Under the pieces are notes generated by a model. That model did not search any database. It was not told where the DNA came from and saw nothing but the letters and a program-made list of their open reading frames with translations. From the IMG/VR virus record IMGVR_UViG_3300012665_000884: a stretch of 64,000 nt of DNA, one strand, 5' to 3'. This document shows, piece by piece, positions 1 to 64,000 of the stretch (within the stretch, counting starts at the first letter, position 1; each line of letters begins with the position of its first letter). The stretch comes from an uncultured virus (IMG/VR IMGVR_UViG_3300012665_000884). Its lineage: Duplodnaviria > Heunggongvirae > Uroviricota > Caudoviricetes. The position numbers and the translations under genes are program-made.

Positions 1-116
1 GAGTTGACGTAAACACTAAATCAAAATAAATGCAAATGACGAAAGTTACGCATTGTCAGCCTAAACGCTGACTAGGGTTTCGGATGGTTTCCTCGTAACA
101 GAATAACCATCCACTT
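1..116 (+). ncRNA. ssrA: tmRNA, 3' part (tag reading frame and terminal structures); probably the coding piece of a permuted two-piece tmRNA, truncated by the window edge
   Basis: AAAUAAAU|GCA resume context; 32-64 reads ANDESYALSA*; stop codon sits in hairpin GTCAGC(55-60)/GCTGAC(67-72); then GGATGGTT(82-89)/AACCATCC(105-112) stem enclosing GTAACAGAA; no T-arm/CCA follows. Confidence 0.85.
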
Positions 117-143
117 TACACATACAACACACAAGGAGAAAAA

Positions 144-407
144 ATGAGTATGAGTCCCTTTGAGATTCGCTTAGAATTACTGAAAATGGCAAAAGACATG
201 CTAGAATCAGACTACTTCGGCGAGAGAGAAAAAATAGCCAATCAGTTCGCAATGGACTGTGATGTTGCAAAATCAAAAGGTGCAGAAACACCTAAGCATC
301 CTGGCTATCCAAAATACCCAGCAGAAAAAGAAATCATCGACAAAGCCGCTACATTGAATGCGTTCGTGTCTATGATGCCGGACACTTCTAAACCTAAGAA
401 GTCTTGA
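144..407 (+). CDS. hypothetical protein (conserved-looking phage protein, FEIRLELLKMA motif)
   Basis: 87 aa ORF with strong SD AAGGAG. Confidence 0.75.
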   Translation: MSMSPFEIRLELLKMAKDMLESDYFGEREKIANQFAMDCDVAKSKGAETPKHPGYPKYPAEKEIIDKAATLNAFVSMMPDTSKPKKS

Positions 408-413
408 TTGGGT

Positions 414-431
414 AAGGGCAATTTTGCCCTT
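414..431 (+). terminator. stem-loop (possible terminator or processing site)
   Basis: AAGGGCAA/TTGCCCTT inverted repeat just after the stop at 407; short T tail. Confidence 0.45.
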
Positions 432-451
432 TACACACAGAAAGGAAAAAT

Positions 452-1009
452 ATGCGAAGTATGCCTATACTTTTGAGTATTATGCTATCAGCAGTTATCT
501 TATCGTTATCAATGGTAAATATTAGACAACCTGACTTACCAATTAAAGCAACATATAATGTACTAACGGCAGACCTACAGAAGCAGGTTCAATGTTTAGC
601 GGAGAATATTTACTTTGAGGCAGGACATGAGTCCTATGAAGGTAAACAAGCCGTAGGTTTCGTGACACTAAACAGATTACAAACTGGTAACTATGCCAGC
701 GATATTTGTGGTGTTGTGCAACAGAAGAATGGTAATCTTTGCCAGTTCTCATGGTATTGTGATAAGACTATTACCAGCAAACGCTTGACTATCAAGCACA
801 CTCCGTTGTATAATGAGATATTGCAGATTGCAACGAACCTCGTTGTGAACTTTGAGAGGATGGTTGATGTGACAAAGGGTGCAACTTACTATCATGCCAA
901 CTATGTTAATCCTGGTTGGACAAGATTGGACAAGGTTCACACTATTGGTAATCACATTTTTTATAAACGCAGTTCGGACAGAATTGACAGAAATAAAGGA
1001 ATTATATGA
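452..1009 (+). CDS. SleB-like cell wall hydrolase (Hydrolase_2) with N-terminal signal/TM segment
   Basis: CLAENIYFEA, CQFSWYC, TKGATYYHANYVNPGW and IGNHIFY motifs; hydrophobic N-terminus. Confidence 0.9.
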   Translation: MRSMPILLSIMLSAVILSLSMVNIRQPDLPIKATYNVLTADLQKQVQCLAENIYFEAGHESYEGKQAVGFVTLNRLQTGNYASDICGVVQQKNGNLCQFSWYCDKTITSKRLTIKHTPLYNEILQIATNLVVNFERMVDVTKGATYYHANYVNPGWTRLDKVHTIGNHIFYKRSSDRIDRNKGII

Positions 1010-1224
1010 ACAAAGACTTGATTACAATCTTAACTTGTGTTACAATTGTTGCTTGCACACTAATTGTAAGTGCATTCAATTATAACACAACGAATCAAAA
1101 CAATATGGCCAAAAACATCGAAGCGGCTATCGCCAAGGGAGTTGATCCAGTTTCAGTTAAGTGCGCTTACGAAACAAACTCAAACTCAGTTTGCATCACA
1201 TATGCCGCAACTGCCAGAAAATGA
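1006..1224 (+). CDS. small membrane-anchored hypothetical protein
   Basis: 72 aa, N-terminal TM helix, SD AAGGA, overlaps both neighbours by ATGA. Confidence 0.65.
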   Translation: MNKDLITILTCVTIVACTLIVSAFNYNTTNQNNMAKNIEAAIAKGVDPVSVKCAYETNSNSVCITYAATARK

Positions 1225-2387
1225 GTGAAGTAACAAAAACACTCCAACAAATTATGTCAAGAGTTAATACTACAGATGCACCTCCTATTCGTCGGTGGTC
1301 ATCTAGTCGGCGTATCAAGCGCCGCTCACGCAAACGACTATTTGACAATTGGACATATGACACAAACGAAACACCAGCACATATTATGAGTAACGAAAAA
1401 ATCTTTATTGGCGCCAGCGACTACGGCGATTATGTAGTATCCCAACTGTTGGACAAACGAACAACAGAAGGTAAGTCCACAGTCACACGTGAATTGAAAC
1501 TTCTCGGTGGTCGTAAAAAATGGCACGAATTTTTCGAAGATGAATTTGATGGCGATCATATCATCGAATTCACAGATTCGAATGGCATCATTATCACAGA
1601 TGGTGAGAATTTTGTTCGTTATAATGTTAACTCAAATACAATCACAGTTAACATGCATGGTGATGACACTTTCATAGAAGACATTGAGAAGATTCTTCTT
1701 ACACACTTTGAGGAAGTTACATCATACATTGAATGGATTTATTCCAGTGACGGTAACTCAGTGAACGTTCCTTTGAACGTTGATCGTTTGCCTGTTGATG
1801 AAATGTATCCTTTCCTCAAGGACGAAAAGTTGACTGACTACTATGACCGCTACTTGGCATCCAACGCCAACATTCTGTTGTTGATTGGACCACCTGGTAC
1901 TGGTAAGACAACATTCATTCGTGGACTGTTGGCACACACCAATTCATCAGCGATTGTGACATACGATGCGGCTATTCTCGAAAAAGATTATCTGTTTGCA
2001 CGATTCATTGAAGACGACACTGGTGTTATGGTTCTGGAAGATTCTGATAACTTCCTAAAAGCCCGAAGTGATGGTAACACAATGATGCACCGATTTTTGA
2101 ACGTTGGTGATGGTTTGGTTACAACAAAAGGTAAGAAGTTGATTTTCTCAACCAACTTGCCGAGCATTCGTGATGTTGATCCTGCTCTGATTCGTCCAGG
2201 TAGATGTTTTGATGTGTTGTCGTTTGACCAATTGAGTGGTGTTGAGGCATCTAAGTTGGCTGATAAACTTGGTGTTACATACGAAACCAAACCTGAAGGT
2301 AAGTATAGTATCGCTGAAATCTTCAACAAGAAAGTTGAAGGTACTACCAATAATAATCGTGTTGGTAGCAAAATGGGTTTTGTTTAA
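1221..2387 (+). CDS. AAA+ ATPase
   Basis: Walker A GPPGTGKT, Walker B-like VLEDSD, SRH DPALIRPGRCFD; ATG at 1221 overlaps upstream stop (start uncertain). Confidence 0.88.
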   Translation: MSEVTKTLQQIMSRVNTTDAPPIRRWSSSRRIKRRSRKRLFDNWTYDTNETPAHIMSNEKIFIGASDYGDYVVSQLLDKRTTEGKSTVTRELKLLGGRKKWHEFFEDEFDGDHIIEFTDSNGIIITDGENFVRYNVNSNTITVNMHGDDTFIEDIEKILLTHFEEVTSYIEWIYSSDGNSVNVPLNVDRLPVDEMYPFLKDEKLTDYYDRYLASNANILLLIGPPGTGKTTFIRGLLAHTNSSAIVTYDAAILEKDYLFARFIEDDTGVMVLEDSDNFLKARSDGNTMMHRFLNVGDGLVTTKGKKLIFSTNLPSIRDVDPALIRPGRCFDVLSFDQLSGVEASKLADKLGVTYETKPEGKYSIAEIFNKKVEGTTNNNRVGSKMGFV

Positions 2388-2401
2388 TTAAGGAGTATAT
2401 T

Positions 2402-2674
2402 ATGGCTGTACAACAATTTTCTATCAATCAAATCTCTAGTGAAGCAGACCGCAAGAAATTGCTTGATGCTATCAAAGAGTGTTCTAATTCAATGGTCCGT
2501 ATTGATGGTGAAAAAGACTTCATCAAAGAAGCGGTCAACAAAGTGTGTGACGACCTGAAATTGCCTAAACGGATCGTCAACCGCTTGGTCAAAGTTTATC
2601 ACAAACAAAACTATGACGAAGAGGTGGCAACACACGAACAGTTCGAACAGCTTTACGAAACGATTGTTAAGTGA
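2402..2674 (+). CDS. dsbA: DsbA-like double-stranded DNA-binding protein
   Basis: 90 aa, RLVKVYHKQNY motif, position directly before gp33-59-32 as in T4; SD AAGGAG. Confidence 0.75.
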   Translation: MAVQQFSINQISSEADRKKLLDAIKECSNSMVRIDGEKDFIKEAVNKVCDDLKLPKRIVNRLVKVYHKQNYDEEVATHEQFEQLYETIVK

Positions 2675-2895
2675 TGCCAACAAAAGATGAGATGTACCAG
2701 TTTCAGATGAAGATTGAAGAAATCGTTGTCGAAACTAAGTACAACTACATGGAAGCAATCGTTCATCATTGTGAACTTACTGGTATGGAGATTGAACTGG
2801 CTTCATCACTGGTAAACAAAGACCTTAAGGCAAAGATTGAGGTTGATGCACAAGAATTGAATATGTTACCAAAAACCACTAGACTTCCTATTTGA
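2671..2895 (+). CDS. 33: late promoter transcription coactivator gp33
   Basis: F..KIEEIV..NYMEAIVHHCE..LKAKIEVDAQELNML pattern; synteny. Confidence 0.88.
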   Translation: MMPTKDEMYQFQMKIEEIVVETKYNYMEAIVHHCELTGMEIELASSLVNKDLKAKIEVDAQELNMLPKTTRLPI

Positions 2896-2908
2896 TTTGT
2901 GATATAAT
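2880..2908 (+). promoter_or_regulatory. sigma70-type promoter for gene 59
   Basis: TAGACT(2880-2885), 17-bp spacer, TATAAT(2903-2908) with extended TG. Confidence 0.6.
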
Positions 2909-2914
2909 TACATT

Positions 2915-3493
2915 ATGACTGGCTATGAAGCATTCTCTCTGTATCATGTATTGAAACTACATTTTACGACAGATTACGACTATTTTAAATACAACGGCAA
3001 GTCCAATATTAGCATTGATGCATTCGAGAAACGAAGAGACAAGTTCCACTTCTACAAGTTGTCACGTAAATATGACACTGAAGAATACAAACAGTTTATC
3101 GTTTCGAATATGTTAAACAGTGATAAGACTTGGGCTGGTTCTTTGCTTGAGGAAGATGCACACACAATTCATTTGAAGCGTGTTGCAATTATTCAAGCAT
3201 TGGGCTACAATTTTAAAAATGATTGTGCATTGATAGCCGAACGTGGTAACTTTAATGAACTCTTGCACACAGATGGTGATTATCCCGAATTACTAACTAT
3301 GGCACTGCAAGGTGAAATTAATGTTGAAACTGTGTGTATTCTGAATTCGCTATTGAATTTCATGTCCATGTGGCAGAGAAAGATTAATGATGATATTCGC
3401 TATCCTAATCTTCACAGAAAATGGATTAAATACATACCATTTATTATGTTTGACCGAACCAAGTTTCGTGAAATTGCTTTGAAAGAATTGTGA
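2915..3493 (+). CDS. 59: helicase loader gp59
   Basis: LKLHFTTDYDYFKYNGK..FEKRRDKFHFYKLSRK N-terminal motif; synteny. Confidence 0.92.
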   Translation: MTGYEAFSLYHVLKLHFTTDYDYFKYNGKSNISIDAFEKRRDKFHFYKLSRKYDTEEYKQFIVSNMLNSDKTWAGSLLEEDAHTIHLKRVAIIQALGYNFKNDCALIAERGNFNELLHTDGDYPELLTMALQGEINVETVCILNSLLNFMSMWQRKINDDIRYPNLHRKWIKYIPFIMFDRTKFREIALKEL

Positions 3494-3984
3494 TGATTGA
3501 TAAGATTTATTTGGATATGGACGGTGTTCTCTGTAACTTTGAGCGCCGTTATTTTGAGTTATACAATGAACTCCCAGGTTCAATGCGTGACCGTAAAGAC
3601 TTTAATGTTCATTGGCACAACTTCATTGAAACAAAGCAATTTGAAACTTTGGCTTGGTATCCTGGTGGAAAAGAATTGATAGATTTTTGTATGAAAACAA
3701 AACTACCAATTGAGTTGTTGACTTCATCTGGTGGTGCTAAACACCACGGAGAAGTTGAACGACAAAAAAATGTTTGGTTGAAAAATAACGGTCTAGGTTC
3801 ATTAACTGCTAACGTAGTTTCTGGACGCAAACGCAAAGCAGAATATGCTACACCAAACACAATTCTGGTTGATGATACACCCGATGTTATTCAGTCGTTC
3901 AATACGGCAGGTGGTATTGGTATTCTTCACAAAGAAATTGGTAATACTTTGATGATGCTGAAAAGTAGAATTGAACTTTACTAA
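3490..3984 (+). CDS. HAD-family 5'(3')-deoxyribonucleotidase-like protein
   Basis: IYLDMDGVLCNF motif I and ILVDD motif. Confidence 0.85.
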   Translation: MMIDKIYLDMDGVLCNFERRYFELYNELPGSMRDRKDFNVHWHNFIETKQFETLAWYPGGKELIDFCMKTKLPIELLTSSGGAKHHGEVERQKNVWLKNNGLGSLTANVVSGRKRKAEYATPNTILVDDTPDVIQSFNTAGGIGILHKEIGNTLMMLKSRIELY

Positions 3985-3999
3985 ATAACATGATATAAT
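3971..3999 (+). promoter_or_regulatory. sigma70-type promoter for gene 32 with embedded late-promoter-like CTAAATA
   Basis: TTGAAC(3971-3976), 17 bp, TGnTATAAT(3991-3999); CTAAATA at 3981-3987. Confidence 0.7.
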
Positions 4000-4052
4000 G
4001 AATCATGTGGATAATTTAATACAACGCATACAATTTATACAAGGAAAATAAT

Positions 4053-4946
4053 ATGTCTTTCGCTAATCTAAAACGCAACCGTGACGGCCTAGAAAAACTT
4101 ACTAAGGCTATTGAGAGCACCACACAAAACGCTGAGGCTGGCTCCAAAGATGACACCCGATTCTGGACAGCAACTGTAGACAAATCCGGCAACGGTATGG
4201 CTACTATTCGTTTCTTGCCTGCCCCAGGTATTGACGGTGAAGATGGACTCCCATGGGTTCGCCGTTTTGACCACGGCTTTCAAGGACCAGGTGGTTGGTT
4301 CATTGATAACTGCTTGACTACTACGGGTGATAAGTGTCCTGTGTGTGAACACAACTCCACTCTGTGGAACTCAGGTGTTGAAGCAAACAAAGAAATCGTT
4401 CGTAAACAAAAGCGCCGCTTGAGTTATATTGCGAACATCTATGTTGTTTCTGATCCAGCACATCCAGAAAATGATGGTACTGTTCGATTGTTCAAATTCG
4501 GTAAGAAGATTTTCGATAAAATCTCTGAAGCAATGAATCCAGAATTTGCAGACGAAACTCCAGTTAACCCATTTGACTTCTGGGACGGTGCAAACTTCAA
4601 ATTGAAGATTCGTAATGTTGAAGGATATCGCAACTATGATAAGTCGGAGTTTGCGGCTCCAGGTGTATTGTTTGATGATGACGAAAAATTAGAAGCCATC
4701 TACAAACAAGAACACTCACTGAAAGACTTCACTGATAAGAAGAACTTCAAGCCATATGAGCAATTGAAGGCACGTTTGGACAAAGTGTTGGGTTTTGAGG
4801 GTGATGCACTTCCGAGCATTCGTGCAGAAGATGTTGAATTGCCAGCACACACACCAGCACCAGTTCGTACGGCTGCTCCAAAAGCGCCTGTGGCTAGTAC
4901 CAACGATGATGACTTGGATTACTTCAAGTCTCTCGCTGAAGATTAA
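4053..4946 (+). CDS. 32: single-stranded DNA-binding protein gp32
   Basis: GNGMATIRFLP, HGFQGPGGW, Zn ligands NCLTT..CPVC, FKFGKKIFDKI, acidic C-terminal tail. Confidence 0.97.
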   Translation: MSFANLKRNRDGLEKLTKAIESTTQNAEAGSKDDTRFWTATVDKSGNGMATIRFLPAPGIDGEDGLPWVRRFDHGFQGPGGWFIDNCLTTTGDKCPVCEHNSTLWNSGVEANKEIVRKQKRRLSYIANIYVVSDPAHPENDGTVRLFKFGKKIFDKISEAMNPEFADETPVNPFDFWDGANFKLKIRNVEGYRNYDKSEFAAPGVLFDDDEKLEAIYKQEHSLKDFTDKKNFKPYEQLKARLDKVLGFEGDALPSIRAEDVELPAHTPAPVRTAAPKAPVASTNDDDLDYFKSLAED

Positions 4947-4971
4947 ACGATTCTCTCCCAAAGAAAAGTTT

Positions 4972-4996
4972 GACCCCGCCTAGTGCGGGGTTTTTC
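4972..4996 (+). terminator. rho-independent terminator between convergent genes
   Basis: ACCCCGC-CTAGT-GCGGGGT stem followed by T run. Confidence 0.85.
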
Positions 4997-4997
4997 A

Positions 4998-6680
4998 TTA
5001 GTACATTCTATCTGCTAACATTCTACCGAACTCTGTATCCATGATATCTGCGGTAGAAATTGTTATAGGAGAATTTTGTTGTCCGCCACTGGTGCTGCCG
5101 TTGTTGTTTACGATATTATTCACCGTGCCACCACCACTACTTTGAGTTTCACGTGCCAAGGAAGCCATTTGTGTGCTAGATTGCGAAAGAGTGCCACCGG
5201 ATGTGCCGCCAGCAGAAGCCATTAACACATTCTGTAATGCTGATGCGGATGTTAATACTTTATTTCCTGCAATACCCGTATAATCTGATGTTCCGTCTGC
5301 CTTGGGTAAACTGGCCCAAGTGCCGGCTAGCTTACTTTGGAATTGTTCTAATCCAATTTTTCCAGCTTTGAAGTCTTGGTAGCCTGCTCTGTCTACCAAA
5401 ATACCAGCTAACTGATCCTGAACTTCAGGTGTAAATTTTGTTGAAGTTGGTATTCCAGATTGTCTAACCAAATCTTCAAGTGTTCCTTTTAAGAATTGAT
5501 AACGACCAACTGCCGAACTTGCGTGACCTCTGGATTTCATTCCTGATTGATAATTCAACACTTCCTCAATCGACATGTTTGTTAGGTCTGCGCTTTTTGG
5601 AGTATTGTTCCCATAAACCAATGCGTTGTATTGAGCAGGACCACCTTCTTTGTTTCCGATAAAATCTAAGATTTGTCTTTTGCCAGGATCAATTTCTTTT
5701 GTCGGTGTAGTATCACGACCTACACCAGCACGGGATTTATAATTCTGCATTTTTTTAGCACGAAGATTGTTTTCTTCTTCACGTGCATTTTCTGATGCGT
5801 CTAGAATAGCAGAAGCAAATGATGTGTCGCCTCCCATGGCACCCAACATAGAATTTTCTTGTAATGCTTTTCTATTTTGTTTTTGTGATTCTGATGCCAT
5901 TACGGAAGTTGCAGCCACCGTAGCCGCTGCCCCACCCAATGCAACTGATCCCAATACACCTGTTGCTAATCCTGCGCCTGCGGCAGGAACTGACGAAACA
6001 CTTTTTCCCAAAACATTCTTTAAAATCCATTCAGCAAGCCCACCCAAAGCAGTTTTGAATAACTCGAAAGATGTTTTTAGTGCGGTTATTCCTAATTGAA
6101 CAGCGGCAACTAATCCAGACACTACAATTCCTATAGGACCCAACATCGACATTAACATGCCAGCGAAACTTTGTTTTTTCTCAGGCTCAATTTTTGTTGG
6201 TGTAGTTTTTTGTTTATTCGCAAACAATGATTCATACATTCCTTCCCTATCTTTTGCACTAGAGAAGAATGCGTCCGCTTTATTTGTAGCAATTCCGCCT
6301 TGCAGTTTCACCATCTTAATAATGTTTTGGCGCATCACGTTCATATCTCTGGCCATAGATGGTATAGCCATAGAGTTTTTAGCAGAAATTTGTGTATTCG
6401 TTGCAATGATATCCAACTTATCAGACTGTGCCGCCAGAATAGGTGCAGATTGTGATGATAGTTTATCTGACGAAGATTTGTCATTGATAGCAGAATAACC
6501 TTTACCGAAGATTTTTTTGCCAATAAGTGAACCAACACCTGAACCGCCAAATAATGCGTTTCTGATATCCAATTTTTCAAGTACACGTTTTCCTGTGGCT
6601 GAAGCCAAACCTCCAACGATACCTTTGGATTGATATTCCTGTTTTAGGATGTTTGATAGTCTACCGCTCTTATCTGCCAT
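4998..6680 (-). CDS. putative tail tape-measure/hub protein (gp29-like position) with C-terminal lysozyme-like muramidase domain
   Basis: 560 aa, helical N-terminus, central Gly/Ala hydrophobic segment, ILDFIGNKEG..YN..SSAVGRYQF..FTPEVQD..WASLP muramidase pattern; downstream of gp26/gp51. Confidence 0.7.
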   Translation of the reverse strand: MADKSGRLSNILKQEYQSKGIVGGLASATGKRVLEKLDIRNALFGGSGVGSLIGKKIFGKGYSAINDKSSSDKLSSQSAPILAAQSDKLDIIATNTQISAKNSMAIPSMARDMNVMRQNIIKMVKLQGGIATNKADAFFSSAKDREGMYESLFANKQKTTPTKIEPEKKQSFAGMLMSMLGPIGIVVSGLVAAVQLGITALKTSFELFKTALGGLAEWILKNVLGKSVSSVPAAGAGLATGVLGSVALGGAAATVAATSVMASESQKQNRKALQENSMLGAMGGDTSFASAILDASENAREEENNLRAKKMQNYKSRAGVGRDTTPTKEIDPGKRQILDFIGNKEGGPAQYNALVYGNNTPKSADLTNMSIEEVLNYQSGMKSRGHASSAVGRYQFLKGTLEDLVRQSGIPTSTKFTPEVQDQLAGILVDRAGYQDFKAGKIGLEQFQSKLAGTWASLPKADGTSDYTGIAGNKVLTSASALQNVLMASAGGTSGGTLSQSSTQMASLARETQSSGGGTVNNIVNNNGSTSGGQQNSPITISTADIMDTEFGRMLADRMY

Positions 6681-6818
6681 TTATCGCCTCTGCGCTTGCG
6701 CTTGTTTTAATTTTTCGTTTTCTTGTTCCAAATATGCAGTCAACATTCCCACGTAGATACTTCTCTCCCATGGAACCATATTTTCTAACTCTGTCAAACT
6801 GTACTTGTGGTGTTGCAT
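6681..6818 (-). CDS. 51: gp51-like baseplate hub assembly module (missing from ORF track; possibly made as a -1 frameshift fusion to gp26)
   Basis: Translates MQHHKYSLTELENMVPWERSIYVGMLTAYLEQENEKLKQAQAQRR*; frame stays open upstream (NHYQTNFAL) to the end of gp26. Confidence 0.85.
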   Translation of the reverse strand: MQHHKYSLTELENMVPWERSIYVGMLTAYLEQENEKLKQAQAQRR

Positions 6819-6868
6819 CAATGCGAAATTCGTTTGGTAATGATTAGTTAGATTATCATAGCCAAACG

Positions 6869-7609
6869 TTAACCGAAAAAACTTTGGATTCCTTCAAGTT
6901 CTATATTCTCTTCATATCCACATTTGACACATTTAAAATCCAATTTCTTTTTCAATTTAGGCATAGAACTGAAGAAATCTTTAATCTTCTCCAAATCTTT
7001 TGATTGCATACTTTCCACAAAATCAACCAACTCTTCTTCTTTCGCATCTTTACCATAATATATGTTGTCTTTGTCGTAAATAAAGTCGATACATTTTACA
7101 GTCATCTTGATAATTGAATCAACTTCATTATTCACATCAAAATCTTTGAGTAAATCAAATGTCGGATACTTCATGGTAACACCCATAGTGTCTGTAATTT
7201 GTATTGTCTTTTCCAACTTAATTGTATCTGGTGTAATCTCATTCAGATTCAAATCAATCTCAACAATATGATTACACTTCTTTTCTTCTTCCTCATTATC
7301 CAAATTTGGCAAAATGTTATTACACTTGTAACGCAAGTTGACAACTTCGCCCACGGAAACAGCACGTAATTTGAGAAACAGATATTCAATATCGAACAGT
7401 GGAAGTTCCTCAACATCAACATCTTTCGTGACAATACAATTATTCAATACTTGTTTGATTGAATCAATCACCGTATCAACTTCATCACTCTCATTTGCCA
7501 TGAGAAACAATTTCTCTTCTTTAACTGTAAATGCTCTATACTTAACAGTCTTGCCAGATGAAATAAGTTTTGTACTGTAAACTGGCACATCAATTTTTGG
7601 TAAAGCCAT
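6869..7609 (-). CDS. 26: baseplate hub assembly protein gp26-like
   Basis: MALPKI..YRAFTVKEEKL..FDIEYLFLKLRAVSVGE..MKYP..FFSSMPKL..CxxC..GIQSFF. Confidence 0.9.
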   Translation of the reverse strand: MALPKIDVPVYSTKLISSGKTVKYRAFTVKEEKLFLMANESDEVDTVIDSIKQVLNNCIVTKDVDVEELPLFDIEYLFLKLRAVSVGEVVNLRYKCNNILPNLDNEEEEKKCNHIVEIDLNLNEITPDTIKLEKTIQITDTMGVTMKYPTFDLLKDFDVNNEVDSIIKMTVKCIDFIYDKDNIYYGKDAKEEELVDFVESMQSKDLEKIKDFFSSMPKLKKKLDFKCVKCGYEENIELEGIQSFFG

Positions 7610-7624
7610 AATAACTCCGAATAA

Positions 7625-8413
7625 TTATAATAATGTTCTTGTGGCAAGATTGCCAACTTTTTGTGTGATTTCTTGGTTGAGTTGGTTAATAGGTTTAAGT
7701 AATCTCTCACCAAGTGTGCCGCCAATCTTCTCTGCAATTTGGTCAGCAATATTAATTTTACTATCGTAAATTGTTTTATATGATTGATATGAAAACTGGA
7801 CAGACACACGATGGAATCCATCTTCTGACCAGCTTAATTGTTGCGCTGATATGCCGATAGGAAATGCATCACGCATCTCAACGGCATATATTTGTTTCAC
7901 GAAGTCGTCATACTGTACGATTTTTATGTTTGTCATATATCGAGTAGATTCGCCTTTGGCATAACGCATGTTGTTGGTATCGGTTGGCATGATAGATTCT
8001 ATCCAACGGTCAAACAACTTACGTTCATAAAAATCATTCGTGCATAAGAATGTTAATGTTGCTTCATTGTATATTGACTGATATGGAACTTTATATGTTG
8101 GTCCATAAACCTTGGCATCGGCAGTCACCAGTGTTTTTCCAGGTAATTCTGTAGATTCGCACTGTAAACCAAGATAACGTGACAAAGAAGGATTTGCAGT
8201 TTTGCTTCCTTCTTCTTTTTCTTGTGTGCTAAAAATGCTGCCTAACTCTGCGGTCAAGTTTGCTGGTAAGTTTGTCAACTTCTCCAGAATAGACTGACCA
8301 ACAAAATTATTGATGTATGTCGGAATAGGTAAAACTACCTGGAAACGACTGGGCTTTGCCAGACCACCTTTGGCTCTGATATTTGATAGAAATTGATTTG
8401 GTTGAAATGCCAT
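7625..8413 (-). CDS. tail tube-like protein (gp19 family; gp54-like tube initiator)
   Basis: GGLAKPSRFQV, CESTELPGK, DAFPIGISAQQLSW tube-family motifs. Confidence 0.75.
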   Translation of the reverse strand: MAFQPNQFLSNIRAKGGLAKPSRFQVVLPIPTYINNFVGQSILEKLTNLPANLTAELGSIFSTQEKEEGSKTANPSLSRYLGLQCESTELPGKTLVTADAKVYGPTYKVPYQSIYNEATLTFLCTNDFYERKLFDRWIESIMPTDTNNMRYAKGESTRYMTNIKIVQYDDFVKQIYAVEMRDAFPIGISAQQLSWSEDGFHRVSVQFSYQSYKTIYDSKINIADQIAEKIGGTLGERLLKPINQLNQEITQKVGNLATRTLL

Positions 8414-8992
8414 TTAGAATTTTTTCCTAGAGTCGGCCCAGACTTTATTTTTACTTGCTTTTTCGAATTGTTCGACAGGCAGTAATGCGGCAATATCCCA
8501 TTCGTCAGCGAAAATTTCCACAAACCGAGATTGCACATGGGAACCAAGATATCGTTTGATACATGGTGTTGCTTCATAAGCCTTTGAGAATGCTTTCAGG
8601 ACTTGGTAGTTCAATCTCAACTTGGTATGAATATCGAAGTTTTTATCGGATGCGTGTTCACTCAATTTATCTAAAAGAATGATGCGTTGCTTTGGGTGAA
8701 TGTAATGTAAATTCAGCCCTAGAAAACCGTCTGGGTATGGTTGAATTGGTATGACCAACGGGAACCTGTCGTAATATGGCAACGTATCCTTCGTTTTCGG
8801 ATCATAATAAAAATAGTACATGTGACCAATAAAACTTGAATTTGTCTGTCTCAACTTATCTTGCATTAGTTTTTCTGGAGTAGGTTTCAATTCGCCCATT
8901 TTAGAGCGTAACCAGTCATTCGCCTGACGAGAGCGGGTGTCATAACCAGCCTTAGCCAGTTGTGCGTTGATTCTGTCCATTAGATAAGCCAT
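8414..8992 (-). CDS. 2: DNA end protector gp2
   Basis: YDPKTKDTLPYYDRFPLV..GFLGLNLHY..CIKRYL..LLPVEQF. Confidence 0.92.
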   Translation of the reverse strand: MAYLMDRINAQLAKAGYDTRSRQANDWLRSKMGELKPTPEKLMQDKLRQTNSSFIGHMYYFYYDPKTKDTLPYYDRFPLVIPIQPYPDGFLGLNLHYIHPKQRIILLDKLSEHASDKNFDIHTKLRLNYQVLKAFSKAYEATPCIKRYLGSHVQSRFVEIFADEWDIAALLPVEQFEKASKNKVWADSRKKF

Positions 8993-9080
8993 ACTGTATT
9001 TATTACCGTTTATTTGTTATGTTTGCCATTAATACATATATTTTCTTCATAAAAGTGTTATAAGTAGGCTGTTGGGTTCT

Positions 9081-9530
9081 TCAGTTAATACCTAATTCTT
9101 TCTCTGTTAGGATTTGAAACTTCCATCCATGAGTATGACAGAATTCGTCAGCAGCCTTCCACTTCATTTGATTAATAGCGTAAGTTGCAGCCTCTGCTAA
9201 GAATCGTTTAGTTTTCTTCTTTTGTACAGGCTTCTGTGTCTGTGCGTATGGTTTTACTTCAATCACATAAGTCATAACTGCGCCATCTTTTTTCTGCACT
9301 TTAATGATGAAGTCAGGAAAGTATCTATGCATTCTATTGTCCACAGGCGATAAGTATGGAATAGCCAACTCCTCTGATGACCACCACACGATTCCTGGAT
9401 GGTCATCAAAGTACTTCATACAACGTAATTCCCACGAAGACCTGAAAATGATGTTCGTGGCATCGCCATTATATTTTGCTGGATTGTTAGGCTTAAACCT
9501 GCCTTTGTAGGTATTCTTTCCATATGACAT
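9081..9530 (-). CDS. 4: head completion protein gp4 (TnsA-like nuclease fold)
   Basis: YKGRFKPNNPAKYNGD..RSSWE..HRYFPDF..IEVKP..KWKAA. Confidence 0.92.
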   Translation of the reverse strand: MSYGKNTYKGRFKPNNPAKYNGDATNIIFRSSWELRCMKYFDDHPGIVWWSSEELAIPYLSPVDNRMHRYFPDFIIKVQKKDGAVMTYVIEVKPYAQTQKPVQKKKTKRFLAEAATYAINQMKWKAADEFCHTHGWKFQILTEKELGIN

Positions 9531-9537
9531 ATAAATA
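9530..9537 (+). promoter_or_regulatory. T4-type late promoter driving the baseplate operon
   Basis: Perfect TATAAATA 24 nt upstream of gp48, overlapping the gp4 start codon on the opposite strand. Confidence 0.8.
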
Positions 9538-9561
9538 TGTAGTCAAACAAATAGGACTCAA

Positions 9562-10809
9562 ATGGGAATATTCAATCTAACTAGCCTTAGTGTAAATACT
9601 TCGGAACGAACTGGCACGTACAATAAAGGTGCGACAGTTTCCGGTACACAAAACGATAGTAAATATAACAGTAGTATCTTGCGCTATCCAGAAGATGTTG
9701 GTAGCATGGATAAAGGTCATTATATGGTTATCCATATTAATGCACAGGAGCATACCAACAAGAAATTTGGAACAGAATTTACAAGTGATGAACCTACGAT
9801 TATCGAAAACCGTAAGTTGTTTGGATCATCTTCAATCAGCACCGATTTAGATAAGGTTGCTAAGTCTCAAGTTGGACAGGCAGTCGGCGGTGTATTAAAA
9901 GATGCCATGAATTTTGGTGTAAATGGAATTAATAGTTTGAAAAGTGATACTAAGCCTGGCTCAGTCTCTAATACAGGTTTAGATGTTCTTGGTGCTGGTG
10001 TTGCATCTGGTGGTCAATTAGTGGAAGCAATGATTAAAAATGGAACAAATATTGCTGGCATAAGAACAATCAAACGAACAACTGATACCATCGCACTGTA
10101 CATGCCAGATACTTTAAACTTTGTTCATAATCAAGGTTATTCTGATTTATCAGTAACAGGAATTCCTGCGGCGGCAATTTCTGCTGGCGCATCTTTGGCA
10201 GATTCATTGAAGAGTGGTGCTAATGCAGGACAAATCTCATCCGCATTTGTGAAGAACGTTTTACCATATGCGGCAAGTTTAATGACTGAAGGAAATAATT
10301 TCGGTCAATACTTTTTCACTGCGGCTTCAGGACTTGTTCGCAATCCGATGTTGGAATTAATGTACACTACACCTTCATTCCGTACATTCCGTTTTGACTT
10401 CATGTTTTATCCTAGAAGTGAAAAGGAAGGAAAAGAAGTTTATGACATTCTACAAAAGTTGAAGTTTCATCAAGCGCCTGAACTCAGACCAAATCTTGGT
10501 TCATTCTTTTTGATTCCTCCGTCTGAATTTGATATTAAGTTTTACTACAATGGTAGAATTAACAGAAACATTCCTGCACTATCGACTTGTGTTTTAGAAA
10601 CACTGGATATAGATTATGCGCCAAATGGTTTTGCCGCTTATGAAGTTCCTGGAGAAAGTTCTCCTACAAAAGGTCGTACAGGTGCACCTGTTGCGTTTAG
10701 AGTTGGATTACAATTCAAGGAGACAGAAATTTTGACTAAGGATAATTTTGTAGAACAAGGCGCATGGTCAAATTTTCAATCTGAGATGCCTGGCGTAAAA
10801 GGAAAATAA
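9562..10809 (+). CDS. 48: baseplate tail-tube cap gp48
   Basis: LRYPED, IALYMP, NPMLELMY..FRTFRFDFMFYPRSEKE, LQFKETEILTK. Confidence 0.88.
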   Translation: MGIFNLTSLSVNTSERTGTYNKGATVSGTQNDSKYNSSILRYPEDVGSMDKGHYMVIHINAQEHTNKKFGTEFTSDEPTIIENRKLFGSSSISTDLDKVAKSQVGQAVGGVLKDAMNFGVNGINSLKSDTKPGSVSNTGLDVLGAGVASGGQLVEAMIKNGTNIAGIRTIKRTTDTIALYMPDTLNFVHNQGYSDLSVTGIPAAAISAGASLADSLKSGANAGQISSAFVKNVLPYAASLMTEGNNFGQYFFTAASGLVRNPMLELMYTTPSFRTFRFDFMFYPRSEKEGKEVYDILQKLKFHQAPELRPNLGSFFLIPPSEFDIKFYYNGRINRNIPALSTCVLETLDIDYAPNGFAAYEVPGESSPTKGRTGAPVAFRVGLQFKETEILTKDNFVEQGAWSNFQSEMPGVKGK

Positions 10810-10810
10810 T

Positions 10811-11452
10811 ATGGCAAAGTACTTCAATTATTTTCCACAAACATACTATTTTGCTAGTTCAAATAATGATAATGTTGTTGTAGGAACAAATTTACTATCA
10901 CACTTTACTCTGTCTGATGATTTTGTAAACAACACTTCAATATATTACAAATATGCCGTAATAGATGGAGAATCACCTGAAGTTTTGTCACACAAAATTT
11001 ATGGATCCGCAGAAAAGCATTGGATTATTCTTTTGATGAATAATATTTTTAATCCTCTGATTGATTGGCCTGTAGATGAGAGAAGTTTAATCAATATTAT
11101 TGATATGAAATACACAGCTTCCGCCAACGTAGCAGGTGGAGAAACTGGATTAGAGTGGGCACAACAAAATGTACAATCATATTATAAAATTATAACACAG
11201 ACAAATAATATTACCAGTGATGTTACTGTAGATAAAATTCAAATAGATTCTAATACATATGTTGCGTTGACCAATACCAATGAATCATACACCTTACAAG
11301 ATGGTTCTACCGTAACTATTAAAACGACAAAAGACAGTAAAACATATTATGATTATGAGATGGATATAAATGATGATAAACGAATAATCAAGATTCTGAA
11401 GCCTGAATATGTTACAGCAATTACGGAAGAATTTAGAAAAGTGTTTGAATAA
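10811..11452 (+). CDS. 53: baseplate wedge protein gp53
   Basis: YFNYFP, DGESPEVLSHKIYGS..HWIILLMN..DWP (LysM-like), NDDKRIIKILKP. Confidence 0.9.
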   Translation: MAKYFNYFPQTYYFASSNNDNVVVGTNLLSHFTLSDDFVNNTSIYYKYAVIDGESPEVLSHKIYGSAEKHWIILLMNNIFNPLIDWPVDERSLINIIDMKYTASANVAGGETGLEWAQQNVQSYYKIITQTNNITSDVTVDKIQIDSNTYVALTNTNESYTLQDGSTVTIKTTKDSKTYYDYEMDINDDKRIIKILKPEYVTAITEEFRKVFE

Positions 11453-12744
11453 TGTCAGTATTACAATCGACACAATTTGAGATAAAAGACTTATCAATCG
11501 TTATTGGCGACACTTATAAGTTGGATATTAGACCAATTTATGAGGAGATTAACATCTATGAAAATGTTATGTTTCCTTGTATGTCAGGAAGTATTGTGTT
11601 GCGTGATGCTACAGGTCTCTCAGCTAGGATTAATTTTAATGGAAGCCAAAAGATTTCCATGAATATTATGAAAGATTCTGATAGTGACCGCCCAGGTGTT
11701 ACGCTATCCAAAACGTTTATCATATACAAGCAGACTGATAGAAAACAAGTAAACCAAAATACCGAAATCTACACATTACATTTTGTTGCAGAAGAATTTA
11801 TGTTGTCTCAACAAAAGAAAATTCGTAAGGTTTTGAAAGGAACTTATTCCGATATTGTTAGGAGTATACTCAGAGACTATTTGGGAATCAATAATGAATT
11901 GTATCAAGTTGGAAATATTTCCGACACTGAAGGTATACACGAAATTCTTATTCCCAACTTGTCTCCTTTTGATGCTATCGAATATGTAACAAAACGTGCC
12001 AGCAGTTCCCAAGGTGTACCGGATTATCTTTTCTGGCAAACACAGCTGGGATATAATTTTATGTCTGTTTCTCAGTTATTTTCTTATGATGCAGTAAATC
12101 GAATTACGTTCGGCGCTAAGAATATTTTAGATGATGCAATAGAAGAAACTATGGGAGCAAGAGATTTTAGAATCGTTACCCAATTTGATGCTGCCGGTAA
12201 TATTAAATCGGGTGTATATGCTGGTAAGTTTATTGGATATGACACATTAACTAGAACAATCCAAGTTAAAAATATTGGCTTTAACGATTTGTATAAGTTA
12301 TCGAACCATGCAAATAAGAATCCCATTGACGCAGACATTTTAAATAAAGATAATAATAAAGCAAGCGAGATGTATGATTCTCGTATTACGGTTTATCCTT
12401 TTCAATTACCTAGACTGACAAACTCATATTTGAAAACTTCAGATTCGAAAACATCTAATATTGTGGATGATGTGCATAATTACATTTTACAAAGACGTGC
12501 CATATTTCACAATTTGATGCAGAAGAAAGTCAGAATAACTATGCCTGGAAATTTCGGTTTATATTCTGGTAGTTTGGTATTTTTGGATTTTCCTCAACAA
12601 TTTAACATTGATAGTGATGCTAATAATGGCGACGGCACACTATATGGCAAATACATAATTACTAATGTTCGTCACATTATTAGAAGTGATAAACATGAGA
12701 CTATATTAGAAGTTGCCACAGATTCTAATAATTTTGGAAAATAA
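11452..12744 (+). CDS. baseplate hub protein (gp27-like)
   Basis: INIYEN..SGSIVLRD, IPNLSPFDAI, GKYIITNVRH; lies between gp53 and gp5. Confidence 0.65.
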   Translation: MSVLQSTQFEIKDLSIVIGDTYKLDIRPIYEEINIYENVMFPCMSGSIVLRDATGLSARINFNGSQKISMNIMKDSDSDRPGVTLSKTFIIYKQTDRKQVNQNTEIYTLHFVAEEFMLSQQKKIRKVLKGTYSDIVRSILRDYLGINNELYQVGNISDTEGIHEILIPNLSPFDAIEYVTKRASSSQGVPDYLFWQTQLGYNFMSVSQLFSYDAVNRITFGAKNILDDAIEETMGARDFRIVTQFDAAGNIKSGVYAGKFIGYDTLTRTIQVKNIGFNDLYKLSNHANKNPIDADILNKDNNKASEMYDSRITVYPFQLPRLTNSYLKTSDSKTSNIVDDVHNYILQRRAIFHNLMQKKVRITMPGNFGLYSGSLVFLDFPQQFNIDSDANNGDGTLYGKYIITNVRHIIRSDKHETILEVATDSNNFGK

Positions 12745-14109
12745 ATGATAAGAACTAATGATTTTGCCGGAAAGAATGAATACGTCTGGTTCATGGGTGT
12801 TGTTGAAGGTCGTGATGATCCTGCCAAATTAGGCCGTGTTCGTGTTCGTGTTATTGGTTGGCACGATGAGGATAGAATTTCTCTTCCAACTGAAGATTTA
12901 CCTTGGGCACAAATATTATTGCCTACGAATAATTCACGTACTATCTCCTTACCTAAAGAGGGTGAATGGGTACATGGTTTTTTCATGGACGGAAATGCTG
13001 GACAACAGCCTATAATCACAGGTGTTGTTCCTGGAGTATTATCTGAAAAGCCTAAAGTTGCCACATCCGGATCTTCCAACTTGGCCGCTCTAGAGGCACA
13101 ATTAGTCGTGGAGACAAAAAAATTGGATGTGATGACTTCATCCACGAATGTCTCATTAAGAACACAAAAATACAATTCTCTTAAAACCAAATTAGATATT
13201 ATTGATATTAATTTGGCAAGCGCCACAATTATTAAGAATCGTGTTCAAGCACAATATGATTCGGCATCATCATATGCCAAAGCGAGTATTGTTGAGAATC
13301 TATTAAGACAAGAAAAGATTGTTTCGGATTTACAGACACAGAAAAATAATATTGTTGCTGAAATGAATCAGTATGTTCCAACATCCGTGTCACAGATTGA
13401 AACTCAGAAAAAAGTCGTAAAGAATTTACAAAAACAAGTTAATACATTAAAAAGCAATTTGACAGAATCCAATAATAGAGGATTCGTTGATGTTAGAACA
13501 CAAGAGCAAGTTGATGCTGGTCCAAAGCCTATTGAAGGTGTTGTACTTGAAGAACAAAACAAACCAAGTATACCAACACTGGGACAAGGTAATAAGGAAA
13601 ACACCGGCATTTCTGTGTCCGATAAAAATTTAATTCACGTATGTGATATTGTTGCTGAAATGGATTTGGGTATAGCATCATTGAAATCCAAAGTTTCTGG
13701 ATTAATTTCTAAAATTAGAATAGCAATTGAAACTCTATTTGACGGTTTATCTCTTAACCCTTCTTCTGAAGGAATCATTCAACAAGCAAAAATGATTAAG
13801 GCTAAACTTGATACATTGAGAAAAGAGTTGAAGAAAATCACGGACGAGATTGCCGCAGTCAAGGCTTATATTAAGTATCTACAAGATTTGATAGACTATA
13901 TCAATAAATTACCGGCAGAATTACAAAAGTTGTATGCCGAATGTTTGTCTCAAGCAACAAAAGATTTGACCTCTTATACAGATACTTTGAAAACTCTGGA
14001 GTCTGCAACCACAAAAGCGAAGACTGATGCAATCGACCAAGTTACGACTGCATTACAAGTTACGGAAAATACTACAGCAGTTGAATCCAATCTTGGAACA
14101 CTAGCATAA
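12745..14109 (+). CDS. 5: gp5-like spike protein, N-terminal part (OB-fold plus long coiled coil)
   Basis: WFMGVVEGRDDPAKLGRVRVRVIGWH..LPWA..GEWVHGFFMDG OB-fold motif. Confidence 0.85.
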   Translation: MIRTNDFAGKNEYVWFMGVVEGRDDPAKLGRVRVRVIGWHDEDRISLPTEDLPWAQILLPTNNSRTISLPKEGEWVHGFFMDGNAGQQPIITGVVPGVLSEKPKVATSGSSNLAALEAQLVVETKKLDVMTSSTNVSLRTQKYNSLKTKLDIIDINLASATIIKNRVQAQYDSASSYAKASIVENLLRQEKIVSDLQTQKNNIVAEMNQYVPTSVSQIETQKKVVKNLQKQVNTLKSNLTESNNRGFVDVRTQEQVDAGPKPIEGVVLEEQNKPSIPTLGQGNKENTGISVSDKNLIHVCDIVAEMDLGIASLKSKVSGLISKIRIAIETLFDGLSLNPSSEGIIQQAKMIKAKLDTLRKELKKITDEIAAVKAYIKYLQDLIDYINKLPAELQKLYAECLSQATKDLTSYTDTLKTLESATTKAKTDAIDQVTTALQVTENTTAVESNLGTLA

Positions 14110-14118
14110 GGAAAAATA

Positions 14119-14844
14119 ATGGATAGTTCATGGACAGAACCGAAATCGGATTACGCCGCAGTATATCCATATAATAATGTGACGCAGACTGAATCTGGTC
14201 ACTTTATGGAGATGGACGACACTCCTGGCGCGGAACGTATTCGCTTGCAACATAGAACAGGCACATTCACCGAAGTGCAGGCAGATGGAAAACGAATTAA
14301 TAAAGTCCTAGGTAAAAACTATGAAATTATCATGGATGATAATAATGTTTATATCAAAGGTATGTGCAACATCACTGTAGAAGGAAATTCTGTAATTAAC
14401 GTTAAAGGTGATATGTATGCCAAGATTGAAGGTAACTGCAATCAGGAAATAAAAGGTGATTCTATACAAGCAGTTCATGGAAACGCAGAAATTCATTCTG
14501 ATGGTGATATGGATATTAATGCTTCTGGCACAGTTACCCTTGGCGCATTAAGTGTTGATATTAATTCGGATGTGAACGTTCGTGGTACGATTAGTTCATC
14601 GCAGAGTATAACGGCAGTTAAGAACATCACAGCAGGTTTACAGAGTTATGCTAATCTTGGTTTTGTAACTCCAGGTTGGATCAGTGCTGGTTCTCCTGTT
14701 GCTTTAATGCCTGTGCCAGGTTACATTTCAGGTTTAATGGTGAAAGATATTGTTCGTAGTATGGTAGAAGATAGAATAATATATGATGTGCATATTCACC
14801 CAACACCAAAAGGTCCAACTGGACCACCCATACCATTGATGTAA
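14119..14844 (+). CDS. gp5-like spike protein, C-terminal part (beta-helix and HxH tip)
   Basis: YPYNNVTQTESGH..DDTPGAERI..HRTGT, 8-residue VxG repeats, C-terminal HIH; own SD. Confidence 0.85.
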   Translation: MDSSWTEPKSDYAAVYPYNNVTQTESGHFMEMDDTPGAERIRLQHRTGTFTEVQADGKRINKVLGKNYEIIMDDNNVYIKGMCNITVEGNSVINVKGDMYAKIEGNCNQEIKGDSIQAVHGNAEIHSDGDMDINASGTVTLGALSVDINSDVNVRGTISSSQSITAVKNITAGLQSYANLGFVTPGWISAGSPVALMPVPGYISGLMVKDIVRSMVEDRIIYDVHIHPTPKGPTGPPIPLM

Positions 14845-14872
14845 TAAATATGCGACACTTAACGGAGATATT

Positions 14873-15703
14873 ATGAGTAGCGTATTTGGCAGATTAGGAT
14901 TCAACTTTGATACCAATAAATTTGGTTCAGGTCAATATTTGACTCCCGGTGCTATTGCATCTTTGAATGCGGCGCCGGTCACACTGCCAGCTTGGCAAGA
15001 AACAGCATTAGGATCAGGATCAGTAAATAAAAATACATACTTGAAAAATCCTCATGCTGGAGTTTGTTCAACGTTAACTGCAAATGTTACATTGATTAAC
15101 ACCATTGCCAGAATGTCTGAGGTTAATCCGGAAACAACTTTTCCTTATGCAGAATCAGAGTCGGTAATATTAGCGACAGCATGTAAAAACTATATGATTG
15201 AATTGGATGCATTCAAATCTCATACGGATAATATTGCTGGAATAGGAGAATCTTCTTCATCCAATAGTGCATCCATTCCCAGTTATGATTTGGCAGTATC
15301 CATTGGTCAACAGATATTGAGACTGACTAACGCCACGGATAATGTTTCAAACACCACTCCTTTGTTGGGATCATTCACAAGCCTTTTCATAGGAACAGAA
15401 TTGTCGGCAAATAATACAACGATCCATAACGACAGAATCACATTGAATGCTTCTATTGCAGTAAACGGAAATTGTGTTTTGGGATCAACCCAAGTAAACC
15501 AAATAATTGCACATATCCAGACAGCAAATTCATTAATTGCTGGCCGAAGAACACATGACTGGAATTTTTATGAAAATTCTTTTAATGTTATCAATGATTA
15601 CTTGGTTTTACAGAGATTTAATAATCTAGGAAACACACAGATGTATCTTGTAAATAATTTTATTGGAACAGAAACTTTGGTAAATAACTTGGCAAATACA
15701 TAA
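14873..15703 (+). CDS. hypothetical virion-associated protein
   Basis: 276 aa ORF, SD GGAG, late-promoter-like AATAAATA at 14843-14850. Confidence 0.7.
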   Translation: MSSVFGRLGFNFDTNKFGSGQYLTPGAIASLNAAPVTLPAWQETALGSGSVNKNTYLKNPHAGVCSTLTANVTLINTIARMSEVNPETTFPYAESESVILATACKNYMIELDAFKSHTDNIAGIGESSSSNSASIPSYDLAVSIGQQILRLTNATDNVSNTTPLLGSFTSLFIGTELSANNTTIHNDRITLNASIAVNGNCVLGSTQVNQIIAHIQTANSLIAGRRTHDWNFYENSFNVINDYLVLQRFNNLGNTQMYLVNNFIGTETLVNNLANT

Positions 15704-15713
15704 TAAATAGTAA

Positions 15714-16118
15714 ATGGCAACAATCACATCAAACATAGTAAGAAAATTTTCAGATTTAGATTTGAATTTTACAATCCATCCTATTAAAAAGGATATCAAC
15801 AAGACTGTGGATTCCATGGCGGTGGTGAATTCCATCAAAAATTTGATTCTGACAAATCATTACGAGCGTCCATTTCAGCCTGAGATTGGTTGTAATGTTC
15901 GCAAATTACTGTTTGAAAACATGGATAACATCACTGCATCCGCTATTGAGCGTGAGATTGTTCAAACATTAAACAACTTTGAGCCTAGGGTTCGTATAGA
16001 ATCACTCACAGTATCTCCAGATTTCGATAATAATGCATTCACCGTTAGCATGTATTTTTATATCGTAAATCAAACAACACCAATTTCAATACAATTTTTC
16101 TTAGAACGAGCAAGATAA
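15714..16118 (+). CDS. 25: baseplate wedge protein gp25
   Basis: FSDLDLNF..SIKNLILTNHYERPFQPEIGC..NFEPRV. Confidence 0.93.
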   Translation: MATITSNIVRKFSDLDLNFTIHPIKKDINKTVDSMAVVNSIKNLILTNHYERPFQPEIGCNVRKLLFENMDNITASAIEREIVQTLNNFEPRVRIESLTVSPDFDNNAFTVSMYFYIVNQTTPISIQFFLERAR

Positions 16119-16119
16119 A

Positions 16120-18189
16120 ATGGCTGACCGTCTAAACGTAACCGAGTTGGATTTTGACCAGATCAAATCCAACTTAAAAACATTCCTAAAACAACAAAAC
16201 GAATTTCAAGACTATGACTTTGAGGGTGCCGGTCTGAATGTGTTGTTGGACGTACTTGCATATAATACTCATTATAACGCATATTACCTAAACATGGTAG
16301 CCAACGAATCTTTCTTAGAAACTGCCATGCTAAGAAATTCGGTGGTGTCTCATGCAAAAACTATGGGATATACTCCACGTTCATCTATTGCTCCAATAGC
16401 AATAGTTAATGTCATAATTGAAACCGGAAACTCCACTCCAGGATCATTAACTATTCCTAAGGGATATACATTCCTATCAAATCAAATTGACAATAGAGCA
16501 TATACATTTGTCACAAAGGAATCATATACATCTAATAAAGTCGGGACACGTTTCACGTTCTCCAACGTTATGATTTATGAAGGTAAGTATGTTGGATATC
16601 AATTCAATTACAACCAGTCATCGAATCCAAAAAGAATATTCACTATTCCTGATGGAAATATTGATACGACTACATTAGAAGTTGTTGTTCGTCCATCACC
16701 ATCTAGTACCAACACAACAACATTCCTAAAGTCTGTTGATGCAATCAATATAACATCCACTTCTGAAGTGTATTTTCTCCAAGAAGCCACAAATGGTAAT
16801 TATGAAATCTACTTCGGAGACGGTGTTATTGGCAAGTCTTTACAAGATGGCTCAGTTGTTACGACAAATTATATTACGACAAGTGCAACACTAGCAAATA
16901 AAGCAAACAACTTCATCGCAACAACATCACTGGGTGGCTTTACGAATATAACAGTTAATCCTTTAGTTGGTGCATATGGTGGAACAGATAGAGAATCTGT
17001 GGATGAGATTAAATATGCGGCTCCTCTTTCTTTGCTATCACAGAATCGTGCCGTTACAAAGAATGATTATATCCGTTTGATTCAACAAAAATATCCATCA
17101 TTCGAATCTGTTAACGTTTGGGGTGGTGAAGAGCAGGATCCTCCAGTTTTCGGTAAAGTGTTTGTGTCCGCAAAACCTAAACTTGGTTTCGAAATCACAC
17201 AAACTGAAAAAGAATATGTGAAACAAAATATTCTCAAGCCTATGAGTATGTTGACTATTACTCCAGAAATTGTGGATATTGACTATAACTATTTGAAAAT
17301 TGAATCTACAGTTTTTTATGACAAGGTAAAAACAACTCTATCAGATTCTGATATGGTCAGTGCAATTAAAACTGTAATAACTGATTATTGCGAATCAAAC
17401 TTGAATAAATTTAATTCGTATTTCAAATATTCCGGCTTAGAGACTTCGGTAGATAACTATAGTAACTCAATTGTTTCTAATGAAATTGAGTTATTTGTTG
17501 CTAAGAAATTTAGACCTAACCTAGGAACTTCAGATAACTATATTCTTGATTATGGTTTTGAACTCATTAAGGGCACAACAAACGACAACTTCTATTCATC
17601 ACCAGACTTCACAATGACGGATGAGAATGGTGTTTCACGCCAATGTTTCTTTGAAGAAATTCCATCTTCATATTCTGGTATCGAATCAATCTCTGTAATT
17701 AATCCTGGTTATAATTACACAACAACGCCTACGGTCGAAATTATTGGTGATGGTTCTGGTGCTACGGCAGTTGCCAATATTGTCAACGGCAAATTATCAA
17801 GTGTTGATGTATTAACACCTGGTATTGGTTATACAACGGCAGCGGTGCGAATTATTGGCGGTGGCACATTAGCCGAAGCAAAAGCGGTCTTGGAAGGTAG
17901 ATATGGACAAATTCGTATCGCATATTTTAAGACAGATGAAGTTAGCAGCCAAAGTACAAAAGTTATTATCAATCAAGCCAAAAATAGCGGTGTTGCCGGA
18001 ACAATTGATTATATTTTAGGTAAAATTTACATTACTGATTTTTCTCCAACAGATGTGAATAACGACTTCGGTGACATTATGATTCATATGAGACCAACAA
18101 TTAATATTATTCAATCGAAATTAAACAAGATGCTGGTACTTGATGCAACTGATCCTACAAGTATTATCGTTAAGACTACACAAATTTAA
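16120..18189 (+). CDS. 6: baseplate wedge protein gp6
   Basis: ELDFDQIKSNL..DYDFEG..LAYNTHY, YEIYFGDG, QNRAVTKNDY. Confidence 0.95.
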   Translation: MADRLNVTELDFDQIKSNLKTFLKQQNEFQDYDFEGAGLNVLLDVLAYNTHYNAYYLNMVANESFLETAMLRNSVVSHAKTMGYTPRSSIAPIAIVNVIIETGNSTPGSLTIPKGYTFLSNQIDNRAYTFVTKESYTSNKVGTRFTFSNVMIYEGKYVGYQFNYNQSSNPKRIFTIPDGNIDTTTLEVVVRPSPSSTNTTTFLKSVDAINITSTSEVYFLQEATNGNYEIYFGDGVIGKSLQDGSVVTTNYITTSATLANKANNFIATTSLGGFTNITVNPLVGAYGGTDRESVDEIKYAAPLSLLSQNRAVTKNDYIRLIQQKYPSFESVNVWGGEEQDPPVFGKVFVSAKPKLGFEITQTEKEYVKQNILKPMSMLTITPEIVDIDYNYLKIESTVFYDKVKTTLSDSDMVSAIKTVITDYCESNLNKFNSYFKYSGLETSVDNYSNSIVSNEIELFVAKKFRPNLGTSDNYILDYGFELIKGTTNDNFYSSPDFTMTDENGVSRQCFFEEIPSSYSGIESISVINPGYNYTTTPTVEIIGDGSGATAVANIVNGKLSSVDVLTPGIGYTTAAVRIIGGGTLAEAKAVLEGRYGQIRIAYFKTDEVSSQSTKVIINQAKNSGVAGTIDYILGKIYITDFSPTDVNNDFGDIMIHMRPTINIIQSKLNKMLVLDATDPTSIIVKTTQI

Positions 18190-20981
18190 TGGAAAAACTT
18201 CTTACTTCCGCAATTGTAAAGAATCAGTTACCTTCATTTGTTAGGGACGATTATCCTATATTCGTAACTTTCTTAGAGAAGTATTATGAATGGTTGGAAA
18301 CAAACAATCAAATCTCATATGAAATTGATGCTTTACGCAATTCATTGGATATTGACACCGCTGATGCATTCTATATTGAAAAATTAAAACAAGATTTGAT
18401 GCCATATTTTCCACAAGATATTGTGGCAGATAAGCAACTATTCTTAAAACTGGTAACACAGTTTTATCGTTCAAACGGCACACAAGATTCTGTTAAGTTT
18501 TTATTCCGTGCTTTGTTCAATGAGAACATTGACATTTATTATCCAAAAGATGATATTCTTAAAACATCAGATGGTAAATGGGTTCTTCCTCTAGCATTAC
18601 GTATTGACACTACAGATAATAATATTTTCAATATTGAAAAAACATTATTGACTGGTCAAACATCTAAAGCGACTGCTATAGTTGAAAAAGTTATTCAGTC
18701 TGTGGATCGACAGTTGGGTATTACATATACCGAAGTTTACATTTCAAACATTCAAAGATTATTCGCCACTGGCGAAACCGTGTCATCAACTTATACTGAT
18801 GCTACTACAGGATTGAATGTTACTGTATCAGGACGTCTGATTGGTTCTTTGTCTGAGATTAATATTGATCCTAAGAACAGAGGATTATATTATAATGCAT
18901 ATGATGCTGACACCGATTATGATGGTGATCCTGTGACATTAGTTGGCGGTTTGAATCCGGATGCATCGAATCCTGTTGGCGCTGTAGCATATGTTGGCGA
19001 AACGACAAAGGGTGGTGTAACCGATGTAATTGTTACGAATGGTGGTTTCGGTTTCAGAGATCCGGTTCAATTTGCAAATTCATCTATTTTCCGTTTCATT
19101 GGAGGATTTGATGCCGCAACTTTAGGTACAGAGGCCACTGCTGAAATTGGATTGGTGGACACTATTACATATAGAACAATGAATGTGTCATCTACCACAC
19201 TAGAATCTTTAATGACCAAAACTATTGCCAGTATTAATGCGAACGTTATTAATACTATCACAAGTTTTCAATCATTCAATGTTTATCCTATTTCTGCGGT
19301 AACATTGACGGGTAGTGGTGGCGGTTATAGAACTAAGCCTTCTACCGATGTGTTTAGTTTTTATAACGAGGCTGATCCTGATGTTTTGATTGGAACAATA
19401 GGATCAACATTTAGTATCATGAAGGACACAAATTATATTTTGAGTTCCGTTGTTGATTTGGGAGTGTATTTTGAAGTTGGTGATTTGGTAAGAATTTACT
19501 TGAAGAATAGGTTTGAGGCAACTAGGGTCGTTTCGGAAATTACAACAAATAAAGTAACTTTCACACAGGGATTCTCTAACGATATTACTGGTGTATCTTT
19601 ATACAAAATTTTAAGAAGAGATGTTAAAAATCTTGGATCACTGGGAAGAATTGCAATCAATAATCCTGGAGATGGTTATGCTGTGGGACAGTATTTGGTA
19701 TTTAATACTGAGCGTGGATATGGAGCAAACGCAAAAATCACAGAGGTTCATTCTTCAAATAATGGAATAAAAGCTGTAACATTCAACCAAACCGCAAATT
19801 ATGTTATTGGCGGCGAAGGTTATAGGTCAACATTATTGCCTGTGATTACAGTCAACACAGTTTCTGGAGCGAATGCTGTATTGACTGTCACTGAGATAAC
19901 TGGTGATGGTGAAAGTTTTGATTTGACAACATCCAGAATTGGTGCAATCTCTAAATTGCGCATCATTAGTTATGGTTACGATTATGTTTCTGCACCAACC
20001 ATTTCTTTGAGAAATGCAGATTTGGTACTTGCGAACGTAACTGAAGGACAATTGTTTGTTTCAAATACTCTGATTTATCAAGGTGCGTCCAACACAAATA
20101 CTACTTTCAGTGCTAAAGTGGACAACTATGATCCTTCAACGAAAGAGATACGAATCTTCGATTATAAAGGAACTCTGGATTCTAGCACAATAATTATTTC
20201 CGATGACGGTGCAGTTACCGCAAATGTAACATCAAATACATTCTATGGAGATGGCAAAGCCAAAGCCACTGCGACATTCGAAAATGGTTTGATCCGTTAT
20301 CCTGGCATATATTTGAATACTGACGGACAAATTAGTGCAGATAAGAAATTGCAGGATGGAAACAAATATCACAATTTCTCTTACGTAATTAATTCCAAAA
20401 CAGATTATGTCAAGTTTAAAGCACCATTGAATGATATTGTTCATCCAATGGGAACGAAGACATTTATTACTAAAGTGGATGATAATAGCATCACAATTAC
20501 GGAAAGTAATAATACAATTTTGGTGTCAACAAATGCGTTGACAGACACATTTAATATTGCATATAACAGCAATACAATTGTTTCCACAAACGTGACCGCC
20601 AACTTGGTAGCACAAATTAATGTTGGTGATGTGATTATCTTGAGTAATGTCCATAAGAGATTGTCGAATACTGTTAACGTGGTGTCCGGTTCGAATGTGT
20701 TGTTCGGTGATGCCAATAGTGTTAACTTTATCAATGATTTCCAGGATGGAGATACAATTTATCTATCAACGGGAAATACCACAACAATTAAATCCGTAAC
20801 GAACTCACATTTTGCCATTTTGAATACAACAATCAATGTCACATCAACAACGGCGAATATAAACGTTGTTTATTCCGATTCAGTAACTGCGAATTCTGTG
20901 AACGCAAATACTGTAATTGTTATATCGAGAATGAAGGCAAATGGTAGAAACCTAACCGCAAACATCCAAAAAGTTAGATAA
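18189..20981 (+). CDS. 7: baseplate wedge protein gp7-like
   Basis: QLPSFVRDDYPIFVTFLEKYYEW, FYRSNGT..FLFRALF, LQD..YHNFSYVI..VHPMG; between gp6 and gp8. Confidence 0.8.
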   Translation: MEKLLTSAIVKNQLPSFVRDDYPIFVTFLEKYYEWLETNNQISYEIDALRNSLDIDTADAFYIEKLKQDLMPYFPQDIVADKQLFLKLVTQFYRSNGTQDSVKFLFRALFNENIDIYYPKDDILKTSDGKWVLPLALRIDTTDNNIFNIEKTLLTGQTSKATAIVEKVIQSVDRQLGITYTEVYISNIQRLFATGETVSSTYTDATTGLNVTVSGRLIGSLSEINIDPKNRGLYYNAYDADTDYDGDPVTLVGGLNPDASNPVGAVAYVGETTKGGVTDVIVTNGGFGFRDPVQFANSSIFRFIGGFDAATLGTEATAEIGLVDTITYRTMNVSSTTLESLMTKTIASINANVINTITSFQSFNVYPISAVTLTGSGGGYRTKPSTDVFSFYNEADPDVLIGTIGSTFSIMKDTNYILSSVVDLGVYFEVGDLVRIYLKNRFEATRVVSEITTNKVTFTQGFSNDITGVSLYKILRRDVKNLGSLGRIAINNPGDGYAVGQYLVFNTERGYGANAKITEVHSSNNGIKAVTFNQTANYVIGGEGYRSTLLPVITVNTVSGANAVLTVTEITGDGESFDLTTSRIGAISKLRIISYGYDYVSAPTISLRNADLVLANVTEGQLFVSNTLIYQGASNTNTTFSAKVDNYDPSTKEIRIFDYKGTLDSSTIIISDDGAVTANVTSNTFYGDGKAKATATFENGLIRYPGIYLNTDGQISADKKLQDGNKYHNFSYVINSKTDYVKFKAPLNDIVHPMGTKTFITKVDDNSITITESNNTILVSTNALTDTFNIAYNSNTIVSTNVTANLVAQINVGDVIILSNVHKRLSNTVNVVSGSNVLFGDANSVNFINDFQDGDTIYLSTGNTTTIKSVTNSHFAILNTTINVTSTTANINVVYSDSVTANSVNANTVIVISRMKANGRNLTANIQKVR

Positions 20982-20989
20982 ATAGAACT

Positions 20990-22318
20990 ATGTCAGCATT
21001 AATCACAAAAAATTTAAGAATTCTTTTAGCAAAACAGATTTATAATCTGCTAGACTTAGGAGCGAATACTTATCTTCCTGCGGCGAAAAAATCATATGTT
21101 TATGCGTTTATAGGTAAACATCTCCGTTGGAATGCAGGAACTGAAGTGGCAGGAATTCCGTTGGAAGATGATTCCAACATCAATGACTACTATAGACATG
21201 GAATTTTTGCCAAACAAATTTCTTTAGAGAATGCATCACTTGTTGCACCTAGAGTGAACTGGAAATCTGGTACAGTATATAATACATATTTGGCAAATTC
21301 GAATTTTTATATACTAAACAGCAAAGACCAGGTGTTCAAGTGTCTTGCAAACTCTGCCGTGGGAACAACATCAACCGATGAACCACAACTAACTTTATCC
21401 ACAACATCACTGGAAGAACCATATGTTGACACTTCCGATGATTACAAGTGGAAATATCTTTACACGCTAACATCATCACAAAAACAAAAATTCTTAACTG
21501 ACGATTGGTTGCCAGTTACATTCAATAAGTTTGTAAGAGCAGCCGCAGTTGGCGGTTCTATTGATATTGTCAGCATCAATAATTCTGGAAATAACTATAC
21601 TGACGGCACAGCACAAGCAATTTTATCTGTTGTTGGTGATGGTTCAGGAGCAGTATTGAAAGCGAATGTGACCTCAGGACACATCCGAAATGCAATAATT
21701 CAAAACAGAGGCTCAGGATATACATATGCAGATGTAATCATCACGGACGTTTCTGGCGGAGTTGGAACTGATGCATCGGCTACTATTTCTATTGCACCAC
21801 ATGATGGTCATGGTTACGATCCTGTATATGAACTTGGCGCAACCACAATCATGTTTAACGTGGAGTATGACCAGTCTGAGGCTGGCAATTTGCCAACAGA
21901 TAACGATTTCCGAGAAGTTGTTCTATTACAAAATCCTTTCACGGCAGGTACTACAACTCTTGGTACAGCATCATCATACACGATGTACACAAAAATTAAA
22001 ACATCTCCTGGTGTAGGAGATTTTAATAATGATGAAACTGTATATCAAGGAATAAATTATAATGATGCAACATTTACTGCCGATGTTATTTCATTTGATG
22101 AGGTTCAAAACTTGCTGTATTTGAATAATACACGAGGAACACTCACGACAAACCAAACCATTAAAGGTTATAATTCTGGTGCCATTCGTGTTGTTAATTC
22201 CGTTACAAACCCTACTATACATTTGTACTCAGGAAAAATCTTATACATATCAGATAAATTACCAATTATGCGAGACCCTAGCCAAACGGAACGTATTCGT
22301 TTCATCTTGAGTTTTTAA
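20990..22318 (+). CDS. 8: baseplate wedge protein gp8
   Basis: PRVNWKSGTVY, VFKCL, DDYKWKYLY, GHGYDPVYELGA, QTERIRFILSF. Confidence 0.88.
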   Translation: MSALITKNLRILLAKQIYNLLDLGANTYLPAAKKSYVYAFIGKHLRWNAGTEVAGIPLEDDSNINDYYRHGIFAKQISLENASLVAPRVNWKSGTVYNTYLANSNFYILNSKDQVFKCLANSAVGTTSTDEPQLTLSTTSLEEPYVDTSDDYKWKYLYTLTSSQKQKFLTDDWLPVTFNKFVRAAAVGGSIDIVSINNSGNNYTDGTAQAILSVVGDGSGAVLKANVTSGHIRNAIIQNRGSGYTYADVIITDVSGGVGTDASATISIAPHDGHGYDPVYELGATTIMFNVEYDQSEAGNLPTDNDFREVVLLQNPFTAGTTTLGTASSYTMYTKIKTSPGVGDFNNDETVYQGINYNDATFTADVISFDEVQNLLYLNNTRGTLTTNQTIKGYNSGAIRVVNSVTNPTIHLYSGKILYISDKLPIMRDPSQTERIRFILSF

Positions 22319-22328
22319 CGAGAAATAA

Positions 22329-25300
22329 ATGACAACTCTATTCAATTACGACCCATATTACGATGATTTTGATGAAGATAAAAACTTCATGCGTGTTTTG
22401 TTCCGTCCCGGTTATTCGGTACAAGCACGTGAGTTAACACAATTACAAACAATCTTATCGAATCAAATCGAAAAGTTTGGTAACCACATTTTTAAAAATG
22501 GTAGTCCTATCATTGGTGGTAAAATTTCTTTGGATAAGAAAGCAAATTATATTATTTTGGAAAGTCAGTATAACAATACCGATATTGTTGCATCCGATTT
22601 TCTAGATAGAACGATTATTGCATATAACTCAACAAAAACTGTTCGTGCTAAAGTTATCGCAGTAGATACAACATCAACCACTCCTATATTGGTTGTAAAA
22701 TATCTGAGTGGTGATGTATTCTCAGCATCGGATGAGATTAAAGTGATGGGCGCAAACATTTTTGCGCAACTGAAATCGTCAGATGCTGTCGGTGGTTCAT
22801 TTGTTGCTAGTTTGCAAGAGGGCGTTTATTACTTTAAGGGTCAATTTGTCAAGGTTACACCACAATTCTTGATTGTGGAATTGTTTTATCGTCTTGGTCA
22901 AGGAACATCCACAGTAAACATTAAACCATCATATAAGATTGGTATCGAATTTACCGAGACTATTTTGGACGAAATTGATGATACATCATTGTTGGATCCA
23001 GCACAAGGCGCATTTAACTATCAAGCACCTGGCGCAAATCGTTTCCAAATTACAACATCGCTATCTAAGCGCACATTAAATTCTTCAGATACTTCAACGT
23101 TCTTCGAAATTGTACGTATCGTTGAAGATGTAAAGACTAAAGAAATTGATTATACAGAATATGCCGAGTTGGAAAAAACTATGGCACGCCGTACGCACGA
23201 TGAATCGGGCAACTACACAGTTGATCCATTCGTTATCTCTTTGGAAGAAGGTGATTCTGCCAACGGTAAGTTCGATGTTATTTTAGATCCGGGTAAAGCA
23301 TACGTTTCTGGTTACGAATTTGAAACAATTTCTCCAACAAAAATATCTATCGACCGAGCTAGACAAGTTGCTACAGCGAACAATTATGACCTTCCAACAA
23401 ACTACGAAAGTTCAGTTGTTTTAGATACTGTTCGTGGTACATTGGATATCACTACATTCCCACAACTTGATATCCACTCTGTGCCACACACAAACGTTAG
23501 TGTTGCAACATTAGCGCAATATAACTCAACAAAGATTGGTACAGTTCGTGCCGACATGATTCGTTATAATGATGCAACAAACAGTTTGTTGGGTACAACA
23601 CATTCGTTCAAGGTGAATACATTTGGTGCAAACACTTCACCAATCACAGGAACAATTCCATCAACGGGATCAAGTGCAACAACAATTAAGATACCGGCGG
23701 CATTCAATGGTTCATTGACCACTAATGCATACGCTAACATGTATTTTAGAATAACTGACGGCGGTGGTCTGACTGTTGCTCCTATACAAATTCTAAGTTC
23801 TAATACACTGACTATGAACTTGGCATCAGCTTTGCCTTTTCTTCCATCATCAAATACAATTTCTATCGAATCTGATTTCAGTAATGCAGAATCGCTTATC
23901 AGTAGTGATGGCACATTTCTTGCGTTTGCTGGTAACATTAATTCCGATTCAAAAGATGCGTTAGGTTTTGCTTCAATTAATGAACCAAAACGAACAGCAC
24001 TGATTTTTGAAACACCGACAGCGGCAATTAAAGAGAGTACGATTTCTAAACTCGACTTCTACGCAAGAAAATCATATACAAATAGAACAACTGATGCTGG
24101 TGGAGAAATTATCATCAACGCAGGTGGTACAGATACGTTCACATTCTCTGGAACTCCAGGTGTTATTAGTGATTCTCAAATTTTAGATAATATTATTTGC
24201 TTTGTGCGTAGTGATACTACTCCTAATGCTCCTTATAATATTGTGGCTAACACTACACTAAGTTTGGCAAATAATTTATATACAGTTACGGCAGTGTCTT
24301 CGACACAATTTAAAGTTAATCTTGGTGCCGCAGCTGCCAAAGTTGATCTATTGATTACAACAAAAGTAAATGATGCATATAATTCATCAACAGGATCAAC
24401 ACGTGGTAAGCAACTAATTCCATTAACAAGTGGTGCAGACTTACACGCAAAAGTTCCATATGAAATTAACACCGGCGATGTGTTGGATGCAGCCAACTCC
24501 GCTGGAGCAGTTACATATTGTGCCGCTGGTGCGGTGTTCACATCTATCGGCGCAACAAACTTTGACAATCTTCAAGCATTGCGTGATTTAAGAACGCCAG
24601 GTAAAGTGGTAAGTTTACAAGTTCCTGATGTGTATGAACTTGTTGGTATTTACGATTCGAAGAATTCTGTTGCCAACGTTTCAACCGCAATGCTTACTTC
24701 TGCGGCACACAACATCACTAGCAGTTACGATTTTGACAATGGTCATCGCAAAACTCATTATGACCACGCAACAATCAAATTGAAACGCGGTTATCCTGCT
24801 CCTACAGGACATGTGTATGTTCAATACAAGTACTTGAGACACATTGCCGCTCCAGCTACTGGTGGTAATGGACTATTCACAGTAGATTCATACCTACAAG
24901 CAGGCTCTAATTTCACATACGGAGATATTTCTAAATTTGCGAATGCTGAAGATAACAAGTTAACTTCACTCAGAGGTTCATTCGACTTTAGACCTACACG
25001 TGCTATTGCAGGTACGAATTTATCTGGTGCATTGAACCCAGAGCCATTGGAGCAAATCAATCTCAAATATAATTACTACTTGTCACGTATTGACCAAGTT
25101 GTCGTTAAGTCTTCAAAAGAATTCTCCATTATTACCGGCTCGTCCGCAGTTTCACCGATTGCTCCACCAGTCGATAGTAGAGATATGTTAATCTATACTC
25201 TGACTATTCCTGCTTATACAGAAACTATTAAAGACATTCGTGCAGATTTTAAAAATCACCGTCGTTATACGATGGCAGACATTAATGCATTTGAAGACAG

Positions 25301-28300
25301 AATCCGCGGTCTAGAATACTATGTTGCATTAAGCACATTGGAAAAAGATGCCGCATCAACTAAAGTTTTGGACGCTAACGGACTAGAGCGTAGTAAGTAC
25401 GGTATCTTGGTGGATAATTTCACTTCTAAAGATAATCAAGCAACAAAAGAAGAAGTTGGTTATGATAATAGAAACTTAATTTCTTCTGGCCAACTGTATC
25501 CTGCATCATTGATGCGTACAGATTTCAAGATGATTCCTTCTGTTTCGGCATCATCAGGAGCATTCCGTTTCGTTGGAACAGGCACAAAGAAGGTCATGAT
25601 GTTGTCATACACATCTGCCGAATTCGCTAAACAGCCATACGCAACTAAATCTTTACCTATCGCTAACGCAGTTTTTGCCGCATTCAAAGGTACAACTAAA
25701 TTGTACCCAGAATTCACCGGCGATGTTGACACAGGAACAACCGCTAAAGTTACTTTGAATTCACTCAAAGGATTGGACACAGCGTTCAACTTCATTAACA
25801 GTTCATTGAAATATGTTTCTGATAAAAATCCTACATGGAATTTGGACAAAGATAGTCCTTTTGCTCAAGTGGCGGATGCTCAATGGTATAAAACATTAAG
25901 AGAAACTGATACTGACAGGTCTAAAATTACCGTAGAAGCGTTGGGCGGTGGTTTCTTGGGCCATGTTGCACCCGTTAATGATAATACATATTTGACTGCC
26001 GGTGCCGAGTTAAAACAAAAACAAATTAGCACATCATCATCACAAGTGGATGTTGGCACATTTGTTACCGATTTAGCAATTCAGCCATACATGAAGCCTA
26101 AACAAATTCTGTTTAGTTCACAAGGAATGCGTCCAAGTACAGTGTTCTACAATTTCTTCGATGATGTTGCAGTCAACAAATATATTATTGTTCCTAACAA
26201 AGTTACTTTGAATACGACTTCTACATTAGTTGCTGGAGAATGTGTCCTAATTGCAAATACTATTTCCGATTTGGCAGCAAACTTAGCAAGTCTATTGTCT
26301 GGCGGAACATCATATGATCCAGCATTCGTTGTAGTCAGCGAAACTGGTTCAGCAAACGTTTCTATCGTGAACGAAACAGGCAAAACACTCACATCGAAAT
26401 ATGTTTATGGTTTAGATTCTGGTAATTATTTTACTGTTAGCACGGTGAATGACCATCGTTCTGGTGCTGGTAGAATTAGCTCCACAACAATTATTCTGCA
26501 ATCCGATGCATCATCTACAGATAATTACTATAACGGAAATACCATCAGTATTATTCACGCATCTGGTTCATCCGAGGGTATCGGTGAACAATTTACCATA
26601 AATGATTATGATGGCGCATCACGTACAGTAACTCTGTCTGGAACACCAACGACAACAGGATTGGTTGCATATAGTATTGGCACAAACAAGTCTAATAAAC
26701 TTGGTCAAGTTGGCGGTGCATTCTATATGCCAAAAGCAACTTTCCGTTCAGGTCAAAGAAACTTCCGTACAACAGAATCGTTCAACAACACATATGATGC
26801 GGATGCTATTTCTTTCTCAGATAAGACATATGTTTCTTCTGGAATGACAGCAAACAAAACAACACTTGTTGATACTGTGTTAAACGTTGATGTTGATTTT
26901 AAAGTTGTTGGAACACAAACAACAAATCGTTTAATTAGTTCTACTGTATCAGGATCAATCGTATTGGATAAATGGCGTCCTGATCCATTAGCACAGACAT
27001 TCTTTGTTGATCCACAGGTGTATCCATATGGCACATTTATGGAAAGCGTGGACTTATTCTTTAAGTCTAAGGATGACGAGAACATTCCTGTGACAGTTCA
27101 AATTCGCCCAACTGTCAACGCGGCACCATCATCGGATTATTGGTATCCAGAATCTGTGGTGGTAAAATATCCATCCGAAATTATTGTTTCTGAATCACCA
27201 AGTGTGACAGACACAGCAACACAAACCAATTTCAAATTTGATATTCCTGTATTCTTGAAGCCTGGTTTGTATGCGATGGTTGTTATTACAGATTCTCCAG
27301 ATTATGTTGTTTGGGAAGGCGAAAAAGGCGGAACAACCGCAAATAAAGAATATGTTGATAAACAACCGTTCATGGGCACATTATACAAATCACAAAACGC
27401 AATGGAATTTGTTCCATTCTTGAATGAAGATTTGATGTTCCGTTTGAATCGTTGCAAGTTTCCTACGACTTCAGCGACATTCGTTCTACAAAATGAGGCA
27501 CAAGGTGCAACATTTAATGTGGACAAATTCCGTCTATTAGAAACTTCGATTATTCCATCCGATTCTGTAACAAACGTTTCACATTCTATTTCCACTAAGA
27601 CAATAAGTGGTGTAAAAGAATCTTCGTATCGTGCCATTTCTCCTGGACAAACATATAATATGGCTTCAGATGATTTGTATGCCGTTGGATATCGCAGAAA
27701 GAAATTGGGCGCTCAAGACGACTTTACAATCAATATTGGAATGTCAACAACAAACGATGCAGTATCTCCTATCATTTCAGTTGAAAGTTTATTTTTAAAT
27801 GCGTGGGAAAACTTTATCGACAATGCAGAAATCAATACCGAAGATTTCACTATCGTTGTTCCTGGTTCTGGATATAGTAACAGTAACGTTGTGACTATCA
27901 CAAGCGCATCTGGTACTGGCGCCACCGCAAACTTGCAAGTTGATGCTAACGGTAATGTCCTAAGCGTTTACGTTTCTTCAACTGGCTCTGGATACACAGA
28001 CGATTTTGATATTTCATACTACACACATCCGACAACACCGGCAACTATTGTACTGAACAGTGAATATGATTCATCTGGCGGTCCATGTTTAGCCCGTTAC
28101 ATCACTAAGCCAATCACATTGGCTGACGGATATGATGCAGGTGATTTGCGTGTGTTCTTGGGTGCCAATAAGCCTGGTGTTTCTGAAGTTCTAGTATATT
28201 ACAAGTTGTTATCAGATACTGATGGAACTCCATTCGCGGATAGACCATATCAACAAATGGTATGTATTAATCCAACAGTCACACCATCATTGAACGATTC

Positions 28301-28481
28301 TTTCCGTGATTATGAATATCGTCCATCAGCAACATTGAATCAGGCATCATACACATCAACAACTGGTGTTGTTTACAATACATTCAAGACATTCTCAATT
28401 AAGATTGTTTTGACTTCAAGTGATCCTGCGATTGTTCCTTCAGTTAAAGATTTGCGTATTATCGCTACACCAGCAGAATGA
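22329..28481 (+). CDS. very large virion structural protein (DUF4815/VrlC-like)
   Basis: PYYDDFDEDKNFMRVLFRPGYSVQARELTQLQ, RRTHDESGNY, DPLAQTF, C-terminal FSIKIVL..VKDLRIIA. Confidence 0.85.
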   Translation: MTTLFNYDPYYDDFDEDKNFMRVLFRPGYSVQARELTQLQTILSNQIEKFGNHIFKNGSPIIGGKISLDKKANYIILESQYNNTDIVASDFLDRTIIAYNSTKTVRAKVIAVDTTSTTPILVVKYLSGDVFSASDEIKVMGANIFAQLKSSDAVGGSFVASLQEGVYYFKGQFVKVTPQFLIVELFYRLGQGTSTVNIKPSYKIGIEFTETILDEIDDTSLLDPAQGAFNYQAPGANRFQITTSLSKRTLNSSDTSTFFEIVRIVEDVKTKEIDYTEYAELEKTMARRTHDESGNYTVDPFVISLEEGDSANGKFDVILDPGKAYVSGYEFETISPTKISIDRARQVATANNYDLPTNYESSVVLDTVRGTLDITTFPQLDIHSVPHTNVSVATLAQYNSTKIGTVRADMIRYNDATNSLLGTTHSFKVNTFGANTSPITGTIPSTGSSATTIKIPAAFNGSLTTNAYANMYFRITDGGGLTVAPIQILSSNTLTMNLASALPFLPSSNTISIESDFSNAESLISSDGTFLAFAGNINSDSKDALGFASINEPKRTALIFETPTAAIKESTISKLDFYARKSYTNRTTDAGGEIIINAGGTDTFTFSGTPGVISDSQILDNIICFVRSDTTPNAPYNIVANTTLSLANNLYTVTAVSSTQFKVNLGAAAAKVDLLITTKVNDAYNSSTGSTRGKQLIPLTSGADLHAKVPYEINTGDVLDAANSAGAVTYCAAGAVFTSIGATNFDNLQALRDLRTPGKVVSLQVPDVYELVGIYDSKNSVANVSTAMLTSAAHNITSSYDFDNGHRKTHYDHATIKLKRGYPAPTGHVYVQYKYLRHIAAPATGGNGLFTVDSYLQAGSNFTYGDISKFANAEDNKLTSLRGSFDFRPTRAIAGTNLSGALNPEPLEQINLKYNYYLSRIDQVVVKSSKEFSIITGSSAVSPIAPPVDSRDMLIYTLTIPAYTETIKDIRADFKNHRRYTMADINAFEDRIRGLEYYVALSTLEKDAASTKVLDANGLERSKYGILVDNFTSKDNQATKEEVGYDNRNLISSGQLYPASLMRTDFKMIPSVSASSGAFRFVGTGTKKVMMLSYTSAEFAKQPYATKSLPIANAVFAAFKGTTKLYPEFTGDVDTGTTAKVTLNSLKGLDTAFNFINSSLKYVSDKNPTWNLDKDSPFAQVADAQWYKTLRETDTDRSKITVEALGGGFLGHVAPVNDNTYLTAGAELKQKQISTSSSQVDVGTFVTDLAIQPYMKPKQILFSSQGMRPSTVFYNFFDDVAVNKYIIVPNKVTLNTTSTLVAGECVLIANTISDLAANLASLLSGGTSYDPAFVVVSETGSANVSIVNETGKTLTSKYVYGLDSGNYFTVSTVNDHRSGAGRISSTTIILQSDASSTDNYYNGNTISIIHASGSSEGIGEQFTINDYDGASRTVTLSGTPTTTGLVAYSIGTNKSNKLGQVGGAFYMPKATFRSGQRNFRTTESFNNTYDADAISFSDKTYVSSGMTANKTTLVDTVLNVDVDFKVVGTQTTNRLISSTVSGSIVLDKWRPDPLAQTFFVDPQVYPYGTFMESVDLFFKSKDDENIPVTVQIRPTVNAAPSSDYWYPESVVVKYPSEIIVSESPSVTDTATQTNFKFDIPVFLKPGLYAMVVITDSPDYVVWEGEKGGTTANKEYVDKQPFMGTLYKSQNAMEFVPFLNEDLMFRLNRCKFPTTSATFVLQNEAQGATFNVDKFRLLETSIIPSDSVTNVSHSISTKTISGVKESSYRAISPGQTYNMASDDLYAVGYRRKKLGAQDDFTINIGMSTTNDAVSPIISVESLFLNAWENFIDNAEINTEDFTIVVPGSGYSNSNVVTITSASGTGATANLQVDANGNVLSVYVSSTGSGYTDDFDISYYTHPTTPATIVLNSEYDSSGGPCLARYITKPITLADGYDAGDLRVFLGANKPGVSEVLVYYKLLSDTDGTPFADRPYQQMVCINPTVTPSLNDSFRDYEYRPSATLNQASYTSTTGVVYNTFKTFSIKIVLTSSDPAIVPSVKDLRIIATPAE

Positions 28482-28717
28482 CAAATTATCTAAAAGTTGA
28501 AGGTACCAATTTAGTTAAAGATGCTAGAACGGGAGCCTTGTTAATGACAGGGCGTTCCGCTTTGGCTGAAAATGAAGCCAGAAAAAAATTGGCTCAAAGA
28601 ATAAATGGTAAGAATGATGAGATAAATAACTTAAAATCTCAGGTTGATAGTTTATCGTCAGATATGCAGGAAATTAAATCACTATTAACCCTATTGTTGA
28701 AACAGAGTAAAGAATAA
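28478..28717 (+). CDS. small coiled-coil virion protein
   Basis: 79 aa, KVEG..LVKD..TGA, C-terminal heptads; translationally coupled. Confidence 0.75.
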   Translation: MTNYLKVEGTNLVKDARTGALLMTGRSALAENEARKKLAQRINGKNDEINNLKSQVDSLSSDMQEIKSLLTLLLKQSKE

Positions 28718-30645
28718 TGTCAATTTCAAACATCACAAGAACAAATACAGTTGATGAATGGCGCATCCAGACGAACCTGGCAGCTGCCGAACTTAACCAA
28801 TTAGAGACAGGAGATTATGATAAAATCTCAGGTAACTTTAACATTAAAGATACCGCAAACGTAGTTATCACATCTACTGGTACAGCACTTCAAGTTTCGA
28901 ATACTGCTCTATTTTCAACTGCCGTTATTATTGGTAAAGAACTTAGTCTTGGCGCACAAGAAAGTGCTACAGGTAACTTAGGTGTCGGTGGAACAACTTC
29001 CATTTACGGTACAGGCACAGGTTTGTATGTTGCTAATAACGTAATTTCTAATGGTAGTCTTGTTGTTAAGAATAGTATTGTTACTTCAAACGTAACCGTA
29101 AATTCTAATGTTGTTGTAGTTGGTACTGCTAATATCGGATATCTTGGAGTATCGAACACTGGTGTGTTCGGCAAATCAGTTACTATTGGTACATCTGCAA
29201 CAGTAGGAACAACTTTAGATGTTACTGGCAACACAACATCAGGAAACTTATATACAGCTAACGCAACACAGACAGGTTCATTGCGTGTTGGAACATGGGC
29301 ACAAATTGGCGATACCATTGTTGTAACTGCAAATACTGTTACTGGCAATTTATATGCCAATAATAGTATTGTCGCTGATAATGCAAGAATTACGAATAAC
29401 GTTACAGCATCTCATATTACTGCAAACGTTGTAGGCGATAACGCAAGAATTACAAATAACGTTACAGCATCTCATATCACAGCAAACGTTGTTGGTGATA
29501 ATGCAAGAATTACGAATAACGTAAGTGCTTCCCATGTCTTGGCAAACGTTGTTGGTGAAAATATTAGAATTACTGCAAATGGTACATTCAGCGAAACAAC
29601 AGCAACAACAATCAATGCTACGAATGCACGTATCACAGGAAACGCAAATACATTAAATATTTTAGTTACAGATACTGCCAATATTTGGAATCTGAGGGTC
29701 AACACTAATGCCGCTATACAGGGCACAATTGTTGCAACAGGAAATGGTACTTTCGGCAACGTTAATACATCAAATGCGGTTAGTGCTGGTACGATTAGAA
29801 CTACAGGCCGCGCAGATTTTGGCGGAGCAGTCACTGCACCATCAATAGAAACTCCAGCAGGTACAGGTGATGTGACTGTTGGTGGTAAATTGACAGTTAC
29901 AGGCGATTTTGTATTGAGTGGTGATATTGTTTATGACACTGATATTTTGACTGTCAGTTCGATCACTCCTATTACAACTACTGGTGCTGGTTACTTCGGT
30001 GTTTTTAGAGGTAACACAACTGGTGGTGTTGCGGGTCATAACGGTAGTTCCAACTCTAATGCCAACGCATATATTCGTTGGAGTGCTACTGCAAACAATT
30101 GGCAGATTCGTGATGTATTCAATAGTGATTCTGCAACTTCATATTCCAAAGTTCTTACTGCTAATCTGATTACTGACAGTGCAACAACAACAAGTTCATC
30201 ATTGATTGCTAGTGCTTCGGCAGTTAAGACTGTGAATGATGCTACAGTTAAGTTGAATCCTGTTGGACCACAAACAATCACAAACAACGTTGAAGTTCGT
30301 GGATACACTAAATCAAACGGATTTATATCCGTACAACAAACAGTTACGCCAGCAACAACTACAAATTTGGACTTGGCGACATATGATAATTTTATTATCA
30401 CACTAGATAAAAATATAACATTTACCGTAAGTAACTTAGCGACCAAGATTGGTAGTTCTGGAATTATTGTTTTAAGACAAAACGGCACAGGCGGTTGGTC
30501 ATTCACGAAAGCGTCAGAAATGAAATCGCCTTTGGGTGGTGCGACAATTGCACAACAAACCGCAGCAAGCACAACATCCATAATTTCTTATTATGTTGTT
30601 GATTCGTCAACAATGTTAATTTCTTATCTGGGCAATTTTGCATGA
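28717..30645 (+). CDS. fibre-like structural protein
   Basis: NTVDEWRIQTN N-terminus, beta-rich T/N/V/G repeats, C-terminal globular domain. Confidence 0.7.
   Translation: MSISNITRTNTVDEWRIQTNLAAAELNQLETGDYDKISGNFNIKDTANVVITSTGTALQVSNTALFSTAVIIGKELSLGAQESATGNLGVGGTTSIYGTGTGLYVANNVISNGSLVVKNSIVTSNVTVNSNVVVVGTANIGYLGVSNTGVFGKSVTIGTSATVGTTLDVTGNTTSGNLYTANATQTGSLRVGTWAQIGDTIVVTANTVTGNLYANNSIVADNARITNNVTASHITANVVGDNARITNNVTASHITANVVGDNARITNNVSASHVLANVVGENIRITANGTFSETTATTINATNARITGNANTLNILVTDTANIWNLRVNTNAAIQGTIVATGNGTFGNVNTSNAVSAGTIRTTGRADFGGAVTAPSIETPAGTGDVTVGGKLTVTGDFVLSGDIVYDTDILTVSSITPITTTGAGYFGVFRGNTTGGVAGHNGSSNSNANAYIRWSATANNWQIRDVFNSDSATSYSKVLTANLITDSATTTSSSLIASASAVKTVNDATVKLNPVGPQTITNNVEVRGYTKSNGFISVQQTVTPATTTNLDLATYDNFIITLDKNITFTVSNLATKIGSSGIIVLRQNGTGGWSFTKASEMKSPLGGATIAQQTAASTTSIISYYVVDSSTMLISYLGNFA
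29377..29556 (+). repeat. three tandem 60-bp coding repeats (DNARITNNVTASHITANVVG)
   Basis: Directly visible near-identical repeats. Confidence 0.9.
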
Positions 30646-31499
30646 TAAATCTTGCCTTGTTTGGCGGTGATTATAGTTGGAATACTGAAGTAACAACCAC
30701 TAGAAGTACTACAACACAATGGTCAACAAGTCAAAGTACAACTACATCTTGGTCCACAAGTCAAAGCACAACTACATCTTGGACAACTAACCGTTCAACC
30801 ACAGTTTCTTGGTCGACAGCTTGGAATACAAGCCAAGCAACGACAACATCGTGGAATACAAGTCGTGCAACAACTACAACTTGGACAACCAGCCAAGCAA
30901 CGACAACTTCTTGGACAACAAGTAGAGGTACAAGTCAGATTACGTCCACAAGTTGGACAACGAGCCAAGCAACTACAACTTCTTTCACGACAAGTAGGGG
31001 CACAAGTCAAAGCACAACCACATCTTGGACAACTTCTTGGTCAACTGCATATCAAACATATGTTGATGAGAGTTACGTTGAAGAGGGATATATTCAGGCT
31101 TTGGCATCACGAAGTACTAGCCGAGGAACAAGTCAAAGTACCACAACTTCTTGGACAACTTCTTTCACCACAAGTCAGAGTACCACAACTTCTTGGACAA
31201 CTAGCCAGAATACAACAACTTCCTGGACAACTTCTTGGACAACAAGTCAGAGTACCACAACTTCTTGGTCAACAAGTCAGAGTACCACAACGACATGGAC
31301 GACTAGCCAAAGTACAACTACGACTTGGTCAACAAGCCAAATCACATCATCGACATGGACAACTTATTGGACAACTAGCCAAAGTACCACTACGACATGG
31401 ACGACTAGCCAAAGTACCACTACGACATGGACGACTAGCCAAAGTACCACAACTTCTTGGATCACTATAAGACTAACGAACTTCTATCAAGGTTATTAA
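30642..31499 (+). CDS. Thr/Ser/Trp repeat protein (W-T-T-S-Q-S-T-T-T-S 10-mers) with mirror-symmetric arms
   Basis: 285 aa dominated by Thr/Ser; ATGA overlap with upstream gene. Confidence 0.85.
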   Translation: MINLALFGGDYSWNTEVTTTRSTTTQWSTSQSTTTSWSTSQSTTTSWTTNRSTTVSWSTAWNTSQATTTSWNTSRATTTTWTTSQATTTSWTTSRGTSQITSTSWTTSQATTTSFTTSRGTSQSTTTSWTTSWSTAYQTYVDESYVEEGYIQALASRSTSRGTSQSTTTSWTTSFTTSQSTTTSWTTSQNTTTSWTTSWTTSQSTTTSWSTSQSTTTTWTTSQSTTTTWSTSQITSSTWTTYWTTSQSTTTTWTTSQSTTTTWTTSQSTTTSWITIRLTNFYQGY

Positions 31500-31514
31500 T
31501 TATGTTATGTGACT

Positions 31515-32255
31515 ATGAAAAAGCCTTTTTATAAAGCGATAATGTTGGTGTTGGCGTCAGACAATGCACCAATTTATAAAGAACTAAGAAAAGTCTATCA
31601 AGCATATTTGCATGAAAATGCAAATATAAAAGTGTTTATGGTTTATGGTGATGGTACAGAGTTTGATGCAACTGAGGATGACCTGATTTATCCTGATGTT
31701 CCTGAGAACTATTATCCTGGAATGATTACAAAAACAATCAAAGCCATACAACATATTGATGAAAATTATGATTATGATTTTTTGATTCGAACCAATATTA
31801 GTACATTCTGGGATTTTGATAGACTGCTAAAGAGACTTGATATACAACCCTTAGAAAATTGTTTTACTGGCACAATCAGAGGCTGCAAGCATAAGGGTGA
31901 GGCATCACCACAATATATCTCTGGTACAAATTTAGTCCTCAGTAGGGACTTGGTTGTAAAAATGATTTCCCACAAAGATGAATTGTTAGGTTGGGATTTA
32001 CCTGAAGATTGGGCAATGAGTAAATTCTTTATAGATTCCGGTTTAAAACCTAGAGCAAGTCTTCCTGGTGCTATACACTTTATGGAACAATTCAAAAGTG
32101 TTGATGAACATCCAATACTATCGGAAATAGAAATTGCCAGAAAAATGAATCATGACAATTTCAGGATTAAAAATAATCATGATAGATTAAATATTGATGT
32201 TGCTGTGGCAAAAATACTTCTCCGAGAGTATTATGGAAAGACTATAAATAAATGA
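31515..32255 (+). CDS. putative glycosyltransferase (GT-A, GT31/fringe-like)
   Basis: KTIKAI..YDYDFLIRTNISTF..YISGT..LSRD..EDWAM resembles galactosyltransferase-like folds; start may be GTG 31509. Confidence 0.55.
   Translation: MKKPFYKAIMLVLASDNAPIYKELRKVYQAYLHENANIKVFMVYGDGTEFDATEDDLIYPDVPENYYPGMITKTIKAIQHIDENYDYDFLIRTNISTFWDFDRLLKRLDIQPLENCFTGTIRGCKHKGEASPQYISGTNLVLSRDLVVKMISHKDELLGWDLPEDWAMSKFFIDSGLKPRASLPGAIHFMEQFKSVDEHPILSEIEIARKMNHDNFRIKNNHDRLNIDVAVAKILLREYYGKTINK
32243..32250 (+). promoter_or_regulatory. T4-type late promoter
   Basis: Perfect TATAAATA upstream of the 32280 ORF. Confidence 0.7.
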
Positions 32256-32279
32256 ACGTGAATCAACAGGAGTATTATC

Positions 32280-33167
32280 ATGGAAATGTTTAACAAAGCG
32301 GCAATGAATGAGAGAATTGGTGATAAAATTGAAAAGAGTTCGACACTCTATCACCTTAAAGAAGTTGAAAAGTATTTCTTGAATGCGGTGAAGAAATATA
32401 AAATCGAAGCATCATACGATGTAATTGCAAACGAACTCCCATATTTTAAGACATTCAATTATACGGAGTGGGCACATAGTTTCATTATTCATCCTCTCCA
32501 ACAAGATTTGAGAATGCAACAGATGCGTGATGCATACAACGACAATGCTGAGGTTAAAGTCGATTATGTACAATATTTTTCAGACAAGATTACAAATAAA
32601 CAATCCAACAAGTATACTCATTTGGTGAAAGACGAAACGAATGCTCCAAGGGAACATTTGGTGGTTCTTGTTGGTTCCAATAAATTAAAAGAACGTGTGT
32701 GTCTAAACAAGTTGATGTGGATTTCCAAAAAATATGAAGATGATGTTTACTTTAAACCACATCCGATGACAACACACGCATTGATTGGTGAATTAAAAGA
32801 TATCCTTGGTGAAGATAAAGTCTTACACCGAGATGCTGACATGTATGAATTTCTGCTAGAAGCAAAAACAATCCATACAACCACAATGACCGAATCTTTG
32901 GTATATGCAGTTTGTCTGGACAAAGAAGTTGATCCTGTGGATGTATACAATAAAGCCGAACAAGGATCATTCTATCATATCAACAAGTTCTTATTTGAAG
33001 AACAAAATCCTAAAGAGTGGATCAATCGTACATTTAATAGTCCAAAATGCGGAATTATCAACCCAGAAGTTGATTCTGATTGGAAAAACAAGATAGATTC
33101 ATATTTGGAATATATAAATACTGTAAGAAATTCATATAAAGATAAGTATATCTGGAGTAAAAAATAA
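32280..33167 (+). CDS. putative GT-B sugar transferase (KpsS/KpsC or sialyltransferase-like HP motif)
   Basis: VYFKPHP followed by D.YEFL.EA..I.T..TES...A..LDKEV; SD AGGAG. Confidence 0.5.
   Translation: MEMFNKAAMNERIGDKIEKSSTLYHLKEVEKYFLNAVKKYKIEASYDVIANELPYFKTFNYTEWAHSFIIHPLQQDLRMQQMRDAYNDNAEVKVDYVQYFSDKITNKQSNKYTHLVKDETNAPREHLVVLVGSNKLKERVCLNKLMWISKKYEDDVYFKPHPMTTHALIGELKDILGEDKVLHRDADMYEFLLEAKTIHTTTMTESLVYAVCLDKEVDPVDVYNKAEQGSFYHINKFLFEEQNPKEWINRTFNSPKCGIINPEVDSDWKNKIDSYLEYINTVRNSYKDKYIWSKK
33113..33120 (+). promoter_or_regulatory. T4-type late promoter
   Basis: Perfect TATAAATA upstream of 33168. Confidence 0.65.
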
Positions 33168-33602
33168 ATGGCACTAACAACTAGATCCGGCAAAGGCTCA
33201 CCATTAACAACCGCTGAATTGGACGCCAATTGGGGAATGTTCATTCGAACTGACACATCTGGTGCAATCTCAGGCTCATTAACTGTGACTGGTGATATCA
33301 CAGCATTCTACACATCCGATGAAAGATTGAAGAGTAAAATTGAAGTGATTCAAGACGCTTTGGCTAAAATTCGCCAAATTGATGGAGTCACTTTCGGTTG
33401 GAACGAACTTGTTCCCGAGAAAGATATGAATGTTCGTGAAGCTGGTGTATTGGCTCAACAAGTACAAAAAATTCTTCCTGAAGTTGTTACTGAAAGAAGT
33501 GATGGCTATTTGGCAGTTCACTATGAGAAAATGATTTCCATCTTGATTCAAGCAATTAAAGAGTTGGATGCTAAAGTGGATCAATTAGAGAAGAATAAAT
33601 AA
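33168..33602 (+). CDS. small protein with peptidase S74 intramolecular chaperone domain
   Basis: GDITAFYTSDERLK..GVLAQQVQKILPEVV..VHYEKM..LIQAIKEL. Confidence 0.85.
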   Translation: MALTTRSGKGSPLTTAELDANWGMFIRTDTSGAISGSLTVTGDITAFYTSDERLKSKIEVIQDALAKIRQIDGVTFGWNELVPEKDMNVREAGVLAQQVQKILPEVVTERSDGYLAVHYEKMISILIQAIKELDAKVDQLEKNK

Positions 33603-33605
33603 CAA

Positions 33606-33938
33606 ATGGCAGCATTCACAGAATTAGTAATTGAGCAGGGCGCAACATTCAATACAACATTGAATGTGTCTGACACCAATGGAGATGCAATAAATCTCTA
33701 CGCTTATACTGCCAACTCACAGATGCGTAAATCATATTACTCTTCTTCAGCGACAACGATTAGAACTGCCGTAACTGGAATCGCTAATGGAGAAATCACA
33801 CTGTCGATTACGGCAGCAAACACAGCCAGTATCAGTGCCGGCAGATATGTGTTTGATGTGAAAATTACATCACCTAACCAAGAAGTATCAAGGGTCGTTG
33901 AAGGCATTGCTACTGTATTACCATCTGTGACGAGGTAA
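33606..33938 (+). CDS. conserved virion structural protein (Ig-like, IEQGATF motif)
   Basis: LVIEQGATF..SQMRKSY..GRYVFDV..RVVEG. Confidence 0.75.
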   Translation: MAAFTELVIEQGATFNTTLNVSDTNGDAINLYAYTANSQMRKSYYSSSATTIRTAVTGIANGEITLSITAANTASISAGRYVFDVKITSPNQEVSRVVEGIATVLPSVTR

Positions 33939-33941
33939 CAT

Positions 33942-34169
33942 ATGTCAATTGGAAAAGTAGTAGTTCGTTCAACCAACCGCACAATGGTTGCGGATCCAAA
34001 GTATAAACCAAAACCTAACGTAGCGATTACGGAAATCACAGGTTTCGATGTTGCCGTTCGGGCAGACAGGGATGTTTTGCTTTATGATGCGGACACTGGA
34101 AACTTTGTCGCTGGTCCAATTGATGGCGCAGGACTATCCATTAGTCGTGTTGATGGCGGTAAATTCTAA
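33942..34169 (+). CDS. small hypothetical virion protein
   Basis: 75 aa, VLLYD..TGNF and C-terminal DGGKF; SD GAGG. Confidence 0.65.
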   Translation: MSIGKVVVRSTNRTMVADPKYKPKPNVAITEITGFDVAVRADRDVLLYDADTGNFVAGPIDGAGLSISRVDGGKF

Positions 34170-34183
34170 CAAAGAGAATAAAA

Positions 34184-37100
34184 GTGGCAAATACAGTAAT
34201 TCTATTAAAATATTCTGTTGTAACAGAAAAACCAACATCACTTAATACTGCTGAACCAGCATATTCTGATGTAACGGATGTCCTATGGATTGGAGACAAT
34301 ACTGGAGTTGTTGCTATTGGCGGTAAAGCATACACACAAATTGTTGATGCTAGAACGGCAAATAATACATCAAACACATTAGTGTTACGCAATACATCAG
34401 GAAATTTTGCCGCGAATGTCATTACTGCAAATTTAACTGGTCGATTTACTAATGCAAGAAATATTGCACTATCTGGCAAAGTTACAGGTAATGCAGATTT
34501 TGACGGTTCACAAAACATAACAATTACCACAGAACTGTTAGACACAGCAGTTACTCCTGGCAGTTATGGTTCAACCACAAAAATTCCAACATTCTCTGTT
34601 GATGTTGATGGTCGTTTGACATATGCAGCCAACGTTGATGTTGCTACAACATTCAGTTATGCCGCCGACAACGGCACAGGAAGTTTAAGTCTTCTTACAG
34701 ATTCGTTCATCATTAAAGGTGGTGACGGCATTTCTTCTGTTGGCGTTGATGCCAACAACACAGTCATCCTTGATGTTGATAGTACTGTAGTTAAGACAGA
34801 CCGTTCTTCACAGACTATCAATGGTGATATTGCTATTACAGGTAACTTGATTGTTTCAGGTAATACAATCACACAAGACGTTGAAACAATTCGCACCGAA
34901 GATTCGTTGATTCAGTTAGCCAATAATAATCTTGGCGATGCACTTGACATTGGTTTCTATGGTCAATATACAAACAGCGGTACAAAGTATGCTGGTTTGA
35001 TCCGTGATGCATCCGATGGCAATTTCAAATTATTTGTTGGCGAAACTACTGATCCAACATCAAACGTTGTATCATATGGCACAGAGAATCGTGCAACATT
35101 AGAAACTAACATTACTGGCGGTAATGTACATACCTTATACTCTGCGGTTTTGACAACAGATGGTGGTACAGGAATTAGAACATATGCAACTGGTGATTTT
35201 ATTTACGCCAGTGGCACAGACACATTAAGCAAATTAACTAAGCCATCAGTACCGTCCATTCTTTCTATGGACTCATCGGGTGTTCCAACTTGGGTAGATA
35301 CACTATCTGTTGCTGAAGGTGGTACAGGAAATACAACATTCACTTCTAATCAAGTTGTGATTGGTAATGGCACAAGTGCATTGAGTACGTTGGTATCATC
35401 AACACAAGGACACATCCTTCAAGTTAATGGTTCTGGACAAGCATCTTATGGACACTTGAATGGTAATACAACCATCATTCAACTAAAACGATATCCTGAT
35501 TATGGTGTAATTCCAGCGGCGGCTAATTTGTCTTACGGCGAATTGGCGTTGAACTACAATGACGGTAAGTTGTACTATAAGAATGCTGATGGCACTACAG
35601 TCAAGATGGTTAAGACTGAGGCTGATCCTGGTGGCAATACAACTGAAGTACAGTTCAATACAAATTCGGACTTTGATGGATCAGCAAACTTTACATATAC
35701 AAAAGCGACAGATACATTAAATATACTGAATTTAAATGTGTCCAACAATGCTGAAGCGCAACATATTATCGTTCACGATAAACTGTATGCTGGTATTGCA
35801 ACACAATCTGCTACACCGCTACCGAACTTAATTGCACAGTTTACAAGTAACTCGTCAACATACACTCAAGTTAACCAACAAAACATTTCTCCTAACGGCT
35901 CGGCAGATTTTGTTATCACAGCAGACGTAGGTGACGATGAAAAATTCTATACCGATCTTGGTATGGCTGGCAGTCAATATAACTTCTATGAAGGTTACGA
36001 AACACCATTTGAGCCATTAACTGGTTACTTCCTTGTTCAGGGTAATACCGGACAAGTTGGTGGTAACATGATTATTGGTACCACAACACCAAGTACAAAC
36101 ATTAGATTCTTGGTTGGTGGTTTTGAGAATGCAAACGTCATTCTAAATTTAGATGAATCTGGTTTAGATATTGTTCGTGGTGAATTGACAAGCGCAACAA
36201 CAACTCGCATTTTCAACGTAGCAAACGCCGCATTTGGCCAAGCAAACGCCGCATTTGGCCAAGCAAACAATTCTTTTGGAGTTGCCAATTCAGGTTTCGC
36301 TCAAGCAAACAATGCGTTCGGTCATGCCAACAATTCATATAATCGTGCGAACTCCGGATTCTATCAAGCAAATATTGCTTATGATAGTGCGAACTCTGGA
36401 TTCTACCAAGCAAATATTGCTTATGCACATGCGAATGCCGCCTTTGATGCGGCAAACGCTAAACTAATTTTCTCAAACATCTCAGCTAACGGCACAACGT
36501 TGGCAGCAGATGGTGGTGGCGATACACTCACAATTACGGCAGCAACGTCAAATGGTATTTTCATTAATGCCAACTCCGCAACAGATAGTTTTGATATTGG
36601 TCTTCTTGTAACTGGAGTAAGCGCTGGTTATTATGGTGCCGCTGATAAGATTGCAACTTTCAATGTTGGGACTGACGGTAGAATTATCTCCGCATCAAAT
36701 GTCCAGATTGATGTTGCAACAGCACAAAAAGCATACAATCAAGCAAATAGTGCTTTTGATGCCGCCAACACAGCAAATAGTTTCAATAGAGCAAACACTG
36801 GCGCCAGCATTATCCAAACAACACTTGCTTATCAAGCAAACGTTGGTGCTGGACGTATTGCAGATACACTAGCGTACCAAGCAAACGTTGGCGCTGGAGA
36901 TATTGTTGTAACAAATGCATATCAAGCAAACGTTGGCTCTGCCAGAATAGCAGATAGTGCTGCCGCACAAGCAAACACGGGTGCGGCATTAATTAGTGCC
37001 AAGTCATACACAGATACTGCTAATACAGATTTAAAGAACTACACTGACGTTCTGGTATCGACAGCTAATACAAATCTCAAAAATTACACAGATGTTACTG

Positions 37101-39865
37101 TATCAACTGCTAACACAAATCTCAAGAATTACGCTGACGTTACGGTATCAACTGCTAACACAAATCTCAAGAATTATGTTGACACTGCTAATACAGATTT
37201 AAAGAATTACGCTGACGTTACGGTATCAACTGCTAACACAAATCTGAAGAATTATACAGATGTTACAGTATCAACTGCTAACACTAATCTGAAAAATTAC
37301 ACAGATGTTACAGTATCGACAGCTAACACAAATCTTAAAAATTATACAGATGTTCTCGTATCCACTGCTAACACTAATTTAAAGAACTATGTTGATGTAG
37401 GTGTTGCAACAGGTCAAGCAAACGTTGGATCATCGTTTATTGCAACAACACTTGCGTATCAAGCGAACGTAGGTGCAACCAGAATTGCAACGTTCAATCA
37501 TGCCGATAATGCATACAACAAAGCAAACGTTGGCGGTGATTTCTCAGGTTTTGTTAACGTTGCTTCAAACGTTAGAGTTGGTTCATACATTGATTTAAAT
37601 ACTGCTCCAAGTAAACCTACGAATGTTGAGGGTAGAATATTCTATGATAATGACCAAAAAGCATTAAGTTATTATAACGAATCCAACATGACTTTACAGA
37701 TTGGTCAAGAATCTGTTGTTCGTGTTTGGAACAACACAGGTTCTACCATATCTGATGGTAAAGCAGTTTACATTAATGGATCATCATCATCTAATGGCTT
37801 CCCTAGTATTGCATTGGCAAACTCTGCGATATATGAATCTTCAGAAGTTATTGGTCTAACAACTACTGTTATTCCTCACACAGGTTATGGATATGTAACA
37901 TCATCAGGTAAAGTTAATGGACTAGATACGCACTTAATCACAGAAGGTGAAGAAATCTACTTGTCTGCTACTGACCCAGGTGGTTGGACAACAACTCCTG
38001 CTGCCTCACCTGCCGCACCAGTTCGTTTGGGTATTGTTGCAAATTCTGATTTGACTGATGGATCAATTTTAGTTGATATTACATTCCGCGAAGGTGTAAA
38101 TAAAACAACTGGTGCTATTCTATTTGCATTCGATAATACTATTCATGAAGACCCATCAAACCTTTACTATGACCACGCAAATCATAGATTGGGTATTGGT
38201 ACAAATCTACCAACAGCAAACTTGCACGTTTCTGGTGATGCACTATTTACTGGTAACGTACAGATTCAAGGTAATCTAATTATCAGTAACGCACAATCAA
38301 TTTCCACAACAACACTAGCCGTTGGTGGTAATTTAATTGTAATGAATGATACCACTGTAGGAATTCCTGTATCCAATGCAGAGATTCGTGTTAACCGTGG
38401 AAGTTCAGCGAACGTTTATATTAAATGGGACGAGACACAAGAAGAGTGGATTATGTACGAAGGTACATATACCTCTGGTCACATTCTACATTCAGAGAAA
38501 ACGGCACACACATGGGCAGAGTATACTGCCATGCCAACTTATGAAAAGTTGACACACCCTATTGGTGCTGACTTGGCGAATTCCATTAATGAAATCGCCA
38601 AGACTGCATTTAATCAGGCTAACACAGGATTAGGAATCGCAGTTGCTGGTTTTGGACAAGCGAACTTGGCATATGATGCCGCTAACACAGCAGTAACAAC
38701 AGGTCAAGCCAACGTAGGTGCTGGACTGATTGCTACCACAAACGCTTATCAAGCCAACGTAGGTGCTGGATTAATTACAGCTAAGTCTACATCGGAAGCA
38801 AACGTAGGTGCTGGATTAATCACTACCACAAATGCTTATCAAGCCAACGTAGGTGCTGGATTAATCACAGCTAAGTCTACATGGGAAGCCAATGTTGGCG
38901 TTGAAGTTGCCGCACGTGAAGCTAACGTAGGTGCTGGATTAATTACTACCACAAGTGCTTATCAAGCAAACGTAGGTGCAGGATTAATTACAGAAGTTGC
39001 CGCACGCCAAGCAAACGTTGGTGCTGGACTAATTACTACAACACTTGGTTATCAAGCAAACGTAGGTGCAGTAAATATTGGACTGAATAGTGAAATCACT
39101 AACAGACAGGCAAACGTAGGCGCAGGATTAATTACTACCACAAGTGCATATCAAGCCAACGTTGGCGCAGGATTAATCACCGCTAAATCTACATCGGAAG
39201 CAAACGTTGGTGCAGCCAGAATTGCTGTTACAAATGCTTATCAAGCAAACGTTGGTGCAGTAAATATTGCGTTGAACAGCGAAATCACTAACAGACAGGC
39301 AAACGTTGGTGCTGGATTAATTACTACCACAAGTGCATATCAGGCAAACGTAGGTGCTGGATTAATCACATCTAAATCTACATCAGAAGCAAACGTTGGT
39401 GCAGGACTAATTACAGTAACTTCAGCTTATCAAGCAAACGTTGGTGCAGTAAATATTGCAAAGGTTAATAAATCTGGTGATGTAATGTCTGGCACATTGC
39501 AAGCAGAAGCATTTATTTCCAACACAAGTATCTCTGTTGGCGGAACAAATTATGCCGCACTATCATCAAATACATTCACCACAAGTTCAACATCACAAGT
39601 CTCGGTAGATTCTTTTAGTACATCTACATATAGAGGTGCAAAATATTTTGCACAAATGACCTCTGGTTCAAGTTATCACATTATTGAGTTGAATGTTGTA
39701 CATGACGGCACAACAGTTTACTTAGCACAATACGGCGAAATATTTACAGGTTCATCATTAGGAACATTTAATGCATCTATCACATCAGGTGTTTTGAATT
39801 TGTTGTTTACTGCAACAAACTCTATTACGACTGTAAAATTGATGCGAACATCCATTGTGGTATAA
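34184..39865 (+). CDS. very long tail-fibre/adhesin-like protein with coiled-coil repeat blocks
   Basis: 1893 aa from GTG; IQLKR..LSYGELALNYNDGKLYYK module; 7-, 11- and 15-residue repeats; C-terminal DSF..YRGAKY..HDG..QYG domain. Confidence 0.8.
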   Translation: MANTVILLKYSVVTEKPTSLNTAEPAYSDVTDVLWIGDNTGVVAIGGKAYTQIVDARTANNTSNTLVLRNTSGNFAANVITANLTGRFTNARNIALSGKVTGNADFDGSQNITITTELLDTAVTPGSYGSTTKIPTFSVDVDGRLTYAANVDVATTFSYAADNGTGSLSLLTDSFIIKGGDGISSVGVDANNTVILDVDSTVVKTDRSSQTINGDIAITGNLIVSGNTITQDVETIRTEDSLIQLANNNLGDALDIGFYGQYTNSGTKYAGLIRDASDGNFKLFVGETTDPTSNVVSYGTENRATLETNITGGNVHTLYSAVLTTDGGTGIRTYATGDFIYASGTDTLSKLTKPSVPSILSMDSSGVPTWVDTLSVAEGGTGNTTFTSNQVVIGNGTSALSTLVSSTQGHILQVNGSGQASYGHLNGNTTIIQLKRYPDYGVIPAAANLSYGELALNYNDGKLYYKNADGTTVKMVKTEADPGGNTTEVQFNTNSDFDGSANFTYTKATDTLNILNLNVSNNAEAQHIIVHDKLYAGIATQSATPLPNLIAQFTSNSSTYTQVNQQNISPNGSADFVITADVGDDEKFYTDLGMAGSQYNFYEGYETPFEPLTGYFLVQGNTGQVGGNMIIGTTTPSTNIRFLVGGFENANVILNLDESGLDIVRGELTSATTTRIFNVANAAFGQANAAFGQANNSFGVANSGFAQANNAFGHANNSYNRANSGFYQANIAYDSANSGFYQANIAYAHANAAFDAANAKLIFSNISANGTTLAADGGGDTLTITAATSNGIFINANSATDSFDIGLLVTGVSAGYYGAADKIATFNVGTDGRIISASNVQIDVATAQKAYNQANSAFDAANTANSFNRANTGASIIQTTLAYQANVGAGRIADTLAYQANVGAGDIVVTNAYQANVGSARIADSAAAQANTGAALISAKSYTDTANTDLKNYTDVLVSTANTNLKNYTDVTVSTANTNLKNYADVTVSTANTNLKNYVDTANTDLKNYADVTVSTANTNLKNYTDVTVSTANTNLKNYTDVTVSTANTNLKNYTDVLVSTANTNLKNYVDVGVATGQANVGSSFIATTLAYQANVGATRIATFNHADNAYNKANVGGDFSGFVNVASNVRVGSYIDLNTAPSKPTNVEGRIFYDNDQKALSYYNESNMTLQIGQESVVRVWNNTGSTISDGKAVYINGSSSSNGFPSIALANSAIYESSEVIGLTTTVIPHTGYGYVTSSGKVNGLDTHLITEGEEIYLSATDPGGWTTTPAASPAAPVRLGIVANSDLTDGSILVDITFREGVNKTTGAILFAFDNTIHEDPSNLYYDHANHRLGIGTNLPTANLHVSGDALFTGNVQIQGNLIISNAQSISTTTLAVGGNLIVMNDTTVGIPVSNAEIRVNRGSSANVYIKWDETQEEWIMYEGTYTSGHILHSEKTAHTWAEYTAMPTYEKLTHPIGADLANSINEIAKTAFNQANTGLGIAVAGFGQANLAYDAANTAVTTGQANVGAGLIATTNAYQANVGAGLITAKSTSEANVGAGLITTTNAYQANVGAGLITAKSTWEANVGVEVAAREANVGAGLITTTSAYQANVGAGLITEVAARQANVGAGLITTTLGYQANVGAVNIGLNSEITNRQANVGAGLITTTSAYQANVGAGLITAKSTSEANVGAARIAVTNAYQANVGAVNIALNSEITNRQANVGAGLITTTSAYQANVGAGLITSKSTSEANVGAGLITVTSAYQANVGAVNIAKVNKSGDVMSGTLQAEAFISNTSISVGGTNYAALSSNTFTTSSTSQVSVDSFSTSTYRGAKYFAQMTSGSSYHIIELNVVHDGTTVYLAQYGEIFTGSSLGTFNASITSGVLNLLFTATNSITTVKLMRTSIVV
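37019..37392 (+). repeat. 45-bp coding tandem repeats (ANTNLKNYTDVTVST)
   Basis: About 9 visible copies, one shortened to 11 aa. Confidence 0.9.
38703..39450 (+). repeat. imperfect ~45-bp coding repeats (YQANVGAGLITTTSA)
   Basis: More than 15 ANVG units; related units also at about 36830-36940. Confidence 0.9.
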
Positions 39866-39867
39866 TT

Positions 39868-41766
39868 ATGGGAAGCGTCACTTTTTATTCTGGAATCACT
39901 ATCCGTGGCGGACTTACATTGCCAGCCACGGACTCGGGTGGGGGCGGTGATTCAATCCCCACACCAAACTCTATTGTAGTTGCTACAGTAACTACCGAGG
40001 GATCATATACTTATTATGGTGCAATAAGTCTTACTGGCGCATATTATCAGGTGCCAATAGGTGATTTTGGCACGATAACAAGCGAACCCATTTATGCGCT
40101 TTATTATGAGACAAATGGCATCGGTCCCTACTACACTAATCGAACTAATATCTTGATGAGGGGTGGAAATTATACTGGATTCAGCGTTCTTAACGGCCGC
40201 ATTGACAGTGACCAAGCATCATATCCGAAAATTTTTACAATAGACGGAACAAACTATACATTTAAGTATAATGGTGACGGCGTGTACTCATTACCCGATG
40301 ATCCTGCGTCATTAGGAACTAAAATTGGAGACACCGTAACACTTGTTTATGATCCAGCTATTCAAATATCATTAACACCAAACACAATGATTGTTGATTC
40401 ATACGTACAAAGCTCAACTACCTACTACGGCGCAAGTAAAATAAGTAATCCAATATATGGAACAATCGTCAGTGACTACTTTCAATCTGTTGAATATGAT
40501 GGATCAAGCACTATAATCTATCTTGCAAACGGAACTTATACTGGATTTAGTGTAACTGGCGGCTGCATTGATAGTGACGTTTCGGGGTCAACTAGAATTT
40601 TTACAATCGGAGGTGTTGATGCAACACTTACTGCCAGCGGCGGGGGCAATAATCTTAATTATGTTGTATATGGCAATCCATTCAATCTACAATCAAGTGT
40701 TGGACAAACGATCACGATTGAGTATGATCCTGCCGCGCAGGGCGGCGGCGGTGCAGGTGAATTAGTTTCAGGTACTATTACTGTAGGTAATCAATACGGT
40801 GTATATTACGGATGGCAGTCAGGCCAGTTCGGCGACTCAACATTATCAATGATGGGTCCAGTGATAGGAATTAAGTATGATGCTAGTTTCCAAAGAACAG
40901 AAATTTTATTCTTAACAGGCACTTATGGTACTGTAGTTATTACTAACACCACAGTCGATGATGAAACTTCTGTTACTGTTGTAATCGACGGAATAACAGA
41001 AACACTTGAAATGGACCCGAACGGATACGGCGTTGCACGTATTGCAGGTGATGTTTTCAGCTTACAGAGTAAATTTGGACAAACATTAAATGTTTCAGTA
41101 ACACCTGGCGTGCCACCAGCAGAATTTGTTCCTGGAACCACATATACGTATAGCACTGATTACAATTATGGAGGCATGTCAATTAATGGAACTACGAGTG
41201 AATATCAAATTAGAATTTCATCTTTCTCTTGGTATCAAAGTGCTGGGTATGATGCATTAGTTGCGTTGACTACAGGAGACCAGTTCCAGGTTTATAGTTA
41301 TCTCGACCCTGGTCCTGATTCAGGCAATTCATTAATCACGCTAACAAGTTCGTTCACTAACCAAGGTCCTTACTATCAAGCGACGGCAACGGCATCAGTT
41401 GCACTACAATCATATGGTGTGACACCACAAAAAATCACACTAGACGGTGGCGGCGGCGGAGGCGGTGGCGGTGGTACAACATACACATCAAGTGGTAACT
41501 GGATGTCTAGTAACTTTTACTTGTCCGGCCCAAGTTGGCAAGTTAATTTGTACTTGAGTAATGCGAACGCTGGTTTGGTTTCAGCATTGAATGCCTTGAC
41601 TATGGGATCGTCTATTTCATTATCTGACGGCATCAATAATGTAACGGTAACAGTGGACAGTCTTAGTGGATTGCCATACAATAATAACAGTTATGTGGCA
41701 ATATATGTTAGCAGTCCACCACCAGGAACACCGAGCATGCCTGGTATTAGTAGCATAACTTTATAA
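39868..41766 (+). CDS. multi-domain Gly/Tyr/Thr-rich adhesin-like protein
   Basis: 632 aa, three related ~125-aa domains (YYG..; G.T..I.YDPA) and poly-Gly linkers. Confidence 0.65.
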
Positions 41767-41807
41767 CACTAAATAAAACATAAACACAACCACGGGGAAA
41801 ATGAACC

Positions 41808-44153
41808 TTGGCTACTAATTCGAATTTTGTCGTTAAAAATGGACTGACCGTAGGAAGTACGGCTGTCATCAATTCATCTGGTGTGTGGATTGGGTCACCG
41901 ACAGGTCTTTCTGGACCACAAGGACCACAGGGCGCACAAGGTTCAACAGGACCACAAGGCTCTGCTGGGCCGCAAGGCGCACAAGGAACACAAGGGGCAC
42001 AAGGCACTATAGGACCTCAAGGCGCACAAGGTCCTACTGGCGTACAAGGCTCGACAGGACCAACAGGACCACAAGGCGCACAAGGCGGATTAGGACCAAC
42101 GGGTCCCACAGGTCCCACAGGTCCAACGGGACCACAAGGTGCTACTGGTCCACAGGGCGCACAAGGCGCACAAGGTAATTCAGTAACAGGACCAACAGGA
42201 CCACAAGGCGCACAGGGCGCACAAGGACCAGCAGGTCCACAAGGTGCACAAGGAGGAACTGGACCAACAGGTCCGCAAGGCGCTCAAGGTAACTCAGTAA
42301 CTGGTCCTCAAGGCGCCCAAGGTAACTCAGTAACTGGTCCACAGGGCGCACAAGGACCCACAGGACCACAGGGCGCACAAGGACCATCAGGATCTCCGTT
42401 CGCGGGAGGTACTTTCACCGGCAACATAAAAATAAATCCACAGTCTGAATCATGGGGTGAGGGTATACAGTTCTATATGCCAACATCTGCAACTTGGGGC
42501 GGTGTGCGTTGGGTAAGAAATAGAACTAACTATCATGGAAGTTGGTATGAAGGATATATAGGAGCAGATTCGACTGACGATCTTGTTTTTGGATGCAACA
42601 ACGCAGGTGCACAAATTGATAATGTGTTGCGTTTATACAATAGTGCATCAGGTAATGCTAGAATTGGTCGTGATTTGTATGTGTTTGGCAATACAGGTGG
42701 ATCTTATGGCAATAGATTGATTGTCGGTGCCACATCAACATCATTTACATCACAAGACACCAACGTTCGTCCTACAGTTCAAATACACGGACAATATCCT
42801 GTATTGTCCCTAAATCACACAATTACAACAAACACAAATCACGGTCCAACGATCCAGTTTACAGCTAACGGTACAGGCAATCAATTTGTGATTGGCATGA
42901 CAGGTAACGGCGCCGCATTAAGTATGGGCTTCAGTTCATCGGCCGATTGGAATCCACATAATGGTATTAGTGGATACAGCGGCACATCATACTTTCATGC
43001 GATGACCAGTGGTTATATCGGTCTTGGTGCTAACGGTAATTGGGGTGGTACTGGTGGAGGTAATCCAGGTTATCACCTACACTTCAAAGGAAGTAATAAT
43101 GCGACTGGCGGTTATTCTGCCGTATTTGAGAACACCGTTACTGGAGCAAATAATGGTGGTGGTGTTCTATTCCAAAACAACCACAGCAATCACTCTTGGG
43201 GTACTGTTGCAGAGTTGAGAACAGCAACAGGTAATGGTGGCGGAGATAGACCTTCATTACTATTCTCTTCAGATAAAGGAAATACTTCATGGTCTGTTGG
43301 ATATGTAACTGGAGATAATGACCAATTTCGCATAACACGAAATCATGGTCACAGAGCATACAGCGGTGGATGGAGTGATGTTGGTGGTGGTTGGGGATCA
43401 GTAGCACTACGAATCGACACATCATCGAATGTTTTTAGTGACGTTTCAAGTCGTGCGCCCGTCTTCTATGATTCAGATGATGCCGCATGGTACACTAATC
43501 CGGCTGGCACATCTCGTATGCGCAATATTGACGTATGTAGTATTGCATACACAGCGGCTTATTACGATGCGGCTATCGAAGTTCGTGAATATAACATGGA
43601 AGGAGCAGGTGATGACACATGGCAACGTGCTCCACGAATTGGTTTCCATTGGGGTGGCCGCGTAGCAAGTTCGTTCGCAATGTCATCTAATGGATGGTTG
43701 AACGTAATGAACAACCCCGGAACAGGATTCGAATCGTTACGATGTTCTGATTTTTATGCAACAGGCAACATCACTGCTTACTACTCTGATATTAGATTGA
43801 AAACTATATTAGGACCAATTACAAATGCACTAAAATCTTTAATGAAGATTGAGACATTTAAATATGTACATAATGATATTGCAAGAGAAAATGGATTTAC
43901 AGATGATGATGTACAGATTGGTGTGTCAGCACAATCAGTGGAACAAGTCTTGCCAGAAGTTGTCAAACATGCTCCATTTGATATGCAATCATTAGATGGA
44001 AAAATTGTAAGTAAAACTGGTGAATGGTATAAAACTGTGCAATATGATAGATTAGTTCCACTTCTCATTGAAGCAATCAAAGAACAACAACAACAAATTG
44101 AAGAACAACAAAAACAAATTAATGCTTTGAAAGACATAATACATGGCGACTAA
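41808..44153 (+). CDS. collagen-like tail fibre 1 with C-terminal S74 chaperone
   Basis: TTG start; [10 protein letters not shown] head; Gly-X-Y run at about 41913-42392; YYSDIRLK chaperone. Confidence 0.88.
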
Positions 44154-46485
44154 TTCAAACTTTGTCGTTAAGAACGGACTAACAGTTGGCAGCACAGCAG
44201 TCATTAATTCAAGTGGCGCTTGGGTAGGGTCACCTACTGGTTTGATTGGTCCACAGGGCGCACAAGGTGCTACGGGTTCCACTGGTCCCACAGGTGCGCA
44301 AGGTCCAACAGGTGCGCAAGGTCCTGCGGGCGGCACAGGACCAACCGGTCCAGCTGGACCACAGGGCGCACAAGGCGTAAATGGACCAACGGGTCCTCAA
44401 GGACCTCAAGGCGCACAAGGAACAACAGGTAGTTCAGGGCCAACCGGTCCCACTGGACCAACAGGATCAATCGGACCACAAGGTGCTACAGGACCACAAG
44501 GCGCACAGGGAGGGCAAGGACCTACTGGTCCGCAAGGCGCACAAGGTAACTCAGTAACGGGTCCACAGGGCGCACAGGGTCCTACTGGTCCGCAAGGGGC
44601 ATCAGGATCTCCGTTTGGTGGTGGCACTTTCACAGGCAACGTACTTTTTGCTAATGCATCAAGTCCATATAGTAACTACATTCAGTTCGGCGACAACACA
44701 GGTTGGAACTTTCGGTTCATGACCAGCGTATCTGGTACTCCAACCACACGTTTTACTTTTGGTGATACCGGCAACTTTTCTGCTGTAGGTACGGTGTCTG
44801 CTACTAATCACATTGGAGCTGGTACAGGTTTGACTGGCACGGCTTCTGGATTGTCTATTGGCGGCAACGCATCTACGTCTACATCATCTCCCCTTTTATC
44901 TACGTTAAGCAACTACGCTTGGTCTCAAAGCACCCTGCCAAATAGTTACAACTTGGGAATTCAATCCGCTTTTGTTGGACCCGGTGGCGGTGAGGGCGCT
45001 TGGCAGAATTACGGTTCTGTAATGACTATGCGCACCTATCCAGGTGGCGGCGGTTCTTTACAAATGTATGTCCCCTATAGCCCCGGTAACGGCGGTACAG
45101 GGCTGCAAGTTCGCTTTGGCAACTACGAGGTATCAAGCGGAAATTCTTGGACTTCATGGAAGACACTGCTGGCCAGCGACAACTACACCTCTTATGCTTC
45201 ATCTACAACAGGAACAACCTCGGCATCATTTATAACCGCAGGTAACGCCTCATGGGGCGGTCGTATTCAGTTAGGAGGTAATGGCGGTAATTCTGGTTCG
45301 GCTTTGATTGCAATCGTTCAAGCGACTGATGGCAACTTGCACATGGACTCTGGTGTTGGCAAGGACATGTACCTCAACTACTACTCAGGGGCAAACGTTT
45401 ATTTTGGAAACGGCGCAGGTGGTGGTATTTTTGCGCGGGTTGCTAGTGACGGTTCTTTTCGGTCGCCCATTTTTTACGACTACAACGATACAGGTTACTA
45501 CGTTAATCCTGCTAGTACATCAAACCTTGCTGAAGTGTATGTTGCATCATCAACAGTTAGAATAGGTAAAACACACTCTGAAGGTGGAGAGATTAGGTTT
45601 CTTAACACTGCTCAAAACAATGGTGGTTACATACAAGGTTGGGATTCTGGATTAAGAACCGTTGACCATAATTGGACAACTACAACTTGGTCTATTGATA
45701 ACTCTGGAAATTCAATTGCTGTAGCGTCTCACCGCGCACCTATCTTCTACGACAGCAACAACACTGGGTACTACGTTGACCCTAACAGCGGTTCCTATCT
45801 TTACTCTTTGGTTTTATCTGGCAGTGCGTACTTCCGCCCGAACAGCTGGATTCAGATGGACGGGCAGTTTGGCATTTACTGGCCGAACCATTACTCTTTT
45901 CATCTTTACCCAAATGTTACTTCCACTTATACGCAGATGGTGATAGACGGCAGCAAAAACGGCTATAGCGGTACGTATATATCTCATAGCGGTGTTAATG
46001 GAATGATGTACGACGGTAGTGGTAACGGCGGCGTGTACCGTGAAGGAAACGGGCGCTGGTTTTGGTACCACAACGTTGGCGACAACTGCATGGGAATTGG
46101 TACATCCTCAACGTCTTCTTCATATGGCATCTACGTCATTAAAGGCGTCTATTCCGAAGGTAACGTTGTCGCTTACTCAGACGAGCGAGTAAAAACAAAC
46201 TGGCAAGATTATCCGGTTGATTTTGTTGAACAACTTGCCGAAGTAAAACACGGCACATACGACCGTACTGATCTGAAACTCACTCAAGACGGCGTGTCCG
46301 CGCAATCATTGCGCAACTTGCTTCCATACTCTGCACCAGAAGATGAGCATGGAAAGTTATCCGTAAACTACGGAGGTGCCGCTTTGGTTTCCGCTGTTGA
46401 ATTGGCTATTCGAGCAGTAGAACAAGATAAACGTATTACCGCTCTTGAGGCTACTCTTGATGCACTCTTGTCAAAATTTAAATAA
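44143..46485 (+). CDS. collagen-like tail fibre 2 with C-terminal S74 chaperone
   Basis: Same head; Gly-X-Y run at about 44248-44609; AYSDERVK chaperone. Confidence 0.88.
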
Positions 46486-46494
46486 AGAAAATAG

Positions 46495-48885
46495 ATGGCA
46501 ACTAATTCAAACTTCATAGTAAAAAATGGATTGACTGTAGGTAGCACAGCAGTCATTAATTCAAGTGGCGCTTGGGTAGGATCATCATCTGGTCTAGTAG
46601 GTCCTCAAGGTCCACAGGGCGCTACAGGATCCGCAGGACCACAAGGCTCTGCTGGACCACAAGGACCAACAGGCGGTGCAGGACCTCAGGGCGCACAAGG
46701 TGTTTCTGGACCACAAGGCGGTCAGGGCTTGACGGGACCAACAGGACCACAAGGTGCGCAGGGCGGCGCGGGACCAACAGGACCTCAAGGCGCACAAGGA
46801 ACAACAGGATCAACTGGGCCAACAGGACCAACTGGCCCAACAGGTGCGCAAGGTCTAACTGGTCCCGCAGGTCCACAAGGCGCACAAGGAGGAACTGGAG
46901 CAACGGGACCTCAAGGCGCACAAGGAGGAACTGGAGCAACGGGACCTCAAGGCGCACAAGGCGCACAAGGCGGCGCAGGACCAACAGGACCCCAAGGCGG
47001 ACAAGGCGCACAAGGCGGCGCAGGACCAACAGGACCCCAAGGCGCACAAGGCGCACAAGGTCCATCTGGCGTTGCACCAAACTTTACAAGTTCAATATCA
47101 TCAAATCCACTTGATGCAAACTCACCGACAACAGTAAATGCTATTGGTTACGTTAACACAAACAGTTCTTTGTTTGGTCAATCAGATGGTGGTTTGTATG
47201 TTGCTGGATACAGTACATCTTGGTATCATCAAATTTTTGGTGACTTCCGCACTGGACAAATTGCAATACGNNNNNNNNNNNNNNNNNNNNNNNNNNNNNN
47301 NNNNNNNNNNNNNNNNNNNNNNNNNNNNNNNNNNNNNNNNNNNNNNNNNNNNNNNNNNNNNNNNNNNNNNNNNNNNNNNNNNNNNNNNNNNNNNNNNNNN
47401 NNNNNNNNNNNNNNNNNNNNNNNNNNNNNNNNNNNNNNNNNNNNNNNNNNNNNNNNNNNNNNNNNNNNNNNNNNNNNNNNNNNNNNNNNNNNNNNNNNNN
47501 NNNNNNNNNNNNNNNNNNNNNNNNNNNNNNNNNNNNNNNNNNNNNNNNNNNNNNNNNNNNNNNNNNNNNNNNNNNNNNNNNNNNNNNNNNNNNNNNNNNN
47601 NNNNNNNNNNNNNNNNNNNNNNNNNNNNNNNNNNNNNNNNNNNNNNNNNNNNNNNNNNNNNNNNNNNNNNNNNNNNNNNNNNNNNNNNNNNNNNNNNNNN
47701 NNNNNNNNNNNNNNNNNNNNNNNNNNNNNNNNNNNNNNNNNNNNNNNNNNNNNNNNNNNNNNNNNNNNNNNNNNNNNNNNNNNNNNNNNNNNNNNNNNNN
47801 NNNNNNNNNNNNNNNNNNNNNNNNNNNNNNNNNNNNNNNNNNNNNNNNNNNNNNNNNNNNNNNNNNNNNNNNNNNNNNNNNNNNNNNNNNNNNNNNNNNN
47901 NNNNNNNNNNNNNNNNNNNNNNNNNNNNNNNNNNNNNNNNNCTGCCAACTTTACCAACTATGCGCCTGGCTCCGGTTCGAACTGGACATTTGGTGATGTG
48001 TACGCAAACAGTTGGCTTCGCAATAATAACTCCAAAACTGGGCTTTATAACCAAGCTACTAGCAATCACTGGTATTCTGACGGTCAATATTGGAACGTAG
48101 GATATTCTGGAACTACTGGTATTCGTCTTCGCAACGGCTTTGATGGAACAGTCATGGGTTACTTATATGGCGAAACTAACAATAACTTTGGTTTATTGCA
48201 TAGTGGCGGCGGTTGGTCTGTACAGATTTATGCTGGCGGCAGCGGATATCTACATGGAACATGGAACGGCGGAAACATTCGGGCACAGCGTGCAAACGGT
48301 AACTTTTATATTGATGACAACTATGGTAACGGTATTGTAGGCGTTTACAGTTCATATCGTTATCAAATGGTGTTCGCTATGGGCGATTCATACAAGATGT
48401 CGGCTGATGGAACAGGTCTTGACAATATGTACGGTATTGGATGGTCTCATCCAAACGCTGGTGGCGCGGCAGGCAATCTGAGTGACCACGGTTTGCTCAT
48501 CATCAACAATGGTACATTTCGTTGTGCAATTTCCAACGCTATAGTTGCCGCATCTAACATCACTGCATATTCTGATGAACGATTAAAAACCAACTGGCGT
48601 GATATGCCAGAAAACTTCGTTGCTCGTTTATCTCAAGTTAAAGTTGGTATCTATGATCGTATAGATGAAGAATATATAACACAAGTTGGTGTGTCTGCAC
48701 AGTCTTTACAGAAATTGTTACCTAATTCGATTATGACAGCTAAAGATGATATGCAAACACTATCAGTAAACTATGGCGGTGCCGCTCTTGCATCCGCCGT
48801 TGAACTCGCAAAAGATAACGTAGAACTTCGCAGTAGAATTGAAAAACTCGAAGTTCTTGTTCTTTCACTCTTAAATAAGGAATAA
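46495..48885 (+). CDS. collagen-like tail fibre 3 with C-terminal S74 chaperone (interrupted by N gap; continuity not proven)
   Basis: Same head; Gly-X-Y run at about 46600-47070; AYSDERLK after the gap in the same nominal frame. Confidence 0.75.
47271..47941. other. assembly gap (671 N)
   Basis: Run of N. Confidence 1.
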
Positions 48886-48887
48886 TT

Positions 48888-49259
48888 ATGACAATCGAAG
48901 CGGCAGCACAACCAAGTGGTTTCACGGCATCTTTCACAATTAAAGTTACGGGTCTACGTACAGCTACAGTCGGAGATAAAACTCACGTAGTTAAACACGT
49001 AGAGTGGAATATAATTGGAGAAGAAAGTGGTCAAAAGTTTGAATTACCACAAACTACACAACTTCCGGATCCCGATGGACAGACATTTATTGAATTCGCA
49101 AATTTAACAGAAACAGAAGTGATTCAATGGATTGAGGCTAATGACTTGCGCATTCCAGGTATCAAAGGACACATCCAAAATGTGATTGATAGAGAAGTTG
49201 CTAAGTCTACTTTAACTACAGCATTAATACCTTGGGAATCAGCTCCTGAAGTTGTATAA
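48888..49259 (+). CDS. small fibre-associated protein (paralog of 49289)
   Basis: FIEFANLTETEVIQWI..IPW motif shared with next ORF; SD AAGGA. Confidence 0.75.
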   Translation: MTIEAAAQPSGFTASFTIKVTGLRTATVGDKTHVVKHVEWNIIGEESGQKFELPQTTQLPDPDGQTFIEFANLTETEVIQWIEANDLRIPGIKGHIQNVIDREVAKSTLTTALIPWESAPEVV

Positions 49260-49288
49260 GAATCTAAATAATTTTAGGAGAAAAAATA

Positions 49289-49699
49289 ATGACACCAAAT
49301 ACAAACTCAACAATATCTACACAACCATATGTAAGTCCATTCACATACAAATATGAAGTGACTGGATTAAAAGTCAAAGACGAAGGTTCAAATACCAGCG
49401 CAGTTGTTCAAACATATTGGAAAATAACTGGTACAGATGAAGATGGTAACGAAGGCACTTTCAGTGGTGCTACACCATTCACATCAACAACCATGCCAGA
49501 AGGCGACACATTCCTTCCATTCGAAGAGTTAACTGAACAAATTGTTATTGGTTGGATTCAAGATGTGGTTGAGGTTAATAACACAGGATTTCAAAAACAT
49601 ATTGATGAACAAATCCAAAAACAAATTGACCAAAAGATTACTCCAATCAAAGAAGTAACATTGCCTTGGGCACCAGCGGCATCCGCAAATACTATATAA
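49289..49699 (+). CDS. small fibre-associated protein (paralog of 48888)
   Basis: FLPFEELTEQIVIGWI..LPW; SD AGGAG. Confidence 0.75.
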   Translation: MTPNTNSTISTQPYVSPFTYKYEVTGLKVKDEGSNTSAVVQTYWKITGTDEDGNEGTFSGATPFTSTTMPEGDTFLPFEELTEQIVIGWIQDVVEVNNTGFQKHIDEQIQKQIDQKITPIKEVTLPWAPAASANTI

Positions 49700-49731
49700 C
49701 AGTATAATCATTTTACATAAGGAACACTGAA

Positions 49732-49929
49732 ATGAATCAACCTAAAAACGACACAAAAATTAATCTATCAGTAACAATTGAAGAATTGAACATCATCTTT
49801 GGTGGTTTGGAAGAAGTTCCACACAAATTCTCACGCAAAGTTATTGACAGTTTGAGCCAACAAGCACAACCGCAGGTAAATGCACAGCAAGGTCCAACAG
49901 GTCCTTTGCAAGATAAAGTAATCCAGTAA
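49732..49929 (+). CDS. small hypothetical protein
   Basis: 65 aa, SD AAGGA. Confidence 0.65.
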   Translation: MNQPKNDTKINLSVTIEELNIIFGGLEEVPHKFSRKVIDSLSQQAQPQVNAQQGPTGPLQDKVIQ

Positions 49930-49943
49930 AAAGGATTTACATT

Positions 49944-50519
49944 ATGAACGGTGAATGGGCATACTATAAGTCCCATTTCACACCTGAAGAATGCCAGAAA
50001 ATTTTGGATGACAGTGCATTATTGTCATCGCAAAGAGCAAACATGGGCGTGGATGGAGAAGTGAAACATGAAGAATATCGCAGAAGTGATATTAAATTCA
50101 TTCAGAGAAGTGACGAAAGATTCACTTGGCTGTACGACAAATTGTGGAAAATGTTAATCGAGGTCAATGACCAATGGTTCAATTTTCATATTACAAAAGT
50201 TGATTACATGCAACTTGCTGAGTACTCAGAAAAAGACATGGGTGAATATAAAAAACATCATGATGTTTTCTGGATGAATGGTGATCCGAAGTATCACAGA
50301 AAATTAACATGTGTAATTCAACTAACTGATCCTTCAGAATATGAAGGTGGTGAATTGGAGTTGTACAATCTAGCACAAAATGCACCAGATGTACAAGAAT
50401 TGCGTCAGCAAGGCACAACAATTTTCTTCCCATCATTCACCGAACATGCCGCTTTGCCAGTTACCAAAGGCACTCGACATTCATTAGCAATTTGGTTTGA
50501 TGGTCCAAAGTGGAGATAA
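49944..50519 (+). CDS. 2OG-Fe(II) oxygenase (PKHD/prolyl-hydroxylase-like)
   Basis: HHD..RKLTCVIQL..YEGGEL..FFPSFTEH..PVTKGTRHSL (HxD..H..RxS). Confidence 0.92.
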   Translation: MNGEWAYYKSHFTPEECQKILDDSALLSSQRANMGVDGEVKHEEYRRSDIKFIQRSDERFTWLYDKLWKMLIEVNDQWFNFHITKVDYMQLAEYSEKDMGEYKKHHDVFWMNGDPKYHRKLTCVIQLTDPSEYEGGELELYNLAQNAPDVQELRQQGTTIFFPSFTEHAALPVTKGTRHSLAIWFDGPKWR

Positions 50520-50520
50520 T

Positions 50521-51075
50521 ATGAAAACTAATATAATTGTTGTGGATGATTTCTACAACAATCCAGATGAAGTCAGAAACTTTGCATTGTCACAATCATT
50601 CGATGTTACAGGAAATTATCCAGGCAACCGCACGAAGAGTTTTCTAAACGATAGTGTCAAAGAAACACTACAGAATATTCTTCGCACACATGGCGGTAAT
50701 GTAACAAACTGGAATGACAATGATGGATTCACAGGTAGTTTTCAAATCACAACATCATTAGATAGAAGTTGGATTCATTCTGATCCATACAATACTTGGG
50801 CGGCAGTATGTTATCTAACGCCAGATGCACCACTGTCAGGTGGCACTTCGTTATATCAACTGAAGAAAACAGGTAGCATGATTGAAGATGGCACAGATTT
50901 GGCAGGTGTAACTCAAGACATGACTAAGTGGGACAAAGTTGATACTATTGGAAACAAGTACAATAGGCTTGCATTGTATCGCGGTAATATCTACCATATG
51001 TCAGAAGACTATTTTGGTAACACAGCAGATAATGGTAGATTGTTCCAGTTGTTCTTCATAACGACAGAATTCTAA
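50521..51075 (+). CDS. DUF6445-like, probable 2OG-Fe(II) oxygenase fold
   Basis: IIVVDDFYNNPDEVR..YPGNR..WIHSD..WAAVCYL..YNRL..YH..GRLFQLFF; ATG at 50521 after SD GGAG. Confidence 0.75.
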   Translation: MKTNIIVVDDFYNNPDEVRNFALSQSFDVTGNYPGNRTKSFLNDSVKETLQNILRTHGGNVTNWNDNDGFTGSFQITTSLDRSWIHSDPYNTWAAVCYLTPDAPLSGGTSLYQLKKTGSMIEDGTDLAGVTQDMTKWDKVDTIGNKYNRLALYRGNIYHMSEDYFGNTADNGRLFQLFFITTEF

Positions 51076-51076
51076 T

Positions 51077-51832
51077 ATGAAAATTTGTAGGGTTGTATTT
51101 TCTACTAATAGACCAGAGTTCTTAATCCCGACTTTAGAATCACATAAAAAATTTATTGATTTTGGTAACCACGAAGTTCATAGTATCCTGATTGACGATT
51201 ATCCTAAAGATAGAGACAATCAGGATATGATTAATTTAGCCAAACAATATGATTTCAATGAACTGATTCTCCATGAAGAAAATCGAGGACTAACATTAAC
51301 TTGGACTCAATTGTGGGAATATCTTTCAAAGCACGACTTTGATTACATCTGGCACCATGAAGATGATGTTGTTTTTGGTGTGCCAGTTAAGATTCAAACG
51401 TTGATTGAGTTTCTAGAACAACATTCAAATTTTTGCCAAGTGAATCTGAAAAGAAATCCATGGTATGAAAAAGAGTTGGATGAATCGCCTATTTTACATA
51501 CAGATTTATTTTGGAATGATTACAGATACAATGTTCGTGATGACTTCTTTTGGTCAATGGCATCATTATATCCCGCATGGTTATGCAAAGAACCTATAGT
51601 TGAGACTGAGGGTTGCAACCTAGCAGAGTATCCAATTATGAAATATTTTAAGGAAAAGCACAATCTACAGATGGCTATCCTTAAGAATATGGATGGCTCA
51701 AACATGGTAGAACACATCGGAGTATACTCTCAAGGCAAACGTGTCTTAGAAGGAGAACCTGGATGGGAAGGTTTTAAATGGTTTGATCCAAACAAAAAGT
51801 ATGATTCGAAGTCTGGACAACTTTTCGAATGA
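51077..51832 (+). CDS. glycosyltransferase family 2-like protein
   Basis: STNRPEFL..LIDD..NRGL..W..FDYIWHHEDD..VEHIG GT-A pattern. Confidence 0.8.
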   Translation: MKICRVVFSTNRPEFLIPTLESHKKFIDFGNHEVHSILIDDYPKDRDNQDMINLAKQYDFNELILHEENRGLTLTWTQLWEYLSKHDFDYIWHHEDDVVFGVPVKIQTLIEFLEQHSNFCQVNLKRNPWYEKELDESPILHTDLFWNDYRYNVRDDFFWSMASLYPAWLCKEPIVETEGCNLAEYPIMKYFKEKHNLQMAILKNMDGSNMVEHIGVYSQGKRVLEGEPGWEGFKWFDPNKKYDSKSGQLFE

Positions 51833-51840
51833 TATAAATA
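51833..51840 (+). promoter_or_regulatory. T4-type late promoter for neck genes
   Basis: Perfect TATAAATA 23 nt before gp13. Confidence 0.8.
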
Positions 51841-51863
51841 CCTAATAAACTACGGGTACTATA

Positions 51864-52817
51864 ATGGCTAAACCTACAACCAGAGCAGAATTTAAAGAAT
51901 ATTGTCTACGCAGACTTGGACATCCAGTTATTCAAATTAACGTGGATGACGACCAAGTGGATGACCGTATTGATGATGCACTATCATTCTTTCACGATTA
52001 TCATTTTGATGGTTGCGAGAAGATGTTTATGAAGCATCAAATCACACAGGCAGACAAAGACCGTAAATGGATTTATTGTCCAGATGCTGTTATCTCTGTC
52101 ACAGGGATTATGCCATTCGATTCATCGTCATCATCAGTCAACATGTTTGACTTGCGTTATCAACTACGTTTGCATGATTTGTATGACTTCACATCGGTAT
52201 CTTACGTATCATATGAAATCACAATGCAACATATCCAGACTTTAAATATGTTGTTCTCTGGTACTCCACAGTTCAGATTTAACCGCAAACAAAACAAAGT
52301 ATTCTTAGATGTTAACTGGGACACAGATTTACAAGTTGGTGAATACGTTGTTCTTGAATGTTACCGTAAATTAAGTCCTGATGTTTTCACTGTGTCGGGT
52401 ACAGTCAATACTTCCAATTCATCCAATACAGTCATCGGCACAGGCACAGTCTTCTCCCGTGACGTTGTTATCGGAGACTATATTACATTTGGTTCAGAAT
52501 CTAAACGTGTTATTAACATTCAGAGTGATACATCACTGAATGTAGATTCATATTTTGCATCGTCAGAATCTGGTGCAACAGCATCCAAAGAAGGTGCATC
52601 GGATGTTTGGGATGACAGATTCTTAAAAGCATATGCAACAGCCAAGATTAAATATCAGTGGGGTTCTAACTTATCTAAGTTTGCTGGAATTCAAATGCCA
52701 GGTGGTGTCACACTGGATGGACCACGCATCATGCAAGAAGCACATGATGAAATTGAAAAGTTGGAAGAAGAACAACACACAATGAGCAGCCTACCAAGCG
52801 AAATCTTTGTAGGATAA
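51864..52817 (+). CDS. 13: neck protein gp13
   Basis: YCLRRLGHPVIQINVDDDQ, KYQWGSNLSKF.GIQMPGGVTLDG. Confidence 0.95.
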   Translation: MAKPTTRAEFKEYCLRRLGHPVIQINVDDDQVDDRIDDALSFFHDYHFDGCEKMFMKHQITQADKDRKWIYCPDAVISVTGIMPFDSSSSSVNMFDLRYQLRLHDLYDFTSVSYVSYEITMQHIQTLNMLFSGTPQFRFNRKQNKVFLDVNWDTDLQVGEYVVLECYRKLSPDVFTVSGTVNTSNSSNTVIGTGTVFSRDVVIGDYITFGSESKRVINIQSDTSLNVDSYFASSESGATASKEGASDVWDDRFLKAYATAKIKYQWGSNLSKFAGIQMPGGVTLDGPRIMQEAHDEIEKLEEEQHTMSSLPSEIFVG

Positions 52818-52819
52818 CA

Positions 52820-53731
52820 ATGGCAACTAATTTCTATTTCAATAACTTCCCTCAGCATCAAATTACCAGTGAGCAATTACTGGTTGAAGATTTGTTGATT
52901 GAAGCCATGCAAATTCACGGTATGGATGTATTCTATTTGCCTAGAATGTCTCAAGAAAATAATAATACGGACATGCTGTATGGTGAAGATACTCTGAAGC
53001 AATATCGTAATGCATATTCAATAGAGATGTATTTGGAGAATGTAACTGGTATGGATGGTGAAGGCGACTTTATCTCCAAGTTTGGATTAGAAATTCGTGA
53101 TGAAGTTACCCTATTAGTTTCTCGCCGTAGATTTGCTGCCACTGTAAACCAAATTAGACCTAATGAAGGCGATTTGGTTTACTTGCCTATGTTACAAAAT
53201 TTCTTCGAGATTACATTCGTTGAACATGAAAACAACCAAGCGATGTTCTATACATTAGGTCGTGGACGTGGAGGAAACGTTTATGTGTATGCACTGAAGA
53301 TGAAACAGTTTGTATTCTCCGAAGAAATTATCCAGACTGGTATTTCAGAAATTGATAATCAAATCTTCGATTCGTATAAGAGAACTCATATTTCTGTGGC
53401 AAATACAACAGTATTCCCAGCAGGAACAGGATCGTTTGTGCCAGGAGAAACAATCTATCAAGGTAATACACTACAAACTGCAACAGCAACGGCCGTTGTA
53501 TATTCATATGAACCACATTCAGCGGTAAATATTATCCGAATGAATGGTGAGTTTGTTTCTGGTAACATACGTGGTGTAACAAGCCAATCTCTAAGATCAG
53601 TTACGCTAGTAAACACAGATACACAAGTTGGCAATGATATTTTTGAAGATATTGCCGATAACACAAGGCTTCAAACTGAAGGAGATGATATTATCGACTT
53701 CACGGAGCAAAACCCATTTGGTGAGGCATAA
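52820..53731 (+). CDS. 14: neck protein gp14
   Basis: EQLLVEDL..GMDVFYLPR, SKFGLEIRDE, RPNEGDLVY, DFTEQNPFG. Confidence 0.95.
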   Translation: MATNFYFNNFPQHQITSEQLLVEDLLIEAMQIHGMDVFYLPRMSQENNNTDMLYGEDTLKQYRNAYSIEMYLENVTGMDGEGDFISKFGLEIRDEVTLLVSRRRFAATVNQIRPNEGDLVYLPMLQNFFEITFVEHENNQAMFYTLGRGRGGNVYVYALKMKQFVFSEEIIQTGISEIDNQIFDSYKRTHISVANTTVFPAGTGSFVPGETIYQGNTLQTATATAVVYSYEPHSAVNIIRMNGEFVSGNIRGVTSQSLRSVTLVNTDTQVGNDIFEDIADNTRLQTEGDDIIDFTEQNPFGEA

Positions 53732-54759
53732 TGTTAGGCAACAATCATTTTTACAATAAAACTATTCGAAAAGTAGTAGTTGCTTTTGGTACAGTTTTCA
53801 ACGACCTAGTTTTGGTTCGTTACAATAAGTCGGGCACTACCGAGTATGATAGAACCAGGGTGCCTCTTTCTTATGGATCCAAAGAGAAATATCTAACTCG
53901 ACTTGCATCTGATCCAACATTAACGAAATCAATTGCTACAGTTGTTCCGCGTATGTCTTTCGATTTGGTTAGTATGGAATACGATTCATCTCGTAAATTT
54001 AATACAATCAATAAAAATTATGCACAACAAACAGATGGATCCATCAAAGCACAATACGCTCCAGTTCCATACAACTTTGAGTTTGAGATGGCAATCTATG
54101 TACGCAATACAGAAGATGGCACACAAATTCTTGAACAAATTCTACCATATTTTACTCCAGACTTCACGGTAACTGTGAATTTTATTCCATCAATTGGAAG
54201 AAAATATGACATGCCTATTATTCTCAACTCAGTGACTTCACAAGTTGATTATGAAGGAGACATGTCAACAACACGTTTGATTATTTGGAACTTATCGTTC
54301 ACTGCCAAAGGGTATATTTTTCCATCTGTTGCTACTGCTGGAATGATTGAATCTGCCAACACAAACATCTATCAAGATACACGTGACACTTTATCACAAA
54401 CTGTATATGTCGATTCTGCTAATGGATCGGGAGTGTTTGTTACAGGCGAAATTGTGCGTGAACAATCCAAAGGTAAGACTGGAACTGTTGCATATTTTGC
54501 AAACAATAATACAGGAACATTAGTTGTCACAGATTTAAATACTCTACTTGACGAGAATGATGTTCTTGTTGGAGATTACTCTAATGCTTATTATATCATA
54601 GATACTGTAGATTTGAATCCTGTTAAGTCTGTTGTCGTAACTACAACAACTAATCCAACAACTGCAAATGCCACAGACAATTTTGGTTTCACAGAAACTA
54701 TAATTGAGTTTCCTGAAACTATTTCATTCAGCGATAGTGGTCAGGGTGGTGGTGTATGA
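53731..54759 (+). CDS. 15: tail sheath stabilizer/terminator gp15
   Basis: FYNKTIRKVVVAFGTVFN, VPRMSF, QILEQILPYF. Confidence 0.95.
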   Translation: MLGNNHFYNKTIRKVVVAFGTVFNDLVLVRYNKSGTTEYDRTRVPLSYGSKEKYLTRLASDPTLTKSIATVVPRMSFDLVSMEYDSSRKFNTINKNYAQQTDGSIKAQYAPVPYNFEFEMAIYVRNTEDGTQILEQILPYFTPDFTVTVNFIPSIGRKYDMPIILNSVTSQVDYEGDMSTTRLIIWNLSFTAKGYIFPSVATAGMIESANTNIYQDTRDTLSQTVYVDSANGSGVFVTGEIVREQSKGKTGTVAYFANNNTGTLVVTDLNTLLDENDVLVGDYSNAYYIIDTVDLNPVKSVVVTTTTNPTTANATDNFGFTETIIEFPETISFSDSGQGGGV

Positions 54760-55157
54760 AACAATTAGATTCAAACTTGGCAGATATTTTTGGCATAGAA
54801 AACATTCCTGCCGAAGAAGTTATTGCCATAAATACATTAATGGTGCCAGAAGATACATCACCTGAGGCTGACTTTGAATTTGCACGTAAAAACATGCGTG
54901 AACTTTTACAAAAAGGTAGTAAAGCGGTAGACAAAATTTTGTTGGTAGCGGATGCTACTGACCATCCAAGAGCATATGAAGTTGCATCAAACATGATTAA
55001 GCAACTCGGAGATATGAATAAAGATTTGCTTGCTCTACAAAAGGCACGTAGAGATTTGTCACCAGATGCAGTCCAAAAAACAACAGTCAATGTTGATAAA
55101 GCAGTGTTCGTAGGCTCCACAGCAGACTTGATTAAACAAATAAAACAAATAGGATAA
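54756..55157 (+). CDS. 16: terminase small subunit gp16
   Basis: DFEFARKNM..HPRAYEV..VFVGSTADL. Confidence 0.93.
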   Translation: MKQLDSNLADIFGIENIPAEEVIAINTLMVPEDTSPEADFEFARKNMRELLQKGSKAVDKILLVADATDHPRAYEVASNMIKQLGDMNKDLLALQKARRDLSPDAVQKTTVNVDKAVFVGSTADLIKQIKQIG

Positions 55158-55159
55158 AC

Positions 55160-55594
55160 ATGGAACAACTAATTCAACAACTACGTACCATCCTAGGTAC
55201 AAACTTTGGTCTTTATGCTAAATCACATTCATACCACTGGAACGTAGAGGGCGCAAATTTTAATGATTATCATGCATTCTTAGGTGCATTTTACACAGCG
55301 GTGTTTGCAAACACAGACTTAATTGCAGAAAAAGTTCGTATGCTTGGAGCATATGCTCCTACAGGTTTAAATCGTTTGGTTGAACTATCAGATATCGAAG
55401 ATTCGCCAAACGTACCCGATGCTAGAACTATGTTTTCTAATTTGATTCAAGATAATGATCGTTTTATTTACCATCTCCGTGCTGGTATACAAGCAGCCGA
55501 TAATGCAGGTGAGCCAGCAATTTCTAACTTCCTACAAGAATTGCTCGACCAACATCAAAAACATGCATGGATGTTGAAGAGTATTATTAAGTAA
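55160..55594 (+). CDS. dps: Dps-like ferritin (DNA protection during starvation)
   Basis: HSYHWNVEG..F..YH..Y..DLIAEKVRMLG ferroxidase motif; KHAWML C-terminus. Confidence 0.92.
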   Translation: MEQLIQQLRTILGTNFGLYAKSHSYHWNVEGANFNDYHAFLGAFYTAVFANTDLIAEKVRMLGAYAPTGLNRLVELSDIEDSPNVPDARTMFSNLIQDNDRFIYHLRAGIQAADNAGEPAISNFLQELLDQHQKHAWMLKSIIK

Positions 55595-55599
55595 ATAAT

Positions 55600-57237
55600 A
55601 TGGCTGATTATGGTGGGTATCAAGGTAACTCGAAACTCAAACGTGTTGGTGTTAAGATTGATTATACACACGAACAGTTGATTGAGATTACCCGTTGCAT
55701 TAAAGACCCTGTTTATTTTATTAAAAATTACATGAAGATTGTGAACGTGGACTCCGGTCTCGTTCCTTTCAAGATGTGGCCTTTCCAGGAGGAAATGGTT
55801 AAAGGCTTTCATGCTAATCGCTTCTCTATTGCTAAGATGCCTCGACAGGTTGGTAAAACAACTACGGCCGCTGGTTATATGCTTTGGTCGATTCTATTTC
55901 AAGACGATTACAAAATTGCTATTCTGGCTAACAAAGGTGACTTAGCACGTGACATTCTTGGTCGTATCAAGTATGCATATGAATATCTTCCACTCTGGAT
56001 GCAACAAGGTATTATTGAGTGGAACAAAGGTAATATCTCATTAGAGAATGGTTCAGAAATTTCAGCATATGCTACCAGCGCCAGCGGTGTTCGTGGTGGA
56101 TCATACAACTTAATTTTCTTGGACGAATTTGCGTTCGTTCCACATAACATGGCAGAAGAGTTCTTCACTTCTACATATCCGGTTATCTCATCAGGTAAAA
56201 CAACTAAAGTTATTATCGTTTCAACACCACATGGTTTGAATCAATTCTATAGGATGTGGACTGATGCTGTTGAGAAACGTTCAACATATGTTCCGTTCGA
56301 AGTTCACTGGTCAATGGTACCAGGACGTGATGAAGCATGGAGAGAAGAAACGATTAGAAACACCAGTGAAGAACAGTTCAGACAAGAATTTGAGACTGAG
56401 TTCATTGGTTCTTCAGCTACATTGATTCCTGGCGCTAAACTGAAGATGTTGACATTCCTCAGACCATATGCTACCGAAGAACATATGCAAATATATGAAC
56501 AGCCAAAACCAGGTCATACATATATTGCTGTGGTAGATTGTGCTGAAGGTGTTTCACTGGACTACTCAGTGGTATCCGTTGTAGACGTTACAGAGATTCC
56601 ATATCGCCATGTGGCTAAGTTTAGAGACAACAAACTGTCACCACTAATCTTTCCAACGTTTGTGTACAACATAGCAAACAGATACAATCGTGCATGGGTG
56701 TTGGTAGAAACCAACTCCGTTGGTCAACAAGTTGTGGATATTCTTCACTATGACTTAGAATATGAAAACATTTTCCGTATTGAAAGCCATGATGTTAAGG
56801 GTCAACATATTTCATCTGGCTTTAAGAAGGGTGCCGCATATGGTGTCCGTACATCCAAGACTGTTAAGAAGATTGGTTGTGCCAACTTAAAGACATTGAT
56901 TGAGACCGATAAGCTAATTACTAACGATTTCGACACAATTGCGGAACTAAATACATTCGTAAGAGATAAAGATTCTTATGCGGCTGAAGAAGGTAACAAT
57001 GATGATATTGTTATGACTTTGGTACTTTTTTCTTGGCTAACTGCACAAAGTTACTTCAAGGAAATTACAAATTCAGATGTTCGCCAGCGCCTGCTGGATG
57101 AAAGAAATCTCCAAATGGACGAAGAAATGTTGCCTGTAGGAGAATTGGATGACGGATTGGCAGAAGAAAAAGAATTTGATGGAAAAGACCTGTGGACCTC
57201 AGTGAGAGCCAGAGGTTATATGCCCTCAACTTTATAA
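55600..57237 (+). CDS. 17: terminase large subunit gp17
   Basis: PRQVGKTT Walker A, IFLDEFAF Walker B, VSTPHG, NNDDIVM nuclease motif. Confidence 0.97.
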   Translation: MADYGGYQGNSKLKRVGVKIDYTHEQLIEITRCIKDPVYFIKNYMKIVNVDSGLVPFKMWPFQEEMVKGFHANRFSIAKMPRQVGKTTTAAGYMLWSILFQDDYKIAILANKGDLARDILGRIKYAYEYLPLWMQQGIIEWNKGNISLENGSEISAYATSASGVRGGSYNLIFLDEFAFVPHNMAEEFFTSTYPVISSGKTTKVIIVSTPHGLNQFYRMWTDAVEKRSTYVPFEVHWSMVPGRDEAWREETIRNTSEEQFRQEFETEFIGSSATLIPGAKLKMLTFLRPYATEEHMQIYEQPKPGHTYIAVVDCAEGVSLDYSVVSVVDVTEIPYRHVAKFRDNKLSPLIFPTFVYNIANRYNRAWVLVETNSVGQQVVDILHYDLEYENIFRIESHDVKGQHISSGFKKGAAYGVRTSKTVKKIGCANLKTLIETDKLITNDFDTIAELNTFVRDKDSYAAEEGNNDDIVMTLVLFSWLTAQSYFKEITNSDVRQRLLDERNLQMDEEMLPVGELDDGLAEEKEFDGKDLWTSVRARGYMPSTL

Positions 57238-57293
57238 AATCATAAATACAATACATGAGATAAGTTCTATAAAAATAATAAGGAGAACATAAT

Positions 57294-58955
57294 ATGGCTT
57301 TTCAATTATCACCTGGAGTAAACATCTCCGAGGTAGATTTGACAACAGTTGTTCCCTCTGTTGCAACTACTGTTGGTGGCATCGCCGGCAATTTTGCATG
57401 GGGTCCTGTTGAAGAAATCACAATCATCAACAACGAAATTCAACTAGCAGATAAGTTTGGCAAACCTGACGCAAACACATACGAAACATACTTTTCAGCC
57501 GCCAACTTTTTGGCATATGGCAGCGATTTGCGTGTTGTTCGTGTTGTTGGCACAGGCGCTTTAAACGCAGTATCGTCAGGTTCTGCAAGACTGATTAAAA
57601 ACAGAGATGATTATGAACAAAATTACAGTTCTAACAGTGCTATTGCATTTACTGCAAAATACGCTGGTAGTTTAGGTAATAGCATTAGAGTTTCTATGGC
57701 AGATGCTAACACATACGCCACATGGTCATATGCTTCCAACTTTGACTCTACACCAGCAACTTCAACATTCGCACGTGATGCTTCTTCTTCTAACGATGAA
57801 GTTCACATTGTTGTTACTGATGCAACTGGTGTAATTTCAGGTACTGTTGGTACAATTTTGGAAAAATTTGGTTATCTTTCTAAAGCAAGTGACGCTAAGA
57901 ATCCAGATGGTTCAAGCAACTACTACAAAGACGTAATCAATGCACGTTCTAAGTACTTGTGGTCTACAGGCCACTTGGCTGCTAATTGGGGTTCTGCGGC
58001 TACTGCTGGTATTGTATATACAGTAATGGCGGCTAATACTACTGTTACCTTAAGTGGCGGTTATGTGGCAGCAGTTACGGGAGCAAATATCAATACAGGT
58101 TTCGACCTATTTGCTAATCCAGATTCCGTTGATGTATCTCTTCTGATTTCTGGCGCAACAGATTCTGCTACAGTTCCTAACTACTTAATTTCTATTGCAG
58201 AAACTCGCAAAGATTGTTTGGTATTCATTTCTCCATCTAAGGCCAGCGTGGTAGACAATTATGGTTCTGAAGCAACTTCTGTTGCAACAAACGCAGGAAC
58301 ATTTACTAAGTCTTCATATGCAGTTATGGATTCAGGATGGAAATATCAATACGACAAATACAATGACGTTTATCGTTGGATTCCATTGAACGGCGATATT
58401 GCTGGTCTATGTGTACGTACAGACGTTGAGCGTGACCCATGGTTCTCTCCTGCTGGTCTACAACGTGGTGTTATTAAGAACGTTATCAAACTTTCTTGGA
58501 ACCCAACTAAAGCTGACCGTGATACTATCTACAAAGCAGGCGTTAATCCAGTTGTTACATTCCCTGGCGAAGGCACAATCTTGTATGGCGATAAGACATT
58601 GTTGAATCGTCCAAGTGCATTCGATAGAATTAACGTTCGCCGTTTGTTCATCATCTTGGAAAAATCAATTGCTAAAGCAGCCCGCACATCAATGTTTGAA
58701 TTCAACGATGAATTTACACGTGCCGCTTTTGTCAACTTGGTTGAACCATACTTGCGTGATGTACAAGGTCGCCGTGGTATCTATGACTTCCGTGTTATTT
58801 GTGACAACACTAATAATACATCCGAAGTTATTGACCAGAACCAATTCATCGGTGATATTTACATCAAACCTGCTCGTTCCATTAACTTTATCCAATTGAA
58901 CTTCGTTGCTGTACGCACCGGTGTTTCTTTTGAAGAAGTTGTTGGTAGAGTTTAA
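57294..58955 (+). CDS. 18: tail sheath protein gp18
   Basis: LSPGVNISEVDLT, PWFSPAG, FDRINVRRLF, IKPARSINFIQLNF. Confidence 0.97.
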   Translation: MAFQLSPGVNISEVDLTTVVPSVATTVGGIAGNFAWGPVEEITIINNEIQLADKFGKPDANTYETYFSAANFLAYGSDLRVVRVVGTGALNAVSSGSARLIKNRDDYEQNYSSNSAIAFTAKYAGSLGNSIRVSMADANTYATWSYASNFDSTPATSTFARDASSSNDEVHIVVTDATGVISGTVGTILEKFGYLSKASDAKNPDGSSNYYKDVINARSKYLWSTGHLAANWGSAATAGIVYTVMAANTTVTLSGGYVAAVTGANINTGFDLFANPDSVDVSLLISGATDSATVPNYLISIAETRKDCLVFISPSKASVVDNYGSEATSVATNAGTFTKSSYAVMDSGWKYQYDKYNDVYRWIPLNGDIAGLCVRTDVERDPWFSPAGLQRGVIKNVIKLSWNPTKADRDTIYKAGVNPVVTFPGEGTILYGDKTLLNRPSAFDRINVRRLFIILEKSIAKAARTSMFEFNDEFTRAAFVNLVEPYLRDVQGRRGIYDFRVICDNTNNTSEVIDQNQFIGDIYIKPARSINFIQLNFVAVRTGVSFEEVVGRV

Positions 58956-58981
58956 TAAATAGAGAGATAGGAGAAACTTAA

Positions 58982-59527
58982 ATGGCTTTTAACATTAATG
59001 AATTCCGCTCTCAAATGCAGGGAGACGGTGCCCGCCCGAACTTATTCGAGGTGACGCTACCTTTCCCAGCATTCGCTCTGCCTGGAACTGCACAAACAAA
59101 ACTTACATTCATGTGTAAGACTGCACAGTTGCCAGGTTCTACAGTTAACACAGTTCCAGTTCAATACTTCGGTCGTGAATTGAAATTTGCTGGCAATAGA
59201 ACCTTTCAAGACTGGTCAATCACAATCATCAATGATGAAGACTTTGTTGTTCGTAATGCATTTGAACGTTGGATGAATGGTATGAATAGTCATGCTACTA
59301 ACGTTCGTAATCCTGCCGCATCAACACCATCTGGTTATACAGTGGATGGTGAGGTAAGACAATACGGTAAAGGTGGTAACACCTTGAAGAAGTATAAGTT
59401 TATTGGTTTATTCCCAACAGACTTATCTACTATTGACGTAGACTGGGGTTCTAACGATACTATCGAAGAATTTACAGTTAACTTGTCTTATCAATGGTGG
59501 GAATCCGCTGACGACTTGGTGGCTTAA
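58982..59527 (+). CDS. 19: tail tube protein gp19
   Basis: GARPNLFEV, CKTAQLPGS, GRELKFAGNRTFQDW, IEEFTV. Confidence 0.97.
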   Translation: MAFNINEFRSQMQGDGARPNLFEVTLPFPAFALPGTAQTKLTFMCKTAQLPGSTVNTVPVQYFGRELKFAGNRTFQDWSITIINDEDFVVRNAFERWMNGMNSHATNVRNPAASTPSGYTVDGEVRQYGKGGNTLKKYKFIGLFPTDLSTIDVDWGSNDTIEEFTVNLSYQWWESADDLVA

Positions 59528-59533
59528 TTTGAT

Positions 59534-59553
59534 GGAGGGACTTCGGTCCCTCC
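59534..59553 (+). promoter_or_regulatory. cUUCGg hairpin after gp19, lacking a U-tract
   Basis: GGAGGGAC-TTCG-GTCCCTCC. Confidence 0.75.
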
Positions 59554-59560
59554 TATCCTT

Positions 59561-60211
59561 ATGGCATTATATCTTCTAGTAAAAGAACACAATATTACAG
59601 GATTAAAATATCTTTGTAAGCACGAATCGCAATCTTTTGATGATTGTGTGAAATATCGTGGGTCTGGTGTTTATTGGAGAAGACATATAAAACAAAATGA
59701 CAATAATGTTACCACAAGATGTTTATTTGTAACTGAAGATAAAGACATTTTCAAAAAAGTTGCTAAAGAATATTCTATTAAATTTGATGTTGTAAATTCT
59801 AAAGAATGGGCAAATTTGACTATTGAAGAAGGACAGGGCGGAAATACAGTTGTTGATAAAAAAGAACACGGTATAAAAACTAAACTTGGACATAATCGTC
59901 CTGGTGTTAGAGAGAAAATGTTAACTCATTTGAATGAACACATCAAAAATATTCAACCTTTGGCAGCACAAGCCGCTAAAGTTAAATTAACTGGTGTTCC
60001 AAAAAGTGAGAAACACAAAAAGAATATGATGGGAATTAGACCTCATGTCGTTCAAAGTGGAAACAAAAATAATAATGCTAAGAAAATACAAACTCCATTT
60101 GGCATTTTTGGAAGTATTAGAGATGCGTCCGTTCAAATTAAAGATTATACATACAGAATGATACACACAAGATTAAATGATGAATTAAATAGTGATTGGA
60201 GATATATCTAA
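59561..60211 (+). mobile_element. free-standing GIY-YIG-like homing endonuclease gene
   Basis: LYLLVKEHNITGLKYLCK..YRGSGVYW..ANL..E.GQGG catalytic pattern, NUMOD3-like KSEKHKKNM, C-terminal TPFGIFGSIRDAS; between genes 19 and 20. Confidence 0.8.
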
Positions 60212-61887
60212 TGGCCATCAAATTGTTCGGCTTTACACTGGGTGAAAAAGATATCATCCAAAAAGAGGACCCTAAATCGGCCTCATTTGCGCTTCCAACA
60301 CAGGCGTTGGATGATGGCGCAGTTACAATTACACAGAATGCCCACTTCGGCACATATGTAGACTTAGAAGGTTCAGTTCGAAATGAACTGGAACTAATTA
60401 CTCGTTATCGTGAAATGTCCAATCACCCTGAGTGTGATATGGCAATCACTGAGATTGTTGATGAAGCAATTACACACGATGATGATGGTAGAGTTGTTGA
60501 TATTATTCTCGACAAATTAAAACAGCCAGAATCTATCAAGAAAAAAATCAGAGAAGAGTTTGACACAATATTGAAGCTGTTGAATTTCTCTAACATGGCT
60601 GACGACTTGTTTAAGCGTTGGTACATTGATGGTAGAATTTACTACCATGTTATTGTTAATGAACAAAACCCTAAAGAGGGTATCAAAGAATTACGATATA
60701 TTGATCCACGTAAAATTCGTAAAGTACGTGAGATTCAAAAAGGCAGAGATGCTAAGACTGGCGCAGACATTGTTAAGTCTATGGCTGAATACTACATCTT
60801 TAATGACCGTGGTATTTCAACGCAAGGTTATTCAGCATCCACAAATAGTGGTCTAAGAATTGCACCAGATTCCGTCATCAACGTTAACTCTGGTATGATG
60901 GATGCTAAAAATACATTCGTTATCTCATACATGCACAAAGCAATTAAGTCACTGAACCAATTGCGTATGATTGAAGATGCGATTGTTATTTACCGAATTT
61001 CGAGAGCGCCTGAGCGCCGTGTGTTCTATATTGACGTTGGTAACTTGCCAAAAGGTAAAGCTGAACAATATCTACGTGATGTTATGGTTAAGTATCGTAA
61101 CAAAATGGTTTACGATGCATCAACTGGTGAACTCCGTGATGACCGTAAACACATGTCTATGTTAGAAGACTTCTGGTTGCCTCGCCGCGAAGGTGGTAAA
61201 GGCACAGAGATTACTACATTGGCTGCTGGACAAAACTTGGGACAACTTGAAGACGTTACATACTTCCAAAAGAAATTGCTCCAATCATTGAACGTACCAT
61301 ATTCACGTTTAGAGCCACAAGGTGGTGGTATGGTTGGACTTGGTAGAAGTACCGAAGTTACACGTGATGAATTAAAGTTTATGAAGTTTATTAATAAACT
61401 CCGTAATAAGTTCACACAAATCTTTGACCATGCTTTGAAGACACAGTTGGCACTTAAAGGGATTTGTTCCCAAGAAGAGTGGGATGATTTCAGAGAAAAC
61501 ATTTATTACGACTTCAGAAAAGATAATAACTTTACTGAATTGCGTGATGCCGAGTTGCTACAGCAACGAATTCAAATGCTAGGACAGATTGATCCATATG
61601 TGGGACGATACTATTCACAAGAGTGGGTAAGAAAGAATGTCTTACAATTGTCCGATGACCAGATTAATGAGATGCAGAAACAAATTGATTCTGAACCAGC
61701 ACCACAACAGTTAGGACCAGATGGTCAGCCGGTGCCTGAACAAGGTGAAGAACAAGAACAGCCACAGTTAGACCCAGCAAGTTATCCACCAGAAGATAAT
61801 GTTTCAGATAGAGGTACTAATGAGGGTGACACACCAGAATTAGATAACGCAGTAAGTCGTTTTGGTAAATTGATAAATACAAAATAA
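60211..61887 (+). CDS. 20: portal protein gp20
   Basis: LITRYREM, IYRISRAPERRVFYIDVGNLPK, EDFWLPRREGGKGTEITTL; start MAIKLFGF at 60211. Confidence 0.97.
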   Translation: MAIKLFGFTLGEKDIIQKEDPKSASFALPTQALDDGAVTITQNAHFGTYVDLEGSVRNELELITRYREMSNHPECDMAITEIVDEAITHDDDGRVVDIILDKLKQPESIKKKIREEFDTILKLLNFSNMADDLFKRWYIDGRIYYHVIVNEQNPKEGIKELRYIDPRKIRKVREIQKGRDAKTGADIVKSMAEYYIFNDRGISTQGYSASTNSGLRIAPDSVINVNSGMMDAKNTFVISYMHKAIKSLNQLRMIEDAIVIYRISRAPERRVFYIDVGNLPKGKAEQYLRDVMVKYRNKMVYDASTGELRDDRKHMSMLEDFWLPRREGGKGTEITTLAAGQNLGQLEDVTYFQKKLLQSLNVPYSRLEPQGGGMVGLGRSTEVTRDELKFMKFINKLRNKFTQIFDHALKTQLALKGICSQEEWDDFRENIYYDFRKDNNFTELRDAELLQQRIQMLGQIDPYVGRYYSQEWVRKNVLQLSDDQINEMQKQIDSEPAPQQLGPDGQPVPEQGEEQEQPQLDPASYPPEDNVSDRGTNEGDTPELDNAVSRFGKLINTK

Positions 61888-61897
61888 GGAGATAATT

Positions 61898-62077
61898 ATG
61901 GATGCAAGAACAGTTATTGATATGCTAGGCGCAGGACAAAGTTCCGAAGCAAAAGATGGTTTGAATGAACTATTGTCTAATAAGGCAATTGAAGCACTTG
62001 ATGTAAAAAAACAAGAAATCGGTTCAACATTGTTTAATGGCAAAGTAGAACAATCAGCAGAAGAAAACGCAGAATGA
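61898..62077 (+). CDS. small prohead core protein (gp67-like; missing from ORF track)
   Basis: 59 aa MDARTVIDML..LSNKAIEALDVKKQEIGSTLF; SD AAGGAG; late-promoter-like GATAAATA at 61872-61879. Confidence 0.75.
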   Translation: MDARTVIDMLGAGQSSEAKDGLNELLSNKAIEALDVKKQEIGSTLFNGKVEQSAEENAE

Positions 62078-62904
62078 AATCACTCCAAGAATTTAGAAAT
62101 GTAGTTGTTGAGGAAGAAAAACAGGACTTCACAAAGTTCGATGCACTTGTTCGTGCAGGATTGGCTAATAAAGCACAACTTCAGAGATTACATCAAATTC
62201 TTGGTAAAATGAGTGAAGAACATCCATCTTTCAATAACGCTGACAGACAAATTATTCAAAACATGTTTACCAAAATGGTAGACTTGATTACCAATAATCC
62301 ACAAATCTATCGCAATGCACGTAAAGCAGTAAGTGAAGATGTTGAGTTGGAAGAAGGCTTACATGATACTGCCGATTATAAAATCGGTAAAGATGGTAGA
62401 AAAGTAAGAGCGCATAGAGTTTCTATTGGCGATAAGGATGACACGGAGTTTAAAGAAGAAACTTCCATCGAAGAAGCATCCTCTGATAATCCAGATAAAA
62501 CACCACCATTTGTATTGCTACTGAAGAGACAAGCAATCCGTATCTATCCAAATAACACCAAGATTGCATTGTACTATAATGAAAGACTTGGTAAGTATTT
62601 CAGTATTCCATTCGTTGGCGATAAAGCCGATATGATTCAAGCACAAGAAAGTGTTGATGAATTTGAACAAATTGATGAGGCAGTAATGGACACATTACAT
62701 AAGATTGTATCGGGTAAGTCCGCACAGTCTGTTAAGTTTGCATCAGGTCATACTCGTAAAGTTGACATGTATACCGCTTCCGCTATCACACAAGTACATA
62801 AAGCACTGAACGATGCCAACAAAAAGAAATTTGCTGATATGGTTCACAAGTCACCAGAACATTTCTCCAAAGCATCTGAATTCGCATTCAGTAAAGTTAA
62901 ATGA
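62074..62904 (+). CDS. hypothetical head-region protein
   Basis: 276 aa, coupled by ATGA overlaps, acidic linkers. Confidence 0.7.
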   Translation: MKSLQEFRNVVVEEEKQDFTKFDALVRAGLANKAQLQRLHQILGKMSEEHPSFNNADRQIIQNMFTKMVDLITNNPQIYRNARKAVSEDVELEEGLHDTADYKIGKDGRKVRAHRVSIGDKDDTEFKEETSIEEASSDNPDKTPPFVLLLKRQAIRIYPNNTKIALYYNERLGKYFSIPFVGDKADMIQAQESVDEFEQIDEAVMDTLHKIVSGKSAQSVKFASGHTRKVDMYTASAITQVHKALNDANKKKFADMVHKSPEHFSKASEFAFSKVK

Positions 62905-63332
62905 GATTTGTTGATTTAATTGGTCAAGGCAAGTTTGCTGACGCAAAAGAGTTTATACAGTTGCGACTAGAAGAAATCGCAAAGAAAAGACTCCAGGAAG
63001 CCAAATGCATTATTGCCGCAGATATATATGAAGAAGTGGAAGAAATTGCTGAAGCAAATATTCAACGTATGGGCCGAGTCCAAAAGATTCGTAGACGCAT
63101 TAGAAGAAATGCCAAAGGTAGAATTATCGTCCAGAGAAACGTTAAACGTTCAGCAATTAAAGGATTTAGAATTTCTGGAAACACAGTTAAGAGAATTCCT
63201 GCTATGCAGAGAATTAACAAAGCCAGAAAATTAAAGAGATACTGGAAAACAAAAGGTAGAGCTAAGTTGAATAGAACATTACTAAAAAGAAAAATGTCAA
63301 TGCGCCGCCGTAAATCAATGGGAATCAAATAA
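62901..63332 (+). CDS. basic prohead core protein (gp68-like)
   Basis: Extremely Arg/Lys-rich C-terminal half ending RRRKSMGI; just upstream of gp21. Confidence 0.65.
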   Translation: MRFVDLIGQGKFADAKEFIQLRLEEIAKKRLQEAKCIIAADIYEEVEEIAEANIQRMGRVQKIRRRIRRNAKGRIIVQRNVKRSAIKGFRISGNTVKRIPAMQRINKARKLKRYWKTKGRAKLNRTLLKRKMSMRRRKSMGIK

Positions 63333-63692
63333 ATGTCATACGAAGTAAATAATACACTAAAAGGATCAAGTGTGATCCGTGTCGTTGATCCTGGTACATA
63401 TACGATAACACTGGCAAATCTTTCTACTAATACACAATTAGAGACTGTAACATCTGCCAATATTAAGCGTATTCAGTGGTCTTCTAACGGCTACATCAAC
63501 ATCGGACGTGGTGCTACACCAACTCCTATGTTGTCATTACACAATGCGGGCAAAATGTATTTTGATGAACAAGGATATTCAATTGCAAATACTAACACAG
63601 GTAACGTTGTTGTTACTGTTGTTACTGGTGGTTCAGTTGTAATTGAATTGTCTAAGCAAGCGACATTCTCAACTAACTTGGATACAATGTAA
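63333..63692 (+). CDS. hypothetical virion protein
   Basis: 119 aa beta-rich ORF between gp68-like and gp21. Confidence 0.7.
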   Translation: MSYEVNNTLKGSSVIRVVDPGTYTITLANLSTNTQLETVTSANIKRIQWSSNGYINIGRGATPTPMLSLHNAGKMYFDEQGYSIANTNTGNVVVTVVTGGSVVIELSKQATFSTNLDTM

Positions 63693-64000
63693 TGAAGTTA
63701 ATCACAGAAACAGTCGAAGACGTTAAATACTTAACAGAGACTACAGAAACAGGCAAGAAGAATCTTTATATTGAAGGTATCTTCTTAGTCGGTGAGCAGG
63801 CTAACAAGAACCGCAGAATGTATAAGATTGATACATTACGTGAAGAAGTTGGTCGTTACACACAAGAATATATTCATACCAATCGTGCTTTGGGCGAACT
63901 AGGTCACCCAGACACACCATCTATTAACCTTGAGCGTGTATGTATCAAGATTGAATCTTTGAAAGAAGATGGCAACAATAGATTTGTTGGTAAAGCAAAA
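63692..64000 (+). CDS. 21: prohead protease gp21 (partial, runs off window)
   Basis: MKLITE..LYIEGIFL..NKNRRMY..RALGELGHPD. Confidence 0.93.
   Translation, partial: MKLITETVEDVKYLTETTETGKKNLYIEGIFLVGEQANKNRRMYKIDTLREEVGRYTQEYIHTNRALGELGHPDTPSINLERVCIKIESLKEDGNNRFVGKAK

Follow-up and report, generated by a model that had tools for sequence, protein, structure and literature searches.

How does a virus come to encode a protein in which one half reads as the mirror of the other, and what could such a protein be for? The question is raised by a short gene in 64,000 nucleotides of DNA from an uncultured member of the Caudoviricetes (IMG/VR IMGVR_UViG_3300012665_000884), the whole of which is hereafter called the window. 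Its 285-residue product is 62% Thr and Ser (113 Thr, 63 Ser, 24 Trp and 21 Gln, with Cys, His, Pro and Lys absent) and is built of W-T-T-S-Q-S-T-T-T-S units together with extra 4-aa modules. An earlier note, made from the letters of the sequence, had proposed that aromatic residues in one arm of this protein sit opposite Arg or Gln in the other at a constant i+j=294. Parsed into modules, the gene divides as follows:

30642..31499, + strand: gene of the Thr/Ser-rich mirror-repeat protein, 285 aa
30642..30701, + strand: base segment at the N terminus, aa 1-20 (MINLALFGGDYSWNTE...), corresponding to the conserved family N-terminal motif M..GF..K.EW.T
30702..31052, + strand: N arm, aa 21-137, of 10-aa units (aromatic + 3, Gln/Arg + 5 residues) and five extra 4-aa modules
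31053..31109, + strand: tip, aa 138-156 (QTYVDESYVEEGYIQALAS), carrying the mirror axis (E147)
31110..31469, + strand: C arm, aa 157-276, the N arm mirrored with aromatic and Gln/Arg exchanged
31470..31496, + strand: base segment at the C terminus, aa 277-285 (RLTNFYQGY), corresponding to the family R.T.FY(A) end

At i+j=294 (the mirror sum, S), 25 aromatic:Gln/Arg pairs are formed from 36 aromatic and 29 Gln/Arg residues, and the runner-up sum, 304, collects 17. All 24 pairs originally listed were recovered; the addition, Y11/Q283, lies in the base segments, which also face each other at this sum (with W13/F281 as a second opposed position). Every marker of the lattice occupies an odd position, as had been said, and one residue parity holds 57 of 61 aromatic or Gln/Arg/Lys/His markers, the pattern expected of a beta strand. 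W57 and W239 had been singled out as the sole residues without a partner between 21 and 273; both are indeed unpartnered, but so are Y242 and the tip residues Y140, Y145 and Y150. The sum of W57 and W239 is 296, or S+2, a rule also kept by 8/8 of the Phe pairs that lack a partner in a relative of 831 aa. Facing residues on the odd face comprise 33 T:T, 16 Q:W, 5 R:W and 5 other pairs, that is, Thr against Thr and aromatic against polar besides V:W and S:W, and the even face varies and is rich in Ser, an inventory that agrees with the suggestion of Thr/Ser-covered faces bearing a ladder on one side.

How much of this is simply the periodicity of a repeat? Any perfect 10-aa array in which W occupies position 0 and Q position 4 must possess some W:Q mirror sum, and removal of the extra modules from the protein leaves 20 pairs, so that about 20 pairs represent plain periodicity. 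The non-trivial component is where the extra 4-aa modules sit: each arm has five, at positions that are mirrored between the arms. Re-insertion of the modules in a grammar-preserving manner reached the observed 24 lattice pairs in 7 of 20,000 trials, and none of 2000 shuffles of unit order reached 25. The irregular 4-aa insertions are thus matched across the arms beyond what the repeat grammar provides, and the contention that slippage alone would be insufficient finds support in both sets of shuffles and in the arm lengths of homologs described below. The mirror pattern of the 285-aa protein is confirmed as real and non-trivial.

The protein belongs to a family of mirror-arm Thr/Ser decapeptide proteins (P0016-type), unannotated and defined in this analysis by two arrays of aromatic-x-T-S-polar-S-T-T-T-S/T units and a best mirror sum equal to length plus 8 to 11; P0016 itself matches phrog_30374 (function unknown). 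The difference is 9 in the 285-aa protein (S=294, L=285); among 39 free-standing relatives of 171-1786 aa it lies between 8 and 11 in 35. Both ends of the chain are conserved, the N terminus as a hydrophobic/Gly segment with an aromatic residue after it and the C terminus as R-x-T-x-F/Y-Y: the 285-aa protein has MINLALFGGDYSW... and ...IRLTNFYQGY where relatives have MSWFINGIKEW... and ...RTTNFYA, the N-terminal likeness being loose. Its tip motif is shared with relatives of 549 and 831 aa (FQNYVATGYMAVNYV), and relatives differ in what occupies the tip, be it a short loop, a variable domain of 60-110 aa, or a break between two genes.

If the arms are zipped together, a change of length in one should be answered in the other, and this check, put forward in the earlier note, was passed exactly. 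With arms delimited by anchors in two subfamilies (one protein without the anchor and five truncated proteins were left out), the N arm exceeds the C arm by one residue in 23 of 23 proteins; arms range from 67 to 87 aa (67/77/85/87 aa in one subfamily, 12/12 matched; 77/79/81/87 aa in the other, 11/11 matched), and the centre varies from 73 to 89 aa. Cruder arm lengths for 67 two-armed proteins correlate at r=0.92 with a median C/N ratio of 0.97, 44 proteins having been skipped as single-zone, fragmentary or not Thr/Ser-rich. The mirror is present again in larger relatives (549, 831 and 1786 aa), where none of 2000 shuffles reaches it, and mirror counts against shuffle means in six relatives were 48/20, 67/24, 122/37, 46/18, 30/11 and 24/10, again with 0/2000 shuffles each. 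Arms extend from about 40 to about 890-900 residues. A scan for local axes in the giant regular arrays gave peaks everywhere and no informative axis, because the arrays are periodic.

We consider it likely that the 285-aa protein is a self-zipping antiparallel beta stalk, serving a T4-like phage as part of its tail-fibre apparatus. The sequence shows a chain that goes out along N-terminal 10-residue beta-strand units, turns at the Tyr/acidic tip (E147) and returns via the C-terminal array; the remaining steps are what we infer. Residue i would lie beside residue 294-i, give or take 2, with each Trp, Phe or Tyr of one face set beside the Gln or Arg of the other arm amid an otherwise all-Thr surface, and with the opposite face Ser-rich. 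An indel of 4 or 2 residues in one arm would be tolerated only with a matching change in the other: since the strands must keep register, unmatched indels would not survive, and the consequence would be a palindrome at the protein level and a stalk of freely adjustable length. The termini would meet at the base, probably docking on the fibre protein encoded upstream, at its conserved C-terminal domain, and the whole may act as an accessory fibre or adhesin stalk. Thr-rich peptides are reported as favouring beta-hairpins (PMC11936462). The original picture of antiparallel arms, an aromatic:Gln/Arg ladder and a Tyr/acidic tip at the axis is supported by the 23/23 compensation and the recurrence of the mirror. 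Its stalk length of ~40 nm assumes a fully extended ribbon; the 1786-aa relative, as an extended two-stranded ribbon, would measure 300 nm, a length not easily believed, and the actual geometry may therefore involve coiling or more than two strands.

Structure prediction, another of the proposed checks, gave only a weak signal. AlphaFold2 was uninformative for the 285-aa protein without an alignment (pLDDT 33.6), but for the homolog P0016 (56 aligned rows) it drew the arms as long paired strands at low confidence (pLDDT 31-63), placing 9-30 and 43-63 opposite 162-182 and 195-216 with boundary sums all of 225, 2 residues off the 227 of the sequence rule. Foldseek matched the P0016 model to nothing in the PDB at E<=0.001. 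In VIA-align wide its best Z was 3.6, the arms aligning to long beta-hairpins of pore stems and the phi29 tail, and the tip domain (residues 70-154) gave only matches of Z<=3.0, all within noise.

The mirror rule alone fits pairing within a chain and antiparallel pairing between chains alike, and in certain relatives the latter does seem to occur. At seven loci the two arms are encoded by adjacent genes, and each pair has one unique antiparallel cross-protein register: counts of 209/187/183/85/52/59/57 stand against null means of 59/49/48/33/33/32/23, with 0/500 shuffles reaching any of them, the pair at L012 having a small margin over its next register (85 vs 74). The single-arm proteins P0001-P0011 are the outgoing chain of these split forms, and a mirror scan inside them returned tied sums and no axis. 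Judged by these registers, interchain antiparallel pairing of arms does occur in split forms. The outgoing arm appears to be fused either to a Peptidase_S74 fibre-trimerisation chaperone, lying at its distal end, or to a Hint-like self-cleaving domain, on matches at or below curated cut-offs: Peptidase_S74 scores 22.2 bits for the isolated L005a C-terminus (cut-off 22), 18-19.6 for three whole proteins and 24.6 for P0091, and the Hint-like ends of the remaining split forms give Intein_splicing at E=1.4e-4 and Hint_2 at E=0.005, both below gathering. Peptidase_S74 is said to aid oligomerisation or trimerisation and to cleave itself (PMC12143355). Together, split genes and Peptidase_S74 fusions point to an oligomer rather than the single (monomeric) ribbon first envisaged. 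The stalk is probably a trimer, in which three hairpins would form a six-stranded shaft with the Thr/Trp face inside.

An antiparallel homo-oligomer would satisfy the i+j rule equally well. Its chains would remain extended, the N arm of each zipping with the C arm of an oppositely oriented neighbour, to give a two-fold axis at the tip and a rod twice as long, and the seven split gene pairs imply N-arm/C-arm pairing of just this interchain kind. We nevertheless think it unlikely: the chain ends meet (S-L = 8-11 in 35/39), a fibre needs one anchored end, the P0016 model pairs its arms within the chain (at low confidence), and the two anchor-measured subfamilies insert their arms into a domain to which the first and the last ~45 residues of a single chain both contribute.

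The gene lies in a T4-like structural module, and its neighbours are as follows:

28717-30645, + strand: gene of a 642-aa fibre-like protein, directly 5' of the 285-aa gene
30358..30642, + strand: its C-terminal ~95-aa domain (aa 548-642), conserved 5' of the repeat gene in relatives
31509..32255, + strand: GT31-like (Galactosyl_T / Fringe-like) glycosyltransferase candidate, 248 aa, directly 3' of the repeat gene
32280..33167, + strand: phrog_26179 protein, 295 aa (PHROG E=2.8e-33), conserved 3' partner of repeat genes
33168..33602, + strand: stand-alone Peptidase_S74 protein, 144 aa (Pfam E=6e-17; PHROG tail-fibre C-termini)

The ATG of the 285-aa reading frame overlaps the stop codon of the 642-aa gene. 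Of 27 related viral loci, 19 have a tblastn match to the C-terminal domain of the 642-aa protein, as does gp40, the annotated tail fibre of Caulobacter phage Lullwater; the domain lies directly 5' of the repeat gene wherever a gene map was drawn. Homologs of the phrog_26179 protein occur in 22 of the 27 loci (E<=1e-47 in 19 of them). Fibre C-terminal domain, repeat gene or genes, and phrog_26179 thus make up a conserved cassette, which is complete in the window and found also in phage Lullwater, at gp40-gp42, beside its annotated tail fibre. Resemblance to Atlas clusters of which 60% carry PF05159 (0.94), together with a Pfam A-2_8-polyST match at E=0.31, means that the phrog_26179 product is possibly a KpsS/polysialyltransferase-like enzyme, or else an assembly factor; its profile met nothing among PDB sequences beyond a chance hit at E=0.24. 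The 248-aa candidate rests on Atlas features (0.98) and on predicted-structure TM of 0.72-0.86 to Galactosyl_T/Fringe clusters; it has no Pfam match and no counterpart in the other 27 loci. Products of these glycosyltransferase-like genes may O-glycosylate the Ser/Thr surface of the stalk. At this locus Peptidase_S74 occurs only as the separate 144-aa gene, two genes 3'.

Such neighbours invite a reading in which the arms never touch, being disordered, heavily O-glycosylated Thr/Ser linkers of mucin type, comparable to the serine-rich repeats of Gram-positive adhesins, whose mirror is a by-product of repeat turnover. The 62% of Thr and Ser, the GT31-like gene with a possible second transferase directly 3', and a weak match of 15.8 bits to the NCBIfam serine-rich model NF033849 all speak for it; the cut-off of that model, however, is 650 bits, which leaves the protein outside it. 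Furthermore, the DNA repeats are direct rather than inverted, so turnover would copy module order and not mirror it, and the 23/23 exact compensation, the mirrored irregular modules, the one-parity lattice and the cross-gene registers would all go unexplained. We regard it as very improbable. Equally poor are the prospects of a parallel beta-solenoid or in-register stack, with arms or successive units stacked in parallel on aromatic ladders, an arrangement known from antifreeze proteins and beta-helical fibres. Short regular Thr-rich units with T-x-T patterns would suit one, and the very regular 549-aa relative scores 44 for parallel same-type against 48 for mirror pairing, but antiparallel opposite-type scores are the higher in 7/7 proteins, often about two-fold (67 vs 44, 124 vs 58, 49 vs 19), the extra modules run in mirrored and not in the same order, and a single-chain solenoid coil needs more than ten residues.

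That the gene arose or was kept as an inverted DNA or RNA repeat, the protein mirror being incidental, deserves almost no credence: the Thr codons ACN and Ser codons AGY show partial self-complementarity, and in-frame complementarity is ~0.35 where all registers together average 0.24, but the gene contains 0 inverted repeats (seed 9), base complementarity at the mirror register (0.35, z=2.0; z 1.3-2.0 across five genes) is equalled or exceeded at unrelated in-frame registers in 5/5 genes, TGG (Trp) in frame is not complementary to CAA/CAG/CGN/AGR, and relatives keep the pattern with Phe against Arg/Lys/His. A DNA palindrome was accordingly rejected; the mirror is present solely at the protein level.

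The nearest precedent for an out-and-back fibre chain is the needle of the T4 long-tail-fibre tip gp37, a six-stranded trimer lined by His-x-His metal-binding motifs. In the 285-aa protein the out-and-back register comes from sequence, and a trimer is probable; having no His, it can have no His-x-His sites, and its 10-aa Thr/Ser/Trp units, family arms of ~40 to ~890 residues, and encoding as a separate small gene rather than the C-terminus of a long fibre are all unlike the needle. One account places the receptor-binding part of gp37 mid-sequence (PMC7291167). No gp37-type similarity emerged from Pfam (E<=0.01) or PHROGs, and no gp37 entry was among the matches listed in fold searches with the P0016 model, whose arms are low-confidence.

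Thrombospondin type-1 repeats, which the note had brought to mind, are ~60-aa, three-stranded, disulfide-bonded modules with a Trp-Arg ladder. Here too aromatics alternate with long polar or cationic side chains along one face of the proposed antiparallel strands, but with no Cys, two ~120-aa arms, mostly Gln instead of Arg, and no Pfam TSP_1 match, the likeness holds as an analogy only. Gram-positive serine-rich repeat adhesins have a binding domain flanked by very unequal Ser/Thr-rich regions, thought to be extended glycosylated spacers; they share with our protein Ser/Thr-rich repeats around a middle part and glycosyltransferase(-like) genes nearby, whereas the arms of the 285-aa family are residue-matched and mirrored, and the 285-aa protein has no LPXTG cell-wall anchor, its C-terminus being FYQGY. 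In antigen I/II of oral streptococci, repeat regions either side of a distal domain pair into a long stalk that presents it, as we propose for these arms; there, a polyproline helix wound round an alpha helix makes up the stalk, whereas composition, modules of even length and the lack of Pro argue here for beta strands. Lastly, shafts of known Peptidase_S74 fibres are parallel triple beta-helices, in contrast to mirror-paired arrays, although split relatives carry the domain; PF13884 (Peptidase_S74) is absent from the 285-aa polypeptide itself by Pfam, and present in the 144-aa gene and in split relatives. Pfam (E<=0.01), PHROGs and NCBIfam yielded nothing meaningful for the protein, a phage genome collection gave no megablast match to the 4.9-kb region and no tblastn match to the protein (some may be masked by low-complexity filtering), and full-text literature searches listed no description of a mirror-arm family or mirror-symmetric Thr/Trp fibre repeat. 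The earlier reader's failure to recognise a phage fibre fold is thus shared by every family, fold and publication search made here.

With belief and doubt in roughly equal measure, we suggest that the family embodies an undescribed assembly principle, a 'protein stem', in which even-length Thr/Ser modules are zipped antiparallel by an aromatic:Gln/Arg/Lys/His ladder and kept in step by compensatory indels, much as compensatory base changes maintain helices in RNA. Such stems could range from ~15 nm to hundreds of nm, be fused or split, be finished by self-cleaving Peptidase_S74 or Hint domains, and maybe be coated with O-glycans by phage transferases. If true, phages possess a new way of building fibres, in which stalk length is the number of matched repeat modules; the sequence would record which residues are neighbours, a rare natural case of contacts readable from indel covariation alone; and protein design would gain a simple programmable beta-zipper scaffold. 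The family also links fibre genes with glycosyltransferase-like genes in T4-like marine phages, for which we know of no description of virion glycosylation. It is relevant, too, to how hosts are reached and recognised by uncultured marine phages. It is widespread among marine viral contigs, with proteins of up to 1786 aa and gene pairs exceeding 2200 aa, none of them annotated. The relatives of the 285-aa protein are all metagenomic, and one viral contig (L028) carries a 99% identical copy of its gene, differing by 7 nt and 2 aa.

The gene under study lies in a T4-like structural region of gp59, gp32, baseplate wedge, sheath, portal and terminase genes, where it follows the gene for a 642-aa fibre-like protein. 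It and its two downstream neighbours are:

30642-31499, plus strand: mirror-repeat protein, 285 aa (the window protein); ORF starting at an ATG that overlaps the 642-aa gene's stop codon
31509-32255, plus strand: candidate GT31-like (Galactosyl_T/Fringe-like) glycosyltransferase, 248 aa, from Atlas features and predicted structure
32280-33167, plus strand: phrog_26179 protein, 295 aa, conserved downstream partner of repeat genes

Ser and Thr make up 62% of the window protein (113 Thr and 63 Ser, beside 24 Trp and 21 Gln), and Cys, His, Pro and Lys are absent. It is an array of W-T-T-S-Q-S-T-T-T-S units, each joining a four-residue module that begins with an aromatic residue to a six-residue module that begins with Gln or Arg, with five additional four-residue modules in each half; the DNA shows a direct 30-nt repeat with additional 12-nt pieces. 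The decapeptide was found nowhere else within the 64-kb window. Open frames of 201 aa (30865-31470, plus strand) and 71 aa (30795-31010, minus strand) overlap the gene in other frames and look like by-products of repeat composition, not genes.

All 24 aromatic:Gln/Arg pairs that the earlier note had listed at i+j=294 are present; we count 25 at this mirror sum and 17 at the second-best. Much of the count is trivial, because any perfect array in which W occupies position 0 and Q position 4 necessarily gives such a sum, and 20 pairs are left when the additional modules are stripped out. The non-trivial component is the mirrored placement of these modules, with an Arg-type insert standing opposite a Trp-type insert in the other arm. 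When the ten modules were re-inserted at random, with the repeat grammar kept, only 7 of 20,000 trials came up to the 24 lattice pairs observed; shuffling whole units within each arm reached 25 pairs in 0 of 2000. The earlier observation is thus confirmed. A nucleic-acid origin was rejected: no inverted DNA repeats were found in the window gene, and complementarity at the mirror register (0.35, z=2.0) is equalled or surpassed at unrelated in-frame registers, there and in four relatives; the mirror resides in the protein. The paired residues had also been assigned to one strand face, and 57 of the 61 aromatic or Gln/Arg/Lys/His markers in the arms do share one residue parity; lattice markers are spaced by 4 or 6 residues, which, judged from sequence, is the two-residue periodicity of a beta strand. 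In a hairpin layout, the pairs on the marker face comprise 33 T:T, 16 Q:W and 5 R:W and one each of F:Q, F:R, R:Y, V:W and S:W, with no others, and the opposite face holds S:T (19), S:S (14) and T:T (9) together with pairs involving Ala, Asn, Gly or Ile, a single Q:S and a single S:Y.

Searches of collections of 5.8 billion and 1.84 billion proteins gave 27, 20 and 68 matches, exclusively unannotated metagenomic or viral proteins, most commonly with a variable domain of 60-110 aa, bearing a GGYTYYRG-like motif, between two repeat arms. Two subfamilies have alignable flanks on whose motifs the arm ends were anchored (one protein without an anchor and five truncated ones being left out), and here the comparison of homologs came out as arm-length compensation predicts: the N arm exceeds the C arm by exactly 1 residue in 12/12 and 11/11 full-length proteins. 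One subfamily has arms of 67, 77, 85 or 87 aa, the other of 77, 79, 81 or 87 aa; two-residue differences (85 vs 87, 79 vs 81) are compensated likewise, and the centre of 73 to 89 aa varies independently. In two related proteins, both arms contain an 8-residue unit, at mirrored sites. A cruder measure of Thr/Ser zones in 67 two-armed proteins (44 single-zone, fragmentary or not Thr/Ser-rich proteins excluded) gave r=0.92, with the median C/N ratio at 0.97. Protein length plus 8-11 is the best mirror sum in 35 of 39 free-standing members of 171-1786 aa (plus 9 in the window protein), and therefore the two chain ends always meet.

Long relatives that lack a tip domain occur in viral contigs; those of 549 and 831 aa share with the window protein a tip motif (FQNYVATGYMAVNYV vs YQTYVDESYVEEGYIQ) and its C-terminal FY end, and others reach 388, 596, 668 and 1786 aa.

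Mirror counts in long relatives (best sum; second-best sum)
388 aa: 24; 10
549 aa: 48; 37
596 aa: 30; 13
668 aa: 49; 21
831 aa: 67; 41
1786 aa (locus L024, 897-6257): 125; 74

Their axes lie 4 to 12 residues beyond mid-protein; in the single-chain 1786-aa member the axis is at residue 898.5 (mid-protein 893), with arms of ~890 residues. Unit shuffles reached the observed count in 0 of 2000 (1786-aa protein in this test: observed 122, shuffle mean 37, sd 5.7). The antiparallel opposite-type register surpassed the parallel same-type register in 7/7 proteins, narrowly (48 vs 44) in the very regular 549-aa relative.

Seven loci carry two large Thr/Ser-rich genes side by side, encoding 544-1360 aa each, and scoring first against second protein gave a single outstanding antiparallel register per pair, its count reached in 0 of 500 shuffles at each locus.

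Split pairs (pairs at best register; shuffle mean)
L006, 2194-5829 and 5869-8997: 209; 59 (max 76)
L010, 1511-4960 and 5020-7944: 187; 49
L022: 183; 48
L012: 85; 33
L021: 59; 32
L011: 57; 23
L005: 52; 33

The cross-protein mirror sum is close to the second protein's length, the first chain starts like the family N-terminus and the second ends like the family C-terminus; the pairs are hairpins divided at the tip. Distally, the first chain has an additional domain, in some loci Peptidase_S74, a fibre intramolecular chaperone (22.2 bits for the isolated C-terminus of the L005 protein and 18-19.6 bits in three whole first-chain proteins, cut-off 22), and in others Hint-like (Intein_splicing E=1.4e-4, Hint_2 E=0.005, both sub-gathering). 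The Hint-like domain is common to the 'single-arm' homologs P0001-P0011, which are first chains of split forms. In the window, Peptidase_S74 is a separate gene (33168-33602, plus strand; 144 aa with little beyond the domain, E=6e-17), and in split relatives it is fused to the outgoing arm.

This independent comparative evidence backs the earlier interpretation and supports an antiparallel zipper, which could pair arms within one chain or between chains and would run in register S (the mirror sum) or S±2. Modelled alone, the window protein folds poorly (pLDDT 33.6) and is uninformative. In the 218-aa two-armed homolog P0016 (56 aligned rows), with a confident central domain (pLDDT 83-88), long strands 9-30 and 43-63 lie against 162-182 and 195-216 at low confidence (arm pLDDT 31-63); all four boundary sums are 225, where the sequence rule gives 227. 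Fold searches gave no significant match, the weak whole-model rows being long beta-hairpins. Independently, PMC11936462 reports that Thr-rich sequences favour beta-hairpins. A trimeric, six-stranded shaft is favoured, mainly because S74 domains, according to PMC12143355, aid oligomerisation of trimeric fibres, from which they self-cleave. The closest known structure is the T4 gp37 needle, the likeness lying in its out-and-back six-stranded topology (PMC7291167); the window protein has none of the defining sequence features of that needle or of any other family compared, and literature searches listed no description of a mirror-arm Thr/Ser family.

Of 27 related loci, 19 again have the last ~95 residues of the 642-aa protein encoded upstream of their repeat genes, immediately so where coordinates were compared, and in 22 the repeat genes are followed by a phrog_26179 protein (19 at E<=1e-47). 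An invariant K-x-H-P motif marks this family, which is also represented in Caulobacter phages Cr30 and Lullwater and in KVP40-like Vibrio phages and shows resemblance to viral clusters of which 60% have a KpsS-type Capsule_synth domain (Atlas 0.94); a polysialyltransferase match was non-significant (E=0.31). Its role may be that of an enzyme of KpsS/sialyltransferase-like type or of a factor in fibre assembly. Lying between the repeat and phrog_26179 genes, the 248-aa gene is specific to the window locus, being found in none of the 27; its product has no Pfam match, and language-model features (0.98) and predicted structure (TM 0.72-0.86) mark it as GT31-like. It is therefore reasonable to suggest, tentatively, that the Ser-rich face may be glycosylated. 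In Lullwater, a cultured T7-like phage, gp40-gp42 (L031, 4350-6843) form a miniature cassette that could provide an experimental handle: an annotated tail fibre that ends in the conserved domain, a Thr-rich aromatic protein of 215 aa in which no mirror stands out clearly (11 vs 9 pairs), and a relative of phrog_26179.

On either side of the locus lies a giant structural-module protein (22329-28481 and 34184-39865, both plus strand), one of 2050 aa matching DUF4815 and phrog_358 and one of 1893 aa with no family match whatever. Amid the baseplate genes, a protein with a TnsA-like endonuclease N-terminal domain (9081-9530, minus strand; E=1.8e-21) may come from a mobile nuclease gene. Three tandem paralogous collagen-like tail-fibre genes of ~780 aa with S74-type ends occupy 41808-48885 (plus strand), and G+C is 0.46-0.48 at 42-46 kb, 0.34 at 46-48 kb and ~0.38 elsewhere.
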